From: Tannerellaceae bacterium | Lineage (GTDB): Bacteria; Bacteroidota; Bacteroidia; Bacteroidales; Tannerellaceae | Assembly: GCA_021201865.1 (NCBI GenBank) | Contig: JAJQEE010000112.1 | Span: 481-64,480, forward strand | Direction of reading: 5' to 3' | DNA: 64,000 nucleotides | Part shown: one piece after another, positions 1 through 64,000 of the stretch | Numbering within the stretch: position 1 is the stretch's first letter | Layout of the letters: each line of letters opens with the position of its first letter | Notes under the pieces: model-generated | Seen by the model: only the letters and a program-made list of their open reading frames with translations | Databases searched by the model: none | Told to the model about the DNA's origin: nothing | Made by a program: the position numbers and the translations under genes

Positions 1-2696
1 GAAGAGGATGTTCAGCGCCTCGATGATGTGGTAGTAGTCGGATATGCCGTTGGAAATAAACGTTCTATTTCCGGTGCTGTAGAAAGAGTAAAGAAAGAGG
101 ATATGAATCAGGGGGTGATTACACAACCATTAGATGGATTGAAAGGGAAAGTAGCTGGTGTGGTCATCAGTAATGTCGGTGGAGATCCAACCGGTGATTT
201 AAATATCCGGGTTCGTGGTACTACCTCTCTTTCCGGTGGTAATGATCCACTGGTGATTATCGATGGCGTTTTTGGGGATATGGCTATGTTAAATGCGATC
301 TCCCCTTCGGATATTGAATCTATGACTATTCTGAAAGATGCCTCTGAAACAGCTCAGTATGGTAGCCGGGGAGCATCCGGAGTGATTGTTGTAACAACTG
401 CCCGGGGTACTGCTGGCTTTGCACAGGTTGAATACAACGGGACTTTTGGTGTTAATACGGTTTATAAGACGCTGGATATGCTGAGTGCAGCAGAGTGGCG
501 GGCTGGTGTTTCAGCTTTAGGTGTAAATGGAAATGATATGGGTGGGAATACAAACTGGTTTGATGAGATCACCCGGAATACAATCACCCATACACATAAT
601 TTATCGATCAGTAGCGGAAGTGAAATCTCAAACTTCAGAGCTTCCTTAGGGGTGATAGATCGTCCGGGATTGTTGATCAATTCAGGAACACGTAATTACA
701 CAGCTAAGATTGATGCCAGCCAGTATGCATTTGATAAAAAACTGAAATTAGATATCGGTATGTTCGGTTCCCGCCGTGAAGGAGACCATCAATATGATAT
801 TTATCGTACGTTTTATTCGGCAGCCTCCTATAATCCTACTTATCCTAACTACAAAAATGAAAATGGAGTCTGGGATGAGGATTTAACGGCCATAGAAGTA
901 TATAATCCATTAGGTATGATGGATGTAACCAACAAAAGGGTATCTTCTCACATAAATGCACATGCCAGCCTGAATTATGAAATTATAAAAGGATTAAATC
1001 TGTTAGGATTTGGTTCCTATACTTACTATTCATGGAACGACCGGTTATATATTCCCAATGATATCCAGCAGGGAGTTACTAACGGAAATGGACGGGCTTG
1101 TTTAATTAACCGGGAAAGAAGTGATCTGATGGGAAATCTTCAGTTGAATTTCAACCGGGATTTTGGTAAACATTCTATTAATGCACTTGCCTTACTGGAA
1201 GCCCAGAAACAATCTTATTTCGGATCCGAAAGTAATGCCCGTGGATTTGAAACCAATTATTTTACCTATAATAATATGAAGGCCGGAGCAAATGTGAAAT
1301 GGGGAGATGTGACTTCTGAAGCGAAAGATTATAATATCCTTTCTTATATGGCCCGTATCAATTATATGTATGATGGTAAATATGTAGTAACAGGAAATGT
1401 TCGCCGGGATGGTTCTTCTAAACTGGGTTCCAACAATAAATGGGGCTTCTTCCCTTCTGCTTCTGCGGCATGGATTGTATCCAATGAATCCTTTATGCAG
1501 GAACTATCACAGATTAGTACCCTGAAGTTACGGGTAGGCTATGGGGTGACCGGAAACCAGGATTTAATAGATCCCTATCAGTCCTTACAACTTATGGAAC
1601 CAAACGGAACTACATTAGTAGATGGATCACCTACTACCACTTTTGCCATTGCTTCTAACGCGAATCCGGATCTTCGTTGGGAGAAGAAATATACATTTGA
1701 TGTAGGATTGGATTTGAACATGTTTGATGCCCGTCTACGACTGACCGCAGACTACTATGCTTCCCGGACTAAAGATATGCTATATAAATATAAAGTTCCT
1801 GTGCCTCCGTTTGTTTATACGGACATGTTGGCCAATCTGGGTGAAATGTCTAATAACGGAGTGGAATTAGCAGTAAGTGGGGATATTGTCCGTACAAAAG
1901 ATTTCGGCTTCTCGATGGGGGTCAATCTGGCTTTCCAGAGAAATAAAGTCATTTCATTAAGCGGAACCTACATGGGTACGGAATTTACAACCAGTGAGTA
2001 TGTAGCCCTCTCCCGGGTCAATGCATCCGGCCTGACACAATATTCTGATGTAACTTATCTGACCGAAGGACAACCAGTCGGGATATTTTATATTCCTAAG
2101 TTTGTAGGTTTTGTAGATACAGACGGAAAAAAATGTATGATTTAGCAGATTTGAACGGAGATGGTTCAGTGGATCTTTCAGATACCGGTGGAGACCGTTA
2201 CATTGCAGGGCAGGCTATGCCAAAAACGTATTTAGGGGCCCATTTTAACTTCAGATATAAAAACTTTGATCTGACCACCCAGTTAAACGGAGCCTTTGGA
2301 CATCATATTTATAATGGAACCAGTATGACATTTAATAATATGGCTTTGTTCCCCACTTATAATGTGATGCAGGGAGCGATAGAAAATAGTATTTATGATA
2401 TAAAAATATCGGATTACTGGTTAGAAAAAGGAGATTACGTAAATATTGAATATATCACCTTAGGGTATAATTTACCGGTGAAAAAGTATAATATAAAATA
2501 TCTGAAAGAATTACGTATTGCATTCTCTGTAAATAATGTGGCAACTATCACCGGATATTCAGGAATGACACCGATGATCAACTCTGTGAATGTGGCGTCG
2601 TCTTCTGCTGTATCCAATAGTACGATCGGACTGGATGACAAACTGATTTATCCGTTAAATCGTACCTATTCTTTCACGCTGGGTGTAAAATTCTAA
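1..2696 (+). pseudogene. SusC-like TonB-dependent outer-membrane transporter. The 5' end lies outside the window. The frame is broken at A7 run 2127-2133, probably a 1-nt homopolymer undercall.
   Basis: Frame 1 is open from nt 1 (..LDDVVVVGYAVG..). ORFs 28-2145 and 2133-2696 are consecutive parts of one SusC/RagA-type protein, with plug motifs IIDG and YGSRGASGVIVV and a C-terminal ..YSFTLGVKF. Adding one A gives ..DTDGKKMYDLADLNGDGSVD... A SusD gene follows. Confidence 0.9.
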
Positions 2697-2769
2697 ATGT
2701 TAACTCAGACAGATCTGAATAAAGAATAAAAGAACTTTACTTCTATCTGTTATTAAATTATATATCTAT

Positions 2770-4455
2770 ATGAAAAAAATTATATTAGCCTCTATAGTGT
2801 TAGCTGGTTTTTTCTCCGGCTGTTCAGATTTTCTGGAAGAGAATCCTAAAAGTGGTATTCCTAAAGAAGATGCTTTTGAAAGTTCCACATTAGTCTATGT
2901 AAATACGGTTGCTACCATTTATTCCTCTTTCCAGAATTATCTCTATGGATCAACGGATAACATTCATTATTTACAGGAATTCAGTTCAGACTCCTGGATT
3001 CTGCCGGGACGTGGAGCGGACTGGGTAGATGGTGGAAAACATCAGGCTATGTTTCTCCATAGCTATGATGTGGGACATGGAACGGTTGCTACGACCTGGA
3101 ACCAATTATATGAGGTGATAGGTAAATGTAATACTTCTATTGATGACCTGCAGGAATTTATTGATGCCGGAGGAGAAGATTTCCTGTTGGAATATCAATA
3201 TGAAGTCCGTACGATCCGTGCTATTTTTTACTACTTCCTGGCGGATATATTTGGCCGGGTACCTTTAGTTACTTCTTCACAGACAACCATGTCAGAAGTT
3301 GCACAATCTTCCCGTAGTGAAGTCTACCAGTTTGCACTGGATGAACTGATTGAAGCCATCCCTTATCTTGCAAGTGCTAAATGCCAGAATTCCGGATTAT
3401 ATTACGGACGTATGACCAAAGCGGTTGGATATATGGCCATTGCTAAACTTGCTCTAAACAGTCCTGTTTTCACAAAAGATAACTGGACCGATGGTACCTT
3501 AGTGGGTGGAATAGATAAAGTGGCTCCCTGGGTAACAGAACAGGGAAAGAATATTCAGATCACATTAGATGGAACAACCCGCAATGCCTGGGAAACGGTC
3601 ATTTACTGCCAGCAAAAAATTGCGGAAGAAGGCTACTCATTACAACCTAATTTCATAGATAACTTTACAAAAACAAATGATAGCTCAGTGGAGAATATCT
3701 GGACGCAACCCAGTGATGGGACTACTTATCTGGTAGAAAATTACAACCAAAAGCGGACACTGCATTCCCAGCACGCAGGTGCTTATAATGTAGAAGGATG
3801 GAACGGAGCCTGTTCAACTGTTGAACAGATGTTGGTGTTTGGTTATGGTACAGAAAATCAGGATCCACGTCTGGATATGACCTTCTTCCATGGAGAAATA
3901 TCTGTTAACGGGCAAGTACTGCCTTCTGGATTAGGAGATGGTAAAAATTTGGTTTACAACCCTATGAGCGTAATAGTAAACTTTGAACCTACGGATGATG
4001 ATTATACGATGAAAATGGCGGGTGCCCGTTTGGCTAAATATGAAATTGACAATACGACCTCTGATGACCTATATCATAATAATGATAAAGTCTACTGGCG
4101 TTATGCGGATGCTCTCCTGATGGCTGCCGAAGCGAAAATCCGGTTAGGGCAAAGTGGAGACATGGAAGTAAATATGGTGAGAGATCGTGTGGGAGCCTCT
4201 TCAAAATCCGGTGTAACACTAAAAGATATTCTGGATGAAAGAATGATGGAATTCTCTTACGAAGGAATGAGAAGACAGGATCAGGTTCGCTTTGGTACTT
4301 ATGCTGAAGCAATTGCAGATAGATACGTAGGTGTTAAGCATGACCGTTCAGCAGGTGACTATCCGGACGATAAAACTGGTTATACTACTGTATTCCCTAT
4401 ACCACAGACCGTAATTCAGTTAAATACTAATTTAACTCAAAACGCCGGATATTAA
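2770..4455 (+). CDS. SusD/RagB-family outer-membrane lipoprotein (glycan-binding partner of the upstream SusC)
   Basis: 561 aa. Lipoprotein signal MKKIILASIVLAGFFSGCSDFLEE. The SusD-like N-terminus and length fit the family, and it lies directly downstream of SusC. Confidence 0.9.
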   Translation: MKKIILASIVLAGFFSGCSDFLEENPKSGIPKEDAFESSTLVYVNTVATIYSSFQNYLYGSTDNIHYLQEFSSDSWILPGRGADWVDGGKHQAMFLHSYDVGHGTVATTWNQLYEVIGKCNTSIDDLQEFIDAGGEDFLLEYQYEVRTIRAIFYYFLADIFGRVPLVTSSQTTMSEVAQSSRSEVYQFALDELIEAIPYLASAKCQNSGLYYGRMTKAVGYMAIAKLALNSPVFTKDNWTDGTLVGGIDKVAPWVTEQGKNIQITLDGTTRNAWETVIYCQQKIAEEGYSLQPNFIDNFTKTNDSSVENIWTQPSDGTTYLVENYNQKRTLHSQHAGAYNVEGWNGACSTVEQMLVFGYGTENQDPRLDMTFFHGEISVNGQVLPSGLGDGKNLVYNPMSVIVNFEPTDDDYTMKMAGARLAKYEIDNTTSDDLYHNNDKVYWRYADALLMAAEAKIRLGQSGDMEVNMVRDRVGASSKSGVTLKDILDERMMEFSYEGMRRQDQVRFGTYAEAIADRYVGVKHDRSAGDYPDDKTGYTTVFPIPQTVIQLNTNLTQNAGY

Positions 4456-4631
4456 TCCTTTTTCCCTTTGCATAATCGCTATTACTTAATTTTATGATTA
4501 TCTTTGGAATTGAATTTTCGGGCATTGATCATAGGATAGAGATCCTATGGTTTATGCCTGAAATATTCTGAGGAACACTAATGAAGTATTTTACGGATGT
4601 AGAATATAATTTTTTTATTAACTAATAATTT

Positions 4632-7538
4632 ATGAGAACACTATCTTTTTTAGTATGTGGACTACTCCTTGGTATGCCCTCTTGGGGACAGGGGAAGTGG
4701 AAAGAGCTTCCGAATGGAGTAGAAATATCACTACCCACTAATGAGCCGAACCAGACCAAAACGGTTCGTATGCAGGTTTTAAACGATGACATTATTCAGG
4801 TGATTGCTGTCCCTGAAGATAGAATTCCGGACAAACAAAGTCTGATCCGTGTGGCTCCCCTGGAATCGCATGCCATCTGGTCTGCTATGCCGGAGGGAGA
4901 TTCCCTGATCGTGGCTACTCAAAATGTAAGAGCGGCTGTCAGCCTGAAGACAGGAGAGGTTGCTTTCTATGATCAGAAAAATGGGGAGTTGCTGTTGAAA
5001 GAAAGTAATCAGGGGAAAAAGTTTACCCCTATGGAAATCGATGGCGAACAGGCATATTCAACTTACCAGAAGTTTGACTCCCCGGAAGATGAAGCTTTCT
5101 ATGGGTTGGGACAACATCAATCAGATGAATATAACTACAAAGGAAAGAACGAAGAACTATTCCAGTATAATACAAAGATCTCCGTTCCTTTCGTCGTCTC
5201 CTCCAAAAACTATGGCGTGTTGTTTGACAACTATTCTTTCTCCCGTTTCGGTGATGAACGTCCGTATCAGAACCTGGATGTATTCAAACTATACGATAAA
5301 GATGGAAAAGAAGGAGGTCTGACGGCCCGCTATTACAAAGATGGCGGTAATGAACTGTTTGCCGAACGGACAGAAAGCCGTATCGATTACGAAACACTCT
5401 TTACTCATCACTGGATACCGGAAAGTTTCAATCCTGAAAATGAAACATTCGACCAATTCCCGGAAGGATACAGATTCCGTAATAGCTCTGCGACCTGGGA
5501 GGGTGAGATCGAAGCTACTGAATCCGGTATTCACCACTTCAAATTATATTACGGAGCTTATACCAAAGTCTATCTGGATAATAAACTGGTGGTGGAAGAG
5601 CGCTGGCGTCCGGCATGGAACCCGAACAGCGTGAAATTCACCGCAGATCTGGAAGCCGGAAAAAAAGTGCCTTTGCGTATTGAGTGGAAAGATGGAGGTG
5701 GTTCTTATATCGGTCTGAAGGTCTTAACCCCTCGTCCGGAGGAAGAGGTGCAAAAGTTGTCCATGTGGTCTGAAATGGGCAATGAAATCGATTATTATTT
5801 CGTTCGCGGAGATAATATGGATGACGTGATCTCCGGTTACCGCTATATCACAGGTAAAGCTCCGATCATGCCGGAGTGGGTCATGGGATTCTGGCAAAGC
5901 CGCGAAAGATATGTAACCCAGGATGAACTGGTAGGTGCACTGGCTGAACTCAGAAAGCGTAAAATGGGTGTGGATAACATTGTCCAGGACTGGTCTTACT
6001 GGGAAGTAGACAAATGGGGTAGTCATGAATTTGACAAAGAACGTTTCCCGGATCCGAAAGGAATGGTGGATGCCGTTCATGATATGAACGCCAAGATCAT
6101 GATCTCCGTATGGCCTAAATTCTATCCGATGGTTGATAACTATAAAGATCTGGATGCTAATGGCTGGATCTATCGCCGTGCGATCGATGATGGAATTCTG
6201 GACTTTATTGGTGACGGATATCCGGCTACTTTCTATGATGCGTATGCCGCAGGTGCCCGTAAAATGTTCTGGGATCAGATGGATAAAAACCTGTATAGCC
6301 TGGGTATTGATGCCTGGTGGATGGATGCTTCTGAGCCAAACGTGAAGGACTGTGCACCTCATTCATATCAGAAATTATTGATTGGCCCAACCGCATTAGG
6401 TTCATCTACCCGTTTCTATAACACCTATTCTTTAGTAAATGCAAAAGCAATCTATCAGGGACAAAGAAGCAAAAACCCGAATGATCGTGTATTCCTGTTG
6501 ACCCGTTCCGGATTTGCCGGTCTGCAACGTTACTCAACAGCCACATGGAGTGGTGATATCGGTACCCGTTGGGAAGAGATGAAAGCACAGATCTCTGCCG
6601 GTTTGAATTTTGCCGTTTCCGGTATTCCTTATTGGACCATGGACATCGGTGGATTCTGTGTGGAATCCCGTTATATGATGGCCCAAAGAGAATTTGATGA
6701 AAAGGGAATTGAAAATGATGACCTGAAAGAATGGAGGGAACTGAATGCACGCTGGTATCAGTTCGGTACATTTACTCCGCTCTATCGTGCACACGGACAA
6801 TATCCAAGAAGAGAGATTTATAATATTGCTCCGGACGATCATCCTGCTTATAAAACGATCATGTACTATAACAGACTTCGTTATGATATGATGCCTTATA
6901 TCTATTCGCTGGCAGGTAAAACCTATTTCGATGATTACACCATCATGCGTCCGTTAGTAATGGATTATAATAATGATGTAAATGTCAGAAATAATTCTAC
7001 TCAGTATATGTTCGGGCCTTCTCTGATGGTTGCCCCGGTATATGAGTACCAGGCTACTGCAAGAGACGTTTATTTCCCGGCAGGTACAAACTGGTATGAT
7101 TTCTATACCGGTAAGATCTATACTGGTGGTAAAAGTGAAAAGATTGATGCACCCTACGAACGGATGCCTATGTTCGTTCCGGAAGGTGGTATCCTGTTGT
7201 ATGGTCCCGAGATCTATTATGTAGGTGAAAAGAAACCGACAGAGATCGATGTGTATGTCTATGCAGGTAAGGATGGTTCATTCTATCTGTATGAAGATGA
7301 AGGAACCAATTACAATTACGAAAAAGGCGCCTTCTCAAAAATTGATTTCAATTATAATGAAGCAGATAAAACATTGACTATCGGTGGCCGCGTAGGTTCT
7401 TATCCGGGTATGGTTGAAGACCGTACATTCAATATTATCTATGTACAGCCGAATGATCTTTCCGGTTGGGATGCCAGGAAAGCACAACCAAACCAAAGTG
7501 TAAAATATAATGGTAAAGAAGTAGTTGTAAAACTATAA
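4632..7538 (+). CDS. Glycoside hydrolase family 31 (alpha-xylosidase/alpha-glucosidase type) with an inserted PA14 domain
   Basis: 968 aa with a signal peptide. GH31 catalytic region (..GIDAWWMDASEPN.., ..WSGDI.., ..WTMDIGGF..). PA14-like insert (GGLTARYYKDG...GEIEATESGIHHFKLYYGAYTKVYLDNKLVVE...LRIEWKDGGGSYIGLKV). Confidence 0.9.
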   Translation: MRTLSFLVCGLLLGMPSWGQGKWKELPNGVEISLPTNEPNQTKTVRMQVLNDDIIQVIAVPEDRIPDKQSLIRVAPLESHAIWSAMPEGDSLIVATQNVRAAVSLKTGEVAFYDQKNGELLLKESNQGKKFTPMEIDGEQAYSTYQKFDSPEDEAFYGLGQHQSDEYNYKGKNEELFQYNTKISVPFVVSSKNYGVLFDNYSFSRFGDERPYQNLDVFKLYDKDGKEGGLTARYYKDGGNELFAERTESRIDYETLFTHHWIPESFNPENETFDQFPEGYRFRNSSATWEGEIEATESGIHHFKLYYGAYTKVYLDNKLVVEERWRPAWNPNSVKFTADLEAGKKVPLRIEWKDGGGSYIGLKVLTPRPEEEVQKLSMWSEMGNEIDYYFVRGDNMDDVISGYRYITGKAPIMPEWVMGFWQSRERYVTQDELVGALAELRKRKMGVDNIVQDWSYWEVDKWGSHEFDKERFPDPKGMVDAVHDMNAKIMISVWPKFYPMVDNYKDLDANGWIYRRAIDDGILDFIGDGYPATFYDAYAAGARKMFWDQMDKNLYSLGIDAWWMDASEPNVKDCAPHSYQKLLIGPTALGSSTRFYNTYSLVNAKAIYQGQRSKNPNDRVFLLTRSGFAGLQRYSTATWSGDIGTRWEEMKAQISAGLNFAVSGIPYWTMDIGGFCVESRYMMAQREFDEKGIENDDLKEWRELNARWYQFGTFTPLYRAHGQYPRREIYNIAPDDHPAYKTIMYYNRLRYDMMPYIYSLAGKTYFDDYTIMRPLVMDYNNDVNVRNNSTQYMFGPSLMVAPVYEYQATARDVYFPAGTNWYDFYTGKIYTGGKSEKIDAPYERMPMFVPEGGILLYGPEIYYVGEKKPTEIDVYVYAGKDGSFYLYEDEGTNYNYEKGAFSKIDFNYNEADKTLTIGGRVGSYPGMVEDRTFNIIYVQPNDLSGWDARKAQPNQSVKYNGKEVVVKL

Positions 7539-7574
7539 CAAACACCATTTTTTTCCTTACTGAAAGATAGGATG

Positions 7575-7617
7575 AATGCCGGGCGGAAATTTATTTTCTG
7601 TCCGGCATTTTGTTTTT
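7575..7617 (+). terminator. Rho-independent terminator after the GH31 gene
   Basis: Stem aatgccgggc / gtccggcatt (9 of 10 bp paired) with a 15-nt loop, followed by tttgttttt. Confidence 0.6.
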
Positions 7618-7663
7618 AGCGTCAGAAAAAGGGATCAGGTTTACACTTATAAGATGATTTTCC

Positions 7664-7671
7664 TATATTTG
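7664..7671 (+). promoter_or_regulatory. Bacteroidetes-type -7 promoter motif (TAnnTTTG)
   Basis: tatatttg lies 24 nt upstream of the ATG at 7696. Confidence 0.4.
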
Positions 7672-7695
7672 TACAAACCTAAATAATATCATAGC

Positions 7696-8580
7696 ATGAA
7701 AAACATTTCGAGAAGAACTGCAATTAAAACTGTAATGGCTGGTGGTGCAGCGATTGCAGCATCAGGAGTAAAAGCTTCTGTCCCGGATGTGGACTACGTT
7801 GTAAAGACCTCCGGCCCGTTGAAAGGAAATATCCGCCATTCCGTAAGTAAGTGGTGTTTCGGTGATATAGAACTGGACGAATTCTGTCAGATCTGTAAAA
7901 GAATAGGGATTGAATCCATCGAATTACTGGATCCGCACGAATGGCCGGTTGTGCAAAAACATGGATTGACTGTGGCCATGGCTCAGGGAGCAGGTCTGGG
8001 GATTGACAACGGATTTAATGATCCGAAGCTGCATGATGAACTGGTAGCCAGCTATGAGAAAGTCATTCCTATGGTAGCGGATGCCGGTTTGACCAATCTG
8101 ATCTGTTTTTCCGGAAAAAGAAATGGACTGACCGATCTTCAGGGATGGGAAAACTGTGAGAAAGGTTTATCCCGTATCCTTCCGATCGCGGAAAAATATA
8201 ATGTCGTATTGACAATGGAACTTCTGAACAGTATAGGCCATAAAGATTATCAATGTGACCATACTGTGTGGGGAGCTGAACTGTGCCGCCGTCTGGATTC
8301 TCCCAATTTTAAACTGTTGTATGATATCTATCACATGCAAATCATGGAAGGAAATATCATTGAGCATATTCGTAAATATCATCCATATTTCTCTCATATC
8401 CATACCGGAGGAAATCCGGGACGGAATGAGATAGATGAAACTCAGGAGATCTATTACCCTGCAGTCATGAAAGCAATTGTGGAGACCGGCTATAAAGGTT
8501 TCGTAGGGCAGGAATTCGTCCCCAAACAACCGGACAAAATTGCTTCCTTAGAAAAATGTATACGTATTTGTGACGTATAA
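7696..8580 (+). CDS. Hydroxypyruvate-isomerase-like / sugar-phosphate isomerase-epimerase TIM-barrel protein with a twin-arginine signal
   Basis: 294 aa. N-terminus MKNISRRTAIKTVMAGGAAIAASG (RR + hydrophobic stretch). Xylose-isomerase-like TIM-barrel motifs (..MELLNS..DY.CDH..LLYDIYHMQIMEG..HTGGNPGRNEIDETQE..), ending ..IRICDV. Confidence 0.75.
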   Translation: MKNISRRTAIKTVMAGGAAIAASGVKASVPDVDYVVKTSGPLKGNIRHSVSKWCFGDIELDEFCQICKRIGIESIELLDPHEWPVVQKHGLTVAMAQGAGLGIDNGFNDPKLHDELVASYEKVIPMVADAGLTNLICFSGKRNGLTDLQGWENCEKGLSRILPIAEKYNVVLTMELLNSIGHKDYQCDHTVWGAELCRRLDSPNFKLLYDIYHMQIMEGNIIEHIRKYHPYFSHIHTGGNPGRNEIDETQEIYYPAVMKAIVETGYKGFVGQEFVPKQPDKIASLEKCIRICDV

Positions 8581-8633
8581 AATTATTTACAGAAAAATAT
8601 AAAAGTAAAATATATTTTCCTGTAGGGAAAAAA

Positions 8634-8801
8634 GAAATAGCCCAGGGCTGAGCGAAGCGATTCCCTGGGTTGGAGCCATGAGATAGCCGAACCTTGAAAA
8701 GGTTCCACAAATAGATAATTTATCCTATGCAACCCATTTCAGGGTTGAGGAGTATGGATATTCTACCCGGGGTGTCGCTACGCTCTACCCCGGGCTATTT
8801 C
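8634..8801. repeat. Degenerate palindromic intergenic repeat (family D, copy 1)
   Basis: The left end gaaatagcccagggctgagcgaagcgattccctgggttgg matches the reverse complement of the right end, gaaatagcccggggtagagcgtagcgacaccccgggtagaa. Internal mini-hairpins are gaaccttgaaaaggttc and caacccatttcagggttg. It shares the cccagggctgagcgaagcga module with 58048-58309. Confidence 0.7.
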
Positions 8802-8921
8802 TTTATCCCCTTTGGGAATCTCCTACCTTTTGTTTTTATCTTATTTATTTTTTTGATTCTTATTCATTATTTTGTTCCGGACCATCTCTTTGAAATACTT
8901 CTCTAAAGAAATAAATATTAC

Positions 8922-8929
8922 TACCTTTG
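8922..8929 (+). promoter_or_regulatory. Bacteroidetes-type -7 promoter motif (TAnnTTTG) for trpS
   Basis: tacctttg lies 27 nt upstream of the ATG at 8957. A TTTG sits about 31 nt further upstream (-33-like). Confidence 0.4.
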
Positions 8930-8956
8930 CAGGCATTGAAAATTTAATATACAACG

Positions 8957-10000
8957 ATGGAAATAGTAGTTAGTGGTATCAGACCTACCGGTAATTTACA
9001 TTTGGGGAATTACTTCGGAGCCGTGAAGAGTTTTGTGGAGTTACAAAAAGAATATAACTGTTTTTTCTTTATTGCAGACTGGCATTCCCTGACCACACAT
9101 TTACAACCTGAAAATATCCGTAGAAGTGTCAAAACCATTCTGGCAGAATATCTCGCCTGTGGGATTGATCCGGAAAAAGCGACCATCTATATACAGAGTG
9201 ATGTGCGTGAAGTGGCGGAATTATATCTGTACCTGAATATGAATGCAGGGATCGGTGAGTTGATGCGTACCACCTCATTTAAAGAGAAGGCCCGTCAACA
9301 ACTACGGATCAGTAATACGGATGCCAGTATAGAGAAAGAGATCTTCAATGAAAATAATAAGCACAGTGTAAATGCCGGATTATTGACCTATCCGACACTG
9401 ATGTGTGCAGATATTATCATTCATAAAGCTGTAAAAGTTCCGGTAGGAAAAGACCAGGAACAGAATATGGAGATGGCCCGTCGTTTTGCCCGTCGTTTCA
9501 ATGCTACTTATCATACGGAACTTTTCCCGGAGCCAGCCTCTTTCCACCTGTCAAATAAAGCTTTAAAGGTTCCCGGACTGGATGGATCCGGAAAGATGGG
9601 AAAAAGTGAAGGAAATGCGATCTATCTGATCGATGATGAAAAAACGATCCGTAAAAAAGTAATGAAAGCAGTGAGTGATGCAGGCCCGACTGAGCCTAAC
9701 AGCGAAAAGCCGGAAGCCATTCAAAACCTTTTTACATTGATGGAGATTGTTTCTGCAAAAGACACCTACGACTTTTTCAATGATAAATATAACAACTGTG
9801 AGATCCGTTACGGAGATATGAAAAAACAGTTGGCGGAAGATATTAATCTGTTCTGTGCTCCTATCCGGGAGAAGATCAATGATATTCTGGCCGATGAAGT
9901 TTATTTAGATAAAGTAGCTCGTTTAGGAGCAGAAAAAGCCAGTGAAAGTGCAGCTAAAACATTAAAAGAGGTTCGGGAGATCATAGGTTTCCGCCCTTAA
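8957..10000 (+). CDS. trpS: Tryptophan--tRNA ligase
   Basis: 347 aa. Class I motifs TGNLHLGNYFGA (HIGH-like) and KMGKS (KMSKS), with a TrpRS-like N-terminus (SGIRPTG..FIADWHSLTT). Confidence 0.93.
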   Translation: MEIVVSGIRPTGNLHLGNYFGAVKSFVELQKEYNCFFFIADWHSLTTHLQPENIRRSVKTILAEYLACGIDPEKATIYIQSDVREVAELYLYLNMNAGIGELMRTTSFKEKARQQLRISNTDASIEKEIFNENNKHSVNAGLLTYPTLMCADIIIHKAVKVPVGKDQEQNMEMARRFARRFNATYHTELFPEPASFHLSNKALKVPGLDGSGKMGKSEGNAIYLIDDEKTIRKKVMKAVSDAGPTEPNSEKPEAIQNLFTLMEIVSAKDTYDFFNDKYNNCEIRYGDMKKQLAEDINLFCAPIREKINDILADEVYLDKVARLGAEKASESAAKTLKEVREIIGFRP

Positions 10001-10015
10001 AAACGAATAATTTTT

Positions 10016-10214
10016 AAGTCCTGAAGGGACGGCATAGGTTAGCCTGGGACGCAAGTCCCAGGTACAGGGATATATAAATTGAGTGCTGAAAGTACGGTAC
10101 AATTTCAACAAACCGAATGTTTATAAAATAGGGGTGTACTTACAGCACACCCTCGGGGGTCTTTATACCTGGGACTTGCGTCCCAGGCTAATTTATACCG
10201 TCCCTTCAGGACTT
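10016..10214. repeat. 199-bp nested palindromic intergenic repeat (family C, copy 1), MITE/REP-like
   Basis: Arms are aagtcctgaagggacggcataggttagcctgggacgcaagtcccaggta and the reverse complement of tacctgggacttgcgtcccaggctaatttataccgtcccttcaggactt (3 mismatches). There is an inner stem gtgctgaaagtac / gtacttacagcac. A second copy lies at 22300-22510. Confidence 0.85.
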
Positions 10215-10403
10215 TAGGAATCAAAGATCTGCCTTAATCGTAATTCTTATTTCAAATCTCATCTCTCACCTTTCACCCCACTCAATTCATATCTGACAAC
10301 GTAATCATTTAATAATGTTTGGTAAATAAACTGAAATTTTATGGCTGGCTAAATAAAACCATCTACATTGCGTCACGTAGAAACGTAGGATAATTACGAA
10401 CGT

Positions 10404-10977
10404 ATGAACGCATTTACTACGGAAGAATTTGAACGCAATTTCAAAGATCTTTATAAACCCTTATGCTTGTTTGCTCTTCGTTTTACCGGACGGATATATG
10501 ATGCAGAGGATATCGTACAGCAGGTCTTTGTAGATGTTTGGGACAAAAAACGCCATCACTACGATCGAAAATCTCAAATCGTATTTATATCGTAGTGTCC
10601 GGAACCGCTCTCTCAATTTAGCCGTTAAGCCATCCGGAGAACTTCTTACGAATGAGTTTCCTGAAATTTGTGATATGTCAGAAGAAGAGCAAATAATCCA
10701 TGCCGAACGGGATGCCTCTTTATGGAAGGCGATTGACCGGTTGCCACCAGAACGCAAGAAAATTTTTCTGTTGGCTAAACGGGATGGACTGAAGTATCAG
10801 GAAATTGCTGAGGAACTTCAATTATCTGTTAAAACGGTGGAGAACCAGATGAGTAAAGCGTTGAAATCTCTACGGGAAACAGCTATGCGTCTCTACTTTT
10901 TTTCTTTGGAATGGGATGATGATGAAAAAAATATGTATCTGATAGGGGTATTTGGAATTTTACTGTCTTACCAGTAG
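10404..10977 (+). pseudogene. ECF (sigma-70 family) RNA polymerase sigma factor. The frame is broken at A6 run 10545-10550.
   Basis: ORF 10404-10595 carries region 2 (DAEDIVQQVFVDVWDKK). ORF 10534-10977 carries ..LKSYLYRSVRNRSLN.. and region 4 (LKYQEIAEELQLSVKTVENQMSKALKSLR). Adding one A joins them (..WDKKNAITTIENLKSY..). Confidence 0.85.
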
Positions 10978-10997
10978 AGAACTATTTATTTAAAAAG

Positions 10998-11756
10998 ATG
11001 CATATGAAGAAGTTTGTAGTATTTGCTTTGATGTTGATGAGTGGTGTAGTAGCTAAAGCGCAGTGGACATTTACCCCGGAAGCGGGACTGAATGTCACTA
11101 AGTATGAAGACAGCGAAACGGCAAAATTCGGACCACGGGTAGGAGTAGCGGTTGAATATCAACTTCCGCAATCGGATCTCTTTTCGATCAGAACGGGTCT
11201 TTACTTTCTGCAGCGTGGCAGGAATGATGAATATTACGGATATTATGGTAATTATTATAGTTCCGGTTATGGGAATGTATATTATGGGAACGGTTTTTAT
11301 GGAGAGGGTGAGCCAAACCAAACCAGGTATTATCCCTATAGCTCGGAAACGAAGAAAAATTATTTACAATTACCGGTGATGGCAAATTTTAGCTGGAACA
11401 TTTGTGATAAGGTAAGAATTACCGCAGGAGTAGGGCCTTACATTGCGTATGGAGTAGGAGGAAAATCCAGTACTACCATGTATGTCCATATTCCTGAGGG
11501 GAATGATTCTTACTTCACCTCTGTACAGAATCCATTTTCTAAGAGGGAGTTCAGGTCCACGGATGGAACAATTTATACTCGTTCCGGAGATAAACGATTC
11601 GACTGGGGCGTAACAGCTATGGCAGGAATAGAGATCAACCGGATCTCTGTGAATGTAGGATATGATATGGGATTAGCGAAGCAATATCCGGGATATGCTT
11701 ATCAGGTGAGTCCCCAATATCATGCACTCAGTTTTAGTGTAGGATATTCATTCTGA
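10998..11756 (+). CDS. Outer-membrane beta-barrel (porin-family/OmpA-like barrel) protein with a Tyr/Gly-rich low-complexity loop
   Basis: 252 aa. Signal peptide MKKFVVFALMLMSGVVAKAQ. Alternating-hydrophobic strands and a C-terminal ..FSVGYSF. Loop sequence DEYYGYYGNYYSSGYGNVYYGNGFYGEG. Confidence 0.7.
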   Translation: MHMKKFVVFALMLMSGVVAKAQWTFTPEAGLNVTKYEDSETAKFGPRVGVAVEYQLPQSDLFSIRTGLYFLQRGRNDEYYGYYGNYYSSGYGNVYYGNGFYGEGEPNQTRYYPYSSETKKNYLQLPVMANFSWNICDKVRITAGVGPYIAYGVGGKSSTTMYVHIPEGNDSYFTSVQNPFSKREFRSTDGTIYTRSGDKRFDWGVTAMAGIEINRISVNVGYDMGLAKQYPGYAYQVSPQYHALSFSVGYSF

Positions 11757-11772
11757 TTAATGAATTAAAACA

Positions 11773-12612
11773 ATGGACAACAAACAGGAAGATATATTTG
11801 AAAAACGGATCCGCTTTCTTGCAAAGCATTATCAGGAAGATAAGCTGGACGAGAAAAAAGCCTGGGAGAAATTCTCTGCCCGGACGAAAGTGAAGCGCGT
11901 GATTCCTTTCAGAAGATACCTGATGGCAGTGGCATCGGTTGCTCTGATCCTGCTGGTTGTCCATCTCTGGTATGTATCAGAGAAATCTCCGGAATGGGTA
12001 GTGATCACTACCGGACCGGGAGAGATCAAAGAGATTTGTCTTGCAGACAGCAGCTATATTACGTTAGCTGAGAATTCTCAGGTTACATACGATGCTAAAA
12101 TATATGGAAAGAGTGGACGGGCACTTGTGTTGGAAGGAAAAGCCTACATGGAGGCTGCGCGTGATGAAGCCCGTCCTTTTTCCGTACAAACGCATCTGGG
12201 AGTGGTGACCGTGTTGGGAACCAGCTTTCAGGTCAATGATAAAGGAACGTCCCTGGAAGTGGAAGTATATACCGGAAAAGTGCGTCTGGATATTCATGAT
12301 TCGGAGAAAAATGAAATCCTGACAGCCGGTATGTCTGCCAGATATGGATTAGAAGACCCTGAAATCTACATTTTAACCGAAGAACATATGAATAGCCTGT
12401 CATGGAAAACCAAACAACTTCGTTTTGAAAATACGCCTGTTGAAATTGTCATCGCCGACCTGAGTGAGTATTATCATATGACGATCGTGAATAAAAAGGC
12501 GACTCCGGGAGTTTCCCTGACCGCTACTTTTAAAGAACAACCCTTGGAAGAGGTCCTGCTGATTATTAATCAAACGTTGGATATACGTCTGGAACCGCTT
12601 CCTAATAATTAA
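11773..12612 (+). CDS. FecR-family anti-sigma factor
   Basis: 279 aa. One TM segment (YLMAVASVALILLVVHLW). The FecR-like periplasmic domain includes ..ITLAENSQVTY.., ..VLGTSFQV.. and ..LSWKTKQLRFENTPVEIVIADLSEYY... It sits between an ECF sigma gene and a TonB receptor gene. Confidence 0.85.
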   Translation: MDNKQEDIFEKRIRFLAKHYQEDKLDEKKAWEKFSARTKVKRVIPFRRYLMAVASVALILLVVHLWYVSEKSPEWVVITTGPGEIKEICLADSSYITLAENSQVTYDAKIYGKSGRALVLEGKAYMEAARDEARPFSVQTHLGVVTVLGTSFQVNDKGTSLEVEVYTGKVRLDIHDSEKNEILTAGMSARYGLEDPEIYILTEEHMNSLSWKTKQLRFENTPVEIVIADLSEYYHMTIVNKKATPGVSLTATFKEQPLEEVLLIINQTLDIRLEPLPNN

Positions 12613-12621
12613 CGGCAAACC

Positions 12622-15339
12622 ATGTTACGCCTTCTTTTGATCATCGTAGGATTAGGGCTTCTACCGGGATCGGGATTACAGATCCATGTCCGGGGACAAT
12701 TCTCTGCGCCTATCCCACCGGTTACCATAGACATGCATCACGTGGAACTGGCAGATATCCTCACAGAACTGGAAAAACAATCCGGTCTCTTCTTTTCCTA
12801 TGAATCATCCCTTTTGAAAGACCTGCCTAAAGTGACGCTGACAGCAAAGGAAGAATCCTTTTCCTATTGTCTGAAAAGATTGTTTGCTTCGCTTCCCCTT
12901 ACTTACCGGGTCACCGGACAGTATGTGATCCTGAAACCTCAGCCAAAAAGTTATACGATCAGTGGCTTCGTAAGAGATTCCGCTTCCTATGAGAGCCTGA
13001 TCAGTGCGACTGTTGTGGACCGTCACTCCGGCAGGGGGACTACTACGAACAGTTATGGATTCTATAGTATTACCCTTCCGGCCGGACCGGTTTCCCTCTA
13101 TTCCTCCTATGTCGGATTCGGAAGCAAAGAAATATCCTTTGAACTGACCGGGGACACCTTAGTGGATCTTCCGCTGAGTGCAGCCGGAATGATACAGGAA
13201 ATTGTGATCCGGGGCACAGATCCGCATTCGGAAGTTTTAAACAGCCAGATGGGAAATATTCAATTATCTGCTAACCAGATACGGCATGTTCCCGTGGTGT
13301 TCGGAGAACCGGACCTGATCAAAACACTACAGCTTACCCCCGGTATCGCTTCCGGTATGGAAGGCCTGACAGGCATGTATGTAAGGGGAGGAGGTGGAGA
13401 TGAGAATCTCTTCTTACTGGACGGCATTCCCGTATATAATGTAAATCATCTCGGAGGACTGTTTTCCACATTCAATCCGGATATGGTGAAGAATGTGGAT
13501 TTTTATAAGGGAAGCTTTCCGGCCAGATACGGCGGAAGGCTTTCTTCCGTTATAGATGTTCGTCTGAAAGATGGGGATATGCAAAACTATCACGGTAGTT
13601 TTACGATCGGACTTTTAGCGGCCAGAGCTAATATAGAAGGACCCATCGTCAAAGATAAAACCTCTTTCAATGTTGCTTTCCGGCGGACCTGGTATGACGC
13701 CTTTACCACTCCCATATTTGCCATCAAAAACAGGAACAACCAATATGGCTTTTTTGCCGGTTATTCATTCTATGACCTGAATGCGAAGATCAACCATATC
13801 TTTACTCCTAAAAGCCGTTTATATGCTAATTTCTATATGGGACAGGACCGGTTACGGTATGAAGAATATGAATGGATGAATCACTACCCCATCGGTGAGA
13901 AATTTAGCTGGCGCTGGGGAAACCTGGTGACCTCCCTGAACTGGAACTATATCTTCAGTAATAAACTTTTCAGTAACCTCAATATCGCCTATTCCAGATA
14001 TAAACTGAAAGTCCGGGGAGAGGAAAACAGGCTCAAAGTAATAAAAGGGGAGACAGATGATTTCCAGCTCAACCAGTTTACGAACCGGCATTCCTCAGGG
14101 ATAGAAGATATGGGTTATATATATAATCTGGATTATAGTCCTGTTCCGGAACATCATATTAAAGGAGGGGTACAATACCTGTACCATACCTATCACCCGG
14201 AGAAGAAGACCTATAATGTTTCTTCTTTTGGAAATGGATGGAGGGATCAGACTATTCTGTATCGTATCGACCAGGATCCGGTACTCCATGCCCACGAGTG
14301 GGCTGTTTTTGCGGAGGACGAATGGACCCTGGGCGAACGTTGGAAAATAAATGTGGGCGCCCGGCTGAGCAACTATCACGTTCAAAAGGAAGACTATCTC
14401 TCTTTTCAGCCCCGTCTCTCCATGCGGTATCTGATCCGTCCGGGTCTTTCCGTAAAGGCCGGATATACGAAGATGAGCCAGTATGTACATCAGCTATCCA
14501 ATACCTATGCGAATCTGCCTTCCGATATCTGGGTGCCGGTGACGGCGGAAGTAAAACCGATGGAATCCCATCAATATACCGCCGGTCTTTATTACAATTA
14601 CAGGAAGACCTATGATGTGTCTTTGGAAGGGTATTATAAAAAAATGAATCATGTAATTGAATACCAGGATAATGCTTCCCTGTTCCCAAAATATACGCAG
14701 TGGGATGAAAAAATCTCCATGGGAACCGGGCGGTCCTATGGAGTGGAACTCATGGTCAAAAGGGGAGAAGGACATACCACCGGATGGGTAGCTTACACCC
14801 TGGCCTGGTCTGACCGGATTTTCAGGGACGGAACGGTCAATGAAGGCATCCGGTTCCCATCCAAATTTGATAACCGGCATAAATTCAATGCCACGGTTAT
14901 CCATAAAATAAATGACCGGATAGATATCAGTGCCTCCTGGATATTTGCTACCGGTAACCGTGTCACGATCCCGGTCGATTATTATCTTTCCCCGGATTTT
15001 GATCCCCCCATCTCCACCGGCAGACCGGTGTACGGAACAGAATATTTTGATGGCGGAGGGATCTCCCAGTATTATATCACCAACGGATATGAAACCATCC
15101 TGAGACGAAATGCATTTAAGTTAGCGAATTATCACCATCTGGATCTGAGCCTGAATATCTACCGTCCCCGGAAGAACGGAAATATGGGCATCTGGAATAT
15201 CAGTTTGTATAACGTATATAGCCGGAAAAATCCGTTTTGTATCGATAATATTAGTAGTATTGTACCCGGAGAATTAAAAGTAAGCCAGAAAGGTTTTATT
15301 CCAATCATTCCTTCTTTCTCCTATACTTATAAATTCTGA
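12622..15339 (+). CDS. TonB-dependent receptor with an N-terminal signalling (STN-like) domain and a carboxypeptidase-regulatory-like domain
   Basis: 905 aa. The N-terminal ..VELADILTELEKQSGLFFSYES..YVILKP is followed by YTISGFVRD..GFYSITLP. A plug region and a long beta-barrel follow, ending ..SFSYTYKF. Confidence 0.9.
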   Translation: MLRLLLIIVGLGLLPGSGLQIHVRGQFSAPIPPVTIDMHHVELADILTELEKQSGLFFSYESSLLKDLPKVTLTAKEESFSYCLKRLFASLPLTYRVTGQYVILKPQPKSYTISGFVRDSASYESLISATVVDRHSGRGTTTNSYGFYSITLPAGPVSLYSSYVGFGSKEISFELTGDTLVDLPLSAAGMIQEIVIRGTDPHSEVLNSQMGNIQLSANQIRHVPVVFGEPDLIKTLQLTPGIASGMEGLTGMYVRGGGGDENLFLLDGIPVYNVNHLGGLFSTFNPDMVKNVDFYKGSFPARYGGRLSSVIDVRLKDGDMQNYHGSFTIGLLAARANIEGPIVKDKTSFNVAFRRTWYDAFTTPIFAIKNRNNQYGFFAGYSFYDLNAKINHIFTPKSRLYANFYMGQDRLRYEEYEWMNHYPIGEKFSWRWGNLVTSLNWNYIFSNKLFSNLNIAYSRYKLKVRGEENRLKVIKGETDDFQLNQFTNRHSSGIEDMGYIYNLDYSPVPEHHIKGGVQYLYHTYHPEKKTYNVSSFGNGWRDQTILYRIDQDPVLHAHEWAVFAEDEWTLGERWKINVGARLSNYHVQKEDYLSFQPRLSMRYLIRPGLSVKAGYTKMSQYVHQLSNTYANLPSDIWVPVTAEVKPMESHQYTAGLYYNYRKTYDVSLEGYYKKMNHVIEYQDNASLFPKYTQWDEKISMGTGRSYGVELMVKRGEGHTTGWVAYTLAWSDRIFRDGTVNEGIRFPSKFDNRHKFNATVIHKINDRIDISASWIFATGNRVTIPVDYYLSPDFDPPISTGRPVYGTEYFDGGGISQYYITNGYETILRRNAFKLANYHHLDLSLNIYRPRKNGNMGIWNISLYNVYSRKNPFCIDNISSIVPGELKVSQKGFIPIIPSFSYTYKF

Positions 15340-15343
15340 TTCG

Positions 15344-16420
15344 ATGAAGAAGTTTCTGTTCTACATATTCTCTCTCTTTTTGATCTGCTGTTATGGGTCC
15401 TGTACCTACGACAGTATCATAAAAATTGACCAGGTCAGCCCGAAAGGAGTGCTGAATGCGATCCTGCATTCGGACACCATTCTGATGATCAGTGTTTCCC
15501 AGACCGGAAGTGGGGTCGACACAGAGGTTGGTTTCTGGACAGAAGATTATATGGATCACTATTTCATTAACCATGCGGAGGCAGACGTCTTTGTCAATGG
15601 ACAATATGCCGGCCGGATGGAAAGGGGAAATGAAAAAGGTATATATGTGCTGGCTGATTATGTCCCGGAGGAAAATGATCTGGTGAGTCTGGAAGTGGAA
15701 ACACCCTATGGTTTATTATCAGGCGAAGTCCGGATTCCGGCTCTGACCCCTATCCTCAGCGTGGATACACAACGGGTGGTAAATTCGCTTTCGGAGAGTG
15801 GTTTTTTGATCTTTCCATCGATTTGGAAATAGAGAAAAAAGGGTGTTACCACCTATTACATGCTTGCGATTCAGGGATTTGCAGAATACAGGAAAGAAGA
15901 TGAGGTACTCATACGGCCTTTTGCTCCAACCATAACCCACGACGGAGTGCTGTTTTATGAATATGAATGGATTGGGAAGGGAGGAAATTATGTAAATGAA
16001 TATTATGGGGGATATGGAAATGTTCCTTCTCATCCCTCCTATGTGTTAACCTATCTTTTTACCAATCAAACATGGACACAGCCGGAACCGGTTCAGTTCA
16101 TCCTGAAAAATTGTTACCCATCCTACACCGGAGAAGATTATTCCTATCTTTCCCGGTATACTTTTCAGTTATCTACCGTTTCCGAATCTTACTACCTCTA
16201 TATGAAGTCCAAAGTTTTGCAGGCTGAACAGGATGATTTTCTGGGAGAAGCCGGTCTCCGGGAACCGATCCCAACCTATTCAAATGTTAAAGGCGGATAT
16301 GGCCTGGTCGGAGGCAAACAAACCGATACGTACGACCTGATCCTGACAGAGGGTGACCGGCCACCTTCCTATAATCCGTTTGATGACCGGAGGGAGGAAG
16401 AAGAACCCGAAGACTTGTAA
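15344..16420 (+). pseudogene. DUF4249-like lipoprotein usually found downstream of such TonB receptors. It is interrupted by an in-frame TAG at 15830-15832.
   Basis: ORF 15344-15832 (lipoprotein-like MKKFLFYIFSLFLICCYGSC) and ORF 15860-16420 are in the same frame, separated by TAG plus 9 codons. The family assignment comes from context and overall resemblance only. Confidence 0.5.
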
Positions 16421-16519
16421 AATGGGGAGAGATCACATGCTGTATCATCCATCTTTTTTATATCGGTGAGGAAGATGCAGTTTGCTTTATTAAAGTAGAA
16501 ATTTAACTATTTGCGGTGT

Positions 16520-17262
16520 ATGAAAAAGAAGAGAGTGTTTGTTACAGGAGGAGCCAAAGGAATCGGCCGGGCGATTGTCCGGAAGTTTTATGAAGCGGGC
16601 TATCGGGTAGCGTTTTGTGATGCGGACCGGAAAGCAGGAGAAGAACTCGTTTATTCATCCGGTACGGATCTCCTTTTCTTTCCGTTGGATGTAAAGAATG
16701 AACAGGCGTTGTCTGCTGTGCTGGCAGAACTATTTGAGCAGTGGGGAGACCTCGATATCCTGGTCAATAATGTAGGGATCGGGAATTTTACTCCCTTAAC
16801 CGAAACAACCGTTCAACAGTTTGATGAAATTTTGGCTACTAATCTACGTCCGGTATTTATTACCTCCAGAGCCCTGGCTATTCGGAGAAATACGCCGGAA
16901 GGAAAAAACAATATGGACGGATCGTAAACATCGCTTCCACCCGTTACCTGCAAAGTGAACCTGCTTCCGAAGGCTATGCAGCCTCCAAAGGAGGGATTGT
17001 TTCCCTTACGCATGCTCTGGCGATGTCATTATCAGACTACAACATAACCGTTAATTGTATCAGTCCCGGATGGATACAAAATGAAAACTATGACCAATTG
17101 AAACCTGCTGATCACCTGCAACACCCTTCCGGAAGGGTCGGGCATCCGGAAGATATAGCCAATGCCTGTTTCTTTTTATGTGCGCCGGAAAATGATTTTA
17201 TCAACGGACAAAATCTGGTGATAGATGGAGGAATGACCCGGAAAATGATCTACGAAGAATAA
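16520..17262 (+). pseudogene. Short-chain dehydrogenase/reductase (SDR). The frame is broken at A6 run 16903-16908.
   Basis: N-terminal Rossmann motif VFVTGGAKGIGRAI and NNVGI. The downstream frame gives GRIVNIASTR..YAASKGGIVSLTHALA..ITVNCISPGWI (YxxxK). Adding one A joins the two parts. Confidence 0.85.
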
Positions 17263-17330
17263 ATCTTTTATCCGGATGCAACTTTCAGGAATCCGTTTTC
17301 ATCTTTCCTGATAGAGAGTATTCTTAACCT

Positions 17331-17885
17331 ATGGAGGAACATCTGTTAATCATTGGATGTAAACGTGCTGAGTCGTGGGCCCGTAAAAAATTATACGAGC
17401 GGTACGCCCCTGTGATGCTAAGTGTATGCATGCGTTATGTCCATGACCGGGAAACGGCCCGGGATCTGTTGCAGGATGGCTTTATTAAAGTCTTTACCAA
17501 AGTGGATACCTATACCGGGCAGGGTTCCTTTGAAGGATGGATCCGCCGGATCTTTGTCACCACAGCTTTGGAATACCTCCGGGCAAAGGATGCTGTCAGG
17601 ATGAGTGTGAGTCTGGAGGACTATCAGGAAACAGATGGAAACTGGAATGTAAATGTACTGGATAAGTTGTCGGCCGATGAACTGATGGAGTGTATCGGCC
17701 GGTTACCCAAAGGTTACCGGACAGTCTTCAATCTCTTCGCCATCGAAGGATATTCTCATCAGGAGATCGCTGACATGCTGGGTATCAATGTCGTAACTTC
17801 CCGTACCCAGTTTATACGGGCACGCAATCTGCTGCAAAAAAGTGTACAATCTTTATTAGAACAGGAATATGCAAGAGGAAAATAA
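17331..17885 (+). CDS. ECF (sigma-70 family) RNA polymerase sigma factor
   Basis: 184 aa. Region 2 (ARDLLQDGFIKVF) and region 4 (YSHQEIADMLGINVVTSRTQFIRARNLL). It overlaps the next gene by 17 nt. Confidence 0.9.
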   Translation: MEEHLLIIGCKRAESWARKKLYERYAPVMLSVCMRYVHDRETARDLLQDGFIKVFTKVDTYTGQGSFEGWIRRIFVTTALEYLRAKDAVRMSVSLEDYQETDGNWNVNVLDKLSADELMECIGRLPKGYRTVFNLFAIEGYSHQEIADMLGINVVTSRTQFIRARNLLQKSVQSLLEQEYARGK

Positions 17886-19181
17886 ACAGATAGATCCGCT
17901 TGACGAATTTAGTCTTCTGATCCGCGAAAAAATGAGTGGACACAGACTGGCCGTTCCTGCTGAAGATTGGGAAGCACTGGACGCGAAACTGCATAAAAGG
18001 AAACGTTTGAATAATGCCTGGCTGGGAATGGCCGGCGTGGTTGCCGCTATAGGACTACTATTTCTCCTGATCCCTGTTCCCGGAGCCGGTCCATTGCAGG
18101 AACCCGGGATCGCAGAGCAGGTAAAAGAGGAACGGCATTGGCAGCAAGAAGAGGAGGTTCGCCAGGAACCTCATGCCATACCAATGAAAGAACTCCGGTC
18201 GGTGGTAACAAAGAAAGTGAAGAAAGTTTCCGTGGAAACAGAAAATACTTCCAAAGAAAACCAGATGGAGGAAATATATGATGCAGAGGTAATAAATGTT
18301 CTACCAACAGTACCACAAACGGAAGAAGAGTTCACAGAAAAGGATCCGGAAAAAGAGGTTTCCGGTAAACAGGAAAATAAGCAGGATTTCTATCGATCTC
18401 TGAAACCGGAACCAGCCAGCCGGAAAAAGAAGAATTTTCATTCCGGCTGGCAGGCCGGGGTGGTGATAGGCTCCGGTGGTAGGCTCAATTTTTCCTCAGG
18501 GGGGGGGACCTGATGCTGGGCTCTGATACGGATCCGGGGCTGACAGATCCGGGGCCGGATGGAAATGAAGGACCAGACCCGGATCCCGGAAAACCGGACC
18601 CGGAAGAACCGGAAACCCGGGGTGCACCCATCACAAAACCGGGAGGAAGTGCAATAGAAACAGGTGATAATTATATTACCGATACCCGGTATTCAGTGCC
18701 GGTTACGGTTGGATTTACATTCCGGAAAGAATGGAATCAATATATAGGAATAGAGAGTGGACTGCTCTACACCTATCTCTCTACCAGCTATACCCGCAGG
18801 GGAAGCCGGCAGGCGGATGCCAAAGCCCATATGCATTATCTGGGTATACCGTTAAATGTGGTATGGACCGCCTGGCAGAATCCAAACTGGAATCTCTATT
18901 TTTCGGCAGGAGGCATGGCAGAAAAAGGGTTCCGGATGTACTACAAAGAGGTGGAATATGGGAAAAACTCCGGTAATATAACAGAAATAAAGGGGAGTAT
19001 ACACGGACTTCAGTGGTCTGTTAATTTCTCTCCCGGATTGACCTATCGTATCACGAAGGAATGGGGAATATATGTAGAGCCGCGGATCTCTTACTATTTC
19101 GATAATAACCAGCCCGAAAGTATACGAACAGACAAACCGCTGGTTGTAGGTATCGGAGGGGGTGTGAGATATCATTTTTAG
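17869..19181 (+). pseudogene. Putative anti-sigma / membrane-anchored protein fused to an outer-membrane beta-barrel (porin-family) domain. The frame is broken at G9 run 18499-18507.
   Basis: ORF 17869-18513 has a short cytoplasmic N-terminus, a TM segment (WLGMAGVVAAIGLLFLLIPV) and an E/K-rich linker, ending with a first barrel-like strand (GWQAGVVIGSGG). ORF 18513-19181 has a P/D/G-rich segment and then barrel strands, ending ..GIGGGVRYHF. Adding one G joins the frames. Confidence 0.6.
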
Positions 19182-19203
19182 TCAATACTTAAAGAAATGA
19201 GAG

Positions 19204-20463
19204 ATGAAAAAACTATTCTTTACATGGATGATAGCCGGAGCAGCTGTTTTATTTTCCGGTTGCAGTGATTCGGTGATTATCCAAACGGTTACCCATACAG
19301 TAAATAAACCTGTTTATCTGTCTGCAGAAGAATTCCGTAACTCGGTAAGAGTGACAGAGGAACCCAAAGAGATCAGGCAACAGGGGAAACTCTGTTTTTA
19401 CAAAGATTACCTGTATATCTCCGAACCGGAAGTGGGGATCCATATTATAGATAACCGGGATCCGTCCCATCCGGAACCGGTAGGGTTTATTGAATTATTG
19501 GGAAACGTGGATCTGGCCATAAAGAATGATAAACTATATGCCGACTCCTATATTGACCTGGTCTGGTTTGACATTACCTATCCGGCTAAACCGGAGCTGG
19601 CCGGCCGTCTGGAAAATGTATTTTTAGCCGCTTTCCCGGAAACAGGAAATTGGTTTGACTATGATGTGGATATCGATGAAGTATATGCAGGAAAGATAGA
19701 CCGGATTATCATCGGTTGGGAAACTGAAGAGGTAACCTATCAGGTGGAATATAGAAAATCGGATGGAGATCTCGTGATGGATGCAGGTGCGGGAGGTGCT
19801 AATCCGGGTAGTGGTATAAATGGGTCGATGTCCCGTTTCGGACTGTATCAGGATTATATGTATGTCATTCTGAATAATCAGATCGGTATCTTTCATATAG
19901 GGGGAGAAAAGCCAGTCAAAGTAGGTTCGAATGAATATGTAGGCCGGGAAATGGAAACGATTTTTCCCTATAAAGACTGTCTGTTTATCGGAACTCCCGG
20001 TGGATTGATTATCTATTCCGCGGCTAATCCGGAACTACTGGAATACCAGTCTTCCATCGGGCATGTCTATGGATGTGACCCGGTAGTGGTTGAAAATGAC
20101 CTGGCCTATGTGACCGTACGTTCCGGGAACCTCTGTGGGCAGAATGTGGATGAACTGATCGTTTTTGATGTAAGTAATGTCAAATATCCTAAACGGCTGG
20201 TGACTTACACGATGAAAAATCCCAAAGGGCTGGGAATTGATAAGGGCATCCTTTTCCTATGTGATGACGGACTGAAAATCTTTAAAGCAGATGATCCCCA
20301 GACATTAGTGAGTAATTTAATCGTTCACTATGCCGGGATGGATGGCTATGATGTGATACCTTATCAGGATGTACTGATCATGATTGCAGATGATGGGTTG
20401 TATCAATATGACTATTCCGATCGGGATAATATCCATCTGCTAAGTAAACTATCTACCAGGTAA
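19204..20463 (+). CDS. LVIVD-repeat (beta-propeller) lipoprotein
   Basis: 419 aa. Lipoprotein signal ..AAVLFSGCSD. Repeated LVIVD-type units (VGIHIIDNRDPSHPEPV, DLVWFDITYPAKPEL, ELIVFDVSNVKYPKRL, GLKIFKADDPQTL). Confidence 0.7.
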   Translation: MKKLFFTWMIAGAAVLFSGCSDSVIIQTVTHTVNKPVYLSAEEFRNSVRVTEEPKEIRQQGKLCFYKDYLYISEPEVGIHIIDNRDPSHPEPVGFIELLGNVDLAIKNDKLYADSYIDLVWFDITYPAKPELAGRLENVFLAAFPETGNWFDYDVDIDEVYAGKIDRIIIGWETEEVTYQVEYRKSDGDLVMDAGAGGANPGSGINGSMSRFGLYQDYMYVILNNQIGIFHIGGEKPVKVGSNEYVGREMETIFPYKDCLFIGTPGGLIIYSAANPELLEYQSSIGHVYGCDPVVVENDLAYVTVRSGNLCGQNVDELIVFDVSNVKYPKRLVTYTMKNPKGLGIDKGILFLCDDGLKIFKADDPQTLVSNLIVHYAGMDGYDVIPYQDVLIMIADDGLYQYDYSDRDNIHLLSKLSTR

Positions 20464-20519
20464 AAAAAGAAAAAAAGAAACAGCAAATAATGTTGTTTTT
20501 TTGTATGGTCAACCTTTTT

Positions 20520-20555
20520 CCGGCTTGCCTTATCTGAAAGGTGAGCCGGATTTTT
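20520..20555 (+). terminator. Possible terminator after the LVIVD gene
   Basis: Stem ccggct / agccgg with an 18-nt loop, followed by attttt. The stem is weak. Confidence 0.35.
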
Positions 20556-20564
20556 CTCCCTATA

Positions 20565-21089
20565 AATTTATTTTTAGGTATTCATCTATTCATATTTTTC
20601 GCAAACGGCTGTATTACAATGAATAAACTATGCACCCCTTCACGTTTCAGGTATTCATATGTATGCACCCCTGCCGGTCAGGTATTCATTCGGACAGAAT
20701 AAACAGACAGGCTCCGTAGGATAAGTATTTGTTTACTAATTACCCATCATTCATTACCCGCCTATATCTTTTTGCCAGTCCGCATACAAACTATTACTAC
20801 CCTCTACAGGGTAGCGCTGGTAAGATAGTATCTATTCATCAAAAAGTAGGCACCTACGAACGCCAGGGTGTAGAGGGTAGTAATAGTTTGTAGGTACCGT
20901 CTTTCCCTTTCCCGCTTGGTCTTTATCAAAAGATCAATTGATTATCCATTATTTTCCCTGCGGAATGAATACTTTATCCCAGGGTATTCATAAATATGAA
21001 TACCTGAAACGTGAAGGGGTGCATAGTTTATTCATTGTAATACAGCCGTTTGCGAAAAATATGAATAGATGAATACCTGAAAATAAATT
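20565..21089. repeat. 525-bp nested-palindrome non-coding element (family A/B, copy A)
   Basis: 20565-20660 and 20994-21089 are reverse complements at 95/96 positions. An inner perfect 24-bp stem (20785-20808 / 20869-20892) closes a 60-nt loop. GGTATTCA / TGAATACC occurs many times. There is no ORF >=60 aa. It is homologous to 59369-59881 in the opposite orientation, and the homology extends a little beyond the arms (~20554-21112). Confidence 0.9.
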
Positions 21090-21161
21090 GCAGGAGGAGG
21101 AAAAAGAAAAATTAATAGGCGGATATCCGGAATCCTTTACCCTGGTAGAAGACCGGGTACA

Positions 21162-21935
21162 TCAGATATTGGCGTTCCCATCTTCCCCGCAACGGATTAA
21201 ACTCATGTTGTAGTCCACCCCTACCCCCACTTTATCACTGATCTTGAATTCCATAGAACCTCCTACACTGGTGTGGTAATGGTAGGGATTTAAATAGAGA
21301 TGCAGATTCTCTTTCCCTTTATTATCATAGGCGGCATATTGGCCCCACATATTTATTTTTAACCAGTCTGTAGCCTGATAGCTGGTACTTCCTCCGACTC
21401 CCCCCACGAATCCGGGACTGGGATCGAACGGAGTCGCATAGCGTGCTGCAAAAGCAGATCCTCTGAATGTCCACTTCTCATCGCTCCACGATAACATAGG
21501 AGTTACACTTGTCAGACTCCCCGAACCGGGCCAGGTCATTTGAGTACCATTCATTAAAAAAGTTACCTGGTCATTCAGGGATTTGAAATAGGTTTCATCA
21601 AAGTCCAGTGCCATCGGAGATACATTCATCAGCATCGGAGTAAAGACATTAAAGAAAGGACGATAGGCTGTCGATAGAATCTGCATATCCATGGGACGTT
21701 CATCCAGATACATACTTAACTCCGGATTGTAATCAGGCATTTTCATATCTAATTTCACAGTGGAAGCCGGCGTATATGTTTTATAAGATAATTCGGGAAT
21801 ATGCAGTTCATAGGTCATGTATTTCGGGATCACAACCAATTTCCCTTCCTGGTTTAGCTGGAAAACCAAATCACTCTGAGCAAGCCCATAGAGAGCTCCC
21901 AGGGTCAGCAGTAAAGTTAAATAAATGGGCCTCAT
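21162..21935 (-). CDS. Hypothetical secreted/outer-membrane protein
   Basis: 257-aa ORF with signal peptide MRPIYLTLLLTLGALYGLAQS. The C-terminal half has a beta-strand-like alternating pattern. I recognise no family. Confidence 0.55.
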   Translation of the reverse strand: MRPIYLTLLLTLGALYGLAQSDLVFQLNQEGKLVVIPKYMTYELHIPELSYKTYTPASTVKLDMKMPDYNPELSMYLDERPMDMQILSTAYRPFFNVFTPMLMNVSPMALDFDETYFKSLNDQVTFLMNGTQMTWPGSGSLTSVTPMLSWSDEKWTFRGSAFAARYATPFDPSPGFVGGVGGSTSYQATDWLKINMWGQYAAYDNKGKENLHLYLNPYHYHTSVGGSMEFKISDKVGVGVDYNMSLIRCGEDGNANI

Positions 21936-22299
21936 GACTATCCTGTATTATAGAAGGGCAAGATACCAATTTCCGGGGAAAATGAAAAGGAGAAATTCAT
22001 TTTTATTCATGTCCGGATATGCGTTTTTTTGATGATTTGTTCCGGATTAACCTTTTCTCTATCCATTATCCGTATAAGAGTTTTCCTGATGAACCTGTGA
22101 ACTGTTTCCTGTTATTAACAACCAGATGTTCATAACAGAAAACAGTTCTTCTTTCTTCCGTGTAAACCTGAGACTTAGTCTGTTTATAAACCTGTTCATA
22201 ATCCGGTTAAAAACACTTATCGTTCATTGAAAAAGTTCCAGATTGTAAGCCCATAGGGCTTGCATGTGAAGGGTGATTGGCAAAGGGTGGTCTTTGTCT

Positions 22300-22510
22300 C
22301 TTAAGTCCTGAAAGGACGTCATATAATAGCCTGGGACGCAAGTCTCAGGTCAGGTATCAGCAGTCAATGGAGTGCTGAAAGTACGACACTGCATATACCA
22401 ACCTATTGTTTTCATCAGATGGGGTGTACATACAGCACACCCCGGGTGGGGATTTCCCTACCTGGGACTTGCGTCCCAGGCTAATATATGCCGTCCCTGC
22501 GGGACTTAAG
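22300..22510. repeat. 211-bp nested palindromic intergenic repeat (family C, copy 2)
   Basis: Arms are cttaagtcctgaaaggacgtcatataatagcctgggacgcaagtctcaggt and the reverse complement of acctgggacttgcgtcccaggctaatatatgccgtccctgcgggacttaag. The inner stem gtgctgaaagtac / gtacatacagcac is conserved with copy 1 (10016-10214). Confidence 0.85.
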
Positions 22511-22609
22511 GGATCAACGCTGGCAAATCCGGAGCATGAGAGATTGAAAAAAGGCATCTCTTATATCTGCTTTCCGCTTTCAGAGAAGGGATCTTCTTCG
22601 ACTAAAGTC

Positions 22610-23086
22610 TTAACTAATTTCTACTGACAGATCCACTTTGGAATCCGGCAATTTTTCATATATCCCCCAGAAGTAAATATGGGTGATCACGTTCCATCCG
22701 TTTAATGAATTCTCTAAACGGAGCAAAAGTGTCTGCTTACCTTTCTCTATCTGAATAGATTGTTCTGAAAAAAGATAAGCGGTGCTGGGTACTCTGTATT
22801 GTCCTATCAACAAAGTGTACTTCTGCCAATCAATAACCGGAATCTGATCCTTCTTGGTGATTTCCAGAAGCTCTTTTTCGTTGTTAATTACATATAGAGA
22901 TACATCCTCTTTTTCGTCAAAAATAAAGATATCATTTCCGGAATTGATATAGTTCACCGGGAAGAAATCCTGAATGTTTTGTGATACATCTAACGGATAA
23001 AGAGTCGTGATATCATTACTGTCACAAGACTGACAGACAAGAGTTATTAAAATAATACTTCTAAAAAAGAACTGATGAATAGACAT
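22610..23086 (-). CDS. Hypothetical lipoprotein
   Basis: 158 aa. Signal/lipobox ..IILITLVCQSCDS. I recognise no family. Confidence 0.55.
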   Translation of the reverse strand: MSIHQFFFRSIILITLVCQSCDSNDITTLYPLDVSQNIQDFFPVNYINSGNDIFIFDEKEDVSLYVINNEKELLEITKKDQIPVIDWQKYTLLIGQYRVPSTAYLFSEQSIQIEKGKQTLLLRLENSLNGWNVITHIYFWGIYEKLPDSKVDLSVEIS

Positions 23087-23141
23087 GACGTAGGTTTTGT
23101 AATGAATTTTATTAAATAAAAATAATAGTTCCAGGGACCTC

Positions 23142-23810
23142 TTAATCTATAACAGTGACTCCTAACAGGCGGACTAAGCCAATGGCCTGGAAAGAAGTAA
23201 CCCTGCATCCTTTTAATTCTGTTCCACTGACCCTTATCCCTTCTATTTGACAGGTGGTCAGATCCATTCCTTTTAAGGGTGTCTGATAGAGTTCTGCTTC
23301 CCGGAGATTGCATTTTTCAAATTGGGTATCTTCCAGTTTACACTCGTCTATGGCGCTTCCTTTTAGATGGCTGTTCTGCCAGGATACATGGTAGAAACGG
23401 GAAGTAGAATAAATAGAGTATATAGCCTGTACCTGGGAGAAAAGGAACTGATTGAAATGGCTTCCTGTAAAATTAGTTCCCATCAGCTTGCAGTTAACAA
23501 ATTCCACACGGGAAAAATGACATTCCGTCAGGATCATATTCGACAGGTCGCAATTCCGGAAAATGACATCGCAGAACCGCGCATGGGTGAAACTACATTG
23601 CACAAAGGTGCAGTTTTCAAAGCAGCAGGAGGAAAAAGAGAGTTTGGGTTTCCGGATCTCTTCTATCATCTGATGGGAGAAAAGGAGTTCTTCCATTTCT
23701 TCTGTGCTTGCTGCGATCAACCGGGCTGCGTCCTCTGTTGGCTGAAGATGCCGGGATAAGTGGGGAGGTCCAATTTTCATATTTGTACTTGTCAATCGTA
23801 TAGCTAACAA
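23142..23810 (-). CDS. Pentapeptide-repeat protein, Qnr/MfpA-like
   Basis: Up to 222 aa; the start is uncertain (Met1, Met11 or Met39). Tandem pentapeptide repeats (FENCTFVQCSFTHARFCDVIFRNCDLSNMILTECHFSRVEFVNCKLMGTNFTGSHF...). The C-terminus ..LKGMDLTTCQIEGIRVSGTELKGCRVTSFQAIGLVRLLGVTVID resembles the Qnr C-terminus, and the size is in the Qnr range. Confidence 0.8.
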   Translation of the reverse strand: MLAIRLTSTNMKIGPPHLSRHLQPTEDAARLIAASTEEMEELLFSHQMIEEIRKPKLSFSSCCFENCTFVQCSFTHARFCDVIFRNCDLSNMILTECHFSRVEFVNCKLMGTNFTGSHFNQFLFSQVQAIYSIYSTSRFYHVSWQNSHLKGSAIDECKLEDTQFEKCNLREAELYQTPLKGMDLTTCQIEGIRVSGTELKGCRVTSFQAIGLVRLLGVTVID

Positions 23811-23848
23811 ATATAGGAAATCCCTCCTTAATACCTACATACAAAATT

Positions 23849-23907
23849 GTCTGAAAAGTAGTACCTGTTGGGAATGCTGCTTCAAAAACAGGTACTACTT
23901 TTCAGAC
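23849..23907 (-). terminator. Perfect 21-bp hairpin between the GH97 stop and the pentapeptide-repeat gene start (likely terminator/insulator)
   Basis: gtctgaaaagtagtacctgtt (23849-23869) pairs perfectly with aacaggtactacttttcagac (23887-23907) across a 17-nt loop. On the minus strand it is followed by aattttgtatg. Confidence 0.5.
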
Positions 23908-23932
23908 AGTCTGTAGAAAGACCGGAACCTTT

Positions 23933-25911
23933 TTACAACGGTCTGATCTCCATGGCACATCCTCCGTCTGATGCCAGTTCAATCTTTATTTTATCTCCGG
24001 CAGACAGGGTAAGGGTCTCTTTGAGCAGATGATTCGGATTTCTGTCCACGTCGGGTGCATCTTTATATATAGTAACTGCATATTTCCCTTTATCTAAGAA
24101 AGTAAGCGGGATTTCAATGGTGCGGGCTTTGCTGTTATTGATCGTACCTACATACCATTCATTATCCTTTTTACGGGCGATGGTTACATATTCATTCACT
24201 TCCGCACAGGGAACGACTGTCCGGTCCCATGTCACAGGAACAGCCTGTAGAAACTCAAATCCGGGTTGTCCTTCGTAAGAGGGGGGGGAGTATCGCAGAT
24301 CATTCCTAAGTAACTTTCCAACACGACATACATGGCTAACATGTGGCAGCGGGTACTGGTGACTAACGGATTGCTCTGCTGGACTTTGAACTGCTCTTTG
24401 GGAACGGCCCGGAAACCTCCTAAATGATAATCTGCTGCTCCGGCTAACAAACGGGTAAACGGGATAGAGATATCGTGATCAGCTACCGTCACCATGCCTC
24501 CTTTGAAGTTCTCATAATTGAGTGTTCCTTCCCGGGTAAATTCATTCGGATAGGTGCGATGCAGACCGCTGGGTTTGCAGGAGCCGTGAAACTGAACGAA
24601 TAATTTGTGCCTGGCTGCTTTCGCCAGCATCTCTTCCTGGATCCGGATCATTTCCTGATCATCGCGATCCATAAAGTCGATCATCATTCCTACCACACCC
24701 CATTTCTCGAACTGGGCGAACGCTTCGTCTATTTTCTCATACAGGGGGATCCAGTTTACCCATAAATGAATATCAATCCCCTGGCTTCTCGCATAGTCAC
24801 AGATCTCCTGCATATCCAGACTACCGACTACTTTCATAATATCTGCATTCGGACCGGGGAAACCAAACCAGGAGCCATCATCCCAGTACCAGGGTTGTTC
24901 TGCATATCCGTAGACAGAGTGGAAGTCCAGACCATTGCGGGCCGCAAAATCAATGTAATATTTGTTGGTTTCGAAATTATTCCCTCCTAAGAAGGTGGTA
25001 TCCGGTACCACATTGCCGTTCCACCAGGTAAAAGTGGTCTTACCGGGTTTGATCCAGGAAGTGTCTTCAATTTTACAGGGTTCATTCAGGTTGGTAAGGA
25101 TATCCGACTCGATCAGGGCACCTACCCGGTCACTGATCATCAGTACACGCCAGGGAGATTGATGGGGCAGGTCTGCCACTACCTTGATCTGTTCATTCTG
25201 CAGATTCGGGGATAGCTTGCCGGTCAGTTGCCCGGCCTCTTTCCACAGATACATCCCGGCATAATCCCGTACGGCTGCTTCCGTAATGGACATAAACACC
25301 TGATTGGGAAATTCAAACAGCACAGGCATATCCATCAGGTTCTTTTCTTTCAGTTCACTGAATGGGGCATGTGTGTAAGTGGCTTCGTGAGAAGTCTGGT
25401 AAGAGGGCAGGAACATGGTCAGGGCTTTCGGATCTCCTTTCAGATGAAAAGTGGTATGTTCATCATACATGACATAGGAATCCCATCCTTTCTGTTCGGG
25501 AAATTCATACCGGAAAGCCACTCCGTCATTGAAAGCACGTACCACCAGGTTGATTTTCCGGAACGGTGCGAGGGTCTCTTTTAAAGGAATAATTACCTCT
25601 TTACTTACACTATGTACAGTTTTGGATTTCCCCACGATCAGTTCATAGGTCTCTTCTTTCGTACTGTAAACAGGCTTATTGATTTTCAGTTGCTTTCCGA
25701 AAGTGCCGTTGTCAAACGTAATACTTAACGGAGAGTTCCCGATCAGCTCCTGGTTTTTGTAAGTAACCTGATAGGAAGGAAGTTCTCCTTCCATGGAGAC
25801 GGTAAAGCGGATCCGGCCATCCGGAGAGGCTACCTGTACGCTCGGAAGAGCGTACAGGGTTTGAGTAAGTATCAGAATAAGTCCGAGAATAAAATAATGT
25901 TTTCTTTTCAT
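23933..25911 (-). pseudogene. Glycoside hydrolase family 97 (SusB-like alpha-glucosidase). The frame is broken at G8 run 24281-24288 (C8 on the coding strand).
   Basis: ORF 24232-25920 has a signal peptide, SPDGRIRFTV.., ..FVQFHGSCKPSGLHRTYPNEFTREG... ORF 23933-24235 is the typical GH97 C-terminal beta-sandwich. Adding one C gives ..CDTPPPSYEGQPGFEFLQAVPVTWDRT... The likely start is MKRKHYF at 25911. Confidence 0.88.
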
Positions 25912-25929
25912 ATGGATCATACTTTCTTT

Positions 25930-27561
25930 TTATTGTACATAATCAGGATTCTGTTCCAGGTTCGGATTGGAATCGACCGTCTTCTGTGGAATAGGGAACA
26001 CACTCCGGTGATCTCCGTTCGGTTTGTGGGACAGCCATTCGGCCTTCGTGAAATGTCCGAAGCGGATCATATCCCGGCGGCGGAACATTTCGCCTACAAA
26101 CTCCCATCCTAATTCGTCATACATCCGTCCGTATTGTTCCGGAAACTGTTTTCCCTGCGGAGTCAGCACATAGTTTTCTACCGTGCCATATACATACCGG
26201 GAAGGCTCCTTTAGCTGGCTGCCTGTCACACGCGCTTTTTCCGGATGGTCCCGGAACGCACGCTGCCGGACAAAGGTAACTAATTCCGCCGCACCATCCG
26301 CATCTCCGGTACGGAGGAGACATTCGGCTTTCATCATATAGACCTGTGCCAGCCGGAACACCACAAAATCGTTATTCATAAAGGTCCGGGAACCCACTTC
26401 AATTTCATATTTTACCATCCGGTATCCGTCTGCTTCTCCGGTAAATATACCATCCGGCATACTGTTCACAAAGACTAACGGTTCCCCCATCATATCATAG
26501 AATCCGGTTAGTATGGAACCGTCTGCTCCATATTGTTGTCCTTTCAGCCAGGTCACATCTAAGCGTTCATCCTCTTCCTCATAGGTGTCGATAAATTGGG
26601 AAACAGCTTTGTAGGAACCGGGTCCCCAGGGACCGTCCTGTAACTGGTAGGTATCCTGGTTCGCCGCATGCAGACAGGCTTTATAAATCTCAAATCCCGG
26701 AGCATAGACATGATCAAAAGGAATGACAAAAATATTTTCCAGCGATCCTTCGTTATAGACTTTGAACGGATCCAGATAATGGTTGTCCAACTGGTACTGG
26801 TTGCTGTTGATAATGTCATTGCACTGAGCGATACAAGCCTCCCATTGTGGAGTGCCGGTATACACTTCCGCATTCAGGTACACATTCGCCAGTAAGGCTT
26901 TGGCAGCCCATTTGGTGAACCGGCCATAGTTGGCCGTACTCTTCACTTCCGGCAGGTCATTCATGCATTCCAGTAACTCTTTTACCACGAAATCATAGAC
27001 CTCTTTCCGGCTTGTTTTGTCCGGGAATTCATCGGTGGGTTCTGTCACTAAAGGTACATCCCCGTAATTATCCAAGGCATTCCAGTAGTAGTAGGCACGC
27101 AGGGCACGGGTCTCGGCCAGCATACTTTCTTTGTTTTCAGACGGGCTGAAAGGGAAATCTTCTTCCGACAGTAAGTGGATGGCACGGTTGGCAAGCAATA
27201 TGCCGGTATAGGTGGTTGCCCAGTGGTCGATCACATGCGTTTGTTCCGCATTCCAGGTGTGCAGGTGCATCCGGCGGAATACGCCTCCGTCATCCCATCC
27301 GGCCGCATTGGCCGGTTGTACCATTTCATCGGCACAGATCTCCTGTATGTAATAGGTATAAAATCCTATATAATACCGCAGGTCCGCATAGACCGAAGCA
27401 ATCAGTCTCGAGGCATCTCCCGGACTATATTCGTAGGTATCTTCCGTAATTTCTGAAAAGACCTCTTCGTTCAGGTCTGTACAGGAGGTCGTATAGACTA
27501 ATACAGCCAAGCTGCATAGGATGGAGCAGCTATATTTCCATATATGTTTCATATCTTTCAT
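25930..27561 (-). CDS. SusD/RagB-family outer-membrane lipoprotein
   Basis: 543 aa. Lipoprotein signal ..LAVLVYTTSCTDLNE. SusD-like sequence throughout, directly downstream of SusC. Confidence 0.9.
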   Translation of the reverse strand: MKDMKHIWKYSCSILCSLAVLVYTTSCTDLNEEVFSEITEDTYEYSPGDASRLIASVYADLRYYIGFYTYYIQEICADEMVQPANAAGWDDGGVFRRMHLHTWNAEQTHVIDHWATTYTGILLANRAIHLLSEEDFPFSPSENKESMLAETRALRAYYYWNALDNYGDVPLVTEPTDEFPDKTSRKEVYDFVVKELLECMNDLPEVKSTANYGRFTKWAAKALLANVYLNAEVYTGTPQWEACIAQCNDIINSNQYQLDNHYLDPFKVYNEGSLENIFVIPFDHVYAPGFEIYKACLHAANQDTYQLQDGPWGPGSYKAVSQFIDTYEEEDERLDVTWLKGQQYGADGSILTGFYDMMGEPLVFVNSMPDGIFTGEADGYRMVKYEIEVGSRTFMNNDFVVFRLAQVYMMKAECLLRTGDADGAAELVTFVRQRAFRDHPEKARVTGSQLKEPSRYVYGTVENYVLTPQGKQFPEQYGRMYDELGWEFVGEMFRRRDMIRFGHFTKAEWLSHKPNGDHRSVFPIPQKTVDSNPNLEQNPDYVQ

Positions 27562-27580
27562 CGTATTTATAGGTTATACA

Positions 27581-30500
27581 TTAAAAAGTGACCATGGCCC
27601 CGAAGGTATAGGAACGGGTGGATGGATAACGGTTGATAGCATCCACGCCCGGATCTAATGTCGAAACATTTACCTCCGGATCAATACCGCTATAGCCGGT
27701 AATCGTGATCAGGTTGCTTCCGGAAGCGTAGAGCCGCAGGCGTTTGATATACTTATTGTTGAACGTGAAATTATAGCCTAACGTGATGTTATCTATTTTC
27801 CAGAAATCCCCTTTCTCGATAAAATGGCTTACGTATTGGAGTTCCTGCTGGTCACTTAACGGCCGTTTACCAAATACCGGGTCGTAGGCTGTTGACAGCA
27901 GATTTCCATGGGTCAGGTTTACCGGACAGTCGTAGTAGAGCCGGGGGAGATTCAATATATCATAGCCGAACGTTCCCCGCATAGTGATATTCAGGTCAAA
28001 GTTTTTATAGACAAAACTGTTGTCCCAGCTCAGGAAATGTTTGGGCAGACCGTTTCCGATCACTGTTTTATCGTCCGGTTGCTGTTCACCAATGGGTTTG
28101 GGATTGCCATCTTTCCCTTCGATGATCCATTTCCCTTCTTCATCTATATCCACCACTTTGAATCCCCAGAAGTTACCGGCTTTTCCTCCTTCATGCAGCC
28201 GGTGGGTCTCCTGTTTAATGGTGGTACCGATATAACCGGCATCAATGTATCCGGATTCTACTTTGAACCGGTCGTCGGACAGGGACACAATCTTGTTTTT
28301 ATTCGTTGAATAGTTGGCTGTAGTGATCCACCGGAAATCTTTGGTCTGCACAGGAATTACACTTACACTGATCTCTAATCCTTTATTATTCATGGTACCG
28401 GCATTAGCCAGAATGTCCGAATAAAGGTAAGGAGGTGTAGGTACGTGGTACCCCCCCATAAGAGATCTTTAGTCGTCCGGTTATAGAGATCGATACTTCC
28501 GTAAATACGTCCTTCCCATAACCCGAAATCCACTCCAAGGTTCCATTCTTCTTTCTTTTCCCAACGCAGGTCCGGATTTGCATTTTCATACGGTTTCAGG
28601 TCGGTTAACCAGTTGCTGCCGTCGACTAAAAAGTTCATATTCGAGGTCAGCCGGCTTAACGAAGCATATTCACTTCCGGCAATGGTTCCGGTCACCCCAA
28701 ATCCTGCTCTTAGTTTCAGGTTGGATATGGCCGGGATCCCTTCCATAAATTCTTCGTTGGACAGGTTCCAGCCGATGGATGCCGCCGGGAAGTTACCCCA
28801 TTTATTGTTTGCTCCGAATTTGGAAGAACCTTCATGACGGATACTGACAGAAGCCAGATACCTGTTCTGGTAGTTGTAGTTGGCACGGGCAAAAAAACCG
28901 ATCAGGACAGACTTGGATTTTGCCGAGTACATATCTGCTTCTCCACGCATCAGTCCGGCTCCGGATCCCATATTGTGATAAGTGTACTGGTCGGAGGCAA
29001 AGTCCCGGTTCCGCATGTAGTCCATCTCCCAGATATTATCCTGGTAGGAGTAGCCTACCAATCCGGTCAGGTGGTGTTCGCCAAAGGATTCTTTGTACTG
29101 AGCGGTTAATTCCAGCAGGTTTTCCTGGGTAAAGATATTTCCTTTATAGGCACGGCCGTTCCGGTTATCCCGTATGTTGGAAATATGGTTATGGGATTCG
29201 GAATATCCCTGTGTTTCATGGTACCGGGTATGGGATACCAGGGCTTTCAGGTTTAACTGTTCAATCGGGGTCAGCGTGGCTGAACCGAAGGTTCGCAACT
29301 GGGTACTTTTATTTTCTCCTTCACTCTCTTCGATCAGGGCACGGGCATTGGCATATTCATACATGGCGGGTCTTTCCTGCCAGTTTCCGGCATCATCCTT
29401 TACCCGGTCCGTAGGAATATTGGCTAATGCATTCCGGTAGATCTCCTGGTTGAAACTGGAACCCTCTGCAAAGGCATGGTATTTTTGTTCACGGCCCATA
29501 ATGTTCATGTTTAGCTTCAACAGGTTATCCCACATCGAATGGTTTACTTCCAGACGGGTGGTCAGGACCTCATTGTTGGACCGGCGGATAATTCCCTGTC
29601 CGGAACGATAGTTCACATTGGCGATGTAATTGGATTTTCCGGAACCTCCCTTGATACTGGCATTTGTCACCCAGGAAAAAGGAGTCTGCATGATTTCATC
29701 TAACCAGTTGGTATCGTATCCGTAATCTACCGCACCCGGTTTTCCCTGGTTAACTAATTCCCGGTACTGGGTGGCATCCATCATATCTAATCTTTTTTTG
29801 ATGGTCTGGGTAGTGATGTAGCTATGGACATCGATTGTCATCGGGACTTCTCCCCGGACCTTTTTGGTGGTCACAAAGATGACTCCATTATTCCCCCGGG
29901 TTCCGTAGATGGCTGCTGCGGAACCGTCTTTTACCACATCTATACTTTCTATATCTTCCGGGGCCACCGTATTCAGGTCACCGGGAACTCCGTCAATAAT
30001 AACCAAAGGAGAAATAGAAGAGTAGAGGGTTCCCACTCCACGCAGCATGATCTGGGTCGTTGCTGTCGGGTCACCGTTCGGAAGGATCACTCCCAGACCC
30101 GCCACCTTTCCCTGTAAAAGCTGGGCAGCATCCTGTACGGTTCCCTGGATGAAAGATTCACTTTTTACACTGGCAATAGAGGAGGTAAGTTCTCCTTTCC
30201 GTTGGGTACCGTAGCCTACTACGACCACTTCATCTAACTTCTGTGTATCTTCCTGAAGCCGGATCCGGATCACGCTTTGGTTATTTACTGGGATTTCCTG
30301 GGTGTGATAACCAATATAGGAGATCACTAATGTCGCGGATGCCGCGGGAATCTCTAACGTAAAGTTCCCGTCCAGGTCCGTGATGGTTCCGTTCGTAGTT
30401 CCTTTCACCACAATATTGGCTCCGATCACAGCTTCTCCTGTCTGGTCTGTCACCGTACCGGATATTTTTTTGCTGGGTTTGCTGTGTAACCGGAAGCACT

Positions 30501-30801
30501 GTTTTTTGGATAGGATGATGTAATTATTCTCAAACTCATAGGTCAGGCTCCCATCTTGGAAAGCCGCTGTCAGATAATCCGAAACACTGGCAGAAGAGTG
30601 ATTCAGGTGGACGGAACGTTCCACATCTATTTCACTATTGCTATAGATGACTAAATGGTCCGTCTGCTGTTCTATCTCATCGATCAGTTCCCCGACCGTC
30701 AGCCGGGCAGAAGGAAGATGGATGATCGCATTTTGTGCTCCGCTGTCTGTGGCAAACAACTGGAAGCCGCATACAAATAGCAGGAATATGGATATTTTCA
30801 T
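27581..30801 (-). pseudogene. SusC-like TonB-dependent transporter with an N-terminal anti-sigma-signalling (STN) domain. The frame is broken at C7 run 28451-28457 (G7 on the coding strand).
   Basis: ORFs 28390-30867 and 27581-28459 are consecutive SusC parts (STN-like ..LTVGELIDEIEQQTDHLVIYS.., ISGTVTD..GANIVVKGTTNGTITDLDGNF, LDEVVVVGYG, ..TFGAMVTF end). Adding one G gives ..KDLLWGGYHVPTPPYLYS... The likely start is MKISIFLLF at 30801. Confidence 0.9.
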
Positions 30802-30927
30802 GATGCGAATGAATTCTTTGGTGTTTTTAATGCATAGGATATGCGTTAACAAAGGTTCTCTTTTCATATCTTTGTTTCATTAAGTGAGTACTAAGGTGTG
30901 TTTGATCACATGGTATTTGCTTCTACG

Positions 30928-30960
30928 AACCGGCAGATGTGAGGGCATTTGCCGGTTTTT
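30928..30960 (+). terminator. Hairpin plus T-run in the FecR-SusC spacer, oriented antisense to the operon
   Basis: Stem aaccggca / tgccggtt with a 14-nt loop and then ttt on the plus strand. The flanking genes are on the minus strand. Confidence 0.4.
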
Positions 30961-31011
30961 CCTTTTCAGAGTTATTTCATGGGCTTTTTATTTAAGGGTG
31001 AATACTGTTTT

Positions 31012-31983
31012 TCATTTACTTAATATAATTTCTTTCGTTTCTTCATCCGTAGAGAGTTTGTAGGGGTGAATTTTCTGTATAAGCCGCAGGATTTCCATCA
31101 CTCCGTCCTGTTGCCGGAACTTACCGGTATAGATGTATTGGAATATGTCCGGATGGGTAACATGTATCTTTACATCATAATAGAGTTCGAGTTTTTTTAT
31201 AATCTCTTCCAGTGTCTCTTTCTTAAAGCTATAGATCCCGTCTTTCCAGAGTAGCTGGTCTTTATCGGCGGTTTGGACAAAGCGGAAATCTCCTTTCTCA
31301 TAAAATAACTGCTGGTTGGGGGAAAGTATTTTTCCCTCTGTTTCCGCTTCCGGTTTATACACTTTGATCGCTCCGGAAACCAGCGTGCTGTGCATGGATT
31401 CACTTTGTGGATAGCTATGCACATTGAACTGGGTTCCTAATGCTTTAATGTGTATATGTTCCGTCATCACAATAAACGGTTGATCCGGATTTTGTGCCAC
31501 ATCAAAATAGGCTTCTCCTTCCAGAAAGATCTTTCTTTCTTTTCCGAACAGGGATGGATAGGAAAGAGTAGAACCGGCGTTTAACCAGACGATGGATCCA
31601 TCCGGCAACGTCACCCGTGCCCGTTGTCCGGCAGGAACAAATAATTCCTGTTGAGCTACTAAGGGTGTTTCCGGAATAAGCGTCCGTTGAGCGATCAGCC
31701 AGGTTATTCCGACCAGCAGGCAAATGACTGCTGCATATCCTAAGGACATCCGGATCCATTGCCGGGTTTTCTTTTTTCTTTGATTACGGATAAATCCCTG
31801 GTAGCTTTGCTGTCCCGTCTCCCGGTTAATGTTATCTTTCGTGAGGGTAAACAGGGCAAGCAAATTCTGGTAAGTTGAGATTTCATGTTTCAACTTATCA
31901 TCTTTCAGAGTTTCTTTCAACAGCTCGATCCGTTCTTTTTCGGACAACTCATGTTGAAAATATTTAGAGATTCTCTCATCCAT
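31012..31983 (-). CDS. FecR-family anti-sigma factor
   Basis: 323 aa. TM segment (MSLGYAAVICLLVGITWLI). The FecR domain includes ..VTLPDGSIVWLNAGSTLSY.., ..ALGTQFNV.. and ..LLWKDGIYSFKKETLEEIIKKLELYY... Confidence 0.9.
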   Translation of the reverse strand: MDERISKYFQHELSEKERIELLKETLKDDKLKHEISTYQNLLALFTLTKDNINRETGQQSYQGFIRNQRKKKTRQWIRMSLGYAAVICLLVGITWLIAQRTLIPETPLVAQQELFVPAGQRARVTLPDGSIVWLNAGSTLSYPSLFGKERKIFLEGEAYFDVAQNPDQPFIVMTEHIHIKALGTQFNVHSYPQSESMHSTLVSGAIKVYKPEAETEGKILSPNQQLFYEKGDFRFVQTADKDQLLWKDGIYSFKKETLEEIIKKLELYYDVKIHVTHPDIFQYIYTGKFRQQDGVMEILRLIQKIHPYKLSTDEETKEIILSK

Positions 31984-32156
31984 AGATCCCGGTTATTTAT
32001 AAAGTAAACGAATATGGATTAAAAACCCCTCAAACGAAAACAATCTTTTTTCATTTTTAACCTGAAAAAAATGATGACCAGGATAAAAGAGTCGTATAGA
32101 AATAAACTTCGGTACTAATTAGCGTTCGTTTATAGAAGATGTTAAAGGAAGAGGGA

Positions 32157-32697
32157 TCAGGAAAGCAGAAACATAAGTAACGGAAGATAGTTTTTCAGTT
32201 CCTGGCGAAGTTTCCGGTACGCAATGCCGATCTGGTTTTCTACTGTTTTGGGGGTCAGATTTAATTCCCGGGCAATTTCCTGTTGCTTTTTTCCTTCTAT
32301 TTTGTGTTTAATAAAAAATCAGGCGGCAACGTTCGGGTAGTGTATTCAGTGCTTTTTCAATCACCTCTTCCAGATTATTCTCTTTAAACAGTTCATTGTC
32401 GAGTATATCCAGGGAATTGAATTTCATTTGTAGCGTGAGCAGATATTCCTCCTGGATGCGTTTGGCAGACTCCTGTTCCCTGATGCGCCGTCTGAGAAGA
32501 TCAATGCAGCGATTCCGGATAGTGGTAAATGTGTAGGCAATCAGGTTCGTGTGATGGGTAAGCGTATCATATTTTTCATATAGTTCGGTAAATACCTCCT
32601 GAACAATGTCCTCCGCATCGTTTTCAGAAACTACATATTCACGGGCGAAATGCTTCAGACGTGAATACCATAAGGTATAAAACTCCTGGAACTGCAT
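32157..32697 (-). pseudogene. ECF sigma factor. The frame is broken at A6 run 32313-32318 (T6 on the coding strand).
   Basis: ORF 32308-32697 carries region 2 (DAEDIVQEVFTELY..) up to ..LPERCRLIF. A different frame continues IKHKIEGKKQQEIARELNLTPKTVENQIGIAYRKLRQEL.. to the stop at 32157. Confidence 0.85.
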
Positions 32698-32823
32698 GAC
32701 TAACTGTTTGTTTTTGACAAATGTAGGAAAAAGAGTTTATATACCCTGTCTTTCAGAGAACAATTGAATCTTTCAGGATCAGTATGCTTTCCGGTCCCAT
32801 ATTGAAAAGAAGATCTATAATGC

Positions 32824-33375
32824 TTAAATTAGGAAGAAAGCCATGTTTTTGTCTGAATACCTGATAATAGGGTATGGGGGAAAAGTGGGATCCTCTCCCG
32901 GATGTTTGGGGCGGATGATCTCCCGGAAATCATTGGCGACTTCTGGTTGGTAAATTTCTGTATAACTAATGTGGGGTTGAATATCGATCAGTTCACAAAT
33001 CAATTGTCTTAACTCTTCATTGAAGTCGAACAGAAAATTGTATTTTTTCTCATAGAAAGGCGCAAAGTCCTCTTCATAGTATTCGAAGAATGGACTCATA
33101 TTGTAGGCGGAAATGATCGCATTCCAATGTAAATGTCTCCAGTTGCCATGGTCGGAGATACGGATATCTTTGGTCAGACATTTGACGGTATCCGGTTTTT
33201 CAACAGGAATGGACAAAGATAAAGCTCCGTTGGCTCCGGCAATTGTACAACGATTCCGGTACGATTGTTTAATATAGTTCTCTGCCGTTTCGATGTATAC
33301 TTCAGGGAAGTGGTACAATTTACTATATTGTTGAACGGGACCCAGGTAGGTGGTGGATAGATAGACTGACATCAA
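32824..33375 (-). CDS. WbqC-family protein
   Basis: 183 aa. The N-terminus ..YLSTTYLGPVQQYSKLYHFPEVYIETAENYIKQSYRNRCTI.. resembles the WbqC family. It overlaps the upstream gene by 4 nt. Confidence 0.65.
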   Translation of the reverse strand: MMSVYLSTTYLGPVQQYSKLYHFPEVYIETAENYIKQSYRNRCTIAGANGALSLSIPVEKPDTVKCLTKDIRISDHGNWRHLHWNAIISAYNMSPFFEYYEEDFAPFYEKKYNFLFDFNEELRQLICELIDIQPHISYTEIYQPEVANDFREIIRPKHPGEDPTFPPYPIIRYSDKNMAFFLI

Positions 33376-34232
33376 TGTATAAACTTAAACATACGTTCAT
33401 GATCTTTGCTTAACCAGCAGAACCAGACATTTCCGGTCATATGGTCTGCCGGGATAAATCCCAGATAACGGGAGTCTATGGCATCTTCCGGATTGTCGGA
33501 CAAGACCCAGTAGTAGTCCTGGGAGAAGTGGAAAAAAGTAGTTTCCCTGCCATCCAGAAATAATTTCTGATCCCGGATCACTGCCTGGTCTCCTGTTTCT
33601 CTGCGGATCGCCTCGTGCGCTGCCTGCAGGGTATGAGGATCTAACCGGTAGGAGTGTCCTTTCTTTGGAATGACCAACTTGTAAGCCGGGAACTCTTTCA
33701 TCCGGATCCGGTTACTCTTCTCTCTGGAGATCTCCTCCTGGAGCTGGTATACTTCAAAAGGAGTGAGTGTCAGTTCTGTCTGTTTCCCGGACACGATCCT
33801 GTTACGCAAAGGGATCTCTAATTTCCTGAGGATAGATTCTATCTCAGGAGTAATTTCCTGATCCATCGTGTAAACCAATAAAATGGATGGAGAGAGCGGA
33901 ACCCTGACCTGATTGATCAGATAACCTTCCGGACTAACTTCGATCGTATCACCCGGCATACCAATACAGCGGCTGACAAAGGTGGGGGTAGAAAGTGTAT
34001 CTTTTAATAATGGACTATTAAAAAGAACGATCCGGTTCCGTCCGGGATTTCCTTTGACCGGCAGTTTGTTTACCAACACATAATCCCCCGGATAAAGGGC
34101 ACTTTCCATCGCATGGGTCGAGATCAGATAGGATTGCACACAAAAATATCGTATACCCATAAGCATAGCAGCTACTATCAGGAAAGTAACCAGCCAGTTC
34201 AGGGTCGACGATATTCCATTTTTATGTTGCAT
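33372..34232 (-). CDS. Signal-peptidase-I (S26) paralogue lacking the catalytic Ser/Lys dyad
   Basis: 286 aa. It aligns to the adjacent LepB: ISTHAMESALYPGDYVLVNK vs IPSSSLEKSLLTGDYLFVSK, FVSRCIGMPGD vs YVKRCIGMPGD, and SDNPEDAIDSRYLG vs GDNRHNSADSRAWG. Confidence 0.8.
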   Translation of the reverse strand: MQHKNGISSTLNWLVTFLIVAAMLMGIRYFCVQSYLISTHAMESALYPGDYVLVNKLPVKGNPGRNRIVLFNSPLLKDTLSTPTFVSRCIGMPGDTIEVSPEGYLINQVRVPLSPSILLVYTMDQEITPEIESILRKLEIPLRNRIVSGKQTELTLTPFEVYQLQEEISREKSNRIRMKEFPAYKLVIPKKGHSYRLDPHTLQAAHEAIRRETGDQAVIRDQKLFLDGRETTFFHFSQDYYWVLSDNPEDAIDSRYLGFIPADHMTGNVWFCWLSKDHERMFKFIH

Positions 34233-34253
34233 GTATTCTGTAGAGAGAGACCA

Positions 34254-35648
34254 TTAATCGGCATGTACCATCCGGAAGATCCGGTTCCAGCGGATACCTC
34301 CGTCAAACAGGCTCCGGTCTTTATCCAAAGATAACCAGATCAGGATCGGTTTTCCCACGATATGGTCTTCCGGAACAAATCCCCAGGCACGGCTGTCGGC
34401 ACTGTTATGACGATTGTCACCCATCATGAAGTAATAGTCATATTTGAAGGTGTAGTTAGTCTCCTCTTTTCCGTTAATGAATACCCGGCCATTATTCACC
34501 TCTAATGTATTGTTTTCATAGTTCTTAATACATCTGTGATACAACGCAAGGTTCTTTTCATCCAATGGAATCGATTCTCCTTTTTTAGGGATCCACAGGG
34601 GACCATAATTATCCCGTGTCCAGCCGGTTTCATATTCTACCGGATAAGTAGGACCTCCTAATACTTCCGGTTCAATGATCGTGTTTTTGACGATGGATAG
34701 CTTTTGTGCGATCCCTAATGCTTTTTCCGTGAGCGGTAACCGGTAAACCATATTATATTGTCCGGCACCGTTGGAACTGAACCCCAGGAAGGGTAACAGA
34801 TTCTTATAGTAGGTGTCATTGGAGGCTAACACCCGGTCTTCTTTACTGACATTTAATAACCGGAATTGCTCTTCTGTCAGTGGGCCATCTGTTTCCACAT
34901 AGTAGTTGAACTGCATATGTTCCGGATTTTTTCCCGGCTGTCCGTTTATATAGACCTGATTGTCCCGTATTTCAAACATATCTCCCGGCATACCGATACA
35001 CCGTTTTACATAATTCTCCCGTTTATCCACCGGACGGTAAATAATGTCACCATATACCTGTGGGTTCAGGCGGAGCCGGTCGTATCCATACATTTCCACC
35101 TGTGTGTAATAATCCGGATTCTGGCTTTTCAGGGCAACCGTATCACCGGCTGGAAAGTTAAATACTACAATATCATTGCGTTTGACTGTTCCTGTCCCTT
35201 TCACTCTTTTATAATCCCACTCCGGCCATTCCAGATAGGACTTCGTGTCAAAGAAGGGAAGTGTATTCTGCACTAACGGAAAAGAAAGCGGAGTATTTGG
35301 AATACGGGGCCCGTAACTCAGTTTACTCACAAACAGATAATCACCTGTCAAGAGGGATTTTTCCAGCGAAGAACTGGGAATCTGGTAATTCTGGAAAATA
35401 AAAATATTGATCATGTACACTGCGATCAGGGCGAATAAAATATCGTCTACCCATTCCAGGACATTTCTGACCTGCGGATTTTTAGATCTTTTCCACGCTC
35501 CCCAAGGAACATAATGAGTCAGGAATATGTCTGCAATGACAATCAGTCCCAGTAATAACCACCAGTTCTGCATCCAGATGGTGAACAGGATATATAATAC
35601 AGCAGCAATACTGAATTTGATCCACTGTTTTGAAGTAAATTGCTTCAT
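34254..35648 (-). CDS. lepB: Signal peptidase I
   Basis: 464 aa. S26 boxes are present: SSSLEKSL (nucleophile Ser), YVKRCIGMPGD (general-base Lys) and GDNRHNSADSRAWGFVP. There are N-terminal TM segments. Confidence 0.9.
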   Translation of the reverse strand: MKQFTSKQWIKFSIAAVLYILFTIWMQNWWLLLGLIVIADIFLTHYVPWGAWKRSKNPQVRNVLEWVDDILFALIAVYMINIFIFQNYQIPSSSLEKSLLTGDYLFVSKLSYGPRIPNTPLSFPLVQNTLPFFDTKSYLEWPEWDYKRVKGTGTVKRNDIVVFNFPAGDTVALKSQNPDYYTQVEMYGYDRLRLNPQVYGDIIYRPVDKRENYVKRCIGMPGDMFEIRDNQVYINGQPGKNPEHMQFNYYVETDGPLTEEQFRLLNVSKEDRVLASNDTYYKNLLPFLGFSSNGAGQYNMVYRLPLTEKALGIAQKLSIVKNTIIEPEVLGGPTYPVEYETGWTRDNYGPLWIPKKGESIPLDEKNLALYHRCIKNYENNTLEVNNGRVFINGKEETNYTFKYDYYFMMGDNRHNSADSRAWGFVPEDHIVGKPILIWLSLDKDRSLFDGGIRWNRIFRMVHAD

Positions 35649-35667
35649 CTATCTATTTTTCAAATTA

Positions 35668-36384
35668 TTAAAATTTAAACAGGTCTTCCATTCCCAGAAA
35701 TCCCTTTTTACCGGCTGTGAATTCAGCTGCTACCACCGCTCCCAAAGCAAACCCGGTCCGGCTTTTTGCATCATGTTTAATACTGATATAATCCACCTCA
35801 GATTCGTAAACGACCTCATGAATACCGGGAACCTCTCCCTCCCGGATCGCATGGATCGGAAGATCGGTTGCCTGGTCTGCTTTTCCCAACTGCCAGTTGT
35901 TTTTCCGGCTTATATTCTCGATGATCCCTTCTGCCAGTGTGATCGCTGTGCCGCTGGGAGCATCTAATTTATGGATATGATGGGTTTCTGTCATCTTTAC
36001 ATCGTAATCGGGGAAATTGTTCATGATCTTTGCTAAATATTTGTTTAAAGCAAAGAAAATATTCACCCCTATGCTGAAGTTAGAGGCATAAAAGAAGGTT
36101 TTTCCTTCTTCGGAACACATTTTTTTTATTTCATCCAGATGATCTAACCACCCGGTTGTGCCGGATACGACCGGAACCTGGGCTTCAAAGCATTTCAGGT
36201 AGTTTTCATAGGCAGTTGCCGGCGTGGTAAACTCAATGGCTACATCTGCTTTTTTGAAGTTCTCTGAATGAAAGTCGTCCCGGTTATCAATATCTATAAT
36301 GGATACTATCTGGTGGCCTCTGCTAAGGGCAATCTGTTCGATCGTTTTTCCCATTTTCCCATAGCCGATCAATGCAATGTTCAT
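35668..36384 (-). CDS. dapB: 4-hydroxy-tetrahydrodipicolinate reductase
   Basis: 238 aa. N-terminal Rossmann motif MNIALIGYGKMG and a DapB-like C-terminal domain (..ETHHIHKLDAPSGTA..). Confidence 0.88.
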   Translation of the reverse strand: MNIALIGYGKMGKTIEQIALSRGHQIVSIIDIDNRDDFHSENFKKADVAIEFTTPATAYENYLKCFEAQVPVVSGTTGWLDHLDEIKKMCSEEGKTFFYASNFSIGVNIFFALNKYLAKIMNNFPDYDVKMTETHHIHKLDAPSGTAITLAEGIIENISRKNNWQLGKADQATDLPIHAIREGEVPGIHEVVYESEVDYISIKHDAKSRTGFALGAVVAAEFTAGKKGFLGMEDLFKF

Positions 36385-36439
36385 GATTATATGTTGTATA
36401 AAATAAATATTCAGCTTATTACATAAGATTTTACAACCG

Positions 36440-36447
36440 CAAATATA
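36440..36447 (-). promoter_or_regulatory. TAnnTTTG -7 motif for dapB (minus strand)
   Basis: The reverse complement reads tatatttg, about 56 nt upstream of the dapB ATG at 36384. Confidence 0.35.
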
Positions 36448-36459
36448 AAGAAAATCAAT

Positions 36460-36467
36460 TAGATTTG
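36460..36467 (+). promoter_or_regulatory. TAnnTTTG -7 motif for the DUF2851 gene
   Basis: tagatttg lies 27 nt upstream of the ATG at 36495. Confidence 0.4.
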
Positions 36468-36494
36468 TGGTATAAATCTTAACTCTGAAAAAAC

Positions 36495-37779
36495 ATGGAA
36501 CGTTTATTGCACTATGTCTGGAAATACAGGCTGTATCCGGGCATAACCTTAACCACTACAGATGGAAAACCTGTAACTATCCTGGATCCCGGAATCCACA
36601 ACACACATGCCGGTCCCGACTTTTTTAATGCTAAAGTGAAAATCGAAGAAACCGTATGGGTAGGAGATGTGGAGATACATACGAAAGCTTCTGACTGGCA
36701 CCATCATAAACATAGTCTGGACAAACGGTATGACTCCATTATTCTGCATGTTGTGGAAATAGACGACAGACAGATCACCCGGATAAATGGGGAAAGCATT
36801 CCACAGCTCGTGATAGAGATCCCGGAAGAGGTCCGGAGAAGTGCTGAATGGTTGGTGTCCCGGGAAACTTCTGTCCCTTGCCTGAATCAACTAAGATCTT
36901 TTGAGTCTGTTCATTTGTATACCTGGTTAGATGCCCTGTTGGGTGAACGCCTGCAAAGAAAAATAGGTGATATTTTCCGGTTGTTGGAGGAATATCAGCA
37001 TGACTGGAATGAGGTGTTCTACATTATCCTGACCCGTAATTTTGGTTTAGGGGTCAATAGTGACGCTTTTGAATGGCTGGCCCGAAGCCTCCCTCTAAAA
37101 TATATCCGGAAACAACGGGGGCCTCTTCACAGGTAGAGGCGATGTTCTTCGGACAGGCGGGTATGTTAGAGGAGACCTATGACTGTCATTATTTCAAATT
37201 GTTACAGCAGGAATATCGTTTCCTCCGGTATAAATTTGATCTCAAACCTTTGGAAAGCTCTTTATATAAAAGCCTCCGGATACGCCCCTCTAATTTTCCG
37301 CAGGTGAAGATCGCACAGCTTTCTGCTCTGTGGAGCCGGTATGATACACTCTTTTCCATGATATTGGAGGCGGGTAATCTCCGGCAGATCAAGAGCCTTT
37401 TGCGGGTCCCACCTTCTGATTACTGGGAAACTCATTATCATTTTCACCAGGTCTCTGCTAAAAAGGAAAAGCTGTTGGGAGAACAGACCTTAAATATCAT
37501 GTTGACCAATACCGTAGTCCCGATGCTATTTGCTTATGGCTACCAGAATAACCTGACTGAATATACAGACCGCGCGATTGAGATATTGGAGCGGTTGCCA
37601 GCCGAAAAAACAGGATTATTTCCCTGTTTGACCAGGCAGGGATCGTGGCCAGGCATGCCGGAGATACGCAATCGATTATTCAATTAAAGCGGGAATATTG
37701 TGAAAAGGGGAAATGCCTGTTTTGCCGGATTGGTTTTCAATTGTTAAAACGATGCTGTCAAAATGGGGAAAATCCTTGA
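36495..37779 (+). pseudogene. DUF2851-family protein. The frame is broken twice (G5 run 37117-37121 and A6 run 37605-37610).
   Basis: N-terminus MERLLHYVWKYRLY..GIHNTHAGPDFFNAKVKI..VEIHTKASDWHHHKH. The second frame continues ..ASSQVEAMFFGQAGML... The third frame gives ..NRIISLFDQAGIVARHAGDTQSIIQLKREYCEKGKCLFCRIG.. to the stop at 37777-37779. Confidence 0.8.
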
Positions 37780-37940
37780 TAATCATTTAAAACAATCGGG
37801 TGATGTAGGTGAGATTCACCGGATTTTCTATATTTTTGCTTTCTCGTTTTTATGCTTATGCAGACGATGAGAATAGGTATTGGGTTGAAAGTAAGATTCG
37901 AACATCTCACCTGGCAGGGATGTTGTTAAAGATTGATCGG

Positions 37941-39809
37941 ATGAAATATAAATATATGAGAAGGTTTTTAGGAGTATGCATGGTGATCTCATTATGGGTG
38001 TTAGTACATTCGTGTGCTAACATGGCCACACCAAACGGTGGGCCTTATGATGAAGATCCTCCTAGATTTATTAGCAGTACGCCTGCTCCTAATGAAACTA
38101 ATTTCCGCGGAAAGAAGATTGAAATACTCTTTGACGAATTGATCCAGATCGAGAATCCGAATGAGAATGTCATTATTACTCCTCCCCAGTTGCAGCTTCC
38201 GGTTATCCGGGCAGCAGGGAAAAAGGTAGTGGTAGAGTTGAAAGATACGTTGATGGATAATACCACCTATACGATTGACTTTACCAACTCCATCGCTGAC
38301 AACAATGAAAAAAATGTGTTGGAGAATTTCTCTTTCGCTTTTGCTACCGGAGAAATAATTGACTCCCTCGAAATATCCGGTATTTTGCTGAACGCGGAAA
38401 ATCTGGAACCGATGCCATCCGTTACGATCGGTCTTCACCAGAACCTCGAGGACTCCGCCTTTGTGAAAGATATATTCATCCGGACTTCGCGGACGAATGA
38501 AAAAGGACAGTTCACGATCCGGAATATTGCTCCCGGAACCTACCGGATCTATGCCTTGAACGATTTAAACCGGGACTACCGGTTTGACCAGCCCGGTGAA
38601 GATATCGCTTTTGGTGATTCGCTGATCGTTCCCTCTTTTGAATATACCAGCAGACAGGATACTATCTGGCAGGACTCCTTGACAGTAGACACAGTCTATA
38701 CCATACAATATACCCGTTTTCTACCGGATGACATCCTTTTACGTCTGTTCAAAGAGGAATTCCAGCGACAGTATATGCTTCGCCCGGAAAGGACAGTGGC
38801 TAACCGTTTTACGTTACGGTTCAATGCTCCTCTGGATGAAATTCCGGATCCTGTTCCTTTGAACTTTACACCTCCGGATCCTGTTTGGTATTTTCCCCAG
38901 TTAACGGAAGAGGGGAAATCGGTTCATTACTGGATTATGGATTCAACGGTCTGGGCACGGGATACTTTGCAGTTTGAAGTGAATTATCTGAAAAGTGATT
39001 CATTGAATATACTGCAACCTCAACTGGATACGGTCACAGTCGCTATGCGTCAGCGACCGGCTGATAACAGGAAAAAGAAAAAAGAGGAGGAGGAACCGCT
39101 CATCCTGTTAGGAATGAATATTGATGCATCGGGAACGAAAGATATGACGGATACGATCTCGATCGTCTTTGATGAACCGGTGCTGGACCTGACATCGGAT
39201 CTTTTCTACCTGAGTATACAAGAAGATACGCTCTGGGTTCCTATTGAGTTTGACTTTTTCCCGAATGAAGAGGATCCAATGACTTTCCATATTCTGCGGC
39301 GGTGGAATTACGGAGAGGCGTATAAATTAGAAGTCGATTCGGCTACGATCTTTAGTTTGTATGGGAAGTGGAATGATGCGTATGAGGGAGAGTTTAAGAT
39401 CCGGAATGAAGATGAATATGGCCACTTGTATATCAATATCACCGGTGTGGAACCTCCGGCATTTGTGGAATTGCTTAATTCCAGTGATGCACCTATCCGG
39501 AAAGCCGTACTGAAAGATGGCGGGGTTCTCTTTATGGATCTTAAACCGGCTAAATATTATGCCCGGATCATTCTGGACCGGAATGAAAATGGGGTTTGGG
39601 ATACCGGTAATTATGCGGAAAAACTCCAGCCCGAAGAGGTGTTCTATTATCCGAAAGAGTTCGATATTAAACAGAACTGGCAGGTGGAAGAATACTGGAA
39701 TGTCAACGAGACCCCGTTACCTAATCAGAAACCGTTGGATATAACAAAAAATAAGCCCAAAGAGGTGACGCAAAGAAATAGAGATTACAGAAATGAAGGT
39801 AGGAGATAA
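37941..39809 (+). CDS. Ig-like (Big_5/SbsA-type) domain lipoprotein, conserved Bacteroidetes protein of unknown function
   Basis: The ORF is open from 37809. The likely start is MKYKYMRRFLGVCMVISLWVLVHSC (lipobox) at 37941. The N-terminal ..TPNGGPYDEDPPRFISSTPAPNETNF..IEILFDE.. is typical of this family. A TAnnTTTG motif (tatttttg) lies at 37831-37838. Confidence 0.7.
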   Translation: MKYKYMRRFLGVCMVISLWVLVHSCANMATPNGGPYDEDPPRFISSTPAPNETNFRGKKIEILFDELIQIENPNENVIITPPQLQLPVIRAAGKKVVVELKDTLMDNTTYTIDFTNSIADNNEKNVLENFSFAFATGEIIDSLEISGILLNAENLEPMPSVTIGLHQNLEDSAFVKDIFIRTSRTNEKGQFTIRNIAPGTYRIYALNDLNRDYRFDQPGEDIAFGDSLIVPSFEYTSRQDTIWQDSLTVDTVYTIQYTRFLPDDILLRLFKEEFQRQYMLRPERTVANRFTLRFNAPLDEIPDPVPLNFTPPDPVWYFPQLTEEGKSVHYWIMDSTVWARDTLQFEVNYLKSDSLNILQPQLDTVTVAMRQRPADNRKKKKEEEEPLILLGMNIDASGTKDMTDTISIVFDEPVLDLTSDLFYLSIQEDTLWVPIEFDFFPNEEDPMTFHILRRWNYGEAYKLEVDSATIFSLYGKWNDAYEGEFKIRNEDEYGHLYINITGVEPPAFVELLNSSDAPIRKAVLKDGGVLFMDLKPAKYYARIILDRNENGVWDTGNYAEKLQPEEVFYYPKEFDIKQNWQVEEYWNVNETPLPNQKPLDITKNKPKEVTQRNRDYRNEGRR

Positions 39810-40671
39810 CTATCCGGAAACTCTTTTAAAGAAGAGAGACCGTTTTAAAATATATATTTGTATATGCCTGTTTTGGTTGCCATTCCTGGTGACTCAGACA
39901 GATGCCCAGTGCGCTTTAAATAAAAAAGTTTTTCATGCCGGGGAGCAAATCAGTTATGATATTTATTTTAAATGGGGATTGTTGATGCCCAAGGCCGGAC
40001 AGGCCAATTTTGTGATAAAACGTACCCCCTACGAACAACACAATTCATGGAATTATAATCTGATCTTCCGGACCAATGGGATTTTTGAGAAAATCTATAA
40101 AATGCGGGATACGCTGGAATGTTTCTTTACTCCCAACCATCAGTTGCTTTTTAGCTCCAAAAGAACCACCGAAGGAGGACGCTACATGGTAGAAAATATA
40201 ACCTTTACGAATAAGGGGAATAAAACCCAGTCGCATACTCACCGGTATAATCTGGAGTCTACCCGGATCGATACGACGATTATCACGGATGGGTGTGTAT
40301 ATGATATGATGGCCGGGGTCATGTTTTTACGGACGATAGACTGGAGTAATATACAGCGTGGACAGGAATTTGCTACTAAGGTCGCTATAGGACGGGACAT
40401 CGTGAATATGAGTTTCCGGTATGTCGGCCAGGCAATTGTAGAGAGAAATGAAAATTTAAAATATCGTACCCGGCATTTCTATATTGATATCTATGATGAT
40501 GCCTTTACGCAAAGCAAAGAAGCCGCAGAAGTCTGGATAGGGGATGATGATAATCATCTTCCGGTGAAGATAAAGGCTAAGCTGAAGATCGGAGCTGCAG
40601 AAGTCTATTATAATTCTTCTTCTAATCTGCAATATCCGTTGACTTCCCGCATAGAGATCCCGAAACGCTAA
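39793..40671 (+). CDS. Conserved hypothetical secreted protein (DUF3108-like)
   Basis: 292 aa. Signal-like ..IYICICLFWLPFLVTQTDAQ. It overlaps the upstream gene by 17 nt. The family name is tentative. Confidence 0.5.
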   Translation: MKVGDNYPETLLKKRDRFKIYICICLFWLPFLVTQTDAQCALNKKVFHAGEQISYDIYFKWGLLMPKAGQANFVIKRTPYEQHNSWNYNLIFRTNGIFEKIYKMRDTLECFFTPNHQLLFSSKRTTEGGRYMVENITFTNKGNKTQSHTHRYNLESTRIDTTIITDGCVYDMMAGVMFLRTIDWSNIQRGQEFATKVAIGRDIVNMSFRYVGQAIVERNENLKYRTRHFYIDIYDDAFTQSKEAAEVWIGDDDNHLPVKIKAKLKIGAAEVYYNSSSNLQYPLTSRIEIPKR

Positions 40672-40680
40672 TGAAATGTA

Positions 40681-41088
40681 TTATAGCAGCGGATCAAATG
40701 GGAGAGGTGTCTCTTTTCTATATCCGGTCCCGTTAAAAGTAGCTATTAACTCTCCTTCCTCATTGGTGATCTGCACTTCACAATTGGAAAGGCGTTTGTG
40801 ATCGAACACCTCCTTTGCTTCCGCATAGAGATACCCTTTGCTTTCCGCTTTAAAAAAATTCACAGTAGACGTAATAGATAAGGTCATTTTCGCATGGCTG
40901 TTCGTCGCAGCAGCGAATGCCAGGTCTGCTAAGGTAAAGATTGCTCCGCCCTGGCAAACACCACCCCCATTCAGGTGCATCGGTTTGATCTCCAGCCGGG
41001 CTTTTGCATATCCCTTTTTTACCTCCAGCAGTTCTATTCCGGCAAAAAGGGCGAATGAATCGCCCTTTAAAAAATCCTGTATAGTCAT
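40681..41088 (-). CDS. PaaI-family (hotdog-fold) thioesterase
   Basis: 135 aa. ..HLNGGGVCQGGAIFTLADLAFAAA.. is typical of PaaI / 4HBT-type thioesterases. Confidence 0.8.
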   Translation of the reverse strand: MTIQDFLKGDSFALFAGIELLEVKKGYAKARLEIKPMHLNGGGVCQGGAIFTLADLAFAAATNSHAKMTLSITSTVNFFKAESKGYLYAEAKEVFDHKRLSNCEVQITNEEGELIATFNGTGYRKETPLPFDPLL

Positions 41089-41098
41089 ATAAGGGGAA

Positions 41099-42574
41099 TT
41101 ACCTGTTTAGTTTCCATTCTGCACCCTCCTTCGTATCTTTGATCTCAAATCCTAAAGCTGTCAATTCATTCCGGATCTGATCCGAAGTGGCCCAGTCTTT
41201 AGTTGCCTTGGCCTGTTGACGGATAGAGAGAAGAAGGTCCACAGCCTTTCCAAAGGCTTCATAATTGTTTCCTCCGGAAGTAGCAGCATCCTGAATCCCT
41301 AAAATATCAAACAGGAAAAGGTCAAACACCTGTTGCAATTCTTCGAGGTCTTCTTTGGAGATGGTCTCTTTTCCGTCTTTTACCGAATTAATGGCCCGTG
41401 TAGCGTCAAACAGATGAGAAATCACGACCGGAGAGTTCAGGTCATCATTCATCGCTTCATAGCATTTAGCCCGGATGCCCTGTACGTTTACGGAAGAGGT
41501 TTCAGAGGCATTCAGTTTTTTCAGATTGCTATAGGCTTCCAGCAACCGGGAAAGACCTTTTTCCGATGCCTGTAGGGCTTCGTTGCTGAAATCAACCGTA
41601 CTACGGTAATGGGCCTGCAGGATAAAGAAACGGATGGTCATCGGAGCGTATGCCTGTTCCAGCATTTCATGGCTACCTTCAAAGAATTCATCTAATGTAA
41701 TGAAATTACCTAATGATTTTCCCATCTTCTGGCCATTTACGGTGATCATATTATTATGCATCCAGTATTTCACCATATCATCTCCCTGGGAGGCTACCGC
41801 CTGCGCAATTTCACATTCATGATGCGGGAATATCAGGTCCATCCCTCCTCCGTGAATATCAAAGTGTTTACCCAGATACTTTTTCCCCATAGCCGTACAT
41901 TCACAATGCCATCCGGGGAAACCGTCACTCCATGGGGAAGGCCAGCGCATAATGTGTTCCGGCTGAGCACATTTCCAGAGAGCAAAATCAACCGGATTCC
42001 GCTTTTCACTCTGTCCATCTAATGCACGGGTCGTGTTTAGCATATCTTCGATATTACGTCCCGACAGGATGCCATACCGGTAATCTTTATTATATTTTTC
42101 CACATCAAAATAAACCGACCCTTCACTTTCGTAAGCATACCCATTTTCCAGAATATCCTTGACTAATTGAATCTGTTCAATGATATGTCCGGAAGCCTGG
42201 GGCTCAATACTGGGAGGCAACACATTCAGCGCATCCATCGCTTTGTGATAGCGATTTAGGTAGTATTGAACCACCTCCATCGGCTCTACCTGTTCTAAGC
42301 GTGCCTTTTTGGCGACTTTGTCCTCTCCCTCATCCGCATCATGTTCCAGATGGCCTACATCGGTGATATTACGTACATACCGGACCTTGTATCCTAAATG
42401 GCTTAAATAACGAAACAACAGGTCGAAGGTGATGGCCGGACGGGCATGACCCAGGTGTGCGTCACCATATACGGTAGGACCACAAACATACATTCCGACA
42501 TGGGGCTCATGCAACGGAACAAAGGGTTCCTTTTTTCTTGAAAGTGTATTATGTAGGCTTAATGGATGTTCCAT
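41099..42574 (-). CDS. cysS: Cysteine--tRNA ligase
   Basis: Class I motifs: [14 protein letters not shown] (HIGH) and KMGKSLGN (KMSKS), with Zn-site residues (WHCEC). The ORF is open to 42682, but the start [18 protein letters not shown] at 42574 fits orthologue length, and a TAnnTTTG motif lies inside the longer ORF. Confidence 0.93.
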
Positions 42575-42623
42575 AAATGAAATTGCAGAGTTTACTGTCC
42601 TGCGCCGGACCTTTTTAGAGGTA

Positions 42624-42631
42624 CAAAGATA
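42624..42631 (-). promoter_or_regulatory. TAnnTTTG -7 motif for cysS (minus strand)
   Basis: The reverse complement reads tatctttg, about 50 nt upstream of the ATG at 42574. Confidence 0.35.
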
Positions 42632-42788
42632 AAAATAATCCCGTAAGAGGATATGTTCAAAGTTGAATATAAAATGAATCAATTATTAATTCTTATAAAG
42701 GAGATCTCTTCCCGGGTATTTACCTGCAGTCTGTAACCTACGAAAAGAATAAAAATTGTTTCTTTGTAACGTGAAAAGAAAAAGTGAA

Positions 42789-43551
42789 ATGAACTATTTC
42801 TGTTTTTTTTATAGTGGCATGGAGCATCTGTTTTCCTCTGAAAGGACGAGCGCAGGCGGCTGATTCTCTTTCATTTGCTTCCGGAAATTCCGCTCCTGTG
42901 TCAGAAAAGAACTTTCAACCGGAGCATTTGATTCTGCCGGCCTCTCTTATTACAGTGGGAGCCATTGGTACGGCTATAAACGGGATGAATGATTTCCATT
43001 TGTTATCCCGGAAAGATTCCGTACGGGGTATTCATGCAGATGATTATCTGGAATGGGGCATGTTGGGCTGGGTATTTATCTGTGATCTGCTGGGAAAGGA
43101 AAAACATTCGCTGGTGGATCAGATTTTTCTGTTGACACTTGCCGAAGGAATGAATGCCGGGATTGTGCACGGGCTTAAAAATACGGTGCGGCAAAGCCGT
43201 CCGGATGGAGGTCCCCGGTCGTTTCCTTCCGGTCATACGGCCAATTCTTTTTTAGGTGCGCATCTGGCATATAAAGAGTTTAAGGATAGCAATCCTTTAC
43301 TGGCATATTCCGGTTATGCGATCGCCACTTTCGTCGGTGTTTCCCGTATCTATAATAACAGGCACTGGGTCGCAGATGTACTGGCAGGAGCAGGCATCGG
43401 TATCCTGTCTGTAGAGCTATCCTATCTGCTCTATTTCCCGGTAAGAGATGCGCTGTGTAAAAGAACAAAAAACAGGCATACCGGGAATCTGGTTTTTGCT
43501 CCGGCCTTCACTCCCGAAGGGGGTGGTGTCTATTTCTCCTTCCGGTTTTAA
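42789..43551 (+). CDS. PAP2-family phosphatase (membrane protein). The start is uncertain, with a possible frame break at T8 run 42803-42810.
   Basis: PAP2 motifs KNTVRQSRPDG, PSGH and SRIYNNRHWVADV. The ORF track starts at GTG 42814. An ATG at 42789 (MNYFCFF..) in another frame would supply a signal peptide if the T-run length is wrong. Confidence 0.75.
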
Positions 43552-43555
43552 AGGA

Positions 43556-45073
43556 TCAGGGGTGTTGGTTGATAGCCAATAGCTCTTCCAAATGTCCCCG
43601 GTCATTACTCAAACGGGGTATTTTATGTTGTCCACCCAGTTTGCCCTTTCCTTTCAGCCAGTCATAAAATGCATTGAAGCGGGCAATTGTGACCTGAGGG
43701 AGCTGGAGGGAGATATCTTTATAGCGTTTGGCTTCATAATCCGAATTCAGACTTTTAAGGGCTTCATCTAACCGGAGAGTGAAGGATTGAAGATCTGCAG
43801 GCATTTTTTCAAACTCAATAAACCATTCATGATATCCTTTTCCTTTATCTAACAAAAAGACCGGCGCAGCTGTATATTCTTTTACTTTTGCCCCTGTTTG
43901 CCTGCTGGCGATCTGGATCGCTTTATCTGCGTTATCCACCATTAACTCTTCACCAAATGCATTGATATAGTGTTTGGTACGTCCGGAAATAATGAACTTA
44001 TGAGGGAAAAGAGAGGTAAACCGTACTGTGTCACCAATCTGGTACCGCCAAAGGCCGCCGGAGGTGGTAATCACCATGGCATAGTTCCGGTCCGTTTCTA
44101 CTGCTTCCAGGGGGAGGATCGTAGGATGAGGAGAACCTACTTCATTGATCGGGATGAATTCATAAAAGATTCCATAGTCCGGCATCAAAAGCAAACTTTG
44201 ATCTGCCGGATCATCCTGTATGCCGAAAAAGCCTTCGGATGCATTATATGTTTCCATGTAATGCATTTGATCGGAAGGGATCAGGCTTTTATACTGATCC
44301 CGGTAGGGTTCAAAACTGATGCCACCATGAAAGAAAACCTCCAGGTTGGGCCAGACATCTGTCAGATACTCTTTTCCTGTTTTTTTCAGGATCTCTTTGA
44401 TGAGGACCAGCATCCAGGAAGGTACGCCGGACAAGCTGTTGACATCTTTATTCCAGGTGTTTTCCACGATGGCTTTAATCTTACTTTCCCATTCTCCCAT
44501 CAGAATGATCTCTTTCTTCGGCACCCGGACCAGATTGACCAGTGGATTCAGATTTTGTAACAGGACAGCCGAAAGATCGCCGCAATGAGCCCGGTTATTT
44601 AAAGAGGAAGGGCTATGGCTTCCACCTAAGATCAGTCCTTTCCTGGAAAAAAACGGACTGGAAGGATTGTTTCGTAAATAGAGGGCTACACAATCAAATC
44701 CTCCTTTATAATGACATCCTTTCAGAATATCCGGAGTAACAGGAAGATATTTACTCTTATCATTGGTAGTACCACTACTTTTGGCATACCAGTTTACCTC
44801 GGATGGCCAGAGAATATTCTTTTCTCCATTGATCATCCGGTGTATATCGGCTTTGACATCTTCATAGGATTGAAGGGGCATTCGCTGGCAAAAACCAGCA
44901 TAGTCACGGATTTCTTTAAAACCATATTTTTGTCCCCATTCCGTGTTCCTTGCTGTATGTAAGAGAGTACGCAACTGTTCCTGTTGAATAGTGTCAATTC
45001 GTTGCGCGAACTTTTCAATTTCCAGTTGTCTTTTCCGAAAGATAAGTGAAACTGTTTTTGTAAAAATATTCAT
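43556..45073 (-). CDS. GH3-family (plant auxin-responsive GH3 / acyl-acid amido synthetase-like) adenylating enzyme homologue
   Basis: About 505 aa from MNIFTKTVSLIFRKRQ. ..YAKSSGTTNDKSKYLPVT.. is an AMP-binding-like Ser/Thr/Gly motif, and the overall match is to the bacterial GH3 family. A TAnnTTTG motif 24 nt upstream of this start supports it. Confidence 0.75.
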   Translation of the reverse strand: MNIFTKTVSLIFRKRQLEIEKFAQRIDTIQQEQLRTLLHTARNTEWGQKYGFKEIRDYAGFCQRMPLQSYEDVKADIHRMINGEKNILWPSEVNWYAKSSGTTNDKSKYLPVTPDILKGCHYKGGFDCVALYLRNNPSSPFFSRKGLILGGSHSPSSLNNRAHCGDLSAVLLQNLNPLVNLVRVPKKEIILMGEWESKIKAIVENTWNKDVNSLSGVPSWMLVLIKEILKKTGKEYLTDVWPNLEVFFHGGISFEPYRDQYKSLIPSDQMHYMETYNASEGFFGIQDDPADQSLLLMPDYGIFYEFIPINEVGSPHPTILPLEAVETDRNYAMVITTSGGLWRYQIGDTVRFTSLFPHKFIISGRTKHYINAFGEELMVDNADKAIQIASRQTGAKVKEYTAAPVFLLDKGKGYHEWFIEFEKMPADLQSFTLRLDEALKSLNSDYEAKRYKDISLQLPQVTIARFNAFYDWLKGKGKLGGQHKIPRLSNDRGHLEELLAINQHP

Positions 45074-45096
45074 GCTCTCTTTAATTGAATTGCTGG

Positions 45097-45104
45097 CAAA
45101 TGTA
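45097..45104 (-). promoter_or_regulatory. TAnnTTTG -7 motif for the GH3-family gene
   Basis: The reverse complement reads tacatttg, 24 nt upstream of the ATG at 45073. Confidence 0.4.
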
Positions 45105-45123
45105 GGCATTCTCTTTTTATTTA

Positions 45124-45131
45124 TATCTTTG
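45124..45131 (+). promoter_or_regulatory. TAnnTTTG -7 motif for pfkA
   Basis: tatctttg lies 24 nt upstream of the ATG at 45155. Confidence 0.4.
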
Positions 45132-45154
45132 TTCTGTATATAATTAACATTCAT

Positions 45155-46170
45155 ATGAGAATAGGAGTTCTTTCATCAGGAGGGGATTGTCCCGGGATTA
45201 ATGCAGCGATCCGGGGGATCGGGAAGTCTGCGATCATGCATTACGGGATGGATGTGGTCGGCATCCATAATGGATTTATGGGGCTGTTAAACAGAGATAT
45301 AGAAGAGCTGGACGAGAGAAGTCTGTCCGGAATCCTGAATCTGGGAGGAACGTTTTTAGGTACTTCCCGGGAGAAACCTTTTCGTAAACTTTTATCCACC
45401 GGAGATACGGAAAAACCGGAGATCATCCAACAAAATTATCAGGAACTGGGGCTGGATTGCCTGGTTTGCATTGGTGGAAACGGAACTCAGAAAACAGCTT
45501 ATCAGCTTGCGAAATATGGGCTGAATGTTGTGGGTATACCTAAAACCATAGATAATAATATCTGGGGAACAGACATTACCTTTGGGTTTGATACGGCTGT
45601 TAATATTGCCACGGAAGCTATAGATCGTCTTCATTCTACAGCCAGTTCCCACAGACGGGTGATGGTAGTAGAAGTGATGGGACATCATGCCGGCTGGATC
45701 GCTTTATATGCCGGAATGGCCGGCGGGGCAGATGTGATCCTGCTTCCGGAATTGGGCTATGATATGGATCAGGTGAATGCGATGATACTGGAACGTGCCC
45801 GGAAAGGAAAGCCCTATTCTATTGTGGTTATAGCGGAAGGGGTAGAGACGAGTACAAAAAACGTCCGGCTGATTTTATGGCTCGTGCGATTGAAGAAGCA
45901 ACAGGTATAGAAAGCCGGGAAACCGTATTGGGATATACACAGCGGGGAGGAAATCCTTCTCCTTTTGACCGGAATCTGGCTACCCGTTTGGGGGGCTATG
46001 CCTCTGAACTGATCGCTAACAGGGAATTTGGTCGAATGGTATGTATGAGAGGTGAGCAAGTGGATTCGATCCCTTTGATGGATACCGCCGGTCGGTTAAA
46101 ACTGGTCACTCCTGACCATGATCTGATCAAGCAGGGTAAACGGATGGGAATTTCTTTCGGAGGTAAATAG
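45155..46170 (+). pseudogene. pfkA: ATP-dependent 6-phosphofructokinase. The frame is broken at A6 run 45856-45861.
   Basis: MRIGVLSSGGDCPGINAAIRG.., ..GGNGT.., ..IPKTIDNNI.., ..MGHHAGWIA... The second ORF continues ..KKRPADFMARAIEEATGIESRETVLGYTQRGG... Adding one A joins them. Confidence 0.93.
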
Positions 46171-46182
46171 AATATAAACAGA

Positions 46183-47054
46183 TTATTCTTCCCCGGCGAT
46201 CTCCTTTTGCTCGGTCACTTCCAGTTCAGCCGTGATCTCTTCCGGCAGAACTTCAAAGTTTCCGGTCTCCGTACAGGTTTCCTGCTGTTTTTGCTTCAGG
46301 CTTTCAATGAATTGTTGGAATTCTTTATCCGAACGTAGTTTTTGATCGCCATTTTGGCTGCATTTTGCTGGGATTCCTTTTTAGAATAACCAATCCCAAC
46401 CCCGATCTGGTGTTCGCCTAATAAAATAGCGGTCTGGAAAACCGGGTTCCCCTCATGATCAATAAAGGATTCAATCAGGTCAAAAGTCACTTCCAGTTTG
46501 TTCTTTTGGCTCCATTCGATCAGGCTTGATTTGAAGTTTACCTCTTTCCGGGCCAAATTGTCCAGATCCAGATGTTCTTTGATCAGTTTGTTATAAATAA
46601 ACTGATAACACCCTTTGTAACCCTGATCTAAGTAAATCGCTCCGATCAATGCTTCGAGTGCATTACCATACATATGATTGTTATGGGAATGTTGTTTTGT
46701 AGAGGAAACCACTCGTTCGTTGATCCCTAATTGGATTGCTATGCGATTCAGGTTTTCACGCTGAACGATCTTGGAACGGGTATTGGTCAGGAATCCTTCC
46801 CGTCCGTTCTGAAAATGAGTATATACAATATCTGCAACGACTGCATCCAGGATCGCATCCCCTAAAAACTCCAGCCGTTCATTGTTTAGCCATTTCCCAT
46901 CCCCGGCTTCTATAGAAGAGGATTTATGTAAAAAGGCCTGTTCGTATAAATGTATGTTATCAGGATAAAATCCTAACAGCTTATATAAAGACGAATAAGG
47001 CTCCTTACTTCTGTTCGAAAGGAGCCTTATTTTCTTATATAGTTTCGTAAACAC
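46183..47054 (-). pseudogene. rnc: Ribonuclease III. The frame is broken near the 3' end at T5 run 46339-46343 (A5 on the coding strand).
   Basis: RNase III signature ERLEFLGDAILD and a dsRBD (..GYSKKESQQNAAKMA..). After the A-run, another frame continues KLRSDKEFQQFIESLKQKQQE.. to the stop at 46183-46185. Confidence 0.88.
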
Positions 47055-47068
47055 GCGAATCTTTCGGT

Positions 47069-48328
47069 TTATTTTACAAACTTCTTCACGATCACACAGG
47101 CATTGTGTCCACCAAAACCAAAGGTGTTGGAGAGTGCCGCATTGATCTCTCTTTTCTGAGCTTTATTAAAGGTGAAGTTTAGCTTGTAATCAATTTCTGC
47201 ATCGTCATCCCCTTCTGCATGGTTAATGGTCGGAGGAACAATGTTCTCTTTCACTGCCATCACACAGGCGATTGCTTCCAATGCTCCGGTCGCTCCTAAA
47301 AGATGTCCGGTCATAGATTTCGTAGAGCTGATATTCAGGTTATAAGTATGCTCACCAAATACATCTTTAATCGCCTTTACTTCTGAGATATCACCTACGG
47401 GAGTAGACGTTCCGTGTACATTGATATAATCAATCTCTTCCGGTTTCATTTCAGCGTCTTCCAGTGCATTTTTCATCACTAATTTAGCTCCTAATCCGTC
47501 CGGATGTGAAGCTGTCAGGTGATAAGCGTCAGCGGACATTCCCGTACCCACTATTTCAGCATAGATCTTTGCACCTCTTGCCAGTGCATGTTCCATCTCT
47601 TCCAGTACCAGGCAGGCACCCCCTTCACCCATCACGAAACCGTCACGGCTTGCGCTGAACGGACGGGATGCTGTTTCAGGAGATTCATTTCTTACCGATA
47701 ATGCATTCATTGCATTGAATCCACCCACGCCGGATATTGTAATGGCAGCTTCTGAACCACCGGTTATAATGGCATCGGCTTTTCCTAAGCGGATGTAATT
47801 GAATGCATCTGATATTGCGTTTGTAGATGAAGCACAAGCTGACACAGTCGCAAAATTAGGACCTCTGTAACCGTACATCATTGAGATATGTCCTGCCGCG
47901 ATATCGGATATCATTTTAGGAATAAAGAACGGATTGAAACGTGGACCACGCTCATCGTTGTAACCTCTTGCTTCATCCTCGAAAGTCTGAATACCTCCGA
48001 TACCGGAAGAGAAAATTACACCTACTCTGTCTTTATTTACATTTTCATCATTTTCAATATTGGAATCAGCGATCGCTTCTTTCGCAGCGGCAATTCCAAG
48101 CAGGGTATAGCGGTCACATTTGCGGGACTCTTTCCGGTCCATGATCTGCGAAGCTTCAAAGCCTTTTACTTCACACGCAAACTGGGTTTTAAACTTAGAT
48201 GCATCAAAATGAGTAATAGGTCCGGCTCCACTTTTCCCATTAATAAGACCCTCCCATGTTTCTGAGAGGGTGTTACCAATAGGAGTAATAGCACCAAGAC
48301 CTGTTACTACAACTCTTTTTAATTCCAT
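47069..48328 (-). CDS. fabF: Beta-ketoacyl-ACP synthase II
   Basis: 419 aa. Active-site Cys context ..TVSACASSTNAI.., then HGTSTP and ..GFGGHNA... Confidence 0.95.
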   Translation of the reverse strand: MELKRVVVTGLGAITPIGNTLSETWEGLINGKSGAGPITHFDASKFKTQFACEVKGFEASQIMDRKESRKCDRYTLLGIAAAKEAIADSNIENDENVNKDRVGVIFSSGIGGIQTFEDEARGYNDERGPRFNPFFIPKMISDIAAGHISMMYGYRGPNFATVSACASSTNAISDAFNYIRLGKADAIITGGSEAAITISGVGGFNAMNALSVRNESPETASRPFSASRDGFVMGEGGACLVLEEMEHALARGAKIYAEIVGTGMSADAYHLTASHPDGLGAKLVMKNALEDAEMKPEEIDYINVHGTSTPVGDISEVKAIKDVFGEHTYNLNISSTKSMTGHLLGATGALEAIACVMAVKENIVPPTINHAEGDDDAEIDYKLNFTFNKAQKREINAALSNTFGFGGHNACVIVKKFVK

Positions 48329-48346
48329 ACCTTTAGTTAAAAGGGA

Positions 48347-48583
48347 TTACTTCGCGTTTGCTTCAATATAAGCGATAGCGTCGCCTACTGTTGTAATTTT
48401 TTCTGCTTGATCGTCAGGAATTGAGATACCGAATTCTTTTTCAAATTCCATAATCAACTCTACAGTGTCAAGAGAGTCTGCTCCTAAATCATTAGTAAAG
48501 CTCGCTTTGTTAGTAACTTCTGTTTCTTCAACACTTAATTTATCAACGATGATAGCTTTTACTCTAGATGCAACTTCAGACAT
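48347..48583 (-). CDS. acpP: Acyl carrier protein
   Basis: 78 aa with the phosphopantetheine attachment motif [12 protein letters not shown]. Confidence 0.95.
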
Positions 48584-48737
48584 AACTTTTTCAATTTAGA
48601 TTAATAAATAGAATATACTTTATAAATTTGCAGTGCAAAGAAAAGAATTTTTTATCTTATAAAGCAAATTTAATCAGCTAAAAATGCGCAAAACTGCACA
48701 TTTTTTCTTTTCTTGTGCAAAATAAAAGATTTTAAGA

Positions 48738-49310
48738 ATGAAGAACATTGCTATTTTTGCTTCCGGCTCCGGTACAAACGCCGAAAACATTATCCGGTAT
48801 TTTTCTGACAGTGAAACCATTAAAGTTGCTGTGGTGCTTTCCAATAATCGTCATGTAAAAGTGCATGAGCGGGTGAATAAGTTAGGGGTTCCTTCTTTTG
48901 TATTTACCCGGGAAGAGTTTGTTGAAGGTACTCCTGTTATTAATAAACTGGCGGAATACCAGGTGGATTTTATCATTTTAGCCGGATTTATGAATAAAAT
49001 AGCAGATCCGTTACTGAAAGCATTTCCGAATAAAATTATCAATATTCACCCGGCTCTTCTCCCGAAGCATGGCGGGAAAGGAATGTTTGGTATGCATGTC
49101 CATGAAGCAGTCGTGGCAGCCGGAGAAAAAGAGTCCGGGATCACCATCCATTATATTAATGAAAATTATGATGAAGGGGCTCCGGTCTTTCAGGCTATCT
49201 GTCCCGTACTTCCGGAAGACACCCCGGAAGATGTCGCTGCCAAAGTGCACGCCCTGGAGTACGCCCACTATCCCAGAGTGATAGAAGAGGTACTGAATAA
49301 TGTTCAATAA
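48738..49310 (+). CDS. purN: Phosphoribosylglycinamide formyltransferase
   Basis: 190 aa. IAIFASGSGTNAENI.., ..LAGFM.., ..INIHPALLPKHGG... Confidence 0.9.
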   Translation: MKNIAIFASGSGTNAENIIRYFSDSETIKVAVVLSNNRHVKVHERVNKLGVPSFVFTREEFVEGTPVINKLAEYQVDFIILAGFMNKIADPLLKAFPNKIINIHPALLPKHGGKGMFGMHVHEAVVAAGEKESGITIHYINENYDEGAPVFQAICPVLPEDTPEDVAAKVHALEYAHYPRVIEEVLNNVQ

Positions 49311-49407
49311 TGTTGACTTTCCAAAAGTATAATCGTTGCGATATTACTCTTTAAAACTCATTTTAATTGAATGAGAGATCATTTCTCTTCTTCTTTCATA
49401 CAAAAAC

Positions 49408-49450
49408 GGTGTCAGTAAAGTTATTTTTTATTTACTGGCACCGTTTAATT
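49408..49450 (+). terminator. Hairpin terminator between the convergent purN and sulfatase genes
   Basis: Stem ggtgtcagtaaa / tttactggcacc (11 of 12 bp paired) with an 11-nt loop, followed by gtttaattt. Confidence 0.5.
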
Positions 49451-49604
49451 TACAGTCTCTTCTGTTCTTAAAATAATTACATATAGTCAGATCTTCCAAA
49501 AAGACATGTATTGTTCTGGTTTAGCCCAAAACAGATCAGGATTATTTGTTTGTCATTTGATAATTAATTCCGTGTGAATTGTCTTCTCTTGGTACGAATC
49601 TTGT

Positions 49605-51014
49605 TTATTTCGGTAACCGTGGAAACGGTTCATCAATGATACCGGCGGGCCGTTGATTTTTACCTTCATATCCCCAGTCACCCATATCTTCACGTACCTG
49701 TTCGATCAGCCTATGCATGTGACTAACAATTTCCGGATGTTGATCTATGACATTTTTGCTTTCCGAAATATCCAGATCCAGATCATATAATTCGGCAGGA
49801 TAACGTTCTGTATCCGGAAAATGGGGACCTTTTATTCTCTGTTCCAACGGAAGATGATATTTCCATTTTCCCCACCGGACCGCTTGTAATTGTTGTTTCT
49901 GGTAATAATAAAATATCTCTGTCGGGGAAGATCCTGTCTCTCCTTCCAGTATCCGGTTTACATTGTGTCCGTCAATGATCCGGTCATCAGGAACTTTAAG
50001 TCCGCAATAATAGGCAATAGTCGGTAGAAAGTCCATAGTCGTAATCAGTGCATCAGACGTTTGTCCGGCAGGAATAGTACCCGGCCATCGCATCAGGCAG
50101 GGAACCCGGAAGCCTCCTTCATAGGTCGTGCCTTTTTCTCCTCGCAAAGGATAGTTAGAGCCTCCGAATACCTCCTGTGCCCCATTATCCGAGGTGAAAA
50201 TAACTAATGTGTTCTCATCCAGTCCTTCTTCTTTCAGAACGGTGAAGATCTCTCCCATAGACCAATCCAGCTCCTCAGTAGCATCTCCGTATAAACCATT
50301 CTGTGATTTCCCTTTAAAAGCAGGGGAAGCCGCCAATGGATCATGTGTCATATTATGTGGCAGATAGATAAAGAAGGGACGCTCTTTATGGCTTTTGATA
50401 AACTCAATGGTTTTAGCTGTATACCGCAGGGTGAGGGAATCCTGATTGACCGGAGCTTCAATGACCTCCTCCTGTTCCATCAGAGGTAGGGGACAATATT
50501 CCCGGTCCATATCATTACTGTAAGGAATACCAAAATAATAATCAAAGCCCTGCCGGGTAGGCAGAAAGGCTAATTGATCTCCTAAATGCCATTTTCCTAT
50601 ACAGGCAGTTGCATAGCCTTTTTCTTTCAGCAGTTCCGCAATGGTGATCTCCGATGGGTTGAGTCCTTTATGGGATACCGGAAAAAGCACCTGCCTACCT
50701 GTTGAATGCAAGGGGGTAGGATCCGCATTCACATGCATGGAAATACGACGGGGATAGGATCCTGTTAGCAGGGCGGCACGGGAAGGGGTGCTGACACTGG
50801 AAGCCACGTAGAAATTAGAAAGTAAGATCCCTTCTTTCGCCATCCGGTCCAGATGCGGTGTCCGGTGGACCGTATTCCCGTAGCATCCCAGGTCCCCATA
50901 TCCAAAATCATCAATAAATACGATAATGATGTTGGGTTGTTCCGCGGCGGAAACAGTATTCATCATACTTAACCCTCCGGCTAAGGAGAGAAGATGCAGC
51001 ATTTTGTTTTTCAT
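49605..51014 (-). CDS. Sulfatase (S1 family, Ser-type formylglycine motif)
   Basis: 469 aa with a signal peptide. ..NIIIVFIDDFGYGDLG.. and the FGly motif SVSTPSRAALLTG (S-x-P-x-R), then ..GKWHLG... Confidence 0.9.
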   Translation of the reverse strand: MKNKMLHLLSLAGGLSMMNTVSAAEQPNIIIVFIDDFGYGDLGCYGNTVHRTPHLDRMAKEGILLSNFYVASSVSTPSRAALLTGSYPRRISMHVNADPTPLHSTGRQVLFPVSHKGLNPSEITIAELLKEKGYATACIGKWHLGDQLAFLPTRQGFDYYFGIPYSNDMDREYCPLPLMEQEEVIEAPVNQDSLTLRYTAKTIEFIKSHKERPFFIYLPHNMTHDPLAASPAFKGKSQNGLYGDATEELDWSMGEIFTVLKEEGLDENTLVIFTSDNGAQEVFGGSNYPLRGEKGTTYEGGFRVPCLMRWPGTIPAGQTSDALITTMDFLPTIAYYCGLKVPDDRIIDGHNVNRILEGETGSSPTEIFYYYQKQQLQAVRWGKWKYHLPLEQRIKGPHFPDTERYPAELYDLDLDISESKNVIDQHPEIVSHMHRLIEQVREDMGDWGYEGKNQRPAGIIDEPFPRLPK

Positions 51015-51058
51015 CTTTTTATTTGAATGTTAGAAATTGAAGTAAATCAATAATTAGT

Positions 51059-51104
51059 ACACAGATGACCCCGGACGATCCGCCTGATCTATGGTCATCT
51101 GTGT
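51059..51104 (-). terminator. 12-bp hairpin between the SusD stop and the sulfatase start (intra-PUL attenuator/terminator candidate)
   Basis: acacagatgacc pairs perfectly with ggtcatctgtgt across a 22-nt loop. Confidence 0.4.
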
Positions 51105-51124
51105 GGCATGATAATAAAAACGAA

Positions 51125-52702
51125 TTAATATCCCGGATTCTGTACCATCAACGCATTTCCGTTCAGCTCATCTTTAGGAATGGGCCAAAGTAACCGGTAA
51201 GCTTCGATATTCACCAGGTCTTCCGGATTGTAACAGAAAGTTGTTCCGGCAATATGTGCCTGGCGGGATTCTTTCAGTTTCCGGAGGGCATATTCTGTTC
51301 CCCACCGTTTCAGGTCATAAAATCGATGCCCTTCACCCACCAGTTCCAATGCCCGTTCGTTCCGGATCGCTTCCTGCAAATCCTCTTTACTGTTCAGTGG
51401 ACGGAGTCCGTCTTCGCCGGTCAGTGTATATAAAGTCTCTCCGGCACGGGAACGGATCTGGTTCAGGTAATTTAATGCGACCGGGGTCGCTCCGTTCAGT
51501 TCACACTCCACCTCAGCTTTCATCAGGACGACATCCGCATATCTGAAAATGAGTTGATTAAAAGGACAGTCGCCCACCTCAAATTCATGTCCTACAGTCG
51601 TGAAATCGGTGAATTTCATAATGTGGGGATACAATGGTTCGGTTGCGTTGGTGAAGATGATCACCTGTTCTTCTCCCTGACTATCCGTATATCTGTATTC
51701 TCCTTTGTAATCTGCCGATATCTCCTCCAAAAGAGGTTTCCGGGAATAAAACAATTTTGTTCTCGGGCTATCCTCTTCCGTCATTTGCATCAGGTAATCA
51801 TTTACCGGAAATGTTGCATTTGCTCCCTTAAAGGCATCATGCATAGGTAGGTAAAAACTTAACATGCCTAATCCCTGGCGGGGAAGAGTACCCCGTTCAA
51901 TATTAACTTCCCAGATCGATTCTTCATTGAATTTCTTCTCCGTATTCCACACATCCCCGATCTCAGGCATTAAAGAGTATCCTGTGATCTGGTCCAGTAC
52001 AGTGGCAGCGGATGGAAAATCTCCTTTCATGAGGTGCACCTTTGCTAACAGGGTTAAAACGGCTCCTTTTGTGATACGACCAGCCGGGGTGTTATTTTTA
52101 TCCGGTAAAGTCGCTGCCGCTTCCAAATCCATGATGACATGTTTCCAGACCTCCTCCGCCGGACTGCGGGCAATATCAGTTTCCTTCATATGGGTTGGTT
52201 CCATGCGTAGCGGCACATCTCCCCAGCGCATCACTAAATGATAATACATCAGGGAACGGAAGAATTTCGCTTCTTTAATATATTGCTCCTTTTTATCAGC
52301 CGGAATATCCGGGCTGGTGTTCTCCGTCAAAGCGTGGATATAAGAATTGGTGGTATAAATAACAGAATAGGCATGTTCCCACGCAATCACCAAAGGGGTT
52401 ATTTCGGAATGCAGGGTATATTTCGGAAAAGCGACCGCTTCAGCAGAAGCGACTGGTTTATAGGTTAACAGATCGGAACAGGGCTCACTACGTACAATAA
52501 AATTCTCTCTCATGCCTGCTGTGGCCTGCGAATTAGTAGCCAAAGCATAAATGCCCATTAGTCCACCGAATGCTTCCGCATCTGTTTGATAGAACGTCTC
52601 CTGCATTTGCTGGCCTCTGGGATCTTCATCCAGAAAATCACTACAGGAAGCGAACCACCATATACAGGCTGAAAATAAACTTATTTTTATCAGAGTTTTC
52701 AT
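51125..52702 (-). CDS. SusD/RagB-family outer-membrane lipoprotein
   Basis: The likely start is MKTLIKISLFSACIWWFASCSDFLDE at 52702 (lipobox). It is SusD-like throughout and lies 13 nt downstream of the SusC stop. Confidence 0.9.
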   Translation of the reverse strand: MKTLIKISLFSACIWWFASCSDFLDEDPRGQQMQETFYQTDAEAFGGLMGIYALATNSQATAGMRENFIVRSEPCSDLLTYKPVASAEAVAFPKYTLHSEITPLVIAWEHAYSVIYTTNSYIHALTENTSPDIPADKKEQYIKEAKFFRSLMYYHLVMRWGDVPLRMEPTHMKETDIARSPAEEVWKHVIMDLEAAATLPDKNNTPAGRITKGAVLTLLAKVHLMKGDFPSAATVLDQITGYSLMPEIGDVWNTEKKFNEESIWEVNIERGTLPRQGLGMLSFYLPMHDAFKGANATFPVNDYLMQMTEEDSPRTKLFYSRKPLLEEISADYKGEYRYTDSQGEEQVIIFTNATEPLYPHIMKFTDFTTVGHEFEVGDCPFNQLIFRYADVVLMKAEVECELNGATPVALNYLNQIRSRAGETLYTLTGEDGLRPLNSKEDLQEAIRNERALELVGEGHRFYDLKRWGTEYALRKLKESRQAHIAGTTFCYNPEDLVNIEAYRLLWPIPKDELNGNALMVQNPGY

Positions 52703-52715
52703 ATGCTTTTTCTTT

Positions 52716-55700
52716 TTAAAATCCAATATTTACACCAAAACTAACTGTGCGGGGAACCGGATAAGTAGCGGCATCAATCCCCTGTGCCATGACAGATGAT
52801 CCCATGGAACTGACATCAGGAGACCAGCCGGGGTATTTCGTGAATGTATATACGTTATCCACACTTGCTCTAAGTCGCAGATTATTGACTTTGATCCGGT
52901 TCAGGATCTGTTTCGGAAATGTATAAGAGAGAGAAATATTGTTGATCCGGAAAAATGATCCGTCAAATACATGATAAGAAACATCCGTATAGGCACGGAC
53001 ATCATATCCGGAACGGGGTTCGGTCCGGCTGGGATGATTCACCTGCCACCGGTTATCATACCAGTCCTGAGCCGCATTATATCCTAACACCATCCGCTGG
53101 TTCATCAGATGTTGCATACTAAAGATGTCATTGCCTACCACCCATTGGCAAAGGATATCCAGTTGGAAACCTTTATAGGTGAAACTGTTGGTCATACCAC
53201 CGGTGAAGTCCGGATTCGCATCCCCTATAATCGTTTTATCGGCATCGGTGATCTTGCCATCTCCATTCATATCTACAATTTTCAACTCGCCGGGAGCATA
53301 TTGAACCTGTCCCATTTCCCGTGCGGTCGCAGACTCTGTTTCGTCGTAGATCACGCCGTCTGATTTGTATCCATAGATCAGGCCCAACGGAGATCCGACT
53401 TTCAGGATAGAAGGCTGGGATTGAATATCTCCCGCGGTGATACCTCCGCTTGGATTGATAATTTCAGTTCTCCCATCTCCCAGGCTGATAATCTTATTCC
53501 GGTTGATAGAATTATTAATATTCAGGTTCCACTTAAAATTCTTATTATCTATGATATATGCGTCTATGGTAATCTCTAAACCTTTATTGTCAATCGTGCC
53601 GATATTCTCCAGGCGGGAGACAAAACCGGATGAAGCCGGAAGTGCCCGTTGATATAACAGGTCATTGGTCCGCTTATAATAGTAATCAATGGTTGCATTC
53701 AATCGATTGTCGAAAAAACCCATATCCAGTCCTATGTCAACCTGCCGGGTTTTTTCCCATTTCAGATCCGGATCTGCGGAACGGTTAGGGTAATAGCCTG
53801 TGTACAGATCTTTTCCGATATATACCTGCCGGGCTTCTAAAGTAGAAAGTGTCTGGTATAACGGGATTCCCTGTTCTCCGGAAGTACCGTAACTGGTCCT
53901 TAATTTCAGATTGGATAACTTCCGGAAATCTTTCATAAAATCTTCCTCCATCACACGCCAGGCAAATGCACCGGAGGGAAAGAACGCATTTTTATTATTC
54001 GCTCCGAAACGGGAGGAGCCATCTATACGTCCGGTGAAAGTAACGGAATACTTATTCATCAGAGAATAATTAATACGGGTCAGATACGAACGCATCTGCC
54101 ATGCACTATACCCCGAAGCCGCACTGAAGTTGGTAGCTTCTTTCAGATTATTAAAGGTTGAGTTGTCATTGGCAAATCCTGTTCCTGTAGTCTGGAATGT
54201 TTCCGTTACATCTTTCTGCCACTCTGCGCCTACCATGGCATTCAGGCTATGGATCTTATCAAAGGTATTAATATAAGTAAGTGTATTCGTGGAATTCCAG
54301 TACAATCGGTTGTAGGAACCTAAAATAGCTCTTCCTTTATCCGCATTTCCTTCGGCAATATAGGACGGAGTATAATGCTTAGCCGTTGCATTCGAGGCAT
54401 CCGTGGCAAATGTGGTTTTAAACTTTAATTCTTTCAGGAAAGAAATTTCTGCATATATATTTGAAATAAAGCGGTTTCGGAGATCATTATTCGTAATCTC
54501 TTTTAAAGAAGCATACGGGTTTGCTCTTCTGCTCTCTACATCTACATATGGTGTGTAACTCCCGTCTTCCGCGAAAATGGGAACCACAGGAGATGCCAGG
54601 GAAATAAGTCCGATCATCGTGTTTGAATCTAACTTATTCCCCAGGCCGTTCTCTCCGTCATTATGTCCGGCCTGGTTACTATCCGTACGGGTGGCAGACA
54701 TATTCACTCCCACTGTCAACAGACGGGAGAGCTGGTTCTCTACATTGGCACGCATGGTGTAGCGTTTGAAATCCGTATTCATAATAATCCCATCCTGAGA
54801 GGTATATCCTCCGGACAGCATATACCGGAGCTTTTCCGTCCCACCACTGAAAGAGATCTCATAACTCTGAACCGGAGCTGTCCGGAAAATTTCATCCTGC
54901 CAGTTTGTTCTGGCCGGCAGATGGTTCAGATCATATTTTCCCGTTCCATTATTCTTATAGTCCATGGATTCGTTCCACAGTTCCGCCCATTGTTCCGGAC
55001 TGGTCAGTTTCAACCGGTTCTCAACACTTTGAAAACCTACGGACATATTGAAATTGGCCTGGAAGGCTCCCTCTTTTCCCCGTTTGGTCGTGATCATGAT
55101 CACCCCGTTAGCCCCTCTTGAACCATAGATAGCAGTAGCAGATGCATCTTTGAGTATCTCCATGGATTCAATATCGGACGGATTAATAATAGTCAGCGGA
55201 GAGATGGATTCCCCCTGTAGACCGCCTGCTGCTCCTCCACCATCCAAAGGCACCCCGTCCACTACATAGAGGGGTTCATTCGATCCTAAAATGGAGCTGG
55301 TACCACGGACCCGTACGACTGCGCCGGCACCTGGTTGACCGGAAACAGTCGTAATCTGTACACCTGCTGATTTGCCTTTCAACGCCATATCGGGAGATTG
55401 TGCCAATCCTAAGGTGATCGCATCCGCTTTGAGGGAGGTCAATGATCCGGTCAGGTCACTCTTTTTGATCGTTCCATATCCGACTACTACTACTTCATCC
55501 AGGTCCATCGTGTTTTCTGAAAGCCCTACCTGGATAATGGATTGGTTCCCGACCGGGATCTCTTTATCACTATACCCGATATAAGAGATGATCAGCACCG
55601 CATTTGCCGGTACCTCCAGGGAGAAGTTCCCGTCCATATCCGTAATGGTTCCTTGTGTGGTTCCCTTCACCACCACATTGGCTCCAATGACGGGGTCTCC

Positions 55701-56051
55701 ATAGTTATCTATAACTACGCCGGATATTTTTCTGGTTTGTTGAGGGACTCCGTTATGGGGAGTCAATATGATATGTTTATCAACGATCCGGTAGGAAATG
55801 TTCTGCTCTTTGGCAATCTGATCCAATATTTCAGGTACCAGCTTTTGGTGAGCCTGTAGGTTCACCTTCCGGTTACTGTCGATCTCTTCACTTTTGTAGA
55901 AAAACATAAATTCGGATTGTTCTTCTATCTGGGAAACGATATCATATAAGCTACCATTCTTCACTGATACCGAGACACGATACTGCTGTGCATAGGTGCT
56001 GGCTGTTACCTGAATGATACTGAATAAAATAAAGACGGATATAAATTTCAT
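52716..56051 (-). CDS. SusC-like TonB-dependent transporter with an N-terminal anti-sigma-signalling (STN) domain
   Basis: The likely start is MKFISVFILFSIIQVTASTYAQ at 56051. STN-like ..SLYDIVSQIEEQSEFMFFYKS.., ISGVVID..GANVVVKGTTQGTITDMDGNF, LDEVVVVGYG, and a barrel ending ..VSFGVNIGF. Confidence 0.9.
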   Translation of the reverse strand: MKFISVFILFSIIQVTASTYAQQYRVSVSVKNGSLYDIVSQIEEQSEFMFFYKSEEIDSNRKVNLQAHQKLVPEILDQIAKEQNISYRIVDKHIILTPHNGVPQQTRKISGVVIDNYGDPVIGANVVVKGTTQGTITDMDGNFSLEVPANAVLIISYIGYSDKEIPVGNQSIIQVGLSENTMDLDEVVVVGYGTIKKSDLTGSLTSLKADAITLGLAQSPDMALKGKSAGVQITTVSGQPGAGAVVRVRGTSSILGSNEPLYVVDGVPLDGGGAAGGLQGESISPLTIINPSDIESMEILKDASATAIYGSRGANGVIMITTKRGKEGAFQANFNMSVGFQSVENRLKLTSPEQWAELWNESMDYKNNGTGKYDLNHLPARTNWQDEIFRTAPVQSYEISFSGGTEKLRYMLSGGYTSQDGIIMNTDFKRYTMRANVENQLSRLLTVGVNMSATRTDSNQAGHNDGENGLGNKLDSNTMIGLISLASPVVPIFAEDGSYTPYVDVESRRANPYASLKEITNNDLRNRFISNIYAEISFLKELKFKTTFATDASNATAKHYTPSYIAEGNADKGRAILGSYNRLYWNSTNTLTYINTFDKIHSLNAMVGAEWQKDVTETFQTTGTGFANDNSTFNNLKEATNFSAASGYSAWQMRSYLTRINYSLMNKYSVTFTGRIDGSSRFGANNKNAFFPSGAFAWRVMEEDFMKDFRKLSNLKLRTSYGTSGEQGIPLYQTLSTLEARQVYIGKDLYTGYYPNRSADPDLKWEKTRQVDIGLDMGFFDNRLNATIDYYYKRTNDLLYQRALPASSGFVSRLENIGTIDNKGLEITIDAYIIDNKNFKWNLNINNSINRNKIISLGDGRTEIINPSGGITAGDIQSQPSILKVGSPLGLIYGYKSDGVIYDETESATAREMGQVQYAPGELKIVDMNGDGKITDADKTIIGDANPDFTGGMTNSFTYKGFQLDILCQWVVGNDIFSMQHLMNQRMVLGYNAAQDWYDNRWQVNHPSRTEPRSGYDVRAYTDVSYHVFDGSFFRINNISLSYTFPKQILNRIKVNNLRLRASVDNVYTFTKYPGWSPDVSSMGSSVMAQGIDAATYPVPRTVSFGVNIGF

Positions 56052-56211
56052 AATATTCCTGATCTTTTGTAGGGGTGTACGTGCACACCTGTGATTTTTT
56101 TCCATATATTTGAGTGTTGTTCATTAATGAATGCCTCTCTTTCTCTCCATCCGGATTAGGCCCTGGAAGGAGATCATAAAATGAGAGGATTGATTTAATT
56201 AAAATGACATG

Positions 56212-56240
56212 CCGGGGATCGCAACTCCCCGGTTTTTTTT
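56212..56240 (+). terminator. Canonical hairpin plus T8 in the FecR-SusC spacer, oriented antisense to the operon
   Basis: Stem ccgggga / tccccgg with loop tcgcaac, followed by tttttttt on the plus strand. The flanking genes are on the minus strand. Confidence 0.5.
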
Positions 56241-56287
56241 GATCCGGACTTTTAACTCATAGGCAATCAGATTTAAGGGTGTAACAG

Positions 56288-57327
56288 TTAGCGCGGATAG
56301 ATGAATATCTCATTTCCTGTCCGCTTAAAATCAAATCTTTCATCATAATTAATGATCCGTAGAAGTTCCTGGATATCCTGATCCAGTGAAAAGGTTCCCG
56401 TATATAAAATACGTTTCAGATTCTCATCTTTCAGATGGATAGTAACGTCATAGTAATTTTCCAGTTTGCGAATGATCGTGGCTAAAGGCTCATCCCGGAA
56501 TTTATATTCTCCTTTCGTCCATGCACAGGCCAATGCCGGATCAACCGTTCGTAGGGAAACAGCACCGCTCTGATGGTCCGAAATCGCTTCCTGATTAGGA
56601 TGGAGAAGCATATGGCTGACCCTTTCGTCCTGTTCGTTGAATGTTTCCAGGCTGATACTTCCACTGGCTAATGTCGTTATACTATAAGGCTCCTCCTGAT
56701 AAGATCTGACGTTAAAAGTCGTTCCGAGTACATGAATGGTTTGTTTTCCGGATCTCACCTGGAAGGGCTTAAGAGAGTCACCTGCAATCTGGAAGTAGGC
56801 TTCTCCATCCAGATAAACCAATCGCTCTGACTGATTGAAATGAACCGGGTAAGAAAACCGGGAGGCTGCATTCAGAACAACTAAGCTACCGTCAGGCAAG
56901 GTGATTTTATTCGCTTTGCCACCTTTTTCTACGAGGATCTCCGTATAGGCCAGAGGGCTTTTCTCTTTTTCCGGTGAAAGGGAAGTGGATTGCATCCCCA
57001 CATACCATCCGCTCACCATTGCGACACTCACGATCGCTACATATTGAATGGTCTGTCGCCAGATCTTCCGGGAAGAAAAAGAGGGTTTTTTTGAGTCAAT
57101 TCCGGCTGTATGCGTGTAAACATCCGTTCCCAGCTCTTCGCGGGGTCAGGCAATAGGATCTCTCTGTTTTTGGGAGAGGAATCGTGGATGCGTTTGATCT
57201 CAAAAAAGAGGGTTTTGTTTTCTTCTGAACTCCGGATCCAGTCCATGAGTTCATGGAGCTCTTTATCGCAAATATTCCCTTGCAGATAACGTATGATATA
57301 CTCTTCTATGGGAGTAACTTCTTTCAT
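56288..57327 (-). pseudogene. FecR-family anti-sigma factor. The frame is broken at T7 run 57086-57092 (A7 on the coding strand).
   Basis: ORF 57037-57327 is the cytoplasmic N-terminus. ORF 56288-57031 carries the TM segment and FecR domain (..ITLPDGSLVVLNAASRFSY.., ..VLGTTFNV.., ..ACAWTKGEYKFRDEPLATIIRKLENYY..). Adding one A gives ..ELTQKKPSFSSRKIWRQTIQYVAIVSVAMVSGW... Confidence 0.85.
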
Positions 57328-57370
57328 TCTTAATTCCTGTTTTTATATAAATACGATTGAGTAGCCTTTT

Positions 57371-57939
57371 TTACTTATCCGGATGCTGGTTTCTTTTCAG
57401 GAGAGCACCCCGGAGCTGTTTCAGAGCTTTATATAATTGAGCTTCTACTGTTCTTTTGGAAATGTCAAGAAGGGAAGCGATCTCCGTTGTTTTTCGCTCT
57501 TCCAGATAGGACATGGTAAATATTTCCCGGCATCTTTCCGGAAGTTTTTCTATTTCATGATAAATAGCGGATAAGCGTCTGTCTTCGGCAAAAAGAAAGG
57601 AAGGATCATCATTAAACCGGATCTCTTCTATTTTCAGCTGGGTGAGGATCGTTTCCCGGTAATTCCCGGTGATCTCTTTATGTTTCAGATAATCTAAACA
57701 GGTGTGCTGAACGGAACGGTATAAATAATGGGAAATTCCCTCTTTAATATAATGAAATATTTTTTCTGCCAGATCTTAAAGAATACATCCTGTACCAGAT
57801 CTTCGGCAGTCACGGGATCCACATACTTTGCCGCATAGTAGATCAGTTGCGGAGCATAGGTGTTATAAAGAGCCTTAAACTCTTCCAGTTCAGTAGGATT
57901 CTCTCGTGGATTATTCATAGGGCCTGTAATCAGAAACAA
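57371..57939 (-). pseudogene. ECF sigma factor. The frame is broken at T6 run 57760-57765 (A6 on the coding strand).
   Basis: ORF 57694-57939 carries region 2 (TAEDLVQDVFFKIWQKK). Another frame continues IFHYIKEGISHYLYRSVQHTCLDYLK...LPERCREIFTMSYLEERKTTEIASLLDISKRTVEAQLYKALKQLR.. to the stop at 57371-57373. Confidence 0.85.
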
Positions 57940-58047
57940 GGTTCACTAAGCTATTTTTTTATATAACGACTGAACAGGAAATAATACTTACCGGAAAGAA
58001 AATTATTTCAGAGTTTTTTCAGAAGGGTGACTTAATATATAAGTAAA

Positions 58048-58309
58048 GTAAATGTTTTATATGCTGACTATTCTACCCTGCAAGGGTAACAGCATCAGCC
58101 CAGGGCTGAGCGAAGCGAGCCCCTGGGTTGTAAAGTAGTATGATTCAACCCTGTAGTGGGTTGCATATTTATTATTGACTTATTGACAGAGAGTGAAACC
58201 CTTACAGGGTTATTGTTTTGGTAACCTTACCCAGGGATTCGCTTCGCTCAGCCCTGGGCTATTGCTGGTACCCTTGCAGGGTAGAATAGTCAGCATATAA
58301 AACATTTAC
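58048..58309. repeat. 262-bp nested palindromic intergenic repeat (family D, copy 2)
   Basis: The arm gtaaatgttttatatgctgactattctaccctgcaagggtaacagcatcagcccagggctgagcgaagcga pairs with the reverse complement of tcgcttcgctcagccctgggctattgctggtacccttgcagggtagaatagtcagcatataaaacatttac, with few mismatches. The interior is pseudo-symmetric, with mini-hairpins aaccctgtagtgggtt and aacccttacagggtt. Confidence 0.85.
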
Positions 58310-58321
58310 AAGAAAATTTAA

Positions 58322-58459
58322 CAGCCCTGGGGCATCGCCCGGGTTGTTGGTAGTAACAAGTGTTATTTTTTACTATACTGCACCTACGGTGCGCGATCTT
58401 CTGATCCTCCACTGAACCCCAGCGTGGCTGGGGTCTGGCATATCGTAGGCCTCCGGCCT
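58322..58459. repeat. String of short GC-rich palindromic units (REP-like mini-hairpins)
   Basis: agccctggggcatcgcccgggtt (a fragment of the family D module), gcacctacggtgc (58380-58392), acccca..tggggt (58416-58434) and aggcctccggcct (58447-58459). Confidence 0.4.
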
Positions 58460-58508
58460 GTAAAAGAAAGGTATACAGAGTTGCTCCGGAATAGAGGAAT
58501 TTATGTTT

Positions 58509-59279
58509 TCACCGGAACATCCAGCTAATGAAATCCGGTTCAGCAAAAGCATTGTTCCAGCTATCGTGGTTTACTCCCGGATATTCTTTGTAGTAAACTT
58601 CTTTTCCTGAATTTTTCAGTGTTTTATAGGCATCCCTTGACCAGATCACATCTACCGTATCATCTGCTGACCCATGATACATACGAAAAATGGTTTTCCC
58701 TTTGAAGTTTTTCAGTCTTTCGAGGTTGGCACCTCCACAAATGGGAGTGGCTGTTTTAAAAAGGTTTGGATAACGGCATACCAGATCAAACGAGCCGATC
58801 GCTCCCATGGAAAGTCCGGCAATATGGATTTGATCCGTGTCGACAATCCCTTTTTGAATATAACTATCTAATAGTTCCCTGACAGCATTCAGGGAAGGAG
58901 TAATAGCGACCGAATAGGGGAAATGTCGTTTTTGGCCTTCCGGATTTGGACGGGTGTAGGTAGACCAGTATAATGCTGAAGGACACTGAGGGGCTATGAT
59001 GATAGCCGGATAGGAAGATTGATTTTCATACGAGGCGAACATCTCTCCCCCGTGGGTCAACTGTCTTTCATTATCTTCCCCTCTTTCCCCTGCACCATGT
59101 AGGAACAGAATAACGGGATATGATTTATCCGGAGAATAATTCAGAGGATAAAGTATCCGGTAGTTCAGTTTATATCCGTCTTTAGCTGTAAACTGTTTTT
59201 TCAGGAAACTAACTTTGTCACCTGCAAAAGCTTGCGTTACAATAGAAAGGAAAAAGAATAAAGCGATTATTTTTTTCAT
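58509..59279 (-). CDS. Secreted alpha/beta-hydrolase (phospholipase/carboxylesterase-type esterase)
   Basis: 256 aa. Signal peptide MKKIIALFFFLSIVTQAFA, ..VILFLHGAGERG.., nucleophile elbow GLSMG, and ..HGSADDTV.., ..NHDSW... Confidence 0.75.
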   Translation of the reverse strand: MKKIIALFFFLSIVTQAFAGDKVSFLKKQFTAKDGYKLNYRILYPLNYSPDKSYPVILFLHGAGERGEDNERQLTHGGEMFASYENQSSYPAIIIAPQCPSALYWSTYTRPNPEGQKRHFPYSVAITPSLNAVRELLDSYIQKGIVDTDQIHIAGLSMGAIGSFDLVCRYPNLFKTATPICGGANLERLKNFKGKTIFRMYHGSADDTVDVIWSRDAYKTLKNSGKEVYYKEYPGVNHDSWNNAFAEPDFISWMFR

Positions 59280-59368
59280 GGTTTATTAATTATATAAATT
59301 CTTTATTCAAAGATAGGGATCTATTTTAGAATGGGGATAAAAAATCTCCTGTTTTCTTCCTGGAACTT

Positions 59369-59881
59369 TTTTTAGGTATTCACCTATTCACCTTTTGGGT
59401 AAGTGGCTGATCATGAATCAGTAACGGTGCATACCTGGCTGTTTTAGGTATTCACCTCGGTGAATACCCCAGGGCAGAAGTATTCACCTTGCAGGGAGAG
59501 TATAGGATAATAAAGGGACATTTTGGTGAATAGTAAAGGCTCAAGTCTCAGGGGATGCCCACAAACTATTGCTACCCTCTACACCCTGGCGTCCGTAGCC
59601 GCCTACTTTATTGGTGAATAGATACTATCTTACCGGCGCTACCCTGTAGAGGGTAGCAATAGTTTGTGGGTGGGGCGGAAAAAAGAGGTATGCGGGTAGT
59701 GAATGATGATAGGGGATTCAATGAATACTTTCCCTATGGGAAAACCTTTCTTTGTCCTGAAAAGTGAATATCTTACTGGTAGGTATTCACCCAGGTGAAT
59801 ACCTAAAACAGCCAGGTATGCACCGCTACTGATTCATGATCAGTCACTTATCCAAAAGGTGAATAGGTGAATACCTAAAAA
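59369..59881. repeat. 513-bp nested-palindrome non-coding element (family A/B, copy B), inverted relative to copy A
   Basis: 59369-59456 and 59794-59881 are reverse complements at 85/88 positions. An inner perfect 26-bp stem (59558-59583 / 59645-59670) closes a loop that is the reverse complement of copy A's loop at 54/60 positions. There are many GGTATTCACC / GGTGAATACC motifs and no ORF >=60 aa. Homology to copy A extends to ~59345-59899. Confidence 0.9.
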
Positions 59882-59937
59882 TAAATTTATAGGGGGGAGA
59901 TTAACGAGAAAGAGGATATCCTAAAAGTCTATCTCTG

Positions 59938-59972
59938 TTTCCCCGCATAGCCCTGCGGACTATGTGGGGAAC
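59938..59972. repeat. Isolated palindromic unit downstream of the cobB-like gene
   Basis: ttccccgcatag pairs with ctatgtggggaa (one G-T pair). The loop ccctgcggac resembles a family C mini-hairpin. Confidence 0.35.
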
Positions 59973-60050
59973 ATTTGGGCAAACCATGCATAGATCGTAT
60001 GATTCCAGCGAATGTGTTTGTCATAGTGTAAAATGTGATATTGTTGACAA

Positions 60051-60743
60051 TTATTTGAACTCTTTTAATAACCGGGTCAATTGTTTTACACCTTCGGAAG
60101 CACCTGCCTGAATGAAGTGTATATCTTTCCGGTATGTGTTTACCTCCTTCGGATCGATCAGGTAGATGGGTTGTCCCCGGCGAACGTAGTTTAATAATCC
60201 GGCTGCGGGATATACATTCAGGGAAGTTCCTATGACTACCACAATGTCTGATTGTTCCATTAACCGGATGGCCGGATCGATCATAGGAACAGCTTCACCG
60301 AACCAGACAATAAAAGGGCGTAGCTGATCTCCTTTAGGATCCGTATCGCCTATATGAAGTTCCGGATTTTCCGGAGAGATGTCGAAAGGAGTGCCCGGAT
60401 CTTTGACAGAACAGGATTTCATTAATTCTCCATGTAGATGCAGCACCTTCGAACTACCCGCTCTTTCATGCAGGTTGTCTACATTCTGGGTAATGATCTC
60501 TACATCGAACTCTTTTTCCAAAGCGGCTAATCCATAATGTCCTTCATTGGGTTCACAGGTTAGTAGTTGCCGGCGCCGTTGATTGTAGAATTCGAGCACT
60601 AATTGTGGGTTGGCAGCAAATGCTTCCGGAGTAGCTACTTCTTCTACCCGGTACTTTTCCCACAGGCCATCTGAATCCCGGAAGGTGGAGATCCCGCTTT
60701 CCGCACTCATGCCTGCACCTGTTAAAACAACTAATTTTTTCAT
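60051..60743 (-). CDS. cobB: Sir2-family NAD-dependent protein deacylase (CobB/NpdA-like)
   Basis: 230 aa. GAGMSAESGISTFRD, QNVDNLHERAG, HLHGE, and GTSLNVYPAAGL. This is standalone, housekeeping-type architecture. Confidence 0.85.
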   Translation of the reverse strand: MKKLVVLTGAGMSAESGISTFRDSDGLWEKYRVEEVATPEAFAANPQLVLEFYNQRRRQLLTCEPNEGHYGLAALEKEFDVEIITQNVDNLHERAGSSKVLHLHGELMKSCSVKDPGTPFDISPENPELHIGDTDPKGDQLRPFIVWFGEAVPMIDPAIRLMEQSDIVVVIGTSLNVYPAAGLLNYVRRGQPIYLIDPKEVNTYRKDIHFIQAGASEGVKQLTRLLKEFK

Positions 60744-61052
60744 GAACTATTTCTGTTTTCCGTGGATTGCAAACTTACTGAAAATAGTTGAATTTCTTTC
60801 AGCCGGCAGGTTGTTTCCGGATGAAATTGTACTTAGTCTTTACAACTGTTTCACCCTATATTTGTTATTAGGAAAAGGGACAATGAAAGAAGTACTATTA
60901 CCTATCAACCAACAATATAATGGAATTGCTTATCTTTGTCAGATGAAACGAGCATTTGAGCAAAGGGCTAAATGGAAAGGATGCGAACAATGAGCCTGCC
61001 TTGCATGACGTATTTGCAAGTTTCATACTACCTTTAATAAAGAATAGTCTGT

Positions 61053-62267
61053 ATGAAAGAATTTGTTATATCTGAGGCTCAGACTGAAAAAGCAGTGTTG
61101 GTTGGTTTGATCACTCCCCAACAGAATGAGCAGAAAGTAAAAGAATATTTGGATGAATTGGATTTTCTGGCTGATACGGCCGGTGTTCAGACGGTAAAAA
61201 AGTTTTACCAGCGTCTGGATCATCCGCATCCTGTGACCTTTGTCGGTAAAGGTAAATTGCAGGAGATCAAGGAATATGTAGTTGAAAACGAAGTGGGGGT
61301 CGTAATCTTTGATGATGAACTTTCTCCTAAACAATTGCGTAATATAGAGAAAGAGTTACAGGTAAAGATCCTGGACCGTACGAATCTGATACTGGATATT
61401 TTTGCTAAACGTGCCCAAACGGCCCATGCAAAAACACAGGTGGAATTGGCACAGTACAAATATATGCTTCCCCGCCTGACCCGTTTGTGGACGCACTTAG
61501 AGAGACAACGGGGTGGAGTTGGTATGCGTGGGCCGGGGGAAACCCAGTTGGAAACAGACCGCCGTATTATTCTGGATAAGATCGATAAGTTGAAAAAGGA
61601 CCTGGTAGAGATCGATAAACAGAAAAGTGTGCAACGGAAGAACCGGGGGAAAATGGTTCGTGTGGCATTAGTTGGTTATACCAATGTGGGTAAGTCTACC
61701 TTGATGAACCTGTTAAGTAAAAGTGAGGTGTTTGCAGAAAATAAATTATTCGCCACATTGGATACGACCGTTCGTAAAGTGATCATCGAAAATCTTCCGT
61801 TCCTGTTATCTGATACGGTTGGGTTTATCCGTAAATTGCCTACTGAGCTGGTGGAATCATTTAAATCTACGTTGGACGAAGTCCGGGAAGCTGACCTGTT
61901 GGTCCATGTCGTGGACATTTCCCATCCTACTTTTGAAGAACAGATCCAGGTAGTCAATAAAACATTGTCTGAGATCGATGATTCGGAAAAACCCATGATC
62001 ATGGTTTTCAATAAAATCGATGCTTTTACGTTTGCTCCTAAAGAGGAAGATGATCTGACTCCCCGGACCCGTGAAAATGTAGATCTGGAGGAGCTGAAAA
62101 AGACCTGGATGGGTAAAATGCAGGATAATTGTATATTTATTTCGGCAAAAGACCGTACAAATATAGAAGCGTTAAAGGAGATGTTATATGAACGTGTTAA
62201 ACAGATCCATGTGACCCGTTTCCCATATAATGACTTTCTTTTCCAGCAATATGATGTAGAAGAATAA
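61053..62267 (+). CDS. hflX: GTPase HflX
   Basis: 404 aa. HflX N-terminal domain (..AVLVGL..ELDFLADTAG..), G motifs GYTNVGKST, DTVGF and NKID. Confidence 0.93.
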   Translation: MKEFVISEAQTEKAVLVGLITPQQNEQKVKEYLDELDFLADTAGVQTVKKFYQRLDHPHPVTFVGKGKLQEIKEYVVENEVGVVIFDDELSPKQLRNIEKELQVKILDRTNLILDIFAKRAQTAHAKTQVELAQYKYMLPRLTRLWTHLERQRGGVGMRGPGETQLETDRRIILDKIDKLKKDLVEIDKQKSVQRKNRGKMVRVALVGYTNVGKSTLMNLLSKSEVFAENKLFATLDTTVRKVIIENLPFLLSDTVGFIRKLPTELVESFKSTLDEVREADLLVHVVDISHPTFEEQIQVVNKTLSEIDDSEKPMIMVFNKIDAFTFAPKEEDDLTPRTRENVDLEELKKTWMGKMQDNCIFISAKDRTNIEALKEMLYERVKQIHVTRFPYNDFLFQQYDVEE

Positions 62268-62277
62268 AAATTAGAAG

Positions 62278-64000
62278 ATGGCAAAAAGAAATTTACGTTC
62301 TGAAGAGATTGCGCGCCTGCAATCTCAGCGATGTTGTGCCGATGACTGGAGTCGTATCTTAGTTCCTGAAACATTTGAGGTGGAACATGTGGAAGAGGTC
62401 CGTTTCTCCGGGACGGTGGAACTGGGATCCTTTCAAAAGATTTTTGAACTTCCGGGTGGTCTGAAAAAGCATAGTGGTATTAAAAAAGCGACTCTTCACA
62501 ACTGTGTGGTCGGTGATAATGTCCTGATCGAGAATGTGCAGAATTATATCGCAAACTACCGGATTGGCAGGAACTGTTTTATTCAGAATGTAAATAAGAT
62601 CCTGACGGAAGGAAAAGCCACCTTCGGAAATAATGTGCCGGTATCGGTCCTGAATGAGACCGGTGGGCGGGAGGTGCCTATCTATGATGGCCTGTCTGCT
62701 TCGCTGGCCTATATCATTGCTTTATACCGTCATCGTCCGGAACTGATCAGCCGGTTACAAAAGCTGATCAGTGCCTATACGGAACAGATCTCTTCTACCT
62801 GGGGAACCATTGGCGAAGAGGTGAAAATCGTGAATGCCGGTACGATCCTGAATGTGAAGATCGGGGATTATGCCGTGGTTGAGAATAGTACCCGGTTGGA
62901 GAATGGCTCTATCAATAGCCACCGGGAAGCGCCTGTTTTTGTGGGTGACAGTGTGATCGCACAGGATTTTATCATCTCTTCGGGAGCTGTTGTGTCTGAT
63001 GCCGCGAAGATCATTCGCTGTTTCATAGGGCAGGCCTGTCATGTCACTCATAATTTTTCTGCACATGATTCCCTGTTATTCAGTAATTGTGCTTTTGAAA
63101 ATGGGGAGGCGTGTGCTATTTTTGCCGGTCCTTTTACGGTTTCCATGCATAAGAGTAGTTTACTGATTGCCGGAATGTATTCTTTTCTGAATGCAGGCAG
63201 CGGATCTAATCAAAGTAACCATATGTATAAACTGGGACCGATCCATCAGGGAATTGTGGAGCGGGGATCTAAAACCACCAGCGATTCTTATATTCTCTGG
63301 CCGGCCCGGGTGGGAGCTTTTTCGTTGGTTATGGGACGGCATCATCATCACAGTGATACTTCTGATATTCCTTTTTCCTATCTGATCGAAAAGGATGATG
63401 AAACTTATTTAGTGCTCGGTGTCAATCTGCGAAGTGTGGGAACGATCCGGGATGCTCAGAAATGGCCGAAACGGGATAAACGGACGGATACTGTTTTGCT
63501 GGATAAGATCAACTATAATCTGTTGAGTCCGTATACGATCCAGAAAATGATGAAAGCAGTGGAAATTCTGGAGGAATTACAGGAACTGGTGGGTGAAACA
63601 TCCGAGATCTATTATTATCAGAATACCCGGATCAAAGGATCTTCGTTAGTGAAGGGGCTGAAGCTGTACCGGATGGCGATCGATAAGTTTTTAGGGAATT
63701 CCCTGATCAAACGGTTGGAGCATACAAATTTCAGATCTGTTCAGGAGGTCAGGCAACAATTGGCTACCGAGGAGACCAATGGTTCCGGTGAATGGCTGGA
63801 TTTGTCCGGGCTGATCATCCCCAGGAATACGCTGGAGATCTTGTTGGGCCGGATAGAGGAGGGAAGTATTTTCACGTTACAGGAAATTGAAGACTTCTTT
63901 GAACAGGAATATCAGAAATATTATTTCCGGGAATGGATCTGGGCTTATGAAAAAATAGAATCTTATTACGGAGTGGATCTGCGTTCCATCACACCGGAGG
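62278..64000 (+). CDS. DUF4954-like protein (predicted left-handed beta-helix). The 3' end lies outside the window.
   Basis: The frame is open from ATG 62278 to the window end, and it is absent from the ORF track only because no stop is reached. Sequence MAKRNLRSEEIARLQSQRCCADDWSRILV..., ..FAGPFTVSMHKSSLLIAGMYSFLNAGSGSNQSNHMYKLGP... The family name is from memory and tentative. Confidence 0.6.
   Translation, partial: MAKRNLRSEEIARLQSQRCCADDWSRILVPETFEVEHVEEVRFSGTVELGSFQKIFELPGGLKKHSGIKKATLHNCVVGDNVLIENVQNYIANYRIGRNCFIQNVNKILTEGKATFGNNVPVSVLNETGGREVPIYDGLSASLAYIIALYRHRPELISRLQKLISAYTEQISSTWGTIGEEVKIVNAGTILNVKIGDYAVVENSTRLENGSINSHREAPVFVGDSVIAQDFIISSGAVVSDAAKIIRCFIGQACHVTHNFSAHDSLLFSNCAFENGEACAIFAGPFTVSMHKSSLLIAGMYSFLNAGSGSNQSNHMYKLGPIHQGIVERGSKTTSDSYILWPARVGAFSLVMGRHHHHSDTSDIPFSYLIEKDDETYLVLGVNLRSVGTIRDAQKWPKRDKRTDTVLLDKINYNLLSPYTIQKMMKAVEILEELQELVGETSEIYYYQNTRIKGSSLVKGLKLYRMAIDKFLGNSLIKRLEHTNFRSVQEVRQQLATEETNGSGEWLDLSGLIIPRNTLEILLGRIEEGSIFTLQEIEDFFEQEYQKYYFREWIWAYEKIESYYGVDLRSITPE

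What the first reader, a model, noticed from the sequence alone, without database searches (positions are those of the whole stretch)
20565..21089. 525-bp nested-palindrome non-coding element (copy A) between convergent genes
Seen in the sequence: 20565-20660 and 20994-21089 are reverse complements at 95 of 96 positions. The 333-nt interior contains a second perfect 24-bp stem (20785-20808 / 20869-20892) closing a 60-nt asymmetric loop. Neither strand has an ORF >=60 aa anywhere in 20464-21161, and there is no transposase, integrase or reverse transcriptase nearby. This is far larger and more structured than a terminator or a classical REP. I cannot place it in any named IS, MITE or Rfam family from memory. 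It could be a non-autonomous foldback mobile element, a large structured RNA, or a cruciform-forming protein-binding locus.
Basis: seen in the sequence. Interest (0 to 1): 0.8.

Follow-up and report, generated by a model that had tools for sequence, protein, structure and literature searches.

The report
Long-armed foldback repeat element family
The 525-bp palindrome is a real, non-coding, multi-copy repeat element found so far only in a few uncultured Tannerellaceae gut-type bacteria; it looks like an unusual, undescribed relative of miniature transposons whose long arms are arrays of protein-binding sites, not a structured RNA or an assembly error.

Summary
An independent assembly contains copy B.

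The element belongs to a family of at least 16 unique loci in at least 4 related Tannerellaceae genomes. The terminal 21-mer scan of 185,579 species genomes found it in only one other genome, and plasmid, phage and viral searches found none.

Shared anatomy:
- Tips read TTTCTCTCC.
- Each arm carries five to six GGTAT(T/G)CA sites at fixed, helically phased positions.
- The core holds two CTACCCTCTACACCCT units 66-67 nt apart.

The near-perfect 100-130-nt palindrome occurs only in some copies, and the inner stem only in this genome. Neither defines the family.

Copies lie in intergenic DNA, mostly facing gene 3' ends, with no recombinase nearby and no target-site duplication. Paralogues 97-98% identical at unrelated loci show recent copying. 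New copies end precisely at one tip and are truncated at the other. Other copies persist at orthologous sites across species, with the interior inverted.

Rfam, covariation and promoter scans give no support for an RNA gene or an invertible promoter.

Best reading: an undescribed, trans-mobilised, MITE-like foldback element. The enzyme and mechanism remain unidentified.

The parts
20549..21105 (.). Copy A, whole element tip to tip (about 557 bp)
   Evidence: Alignment with copy B and nine other full members. nhmmer arm-profile hits at 20554-20634 (+) and 21099-21020 (-).
20549..20575 (+). Left tip of copy A: TTTTTCTCCC-TATAAATTTATTTTT (family consensus TTTCTCTCC-n10-TTTTT)
   Evidence: The tip consensus is seen in 18 arms. 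Similarity between the paralogues L005 and L007 ends exactly at this tip.
20565..20691 (+). Left arm of copy A, with GGTAT(T/G)CA-type sites at +2, +10, +75, +88 (reverse) and +106 from the AGG anchor at 20576
20782..20895 (-). Conserved core of copy A, in family orientation on the minus strand: AAACTAT-R1-spacer-R2'-ATAGTTT
   Evidence: nhmmer core profile, 91.8 bits; alignment A4.
20865..20880 (-). Core unit R1, CTACCCTCTACACCCT
   Evidence: R1 is identical in 9 of the 12 aligned cores; L007 differs at 3 positions, and L019 and L026 at 1 each.
20797..20814 (-). Core unit R2', CTACCCTGTAGAGGGTAG.
   Evidence: Other members have the direct unit CTACCCTCTACACCCTAC here.
20785..20892 (.). Inner hairpin (24-bp stem, 60-nt loop). 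It is derived and specific to the window genome's copies A and B.
20963..21089 (-). Right arm of copy A (the tip continues to about 21105)
59345..59905 (.). Copy B, whole element. Its core is in the opposite orientation to copy A in window coordinates.
   Evidence: The independent assembly L058 reproduces it.
59369..59468 (+). Copy B, arm 1 (96/100 complementary to arm 2)
59556..59671 (+). Copy B core (R1, spacer, R2' with a 25-bp perfect stem)
59782..59881 (-). Copy B, arm 2

Best explanation
Copy A is one member of an undescribed family of non-coding, non-autonomous repeat elements. I call it a long-armed, MITE-like foldback element. It acts at the DNA level in a small clade of uncultured Tannerellaceae.

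**Shown**
- Each arm begins with the tip TTTCTCTCC. It carries five to six 8-9-bp sites, GGTAT(T/G)CA, at fixed positions spaced by multiples of about 10.5 bp.
- The centre carries two CTACCCTCTACACCCT units with an invariant 66-67-nt spacing, bracketed by AAACTAT/ATAGTTT.
- The remaining sequence and its length are free to vary.

**Inferred**
- The phased sites are binding sites for a sequence-specific transposase or recombinase encoded elsewhere in the genome. This protein assembles on the two arms. The core is an accessory, enhancer-like or second-protein site.
- New copies are made without a target-site duplication, by a replicative, one-ended process. It starts at an arm tip and runs inward for a variable distance. 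This would explain copies that end exactly at one tip and lack the other arm.
- Once resident, ordinary recombination between the two arms inverts the interior and, by gene conversion, homogenises the arms. That produces the near-perfect 100-130-nt palindromes of copies A, B and L007.
- Templated quasi-palindrome repair turned the second core unit into the 24-bp inner stem in this genome.
For: **Multi-copy and dispersed.** There are 2 copies in the window, 4 loci in MAG JAJQFE01, 10 unique loci in the Ga0192242-44/62 organism, and one in a sister species. Their neighbours are unrelated housekeeping genes.

**Recent copying.** L007 and L005 are about 97% identical over about 370 nt. L039 and L043 are about 98% identical over about 330 nt. 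Both pairs have unrelated flanks and share a precise end at the tip.

**Partial copies.** Five of six partial copies keep the arm on the R2 side, and two of them begin within about 5 nt of R1.

**Binding-site layout.** Sites sit at +2, +10, +54, +74, +85 and +106 in nearly all arms. GGTATTCA occurs at 10.7 per kb inside the elements and 0.14 per kb outside. The 13-mer TTCAGGTATTCAT matches 5 times against 0.17 expected.

**Core.** The R1-R2 spacing is 66-67 nt in every copy, although the spacers vary.

**Arm identity.** It is 92-100% in A, B and L007, but 65-82% in five other copies. The between-copy mean is 71%.

**Inversion.** The interior is inverted between orthologous copies while the flank-adjacent arm stays collinear. 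Whole-interior inversion is favoured over core-only inversion, z = 3.0 against -0.2.

**Location.** 21 of 30 flanking gene ends are 3' ends, and 7 of 14 loci lie between convergent genes.

**Nothing known fits.** There is no coding capacity, no Rfam family and no plasmid or phage match.
Against: - No target-site duplication of 4 nt or more was found in 9 full copies.
- No autonomous partner and no transposase or recombinase was found in the 64-kb window or in about 0.4 Mb of fetched flanking DNA.
- No clean filled-versus-empty site pair was found. In L057, synteny simply ends at the insertion point.
- Three copies are retained at orthologous sites across species whose flanks are only 81-83% identical. 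Their short motifs are intact while the spacers have decayed. This also fits selection for a host function.
- The core motif occurs in a different element of human-gut Bacteroidales, so it may serve a host protein and not a transposase.
- The one-ended replicative mechanism rests on only two paralogue pairs and five partial copies.
Confidence: 0.55

Rival explanations
1. It is an exapted or host-maintained protein-binding locus. The arrays of phased sites and the fixed-spacing core would be a docking platform for a host DNA-binding protein (architectural, regulatory or replication/segregation-related), kept by selection at each locus. Any mobility would be ancient.
For: Copies are retained at orthologous sites in species with 81-83% flank identity. 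The motifs and their spacing are intact there, while the spacers are only about 50-60% identical. Site positions and the R1-R2 spacing are fixed. The core motif is shared with an unrelated element in other Bacteroidales. There is no target-site duplication and no transposase.
Against: Paralogues 97-98% identical at unrelated loci show recent copying, which a static host site does not need. Truncated and one-armed copies are tolerated. Nested insertions and 130-nt length changes occur in the interior. Copies lie mostly beyond gene 3' ends, where selfish repeats accumulate. The family is restricted to a very narrow clade.
Confidence: 0.2
2. It is a programmed invertible switch (an inverton). A site-specific recombinase would flip the interior between the inverted arms to change the expression of nearby genes.
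For: The interior is in opposite orientation in both orthologous pairs examined. Inverted repeats flank an asymmetric, conserved core.
Against: No recombinase gene lies next to any copy. No conserved Bacteroidetes -7 box TAnnTTTG occurs in any of 9 copies. Most neighbouring genes present their 3' ends. Samples of one organism show a single orientation: L018=L019, L011=L029 and L058=window. One-armed copies cannot invert at all. The arms, at 100-130 nt, are long enough for ordinary homologous recombination.
Confidence: 0.1
3. It is a large structured non-coding RNA, or a long double-stranded RNA hairpin or bidirectional terminator, transcribed from the element.
For: The predicted folding energy is extreme, z = -21.6. 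The element sits beyond gene 3' ends. In three cores (L019, L023, L042) one position of the short core-closing stem is T opposite G, which would be G-U in RNA.
Against: No Rfam match was found even at E <= 10. RNAalifold on 12 cores gives -3.2 kcal/mol with a covariation term of -0.16. Arm complementarity is only 65-82% in most members. The inner stem is absent from other members, which have direct repeats there. Conservation takes the form of short exact sequence blocks at fixed spacing, not paired columns. Copy A lies downstream of its neighbour's own terminator.
Confidence: 0.04
4. It is an assembly artefact, a chimeric palindrome created by the assembler.
For: Short-read Logan contigs end inside the arms.
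Against: The independent JGI assembly L058 reproduces copy B and its orientation at 99.77% identity. Full elements with the same anatomy occur in three other assemblies.
Confidence: 0.01

Closest known systems
Prokaryotic MITEs (e.g. Correia, ERIC, Chunjie, QMITE)
   Same: The element is small, non-coding, multi-copy and intergenic, often lies beyond gene 3' ends, and has terminal inverted repeats. Partial and truncated copies co-exist with full ones, and other repeats are nested inside it. Copy A has a lower G+C than the window (0.38 against 0.435). The definition is taken from PMC10969869.
   Different: The inverted repeats are 100-130 nt with five to six phased internal sites, where MITEs have about 4-30 bp. 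The length is 450-625 bp, at or above the usual limit. There is no target-site duplication. No parent IS was found. A strongly conserved central module with fixed spacing is present, and the interior inverts.
REPINs (inverted REP doublets mobilised by RAYT / Y1 HUH transposases)
   Same: Both are hairpin-forming inverted doublets in extragenic space with no target-site duplication. Both persist for long periods at orthologous sites while occasionally duplicating. The core is rich in GTAG/CTAC tetranucleotides. (The REPIN properties are from my own knowledge.)
   Different: This element is five to ten times larger. Its arms are arrays of 8-9-bp sites, not one GC-rich REP hairpin. No RAYT gene was seen in any fetched DNA. 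Arm complementarity is not maintained in most copies.
Multi-site transposon ends (Tn7, Mu, IS21, Tn402 type)
   Same: The ends span about 100-150 bp and contain several subterminal, phased binding sites in inverted orientation at the two ends. An internal accessory site is reminiscent of the Mu enhancer. (The comparison is from my own knowledge.)
   Different: There are no terminal TG...CA ends, no 5-bp duplication, and no transposase genes between or near the ends.
Eukaryotic Foldback (FB) elements
   Same: Both have very long inverted arms built from short sub-repeats, a variable middle region, and mostly non-coding copies prone to recombination and inversion. (From my own knowledge.)
   Different: FB elements belong to a different domain of life, have no sequence relationship to this family, and produce target-site duplications.
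Bacteroidales invertons (invertible promoters)
   Same: Inverted repeats flank a segment that is found in both orientations.
   Different: No promoter motif and no recombinase nearby are present, the arms are much longer, and most copies are not upstream of genes.

Membership tests
Prokaryotic MITE | Short non-coding element (typically under 500 bp) | tested here: met
   No ORF of 60 aa or more. Full members measure 450-625 bp tip to tip, which is at the upper edge of the range.
Prokaryotic MITE | Terminal inverted repeats | tested here: met
   All full copies share inverted termini TTTCTCTCC...AGGTATTCAyCTATTCA. The arms are 100-130 nt, far longer than the usual 4-30 bp.
Prokaryotic MITE | Flanking direct repeats (target-site duplication) | tested here: not met
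   No consistent duplication of 4 nt or more in 9 full copies, and none at the recent copies L005 and L043. Decay with age cannot be excluded for the old copies.
Prokaryotic MITE | Multiple dispersed copies at unrelated loci | tested here: met
   At least 16 unique loci in at least 4 genomes, with unrelated neighbours.
Prokaryotic MITE | A parent IS or transposon with the same termini that supplies the transposase in trans | tested here: inconclusive
   The terminal 21-mer scan of 185,579 species genomes found only miniature copies. No extra terminal motif was found in about 0.48 Mb of held DNA. Whole genomes of the hosts could not be scanned.
Prokaryotic MITE | Presence/absence polymorphism (empty sites) | tested here: inconclusive
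   Sister species carry the element at orthologous sites. L057 lacks it, but synteny ends at the same point. P. goldsteinii lacks it, but is too distant to serve as an empty site.
REPIN / REP-RAYT system | Short (about 20-40 nt) GC-rich REP palindromes paired as inverted doublets | tested here: not met
   The arms are 100-130-nt arrays of AT-rich 8-9-bp sites.
REPIN / REP-RAYT system | A cognate RAYT (Y1 transposase) gene in the genome, usually flanked by REPs | not testable with these tools
   None was found in the window or next to other copies.
Inverton (invertible promoter) | A segment between inverted repeats found in both orientations | tested here: met
   Opposite orientations are seen between orthologous copies in two species pairs. 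Variation within a population was not seen.
Inverton (invertible promoter) | A promoter inside the invertible segment and a regulated downstream gene | tested here: not met
   No conserved TAnnTTTG box. 21 of 30 neighbouring gene ends are 3' ends.
Inverton (invertible promoter) | A dedicated site-specific recombinase | tested here: not met
   None lies next to any of 16 loci or anywhere in the 64-kb window. A distant, global invertase cannot be excluded.
Any Rfam RNA family | Covariance-model match at or near the gathering score | tested here: not met
   Searches gave only sub-threshold hairpin (miRNA-type) noise.
Tn7/Mu-type transposon ends | Terminal 5'-TG...CA-3' and a 5-bp target duplication | tested here: not met
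   The tips read TTTCTCTCC and there is no 5-bp duplication.

The most novel reading that the evidence does not exclude
The element is not a decaying MITE. It is a new kind of trans-acting nucleoprotein module specific to Bacteroidales. On this reading, an unidentified protein recognises the CTACCCTCTACACCCT motif. That motif is shared with a separate tandem-array element that sits at a junction with variable DNA next to nanM in human-gut Bacteroidales. A second protein recognises the phased GGTAT(T/G)CA arms. Together they would drive duplication-free copying and interior inversion, either as a new transposition or recombination system or as a domesticated chromosomal switch or landing pad.
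Probability: 0.15. Interest if true: 0.7.

Novelty: new variant of a known kind. Interest (0 to 1): 0.42.

Why it matters
If the reading holds, this is a bacterial repeat family with an uncommon build. It has very long arms made of helically phased binding sites, a conserved centre with fixed spacing, and no target duplication. It makes one-ended copies and its interior inverts.

That build points to a mobilising enzyme, or a host protein, that has not been identified in Bacteroidales. The family also gives a natural example of how long palindromes are created, homogenised and partly deleted in bacterial chromosomes.

Practically, the element breaks short-read assemblies of these genomes. The profiles built here could be used to mask or bridge it.

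Its narrow host range and the absence of any linked gene limit the wider impact for now.

Tried and rejected
**Searches that found nothing relevant**
- Rfam at gathering score and at E <= 10 on both copies gave nothing.
- BLAST of the element against plasmids and phages gave no match.
- The A/B-specific core 20-mer gave 0 hits in viral and metagenome contigs. This variant is private to the window genome.
- The terminal motif hit one viral contig (L053) and one Saprospiraceae contig (L006). Both are chance matches, and the viral one lies inside a coding region.
- The motif strings occur in no paper in the text library.

**Hypotheses tested and dropped**
- The two 256/257-aa neighbours of copies A and B are not homologues.
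- Structured RNA for the core: RNAalifold gave -3.2 kcal/mol and no covariation.
- Invertible promoter: no conserved -7 box.
- Sigma-54-type and Bacteroidetes -33/-7 readings of the core were checked by eye and are inconsistent between copies.
- Target-site duplications of 4-9 nt with flexible boundaries gave nothing consistent.
- Flip of the core only, between the short repeats: not favoured, z = -0.2.
- PD-(D/E)XK (Rpn-like) transposase as the cognate enzyme: it is adjacent to the R-motif array in L014 only, not in L015, L022, L032 or L035.
- GGTAT(T/G)CA occurrences outside the elements as operators of a cognate gene: they are isolated and intragenic.

**Empty-site search and miscellaneous**
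- The Sir2 neighbour's homologue L057 lacks the element, but synteny ends there, so it is not a clean empty site.
- One count of structure pairs failed on a length error and was not repeated.

Full report
**1. The observation**

- Arms 20565-20660 and 20994-21089 pair at 95 of 96 positions.
- 20785-20808 and 20869-20892 pair at 24 of 24, closing a 60-nt loop.
- The interior is 333 nt.

The inverted repeat is longer than reported. It is 127 nt at 91%, and more diverged tips reach about 20549 and 21105. No ORF of 60 aa or more exists in the gap. As a single strand the element folds at -156.7 kcal/mol against -48.5 +/- 5 for shuffles, z = -21.6.

The flanking genes converge: an LVIVD-like 419-aa gene and a 257-aa gene. 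The upstream gene has its own terminator at 20519-20550, and the element starts just after it.

**2. It is real and repeated**

A second copy, B, lies at about 59345-59905, with 100-nt arms at 96%. An independent JGI assembly, L058 (Ga0192245), matches the window at 99.77% over 7.8 kb in one alignment that runs through copy B in the same orientation. Short-read Logan contigs end inside the arms. The palindrome is therefore not an assembly artefact. The window itself comes from an NCBI Tannerellaceae MAG with LUG51_ locus tags.

**3. The family**

- The terminal 21-mer, scanned across 185,579 species genomes, found four loci in one other Tannerellaceae MAG, JAJQFE01.
- A universal core 19-mer, scanned across metagenomes, found ten unique loci, all in long contigs of one organism from JGI samples Ga0192242-44/62.
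- A sister species carries an arm downstream of the orthologue of the 419-aa gene.
- Searches of viral contigs, plasmids and phages found no copy of the element.
- Profile searches found no further copies or remnants in the window.

**4. Anatomy**

Reading from tip to centre:
- **Tip:** TTTCTCTCC.
- **A/T-rich stretch:** about 10 nt ending in TTTTT.
- **Terminal module:** AGGTATTCAyCTATTCAyC.
- **Further sites:** GGTAT(T/G)CA sites at +54 (reversed), +74, +85 and +106 from the AGG anchor. These spacings are multiples of the helical repeat. Some sites form a perfect 22-bp palindrome, GGTATTCAC-N4-GTGAATACC.

GGTATTCA occurs at 10.7 per kb in the elements and 0.14 per kb elsewhere in the window.

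The centre reads AAACTATnn-CTACCCTCTACACCCTGGC-n10-GCCTAC...-GCTACCCTCTACACCCTAC-GGATAGTTT. The two units start 66-67 nt apart in every copy, although the spacer sequence varies. The regions between the arms and the core vary freely in sequence and length, and they accept nested repeats.

**5. What is not family-wide**

Left-right arm identity over the first 100 nt is 94% in A, 92% in B and 100% in L007. It is only 65-82% in L009, L019, L039, L042 and L050. That is no higher than the between-copy values, which average 71%.

The 24-bp inner stem exists only in the window genome. Elsewhere the second core unit is a direct repeat of the first. In A and B, 11 nt of that unit are replaced by the complement of the first unit. 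The nested palindrome that drew attention is therefore a derived state.

**6. Evidence on dynamics**

- **Recent copying.** L007 and L005 are about 97% identical over about 370 nt, and L039 and L043 about 98% over about 330 nt. In both pairs the flanks are unrelated and similarity ends exactly at the arm tip. In each pair the second member lacks the other arm.
- **Partial copies.** Five of six partial copies keep the arm on the R2 side of the core. Two of them start within about 5 nt of R1, directly after a stop codon.
- **Long residence.** L004/L019 and L008/L042 occupy the same sites in two species whose flanks are 81-83% identical. Copy A has an orthologue in a species whose flanking protein is 81% identical.
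- **Inversion.** In L008/L042 the flank-adjacent arm is collinear, but the interior is inverted. Whole-interior inversion is favoured, z = 3.0, against -0.2 for a flip of the core alone. L004/L019 also differ in core orientation.
- **No target-site duplication**.
- **No clean empty site.** In L057, synteny stops exactly at the Sir2 stop codon.

**7. Context**

No transposase, integrase or reverse transcriptase was found among the 46 window ORFs scanned with Pfam or among the 20 neighbours scanned in other genomes. Those neighbours are housekeeping genes such as PBP1, ValRS, DnaJ, RelA/SpoT and PhoH. Twenty-one of 30 flanking gene ends are 3' ends. Seven of 14 loci lie between convergent genes. 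Tips are often 1-13 nt from a stop codon.

**8. Readings tested**

- **Structured RNA.** No Rfam hit. RNAalifold on 12 cores gives -3.2 kcal/mol with no covariation. Arm pairing is not conserved. Rejected.
- **Invertible promoter.** No conserved Bacteroidetes -7 box, no recombinase, and neighbours that mostly present 3' ends. Weak.
- **Classical MITE.** It fits in most respects, but it fails on target duplication, arm length and the missing parent element.
- **REPIN-like.** It fits in behaviour but not in size or sequence type, and no RAYT gene was seen.

The conservation pattern is short exact blocks at fixed, helically phased positions in otherwise free sequence. That pattern is what protein-binding DNA looks like.

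**9. Best explanation**

The element is an undescribed, non-autonomous, MITE-like foldback element that acts as DNA. I infer the following.
- Its arms are assembly sites for a trans-encoded recombinase or transposase.
- Its core is an accessory site.
- New copies arise by a duplication-free, one-ended process that starts at a tip.
- Arm-arm recombination flips the interior and homogenises the arms.
- Quasi-palindrome repair made the inner stem.

The anatomy, the copy history, the inversion and the lack of known-family matches are shown. The enzyme and the copying mechanism are inferred. My confidence is 0.55. The main rival, at 0.2, is a host-maintained binding locus. Intact motifs in old orthologous copies support that rival.

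**10. An unexpected lead**

Some hits of the core scan that I first took for chance form a second element, in L014, L015, L022, L032 and L035. It has three to four tandem 22-nt units of the same motif. Twenty-six of 27 positions match the R1 region of copy B in the window, including the ACTATT prefix. The units are bracketed by a 16-bp inverted repeat.

In four contigs this element lies just beyond the 3' end of nanM in a sialic-acid utilisation locus. Variable, mobile-looking DNA lies on its other side: PD-(D/E)XK transposase, Fic/AlbA, or a prophage tail gene. It is not in Rfam or the plasmid set. The core motif therefore has a life outside this family. This keeps open a more novel reading, involving a shared and still unknown Bacteroidales DNA-binding or recombination protein.

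**11. Verdict**

The element is a new variant of a known kind, and it is of moderate interest.

Noticed in passing
window 10014-10217 and 22297-22513: These are two copies of a second foldback repeat of about 200 nt. Each is an inverted pair of a 46-nt motif that scores 54-61 bits against Rfam Acido-Lenti-1 (RF01687, gathering score 37), on opposite strands. That 'sRNA' motif behaves here like a REP-type inverted doublet in a Bacteroidales genome.
   Followed up: partly
window 8617-8818 and 58048-58309 (also L039 2001-2168): A third foldback repeat family has 50-80-nt arms (81 nt at 94% in the second copy) built around CCCAGGGCTGAGCGAAGCGA..CCCTGGG. It is also present in the Ga0192244 organism at 82% identity. 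The genome carries at least three unrelated palindromic repeat families.
   Followed up: partly
L014 4899-5092; L015 about 3050-3240; L022 about 12805-13000; L035 about 12690-12940; L032 about 2430-2680: A conserved non-coding element in human-gut and other Bacteroidales contigs has 3-4 tandem 22-nt units of CTACCCTCTACACCCTGGCnnn, ending in the palindrome CTACCCTGTACAGGGTAG. A 16-bp inverted repeat brackets the units. In four contigs it lies just beyond the 3' end of nanM, with variable genes on the other side (PD-(D/E)XK transposase, Fic/AlbA, prophage tail). It is not in Rfam or in the plasmid set.
   Followed up: partly
window 36495-37687; 15344-16420; 27581-30867; 57694-57939: Several genes appear split or truncated: DUF2851 in two ORFs, DUF4249 in two ORFs, a SusC-type receptor in two overlapping ORFs, and an 81-aa sigma-70 fragment. 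The same sigma-70 gene is an intact 189-aa ORF in the independent assembly L058. This suggests frameshift errors in the MAG, or strain-level pseudogenes.
   Followed up: partly
L023 about 9400-9630; L026 and L043 interiors; L004 2885-2988: Other repeats are nested inside family members. They include a long near-perfect palindrome in L023 (ggcgtagccctgg...ccagggctacgcc) and CCGCAGGGCCGG-type hairpins in L004. The interiors tolerate insertions, while the R1-R2 spacing never changes.
   Followed up: no
L019 about 10075-10150: About 60 nt outside the element tip there is a solo inverted copy of the tip (CCCAGGAGAAAAA ... TTTTTCTCCTGGG). It is absent from the orthologous locus L004. It may be a remnant of another end or a small hairpin.
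   Followed up: no
L057 (GCA_020861165.1, JAJBSX010000090.1) against window 60051-60061: Synteny with a related MAG (82% nucleotide identity over 3.9 kb) stops exactly at the Sir2 stop codon, where copy B begins in the window. The relative has an MGMT-type methyltransferase gene there instead, and no element. A rearrangement breakpoint coincides with the element.
   Followed up: partly
L008 4832-4935 against L042 5882-6905: Next to the orthologous element, one species has about 1 kb more than the other, including a GNAT acetyltransferase gene. In the species without it, the adjacent arm of the element is reduced to about 20 nt. This suggests a deletion that removed an arm together with flanking DNA.
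   Followed up: no

What the first reader, a model, noticed from the sequence alone, without database searches (positions are those of the whole stretch)
20785..20892. Most conserved part of the A/B element: a core hairpin with a compensatory base-pair change and a 90%-identical asymmetric loop
Core stem A is tacaaactattActaccctctaca / tgtagagggtagTaatagtttgta. Core stem B (59558-59583 / 59645-59670) is cccacaaactattGctaccctctaca / tgtagagggtagCaatagtttgtggg. The A:T pair is replaced by G:C on both sides. The enclosed 60-nt loops are identical at 54 of 60 positions once B is reverse-complemented, against roughly two-thirds identity (estimated by eye) in the flanking interior. The stem tip can alternatively form the local hairpin taccctctacagggta. 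Conservation highest in an unpaired asymmetric loop suggests sequence-specific recognition by a protein or RNA, not just a structural palindrome.
Basis: seen in the sequence. Interest (0 to 1): 0.65.

Follow-up and report, generated by a model that had tools for sequence, protein, structure and literature searches.

The report
Central module of a palindromic mobile-element relic
The hairpin is real, but it is one lineage's version of a conserved protein-site cluster at the centre of a small gene-less repeat element whose full-length relatives carry only a DNA primase-helicase and an HU-like protein, so it is most likely a DNA origin/operator site, not a structured RNA.

Summary
A has a perfect 24-bp stem and B a perfect 26-bp stem. 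Two base pairs, not one, are changed on both sides. The loops match at 55 of 61 aligned columns, against 56-68% elsewhere in the elements.

The hairpin is the centre of a ~545-bp non-coding element with ~100-127-nt terminal inverted repeats (TIRs). There are two copies in the window, in opposite orientation. I found 11 further distinct relatives in a Tannerellaceae MAG and in metagenomes. Two are ~3-kb versions that carry, between the same kind of TIRs, an HU-HIG gene and a BT4734-family primase-helicase gene. In both, the core lies 46 nt upstream of that operon.

Family-wide, only short boxes are conserved: CTACCCTCTACA twice, a short outer repeat AAACTAT/ATAGTTT, and a GCCTACyT motif. In 9 of 13 distinct copies the two boxes are direct repeats, and three such cores tested fold no better than shuffled sequence. 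RNAalifold finds only a 6-bp consensus stem. Symmetric "compensated" differences also occur at 30 TIR positions.

Best reading: a double-stranded DNA site, an origin or operator for the element's own proteins. The long stem is a lineage-specific palindrome.

Its emphasis on the loop and on compensation is not. Neither the element family nor its link to BT4734/HU-HIG genes turned up in the literature I could search.

The parts
20556..21098 (-). Element A: complete non-coding MITE-like element. In box-forward orientation it lies on the minus strand.
   Evidence: It aligns with element B (reverse complement) over its full length. The conserved terminus TTCTCYCC...AAATTTATTTTT-AGGTATTCAYCTATTCAY is shared with all family copies. 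The longest ORF is 35 aa. It lies between convergent genes 19204-20463 (+) and 21162-21935 (-).
20565..20691 (.). Left terminal inverted repeat of A, with three AGGTATTCAT sites and one ATCTATTCAT site.
   Evidence: 127-nt arms, 91% complementary with 20963-21089.
20963..21089 (.). Right terminal inverted repeat of A.
20785..20892 (-). Core of A (the finding). The 24-bp perfect stem has arms 20785-20808 and 20869-20892. Each arm holds the outer repeat ACAAACTATTA and the 12-mer box CTACCCTCTACA.
   Evidence: (I2).
20809..20868 (-). 60-nt segment between the boxes ('loop') of A. It holds a TIR-type site ATCTATTCAT (20830-20839) and AGTAGGCA (20845-20852), the reverse complement of the family motif TGCCTACT.
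   Evidence: D8, I23. The position of AGTAGGCA was read from the sequence. Family motif.
20798..20813 (.). Local palindromic box TACCCT-CTAC-AGGGTA (two 6-nt half-sites in inverted order).
   Evidence: overlapping forward and reverse box matches at 20798 and 20803.
59350..59900 (+). Element B: second complete copy. In box-forward orientation it lies on the plus strand.
   Evidence: It lies between Sir2 (60051-60743, -) and an esterase gene (58509-59279, -). Homology with L027 ends about 25 nt outside the terminal AGG, at 59901.
59369..59468 (.). Left terminal inverted repeat of B. All of B's AGGTATTCAY sites end in C.
   Evidence: 100-nt arms, 96% complementary with 59782-59881. Motifs.
59782..59881 (.). 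Right terminal inverted repeat of B.
   Evidence: It is 86-89% identical to one arm of L027.
59558..59670 (+). Core of B. The 26-bp perfect stem has arms 59558-59583 and 59645-59670.
   Evidence: (I2).
59584..59644 (+). 61-nt inter-box segment of B, with GCCTACTT (59601-59608) and GGTGAATAG (59613-59621). The local palindrome TACCCTGTAGAGGGTA at 59640-59655 begins at its 3' end.
   Evidence: (D7).

Best explanation
The 108-nt hairpin is the central module of a ~545-bp, gene-less, MITE-like element. The window holds two copies.

The gene-bearing relatives (~3 kb) have the same kind of terminal inverted repeats. Their only genes are an HU-HIG DNA-binding protein and a BT4734/BF3469-family primase-helicase. 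In them the same module lies 46 nt upstream of that two-gene operon.

The module is a cluster of short sites:
- two copies of the box CTACCCTCTACA(CCCT);
- a framing short inverted repeat AAACTAT/ATAGTTT;
- one or two TIR-like sites (GCCTACyT, TGAATAG) in a somewhat A+T-richer centre.

I infer that it works as double-stranded DNA. It would be the place where the element's own proteins assemble, most likely the replication origin, possibly doubling as the operator or promoter region of the operon. The helicase carries a C-terminal domain that the model shows as a helix/strand fold, which I read as winged-helix-like. HU-HIG would be the second protein there. The module would be kept in the gene-less copies because it is needed in cis.

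The long perfect stem is a lineage-specific state (A, B, L022, L031). It would arise when one arm is re-templated from the other, by template switching or gene conversion within a quasi-palindrome. That process also yields 'compensated' changes.

Shown: anatomy, family membership, box conservation, absence of the hairpin in most copies, and the position relative to the operon. Inferred: protein binding, origin function, and the re-templating mechanism.
For: 1. Family and anatomy. A TIR-end pattern recovered 11 further distinct copies, all with the same terminus and a core.

2. Gene-bearing relatives.
- L022: TIR 1204-1308, BT4734-like_N + VapE-like + DUF3874 gene 1319-3397, HU-HIG gene 3431-3820, core 3867-3981, TIR 4058-4174.
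- L031: same order, with a frameshifted helicase gene.

3. The helicase model (pLDDT 82.9) matches the SaPI PriRep1-DNA structure 7PDS best (E 5e-16, TM 0.63 on the target). NrS-1, ASFV and poxvirus D5-type primase-helicases follow. SaPI Rep binds iterons that lie on both sides of an A+T-rich centre next to rep, through a C-terminal winged-helix domain (PMC9371898).

4. The boxes are conserved regardless of pairing. In 9 of 13 distinct copies they are direct repeats 66-67 nt apart.

5. Between L022 and L031 the core is 81.7% identical. That equals HU (80.8%) and the helicase gene (79.1%). The TIRs are 60-61%.

6. More distant BT4734-family loci also have a palindromic or iterated region upstream of the gene (L028, L029, L030, L033, L034, L041). 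L029 and L030 also have flanking TIRs of their own sequence.

7. There are 30 symmetric A/B differences in the TIRs. Palindrome symmetry is therefore maintained throughout the element, not only in the core.
Against: - No binding, replication or transcription data exist.
- The centre is only mildly A+T-rich: 37-43% G+C in A and B, against 43.5% for the window.
- In SaPIs the origin lies downstream of rep, not upstream.
- Direct-repeat cores lack the opposed iterons said to be conserved in SaPI origins.
- Both gene-bearing copies have the palindromic form, so the hairpin or cruciform itself could matter in active elements.
- A promoter-like TAACTTTA sits just before the core, 171 nt upstream of the HU start codon, in both L022 and L031. 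The core may therefore be transcribed as an mRNA leader.
- BT4734-family genes were found on no small plasmid.
Confidence: 0.55

Rival explanations
1. Structured RNA. The core is transcribed, for example as the 5' leader of the HU/primase-helicase mRNA or as a small RNA. The hairpin would then act at the RNA level in stability, translation control or antisense regulation.
For: - The predicted fold is strong: the whole element has z = -21.7 as RNA.
- There are two compensated pairs.
- A relaxed Bacteroidetes-type -7 box, TAACTTTA, lies directly before the core and 171 nt upstream of the HU ATG in both L022 and L031.
- The short outer stem covaries (pair 24/112: CG 4, UA 4, UG 4).
Against: - RNAalifold keeps only 6 pairs, at -0.19 kcal/mol, over 13 family members.
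- Three direct-repeat cores tested fold no better than shuffles (z = -0.18 to +0.83).
- The inner stem is unpaired at its C/G columns in 8-9 of 13 copies.
- There is no Rfam match beyond generic hairpin noise far below threshold.
- The wobble pairs (6 in the outer stem by my own reading of the sequences) fall on both strands, so they do not single out one strand.
- The same symmetric changes occur in the TIRs.
Confidence: 0.12
2. Structure-specific DNA signal. The palindrome extrudes as a cruciform, or folds as a hairpin on single-stranded DNA. It would then be recognised by shape, for example by the HU-like protein, or as a priming or strand-transfer signal for the primase-helicase.
For: - Both gene-bearing copies (L022, L031) have the most symmetric cores, with 33-nt arms that are 85-91% complementary.
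- Other BT4734-family loci have long palindromes next to the gene, for example L041 with 42-nt arms at 93%.
- From general knowledge, not tested here: HU-family proteins prefer bent and four-way DNA.
Against: - Nine of 13 distinct copies, including the complete copies L010, L013, L017, L023, L025 and L027, cannot form the structure.
- Those copies still keep the boxes at the same spacing.
- The perfect 24-26-bp stems are not clearly better matched than the TIRs of the same elements (92-96%). At those rates I calculate that a stem of this length would be mismatch-free with probability about 0.14-0.35.
Confidence: 0.15
3. Relic with no function of its own. The core is a leftover of the parent element's regulatory region. 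It looks conserved between A and B only because they share a recent core, through gene conversion or recombination between copies in one genome.
For: - Module histories are mosaic. B's right TIR is 86-89% identical to L027, yet B's core is 72% identical to L027's and 90% to A's.
- L009 and L010, from one MAG, have identical cores over about 190 nt but diverged TIRs.
- Family-wide the core is no better conserved than the TIRs (68.0 vs 67.0%).
Against: - Every complete copy retains the core, with the boxes invariant.
- L022 and L031 come from different samples. Their core is as conserved as their protein-coding genes and about 20 points above their TIRs.
Confidence: 0.1
4. Site-specific recombination or inversion site. 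The inverted boxes would be crossover sites for a recombinase that flips or resolves the 60-nt segment.
For: - The palindromic boxes (TACCCTC-TA-CAGGGTA) resemble short dyad sites.
- The interior of the element does flip between TIRs at an orthologous locus: L011 and L025 share a flank and a TIR at about 92% identity (my estimate from the alignment), but the core is inverted.
Against: - The inter-box segment has the same orientation relative to its interior flanks in A and B, and relative to the HU gene in L022 and L031.
- No recombinase gene lies in or next to the gene-bearing copies.
- In most copies the boxes are direct repeats. Recombination between direct repeats would delete the segment, not invert it.
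Confidence: 0.05

Closest known systems
SaPI (Staphylococcus aureus pathogenicity island) replication origin and its Pri/Rep self-loading helicase
   Same: The element's helicase model matches SaPI PriRep1 best. In SaPIs, short iterons lie on both sides of an A+T-rich centre next to rep, and a C-terminal winged-helix domain reads them (PMC9371898). The hairpin-type core has the same layout: opposed boxes round a centre, next to the operon.
   Different: - The N-terminal primase domain here is of the BT4734-like AEP family.
- The core lies upstream of the operon, not downstream of rep.
- The boxes are 12-19 nt long, and in most copies they are direct repeats.
- The unit is bounded by long TIRs.
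- It lacks the integrase, the packaging genes and the phage dependence of SaPIs.
- Binding is untested.
Bacterial MITEs (for example Correia/ERIC-type elements; BrickBuilt MITEs of Porphyromonas gingivalis, cited in PMC5771137)
   Same: The element is small, non-coding, TIR-bounded, intergenic and dispersed in several copies. It breaks short-read assemblies. Longer relatives share its ends.
   Different: - The TIRs are unusually long (100-127 nt) and are built from 4-5 repeated sites.
- There is a conserved central module.
- The gene-bearing partner has no recognisable transposase.
- No target-site duplication could be read.
Iteron plasmids, and phage P4 alpha with its ori/crr (from my own knowledge; not checked in the library)
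   Same: One initiator reads short repeated sites that occur in both orientations, at more than one cluster of the replicon. In iteron plasmids, inverted copies near the initiator gene act as the operator.
   Different: Those are free replicons. Here the clusters form the inverted ends and the centre of a chromosomal repeat element.
Parvovirus ITRs with Rep (analogy only; from my own knowledge)
   Same: Long terminal palindromes carry repeated Rep-binding sites, the initiator includes an SF3 helicase, and the segment between the palindromes is found in flipped forms.
   Different: Parvoviral Rep is an HUH nuclease, whereas BT4734-like_N is classed as an AEP primase domain (PMC5862659, PMC11724360). 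There is no evidence here for nicking or for hairpinned ends.

Membership tests
MITE (miniature inverted-repeat transposable element) | Small size (under about 600 bp) and no coding capacity | tested here: met
   The eight complete gene-less copies span 487-630 bp as extracted. Their longest ORFs are 20-51 aa and are not conserved. tblastn finds no remnant of the HU or helicase genes.
MITE (miniature inverted-repeat transposable element) | Terminal inverted repeats | tested here: met
   Arms of 127 nt at 91% complementarity (A) and 100 nt at 96% (B). The terminus is conserved in all copies.
MITE (miniature inverted-repeat transposable element) | Several dispersed copies at unrelated sites in one genome | tested here: met
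   Two copies lie 38 kb apart in the window. Four contigs of one Tannerellaceae MAG carry copies. L023 and L020/L026 are 98.5% identical over 328 nt but have different flanks. L009 and L010 have the same core and different flanks.
MITE (miniature inverted-repeat transposable element) | Target-site duplication | tested here: inconclusive
   The flanks of 10 complete copies show no consistent direct repeat. A possible 4-nt repeat (TACT in L025, TATT in L010) is not general. No empty site was obtained.
MITE (miniature inverted-repeat transposable element) | An autonomous partner with the same ends that encodes a transposase | tested here: not met
   Partners with the same ends exist (L022, L031). 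They encode only HU-HIG and a BT4734-family primase-helicase, with no transposase or integrase domain in Pfam, NCBIfam or PHROGs.
Iteron-type origin of a SaPI-Rep/D5-like primase-helicase | Located next to the initiator gene | tested here: met
   The core lies 46 nt upstream of the HU/primase-helicase operon in L022 and L031. It is upstream, not downstream as in SaPIs.
Iteron-type origin of a SaPI-Rep/D5-like primase-helicase | Repeated short sites on both sides of an A+T-rich centre, with opposed orientation | tested here: inconclusive
   Opposed boxes occur in A, B, L022 and L031, but the boxes are direct in 9 of 13 copies. The centre has 33-57% G+C across copies (37-43% in A and B), against 43.5% for the window.
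Iteron-type origin of a SaPI-Rep/D5-like primase-helicase | Specific binding and melting by the cognate initiator; origin activity | not testable with these tools
   Only the fold of the initiator could be checked: best match 7PDS, with the C-terminal 619-692 modelled as a helix/strand domain.
Structured non-coding RNA family | Secondary structure conserved across homologues, with covariation | tested here: not met
   The RNAalifold consensus has 6 pairs at -0.19 kcal/mol. The inner stem is unpaired at its C/G columns in 8-9 of 13 copies. Three direct-type cores tested have z between -0.18 and +0.83.
Structured non-coding RNA family | Match to a curated Rfam model | tested here: not met
   There is no hit at gathering score on A or B. 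Only microRNA-like hairpin noise appears, at 13-22 bits against cut-offs of 43-95.
Invertible DNA switch (site-specific inversion) | Both orientations of the segment between the inverted repeats, and a recombinase nearby | tested here: not met
   The loop orientation relative to the interior flanks is the same in A and B and in L022 and L031. There is no recombinase gene in the units.

The most novel reading that the evidence does not exclude
A and B would be non-autonomous members of an undescribed class of Bacteroidales mobile elements. These would be ~3-kb units bounded by long, site-studded inverted repeats. Their only genes are an HU-HIG protein and a BT4734/BF3469-family primase-helicase.

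Such units would copy themselves from the central core, acting as an origin, and would spread without a canonical transposase or integrase.

This would also give a function to the very abundant and so far unexplained BT4734 and HU-HIG genes of gut Bacteroidales. HU-HIG genes have been reported to lack conserved gene linkage (PMC5499826).
Probability: 0.27. Interest if true: 0.85.

Novelty: new variant of a known kind. Interest (0 to 1): 0.6.

Why it matters
BT4734/BF3469-family primase-helicases and HU-HIG proteins are among the most expanded gene families of gut Bacteroidales, and neither has a known role. The 2017 description of HU-HIG states that these genes almost entirely lack conserved operonic linkage (PMC5499826).

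This finding led to units in which the two genes form an operon. The operon is bounded by inverted repeats made of repeated sites, it has a conserved central site cluster, and it has spawned gene-less miniature copies.

If the core is the origin or operator, three things follow:
- The gene pair gains a testable function.
- Defined DNA substrates become available: the 108-nt core and the AGGTATTCAY arrays.
- A possible example emerges of a repeat element that spreads by a replication initiator instead of a transposase.

There is also a methodological point. 'Compensatory' changes in a DNA palindrome should not be read as evidence for RNA structure when the whole element keeps its arms symmetric.

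Tried and rejected
- Core pattern CTACCCTCTACA-N(50-75)-TGTAGAGGGTAG: no hit in genome contigs or viral contigs. The window's own genome is not in those collections.
- Direct-box pattern and TIR pattern in viral contigs: none, and one chance hit (L040). There is no sign of a phage link.
- Isolated TIR-pattern hits L006, L007, L012, L014 and L021 have no second site or core. I treated them as chance.
- Rfam at gathering and at permissive thresholds: nothing for A or B.
- Empty-site search. The 81%-identical relative (L036/L037) also has an element downstream of the orthologous gene, about 85 nt further from the terminator by my reading of the two sequences, and its contig ends inside the element. 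A 59%-identical relative (L038) lacks the element, but its synteny differs. Mobility therefore rests on dispersed copies, not on a filled/empty pair.
- Target-site duplication: no consistent repeat.
- Plasmid search with the helicase protein: 18 records, none small; the best-covered hits are 40-420 kb. There is no small replicon built on this gene.
- Promoter scan. The sigma-70 scan is uninformative for Bacteroidota. No exact TAnnTTTG lies upstream of HU, only the relaxed TAACTTTA.
- Small conserved ORF inside the miniature copies: none.
- Strand bias of wobble pairs in the outer stem, from my own reading of the sequences: 4 on one strand and 2 on the other. Not informative.
- Literature searches for HU-HIG, BT4734, DUF3874/BF3469, MITE + Bacteroid* + primase, and VirE + HU + inverted repeat found no description of such an element.

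Full report
**1. The observation**

The sequence is as described.
- In element A, 20785-20808 pairs perfectly with 20869-20892 (24 bp).
- In element B, 59558-59583 pairs perfectly with 59645-59670 (26 bp).
- Over the shared 24 bp the two stems differ at two positions. Both are changed on both arms: T:A to C:G at the base, and A:T to G:C at position 12.
- The enclosed segments are 60 and 61 nt. With B reverse-complemented, 55 of 61 columns match. In the same orientation they do not align.
- The interior flanks are 56-64% identical and the terminal repeats 64-68%.
- The 12-mer CTACCCTCTACA occurs four times in the window, only in these stems, against 0.09 expected.
- The cores fold as DNA 7 to 9 standard deviations better than shuffles.

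Two corrections apply. The loop (90.2%) is not better kept than the stem (91.7%). It is also not wholly unpaired.

**2. What surrounds it**

Each hairpin is the centre of a ~545-bp palindromic element: A about 20556-21098, B about 59350-59900.
- The terminal inverted repeats (TIRs) are 127 nt at 91% complementarity in A and 100 nt at 96% in B.
- A(+) aligns with B(-) end to end.
- The TIRs are arrays of one site, AGGTATTCAY. All 10 occurrences in the 64-kb window lie in A or B (0.32 expected). All five in A end in T and all five in B end in C.
- Both elements are intergenic in a Bacteroidota chromosome. Neighbours include a SusC-type receptor, GH97, HflX and Sir2.
- The best named relatives of a flanking protein are from Parabacteroides, at 56-58% identity.
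- Public short-read contigs that are 99.9-100% identical to the window stop inside the TIRs, at window 20605 and 59396/59397.
- The miniature copies have no conserved ORF.

**3. Relatives**

The hairpin pattern itself found nothing in the genome or viral collections. The TIR-end pattern TYAGGTATTCAYCTATTCAY found four contigs of a Tannerellaceae MAG and 16 metagenome loci. None is the window itself.

After removing duplicates and isolated chance hits there are 13 distinct cores: A, B and 11 others, L031 included.
- All share the terminus TTCTCTCCCTGTAAATTTATTTTT-AGGTATTCAYCTATTCAYCTTTT.
- All share a core of this form: AAACTATyG, CTACCCTCTACACCCTGG, a variable segment that contains rCCTACyT, CTACCCTCTACACCCTAC, then GGATAGTTT.

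**4. The key result**

In 9 of the 13 distinct copies the two 12-mers are direct repeats, 66-67 nt apart. Only A, B, L022 and L031 have the second box inverted.
Only the outer AAACTAT/ATAGTTT repeat is kept.
- RNAalifold retains 6 pairs at -0.19 kcal/mol.
- Three homologous direct-type cores (L023, L027, L017) fold no better than shuffles, z = -0.18 to +0.83.
- The second rCCTACyT site also switches between direct and inverted orientation among copies.

The sites are therefore conserved and the hairpin is not.

**5. Is the core the most conserved part?**

In close pairs, yes.
- A-B: core 90%, best TIR arm 70%.
- L022-L031: core 81.7% and core-to-HU leader 80.4%, against 80.8% for the HU gene, 79.1% for the helicase gene and 60-61% for the TIRs.
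- L009-L010, from one MAG: identical over about 190 nt of core, with diverged TIRs.

Over all 45 pairs, no. The core averages 68.0% and the TIRs 67.0%, and the core is higher in 24 of 45 pairs. B's right TIR is 86-89% identical to L027, while their cores are 72% identical. The modules therefore have separate histories.

The family-wide invariant blocks are the terminal ~25 nt and the boxes. The inter-box 'loop' is not among them.

**6. Compensation**

A and B differ at 30 TIR positions where each element keeps its own two arms symmetric. The two compensated pairs in the core are the same phenomenon.

At the TIRs' mismatch rates (4-8%), I calculate that a 24-26-bp stem would be mismatch-free with probability about 0.14-0.35. 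The perfect stems are therefore not exceptional.

I infer DNA-level homogenisation of palindrome arms. The window-type box 2 reads GCG-CTACCCT followed by the exact reverse complement of arm 1. That is what re-templating of one arm from the other would leave behind. This is inference, not shown.

At an orthologous site, L011 and L025 share a flank and a TIR at about 92% identity (my estimate from the alignment), but the interior is inverted. Recombination between the arms therefore does occur.

**7. Gene-bearing relatives**

L022 holds, between the same kind of TIRs (1204-1308 and 4058-4174):
- a 692-aa protein with BT4734-like_N, VapE-like and DUF3874 domains (1319-3397, minus strand);
- a 129-aa HU-HIG protein (3431-3820, minus strand);
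- the core at 3867-3981, which is 46 nt upstream of the HU start.

L031 has the same order: TIR, core 2743-2857, HU-HIG 2904-3293, then a frameshifted helicase gene and the second TIR. Both have the most symmetric cores.

L022's locus recurs at 99.9% identity in Logan samples SRR15221340 and SRR15221351. These samples also hold contigs 99.9-100% identical to the window. Whether the two lie in the same genome is unknown.

No transposase or integrase domain was found.

**8. The protein**

The AlphaFold model (pLDDT 82.9) matches the SaPI PriRep1-DNA complex 7PDS best (E 5e-16, TM 0.63 on the target). NrS-1, ASFV and poxvirus D5/E5 primase-helicases follow.

Residues 619-692 (DUF3874) form a helix/strand domain, which I read as winged-helix-like.

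SaPI Rep is a self-loading initiator. Its C-terminal winged-helix domain reads iterons placed on both sides of an A+T-rich centre next to rep (PMC9371898).

BT4734-like_N is classed as an outlying AEP primase family (PMC5862659; PMC11724360).

**9. Generality**

BT4734-family genes at about 40% identity, from other Bacteroidales, repeat the design with other sequences.
- L030: 28-nt TIRs built from a tandem ATCCTTCA site, with an inverted copy about 40 nt inside. A palindromic cluster lies between the divergent HU-HIG and helicase genes.
- L029: 24-nt TIRs and an iterated palindrome ACACCCGGGTGTACA upstream.
- L041 (Bacteroides sp.): a palindrome with 42-nt arms at 93% between HU and the BT4734 gene.
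- L033, L034 and L028: upstream palindromes, with no TIRs detected.

Many homologues sit on contigs of only 2.4-3.5 kb.

**10. Interpretation**

The best-supported reading is that the core is a double-stranded DNA site cluster at which the element's own proteins act. It is most likely the origin for the primase-helicase, perhaps also the operator or promoter region of the operon. It is retained in the miniature copies because it is needed in cis.

The rivals are set out in the rival-explanations section with their tests: an RNA leader, a shape-specific cruciform or hairpin signal, a relic kept similar by gene conversion, and a recombination site.

The structure-specific reading keeps some weight because both intact gene-bearing copies are palindromic. 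The RNA reading keeps some because a relaxed -7 box precedes the core.

**11. Novelty**

Searches of the held literature found no description of this element or of a TIR-bounded BT4734/HU-HIG unit. The paper that defined HU-HIG reports almost no conserved gene linkage.

I rate the finding a new variant of a known kind: a MITE-like element with an iteron-type central site. The wider possibility, a repeat element that spreads by a replication initiator without a transposase, is not excluded but is unproven. No empty site, target duplication, excision product or biochemical evidence is in hand.

Noticed in passing
window 10017-10213 and 22304-22506: A second palindromic repeat family, about 200 nt and about 84% identical between the two copies. 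Its two arms are each a full-length Rfam Acido-Lenti-1 (RF01687) match, at 54-61 bits against a cut-off of 37, in inverted orientation round a centre with its own hairpin. Here the 'Acido-Lenti-1 RNA' behaves as the terminal inverted repeat of a MITE-like element, in a Bacteroidota genome outside the phyla the family is named for.
   Followed up: partly
L022 1190-4190; L031 2517-5535 (also L042/L043, the same locus as L022): ~3-kb units with A/B-type TIRs and core whose only genes are HU-HIG and a BT4734-family primase-helicase. No transposase or integrase domain was found. L022's locus recurs in the same Logan samples as contigs identical to the window.
   Followed up: yes
L029 3659-6128; L030 3090-6180; L041 2021-2108; L033 3756-3803; L034 3738-3863: Distant BT4734-family genes (about 40% identity; Bacteroides and others) have their own palindromic or iterated region next to the gene. 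L029 and L030 also have their own TIRs. In L030 the TIR repeats the design seen here: a tandem 8-mer at the tip and an inverted copy about 40 nt inside.
   Followed up: partly
L011 4330-4900 versus L025 6800-7480: At an orthologous insertion site the two loci share the flank and one TIR at about 92% identity (estimated from the alignment), but the interior, core included, is inverted. L011 has also lost most of its other TIR. This is consistent with flipping by recombination between the TIR arms.
   Followed up: partly
window 20576-21078 and 59374-59876: All five AGGTATTCAY sites of element A end in T, and all five of element B end in C. A repeated site has changed in concert within each element, which suggests two specificity subfamilies.
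   Followed up: no
window 20519-20550: A terminator-like hairpin (TCCGGCTTGCCTT / AAGGTGAGCCGGA) of the upstream gene ends 5 nt before element A. In the 81%-identical relative (L037) the equivalent hairpin is followed by about 85 nt (my reading of the sequence) before the element starts.
   Followed up: partly
L020 4139-4466 and L026 328-655 versus L023 3389-3716: TIR-plus-core segments that are 98.5% identical sit in different flanks. The L020/L026 copy lacks the second TIR and has an altered outermost 10 nt. It looks like a recently copied and truncated member.
   Followed up: partly
L028 355-2445 and downstream: A BT4734-family gene lies directly upstream of a capsule-export locus (Poly_export, Wzz/GNVR, CpsB). 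This fits my recollection that such genes often sit at the heads of Bacteroidales capsule loci. I did not examine it further.
   Followed up: no

What the first reader, a model, noticed from the sequence alone, without database searches (positions are those of the whole stretch)
59369..59881. Second, inverted and diverged copy whose arms changed in concert (arm-to-arm complementarity preserved despite sequence turnover)
Copy B is the reverse complement of copy A in architecture: the terminal ataaatttatttttaggtattca is at A's left end and B's right end, and the core loop is inverted. The interiors are clearly homologous but diverged. The central ~45 nt of the arms cannot be aligned between copies without many substitutions and indels (A: ..atttttcgcaaacggctgtattacaatgaataaactatgcacccc..; B: ..cttttggataagtgactgatcatgaatcagtagcggtgcatacc..). 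Yet each copy's own two arms remain 95/96 and 85/88 complementary. So either the hairpin/cruciform is under selection, or one arm is copied from the other (foldback replication or gene conversion). In copy B two arm mismatches would be G-U pairs in a plus-strand RNA and one would be G-U in a minus-strand RNA, so the strand cannot be decided here.
Basis: partly seen in the sequence, partly recalled or inferred. Interest (0 to 1): 0.85.

Follow-up and report, generated by a model that had tools for sequence, protein, structure and literature searches.

The report
Orphan replication-origin-like repeat with self-copied arms
The flagged 0.55-kb non-coding sequence is a gene-less relative of a small, apparently undescribed Bacteroidales cassette that encodes a primase-helicase replication initiator, and its two long arms most likely match because a stretch of one arm was copied onto the other, not because every member of the family keeps a hairpin.

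Summary
B (window ~59351-59901) and A (~20552-21103) are inverted, diverged copies. Their arms are 96/100 and 95/96 complementary within a copy, but only ~61% alike between copies.

Scans found about 13 further loci. Each arm is a fixed array of 10-bp sites (GGTATTCACC) separated by free-drifting spacers. The arms flank a length-invariant 123-nt core.

One relative (L017, 3.0 kb) carries two genes between the same arms and core. One is an HU-HIG protein. The other is a 692-aa BT4734-type AEP primase fused to a helicase whose model superposes on the SaPI1 Rep1 initiator, winged-helix C-terminus included. A and B therefore look like orphan, iteron-armed origin units.

Arm complementarity is not a family property. 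It is 100/92/91% in L007/A/B, 80% in two others, and at background (57-71%) in four, including L017.

The near-identity sits in sharply bounded patches. L022 has B's downstream arm but an unrelated upstream arm. A's insertion is older than a species split, yet its arms differ at 1 of 96 positions. DNA-level arm-to-arm conversion fits best.

Mirrored site arrays also flank 6 of 9 distant BT4734-family cassettes. No transposase, integrase or target duplication was found.

The parts
59351..59901 (+). Element B, full extent. The + strand is the 'canonical' orientation: upstream arm, core, downstream arm.
   Evidence: Conservation among 24 arm ends falls to noise about 23-25 nt outside the AGGTATTCA doublet. 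Homology to L022 ends at window 59901. No ORF of 40 aa or more lies inside.
59351..59368 (+). Outer terminal segment of B's upstream arm (consensus TTCTCTCCCTgtAAaTTTTTTT). It is not homogenised with the other end.
   Evidence: outer 25 nt: 44% identity between B's two arms.
59369..59468 (+). Homogenised tract of B's upstream arm. It holds the terminal doublet AGGTATTCACCTATTCACC (59374-59392), a variable spacer (~59393-59425), an inverted variant site GGTGCATACC (59426-59435), and the site pair GGTATTCACC/GGTGAATACC (59447-59468).
   Evidence: (I3).
59558..59670 (+). Core. It has two CTACCCT(C/G)TA(C/G)A units and a central GCCTAC/TGAATA site, closed by an inverted repeat (arms 59558-59597 and 59631-59670). 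The unit is 123 nt long in every family member.
   Evidence: I13; single-strand fold z = -6.6; closing stem 82% paired across 13 members, 7 pairs changed on both sides.
59782..59881 (-). Homogenised tract of B's downstream arm, the mirror image of 59369-59468. Variant site GGTATGCACC lies at 59815-59824 and the terminal doublet at 59858-59876.
   Evidence: This arm is 91% identical over 148 nt to the downstream arm of L022.
59882..59901 (-). Outer terminal segment of B's downstream arm (CCCCTATAAATTTATTTTT type, shared with A's left end).
20552..21103 (-). Element A, full extent. Its canonical orientation is the minus strand. The homogenised tracts are 20565-20660 and 20994-21089 (95/96), and the core is 20785-20892.
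   Evidence: (I1, I14). An orthologous copy lies downstream of the same gene in a related genome (L033).

Best explanation
B, like A, is a roughly 550-bp non-coding and non-autonomous member of a family of elements bounded by two mirror-image arms.

Each arm is an ordered array of five to seven copies of a 10-bp site (GGTATTCACC, with variants GGTATGCAT and GGTGCATACC). The order is a direct doublet at the tip, a ~30-nt unconstrained spacer, one inverted site, then two or three direct sites. Between the arms lies a 123-nt core.

The full-size relative L017 has the same arms and core around two genes. One encodes an HU-HIG DNA-binding protein. The other encodes an AEP primase fused to a SaPI-Rep1-like self-loading helicase with a winged-helix C-terminal domain.

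Inferred: the sites are iterons bound by that initiator (or by its HU partner). On this reading A and B are orphan origin or cis-site units that can only be acted on in trans.

The near-perfect complementarity of B's arms is not a conserved structural requirement. The most likely cause is DNA-level copying of about 100 bp of one arm onto the other, by intramolecular gene conversion or by template switching between the inverted arms. In B the copying ran from the downstream arm onto the upstream arm. It happened after insertion and independently in A, B and L007.

Shown: the anatomy, the family, the gene-bearing relative, the protein homology, the uneven and patch-like arm identity, and the age of A.

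Inferred: protein binding to the sites, replication function, the conversion mechanism, and how copies reach new loci.
For: The two collection scans returned 18 loci, about 13 distinct elements.

L017 1192-4188 carries the same termini and core plus a 692-aa protein with BT4734-like_N, VapE-like and DUF3874 domains, and an HU-HIG protein. The AlphaFold model has mean pLDDT 82. Its best PDB match is SaPI1 Rep1 bound to DNA (7pds): E = 2e-17, target TM-score 0.63, about 440 of 450 target residues aligned. The last 75 residues have a helix-strand-strand-helix-helix-strand-strand order, close to a winged helix. SaPI Reps bind iterons through that domain, with iterons on both sides of the origin pointing in opposite directions (PMC9371898).

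The arm grammar is conserved while the spacers are not. Upstream-versus-downstream arm identity within an element is 100, 92, 91, 80, 80, 71, 69, 67 and 57%, against a between-element background of 61 +/- 8%. Identity by block shows patches: in A and B the doublet is 100% and the spacer 92-100%, but the outer 25 nt are 44-60% and the innermost part 62%.

B's downstream arm resembles L022's (86-91%), whereas L022's upstream arm is unrelated.

A's locus is shared with a relative whose flanking protein is 81% identical. That arm is 87% identical to A, while A's own arms are 95/96.

Within the A and B tracts there are no unmatched indels, although the A and B spacers differ by several indels.

The core shows the same behaviour. 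In A, B and L017 the second unit has been turned into the exact complement of the first.

L008 and L020 share a flank but have the core in opposite orientations relative to it.

Six of nine distant BT4734-family cassettes have mirrored arrays of their own, different site.
Against: No experiment links the protein to the sites. The homology to Rep1 is to the protein, not to the origin.

The region between the arms is not AT-rich (45% GC against 43.5% for the window), unlike SaPI origins. In L017 the two arrays lie 2.8 kb apart around the genes rather than forming a compact origin.

The three members with matching arms could be the only functional ones and the rest dead copies. That would rescue selection on a hairpin.

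A and B have tracts with nearly the same limits. That looks more like a repeatable mechanism or a constraint than like random conversion.

The core's closing stem shows modest covariation, which is equally what a selected structure would give.

Which came first, the gene-bearing or the gene-less form, is not established. No remnant of the genes is detectable in A or B.

No integration machinery, target duplication or clean empty site was found.
Confidence: 0.6

Rival explanations
1. The long hairpin or cruciform formed by the arms (as single-stranded DNA during replication or transfer, or as RNA) is itself functional and is kept by purifying selection with compensatory changes.
For: Arms are 96-100% complementary in three members, although the family is old and diverged. 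A's arms have stayed identical since before a species split. A and B share nearly the same tract limits. The core's closing stem is 82% paired across 13 members, with 7 pairs changed on both sides and a covariation score above all 500 shuffles.
Against: Four of nine complete members, including the only one with intact genes, show no excess arm complementarity. There are no bulges or unmatched indels in 96-130 nt, although indels separate the copies; that is easier to get by copying than by paired mutations. Mismatches favour neither strand (2 plus, 1 minus in B). Rfam gives only sub-threshold microRNA-precursor matches. L022 shows wholesale replacement of one arm.
Confidence: 0.2
2. It is an ordinary miniature inverted-repeat transposable element. 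The arms are multi-site ends for a transposase encoded elsewhere (as in Tn7 or Mu ends), and the primase-helicase/HU genes of L017 are merely cargo.
For: The element is short, non-coding and has terminal inverted arms. Copies are dispersed: 2 in the window, 4 in MAG MO.1_2, and at least 8 contigs of one metagenome. Many copies are truncated or decayed. Short-read assemblies break inside the arms.
Against: None of the loci recovered with the terminus pattern carries a transposase or integrase between or beside the ends. No target-site duplication is visible. Five further lineages of the same initiator family carry mirrored arrays of different sites, so site and protein change together, as expected if the cassette itself encodes the binding specificity. 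Copies are 60-90% alike, with no recent burst.
Confidence: 0.2
3. The arms match because A and B are young. Each would have been formed recently by a copy-back (snap-back) event that built one end as the inverted copy of the other.
For: In L007 the identity (130 nt, 99%) runs to the very tip of the element, as a copy-back product would.
Against: In A and B the outer ~25 nt and the innermost ~40 nt remain side-specific. A sits at the same locus in a relative with 81% identical flanking protein and 87% identical arm, so the insertion is old.
Confidence: 0.1
4. The arms are the inverted repeats of a phase-variable invertible segment. A recombinase would flip the core and so switch a promoter.
For: Bacteroidales are rich in invertible promoters (general knowledge). 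The core lies directly upstream of the HU gene in L017. L008 and L020 have the core in opposite orientations relative to a shared flank.
Against: The arms are 100-130 nt arrays rather than short recombinase sites. No recombinase gene was seen next to the copies examined. In A, B, L005 and L009 the core keeps the same orientation relative to the side-specific outer ends. The second flank of L008 is not shared with L020, so that case is not a clean inversion.
Confidence: 0.07

Closest known systems
Replication origins of staphylococcal pathogenicity islands (SaPI/PICI) with their Rep or Pri-Rep self-loading helicases
   Same: The L017 protein's C-terminal two-thirds superpose on SaPI1 Rep1 over nearly its whole length. 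SaPI5 likewise fuses a primase to Rep. Rep binds short element-specific iterons arranged on both sides of the origin and pointing in opposite directions (PMC9371898), which is the layout of the arms here. The site sequence differs between lineages of the protein.
   Different: The sites are 10 bp rather than 5-6 bp. The centre is not AT-rich. In the gene-bearing form the arrays flank the genes, 2.8 kb apart. The primase is of the AEP BT4734 type. No integrase, packaging or phage-interference genes are present. Gene-less copies are scattered over the chromosome, which is not described for SaPIs.
Bacterial miniature inverted-repeat transposable elements (e.g. Correia, ERIC, RUP)
   Same: Short, non-coding, intergenic and multi-copy, with terminal inverted repeats and a larger gene-bearing relative that shares the ends.
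   Different: The arms are 120-150 nt multi-site arrays. No target duplication was found. The gene-bearing relative encodes a replication initiator and an HU protein, not a transposase. Copies are old and diverged.
Satellite phage P4 alpha protein with its ori and crr sites (from my own knowledge, not checked in the library)
   Same: A primase-helicase with a C-terminal DNA-binding domain recognises an octamer (TGTTCACC) repeated in two separate cis regions, both needed for replication.
   Different: P4 alpha has a Toprim-type primase. P4 is an 11.6-kb integrase-bearing satellite. Its ori and crr are not terminal inverted arms.
Concerted evolution of inverted repeats by gene conversion, and quasi-palindrome correction by template switching (general knowledge: plastid inverted repeats, Y-chromosome palindromes, adenovirus terminal repeats, E. 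coli quasipalindrome mutagenesis)
   Same: The arms of one copy stay alike while copies diverge. Identity comes in tracts. An imperfect inverted repeat becomes perfect in one step, as seen here in the arms and in the core of A, B and L017.
   Different: Here it affects only some members of a dispersed bacterial repeat family, and the arms are binding-site arrays.

Membership tests
Bacterial MITE | Short (under ~600 bp), non-coding | tested here: met
   About 551 bp, with no ORF of 40 aa or more inside.
Bacterial MITE | Terminal inverted repeats | tested here: met
   Arms of 100-130 nt. The terminal doublet is 100% conserved at both ends of all nine complete members.
Bacterial MITE | Target-site duplication flanking the element | tested here: not met
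   No direct repeat was seen at the boundaries of 24 aligned ends. The boundaries are known only to within about 3 nt.
Bacterial MITE | Multiple dispersed copies in one genome | tested here: met
   Two copies lie in this contig, and four on four contigs of MAG MO.1_2.
Bacterial MITE | An autonomous partner with the same ends that encodes a transposase | tested here: not met
   The only gene-bearing partner found (L017) encodes a primase-helicase and an HU-HIG protein. No transposase or integrase domain was found.
Bacterial MITE | Insertion polymorphism (filled and empty sites) | tested here: inconclusive
   The closest relative lacks B upstream of the esterase gene, but the neighbourhood is rearranged and homology stops 36 nt short of the element. 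A is present at the same locus in that relative.
Iteron-type origin of a Rep/VapE-family self-loading helicase (SaPI-like) | A cognate initiator with a helicase core and a winged-helix C-terminal domain | tested here: met
   This holds for the family, not for this window. The L017 protein matches 7pds at E = 2e-17 and target TM-score 0.63. No such gene lies in the window. The identical protein occurs in the same sequencing samples as the window's genes.
Iteron-type origin of a Rep/VapE-family self-loading helicase (SaPI-like) | Two sets of short repeated sites in opposite orientation on either side of a centre | tested here: met
Iteron-type origin of a Rep/VapE-family self-loading helicase (SaPI-like) | AT-rich melting region between the two sets | tested here: not met
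   The interior of B is 45% GC and the core 50%, against 43.5% for the window.
Iteron-type origin of a Rep/VapE-family self-loading helicase (SaPI-like) | Site sequence specific to each initiator lineage | tested here: met
   Five other cassettes at 38-42% protein identity carry mirrored arrays of unrelated sites: GCTATCA, ATCCTTCA, GTTGCAGATAC, CTGACAATA and CACTGCTATCAC.
Iteron-type origin of a Rep/VapE-family self-loading helicase (SaPI-like) | Initiator binding and origin firing | not testable with these tools
   This needs binding and replication assays.
Structured non-coding RNA (any Rfam family) | A match to a curated covariance model | tested here: not met
   No hit at gathering score. 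Only sub-threshold microRNA-precursor look-alikes appear at E of 0.03 or above.
Structured non-coding RNA (any Rfam family) | Pairing conserved across homologues | tested here: inconclusive
   For the arms it is not conserved in 4 of 9 members. For the core closing stem, 82% of cells are paired with modest covariation. DNA-level homogenisation would produce the same pattern.
Invertible DNA switch (inverton) | Both orientations present, with a site-specific recombinase nearby | not tested
The one cross-genome orientation difference (L008 versus L020) is not a clean inversion.

The most novel reading that the evidence does not exclude
BT4734/BF3469-family primase-helicase cassettes of Bacteroidales (about 3 kb, with or without an HU-HIG gene) may be an unrecognised class of mobile, self-replicating element. 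They are bounded by mirror-image iteron arrays and carry no transposase or integrase. On this reading they disperse in chromosomes and leave gene-less origin-only copies such as A and B, and their own replication or recombination intermediates repeatedly copy one arm onto the other.
Probability: 0.33. Interest if true: 0.85.

Novelty: new variant of a known kind. Interest (0 to 1): 0.62.

Why it matters
BT4734/BF3469-family genes are abundant in gut Bacteroidales. The one homolog search returned 672 hits, often several per genome. To my knowledge they have no assigned biology beyond 'AEP primase family'. The four full-text searches aimed at this cassette found no paper that describes their cis sites or any mobility.

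This finding links them to a defined DNA architecture: mirrored, lineage-specific site arrays plus a core. It also shows that the architecture can exist without the genes at many loci. That makes concrete experiments possible, including binding, trans-replication, excision and over-replication assays. It also raises the possibility of a mobile element that moves without a recognisable recombinase.

It is also a warning that perfect long inverted repeats need not mean a functional hairpin.

Tried and rejected
- **RNA families and tRNA.** Rfam at gathering score found nothing on A or B. At permissive E-value only microRNA-precursor look-alikes appeared. There are no tRNA or tmRNA genes in the window.
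- **Other collections.** A viral-contig scan with the terminus pattern gave one 24-nt match with no further similarity. blastn of B against plasmids found no match.
- **'Phage' and 'plasmid' records.** The hits to the initiator are unverified gut contigs or chromosome-like replicons with housekeeping neighbours. They are not evidence for a phage or plasmid lifestyle.
- **Transposase or integrase.** I looked at every single-terminus locus (L010, L011, L016, L018) and found none. Those loci are truncated or decayed copies, or, for L012 and L018, a short match only.
- **Target-site duplication.** None was seen.
- **Empty site for B.** The nearest relative is rearranged on both sides of the esterase gene, so no clean empty site exists.
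- **Accelerated turnover of A's arm.** I first thought A's arm had diverged faster than its flank from the orthologous copy. A gapped alignment shows 87% for both, so I dropped that claim.
- **Upstream-type versus downstream-type spacers.** There is only a weak tendency. I did not rely on it beyond the B/L022 case.
- **Promoter scan.** A sigma-70-type scan gave nothing above shuffles, and it does not model Bacteroidetes promoters anyway.
- **Literature.** Full-text searches for DUF3874, BT4734, BF3469, DUF4248 and VirE with inverted repeats found no description of this architecture.

Full report
**1. Observation**

The feature is present as described. The repeat finder reports B's arms at 59369-59468 and 59782-59881 (100 nt, 96% complementary). 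A's arms are at 20565-20691 and 20963-21089 (127 nt, 91%).

My own alignment gives 96/100 for B, with no gaps. The four mismatches are two G.T on the plus strand, one G.T on the minus strand, and one C.C. For A the outer 96 nt are 95/96, after which identity drops.

A aligned with the reverse complement of B shows one architecture. There is a shared asymmetric terminus, a ~120-nt core about 93% conserved, and arm interiors that align poorly. Both copies are intergenic and hold no ORF of 40 aa or more. GGTATTCA occurs 21 times in the window against 2.7 expected, and 12 of those are in A and B.

Conservation among family members continues about 23-25 nt outside the repeat. Homology to L022 stops at window 59901. 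B is therefore about 59351-59901 and A about 20552-21103.

**2. The family**

One scan of species-representative genomes with the terminus pattern found four loci. All are in a single Tannerellaceae MAG, MO.1_2. One scan of JGI metagenomes found 14 more.

The window itself comes from another NCBI Tannerellaceae MAG; the protein at 19204-20463 is identical to LUG51_08905. Short-read contigs that carry the window's flanking genes end inside the arms, as expected for a repeat.

After removing the same locus assembled from sister samples, there are about 13 distinct elements besides A and B:
- Complete and gene-less: L007, L009, L013, L019, L020, L022.
- Truncated or decayed: L006, L008, L010, L011, L016.
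- Longer and cut off by a contig end: L005.
- Gene-bearing: L017.

These are documented.

**3. The gene-bearing member**

L017 1192-4188 (3.0 kb) has the same termini and the same core. Between the core and the far arm it carries two genes, read away from the core:
- A 129-aa HU-HIG protein.
- A 692-aa protein with BT4734-like_N, VapE-like and DUF3874 domains.

BT4734-like_N is a family of archaeo-eukaryotic primases (PMC11724360, PMC5862659).

A model built on 30 homologues has mean pLDDT 82. Its best PDB match is SaPI1 Rep1 bound to DNA (7pds): E = 2e-17, target TM-score 0.63, about 440 of 450 target residues aligned. The next matches are the NrS-1 and ASFV primase-helicases. Sequence alone also finds 7pds.

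The last 75 residues (the DUF3874 region) have a helix-strand-strand-helix-helix-strand-strand order, close to that of a winged helix. SaPI Reps are self-loading initiator helicases whose winged-helix C-terminal domain binds iterons. These iterons lie on both sides of the origin and point in opposite directions (PMC9371898).

No transposase or integrase domain is present in L017, or beside any other copy I examined.

The identical 692-aa protein occurs in two of the three sequencing samples that contain the window's genes. I could not show that it lies in the same genome.

**4. Arm grammar**

Aligning 24 arm ends from the outside inwards shows a fixed order:
- An outer segment of about 25 nt (TTCTCTCCCTgtAAaTTTTTTT).
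- A direct doublet AGGTATTCAYCTATTCAY, invariant in every end.
- A spacer of about 30 nt with almost no conservation.
- One inverted site (GGTGAATACC or GGTGCATACC).
- Two or three direct sites.

The two arms of an element are mirror images of this grammar.

**5. Is complementarity preserved?**

Over arm positions 1-100, identity between the upstream and downstream arm of the same element is as follows:

| Element | Arm identity |
|---|---|
| L007 | 100% |
| A | 92% |
| B | 91% |
| L013 | 80% |
| L020 | 80% |
| L009 | 71% |
| L019 | 69% |
| L017 | 67% |
| L022 | 57% |

The between-element background is 61 +/- 8%. The within-element excess is significant overall (permutation p = 5e-5), but three to five members carry it.

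In the spacer alone the values are 100, 100, 92, 78, 66, 64, 53, 51 and 47%. Four of nine complete members, including the only one with intact genes, thus have arms no more alike than arms of different elements. A long perfect hairpin is not a property of the family.

**6. Nature of the identity in A and B**

The identity is patch-like. In B the doublet is 100% and the spacer 92%, but the outer 25 nt are 44% and the innermost part 62%. A behaves the same way (100, 100, 60, 62%).

Outside the patch each arm keeps its own side-specific sequence. A and B share the same downstream-type tip, and their upstream inner segments resemble each other.

L022 has a downstream arm 86-91% identical to both arms of B, while its upstream arm is unrelated (55-57%). 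The simplest reading is that in B's lineage about 100 bp of the downstream arm overwrote the upstream arm.

The A and B spacers differ by several indels, yet neither copy has a single unmatched indel in 96-100 nt. One copying step explains this more easily than paired mutations do.

**7. Age**

A related genome (flanking protein 81% identical) has a copy at the same position and in the same orientation downstream of the orthologous gene. Its contig stops 41 nt past the AGGTATTCA start (66 nt into the element).

Over the 63 alignable positions that arm is 87% identical to A. This equals the adjacent intergenic flank (87.5%) and resembles the gene's 3' end (83%).

A is therefore older than that split. 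Independently drifting arms should differ by about 12%, but they differ at 1 of 96 positions. So homogenisation occurred after insertion. The perfect arms do not mean that A is a young copy.

L008 (MAG MO.1_2) and L020 share 676 nt of flank plus arm at 82.5%, so that insertion is also old. There the core lies in opposite orientations relative to the shared flank. This is what a crossover between inverted arms would produce. However, the second flank is not shared, so the case is not clean.

**8. The core**

Every member has a core of 122-123 nt. It consists of:
- AAACTAT followed by a short linker and a CTACCCTCTACACCCTGG unit.
- One or two GCCTACCT-like sites in the centre.
- A second CTACCCTCTACACCCTAC unit followed by ATAGTTT.

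In most members the two units are direct repeats. In A, B and L017 the second unit has been converted into the exact complement of the first, which gives a 23-33-bp stem. An imperfect inverted repeat has thus become perfect in one step, as in the arms.

The outer 14-bp closing stem is 82% paired across 13 members, against 35-49% when the partner columns are slid. Seven pairs are changed on both sides, and the covariation score exceeds all 500 shuffles. This could reflect a selected structure, such as an origin hairpin, a dimer binding site or a 5'-leader of the HU gene. It could equally reflect the same homogenisation. The test cannot separate these.

**9. Generality**

The closest full-length relatives of the L017 initiator are only about 42% identical, and 672 homologues were returned.

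In 6 of 9 gene contexts examined, the cassette is bracketed by inverted repeats made of arrays of a lineage-specific site, often with a terminal doublet and the same direct-direct-inverted order:

| Locus | Site |
|---|---|
| L017 | GGTATTCACC |
| L026 | CACTGCTATCAC |
| L027 | GCTATCAT |
| L028 | ATCCTTCA |
| L030 | GTTGCAGATAC |
| L037 | CTGACAATA |

Two of them also have 23-nt tandem iterons upstream of the gene. Three contexts showed no flanking repeat; in two of them (L029, L036) the neighbouring gene abuts or overlaps the cassette's 3' end. The site therefore changes with the protein, as expected if the cassette encodes the protein that reads it.

**10. Mechanism, and what is inferred**

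Shown: the anatomy, the family, the gene-bearing relative, the identity of its proteins, the uneven and patch-like arm identity, and the age of A.

Inferred:
- The sites are iterons for the Pri-Rep initiator, or for its HU partner.
- A and B are orphan origin or cis-site units, usable only in trans.
- The arms of A, B and L007 were homogenised by intramolecular gene conversion or by template switching between inverted arms.

How copies reach new loci is unknown. There is no transposase, integrase, target duplication or clean empty site. Whether gene-less copies arose by deletion, or L017 arose by gaining genes, is also open; no gene remnant is detectable in A or B. The centre is not AT-rich, so the analogy with SaPI origins is incomplete.

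**11. Rivals**

- **Selected hairpin (about 0.2).** It is weakened by section 5 and by the absence of bulges. It survives if only A, B and L007 are functional. The similar tract limits in A and B also fit it.
- **Ordinary MITE with a hidden transposase (about 0.2).** It is weakened by the co-variation of site and initiator across lineages, and by the lack of any transposase-bearing partner in two very large collections.
- **Recent copy-back origin.** This is excluded for A by section 7. It remains possible for L007, whose identity runs to the tip.
- **Invertible switch.** Unlikely, but not tested at read level.

**12. Novelty and score**

Iteron origins with Rep-type self-loading helicases, MITE-like derivatives, and concerted evolution of inverted repeats are each known. 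Their combination appears undescribed in the searched literature. That combination is mirror-image iteron arms bounding a primase-helicase/HU cassette in Bacteroidales, with dispersed gene-less copies and sporadic arm-to-arm copying.

I file it as a new variant of a known kind, with interest 0.62. I give a one-in-three chance that it marks a new class of mobile, self-replicating element.

Noticed in passing
window 10014-10217 and 22297-22513: Two ~200-nt hairpin elements. Each arm matches the Rfam family Acido-Lenti-1 (RF01687) at 54-61 bits, on both strands. They form their own direct and inverted repeat families (D2, D4, D5, I6-I10). This is a second, unrelated repeat family in the same window.
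   Followed up: no
window 58048-58309 and 8617-8818; L019 2001-2200: A third hairpin repeat family (arms of ~54-81 nt, 78-94% complementary, containing CCCAGGGCTGAGCGAAGCG). It has a 79% identical copy in an unrelated metagenome locus. The copy at 58048-58309 lies about 200 nt below the esterase gene, close to a synteny break.
   Followed up: no
window 49310-58509 and 59315-59351: Against the closest relative (L031, esterase 86% identical), homology runs 59315-58516 and then resumes at 49301. About 9 kb (SusC/SusD-like genes and others) is therefore present only in the window. The gene upstream of the esterase also differs. Element B sits at one of these synteny breaks.
   Followed up: partly
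L033 5361-5454: In the relative, about 95 nt of extra sequence lies between the terminator hairpin of the orthologous gene and the copy of element A. In the window the element follows the hairpin directly.
   Followed up: no
L005 2680-3320: One family member in MAG MO.1_2 has about 640 extra nt between the upstream arm and the core. This stretch contains an array of CCCTGCGGAA/TTCCGCAGGG motifs. The same motif occurs once next to the upstream arm of A (CCCTGCGGAA) and in degenerate form in B.
   Followed up: no
L025 355-5747: A BT4734-family gene in a Tannerellaceae MAG lies directly upstream of capsule export genes (Poly_export, Wzz/GNVR, CpsB). The contig starts just before it, so flanking arrays could not be checked.
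   Followed up: no
L010 1280-1460: A decayed family member has another small hairpin repeat inserted between its remaining terminus and its core.
   Followed up: no
homolog list: Many BT4734-family proteins are recorded only on contigs of 2.4-3.5 kb, about the size of the cassette, some with hundreds to thousands of member sequences. This would fit assemblies breaking at flanking repeats or a separate small replicon. I did not test it.
   Followed up: no
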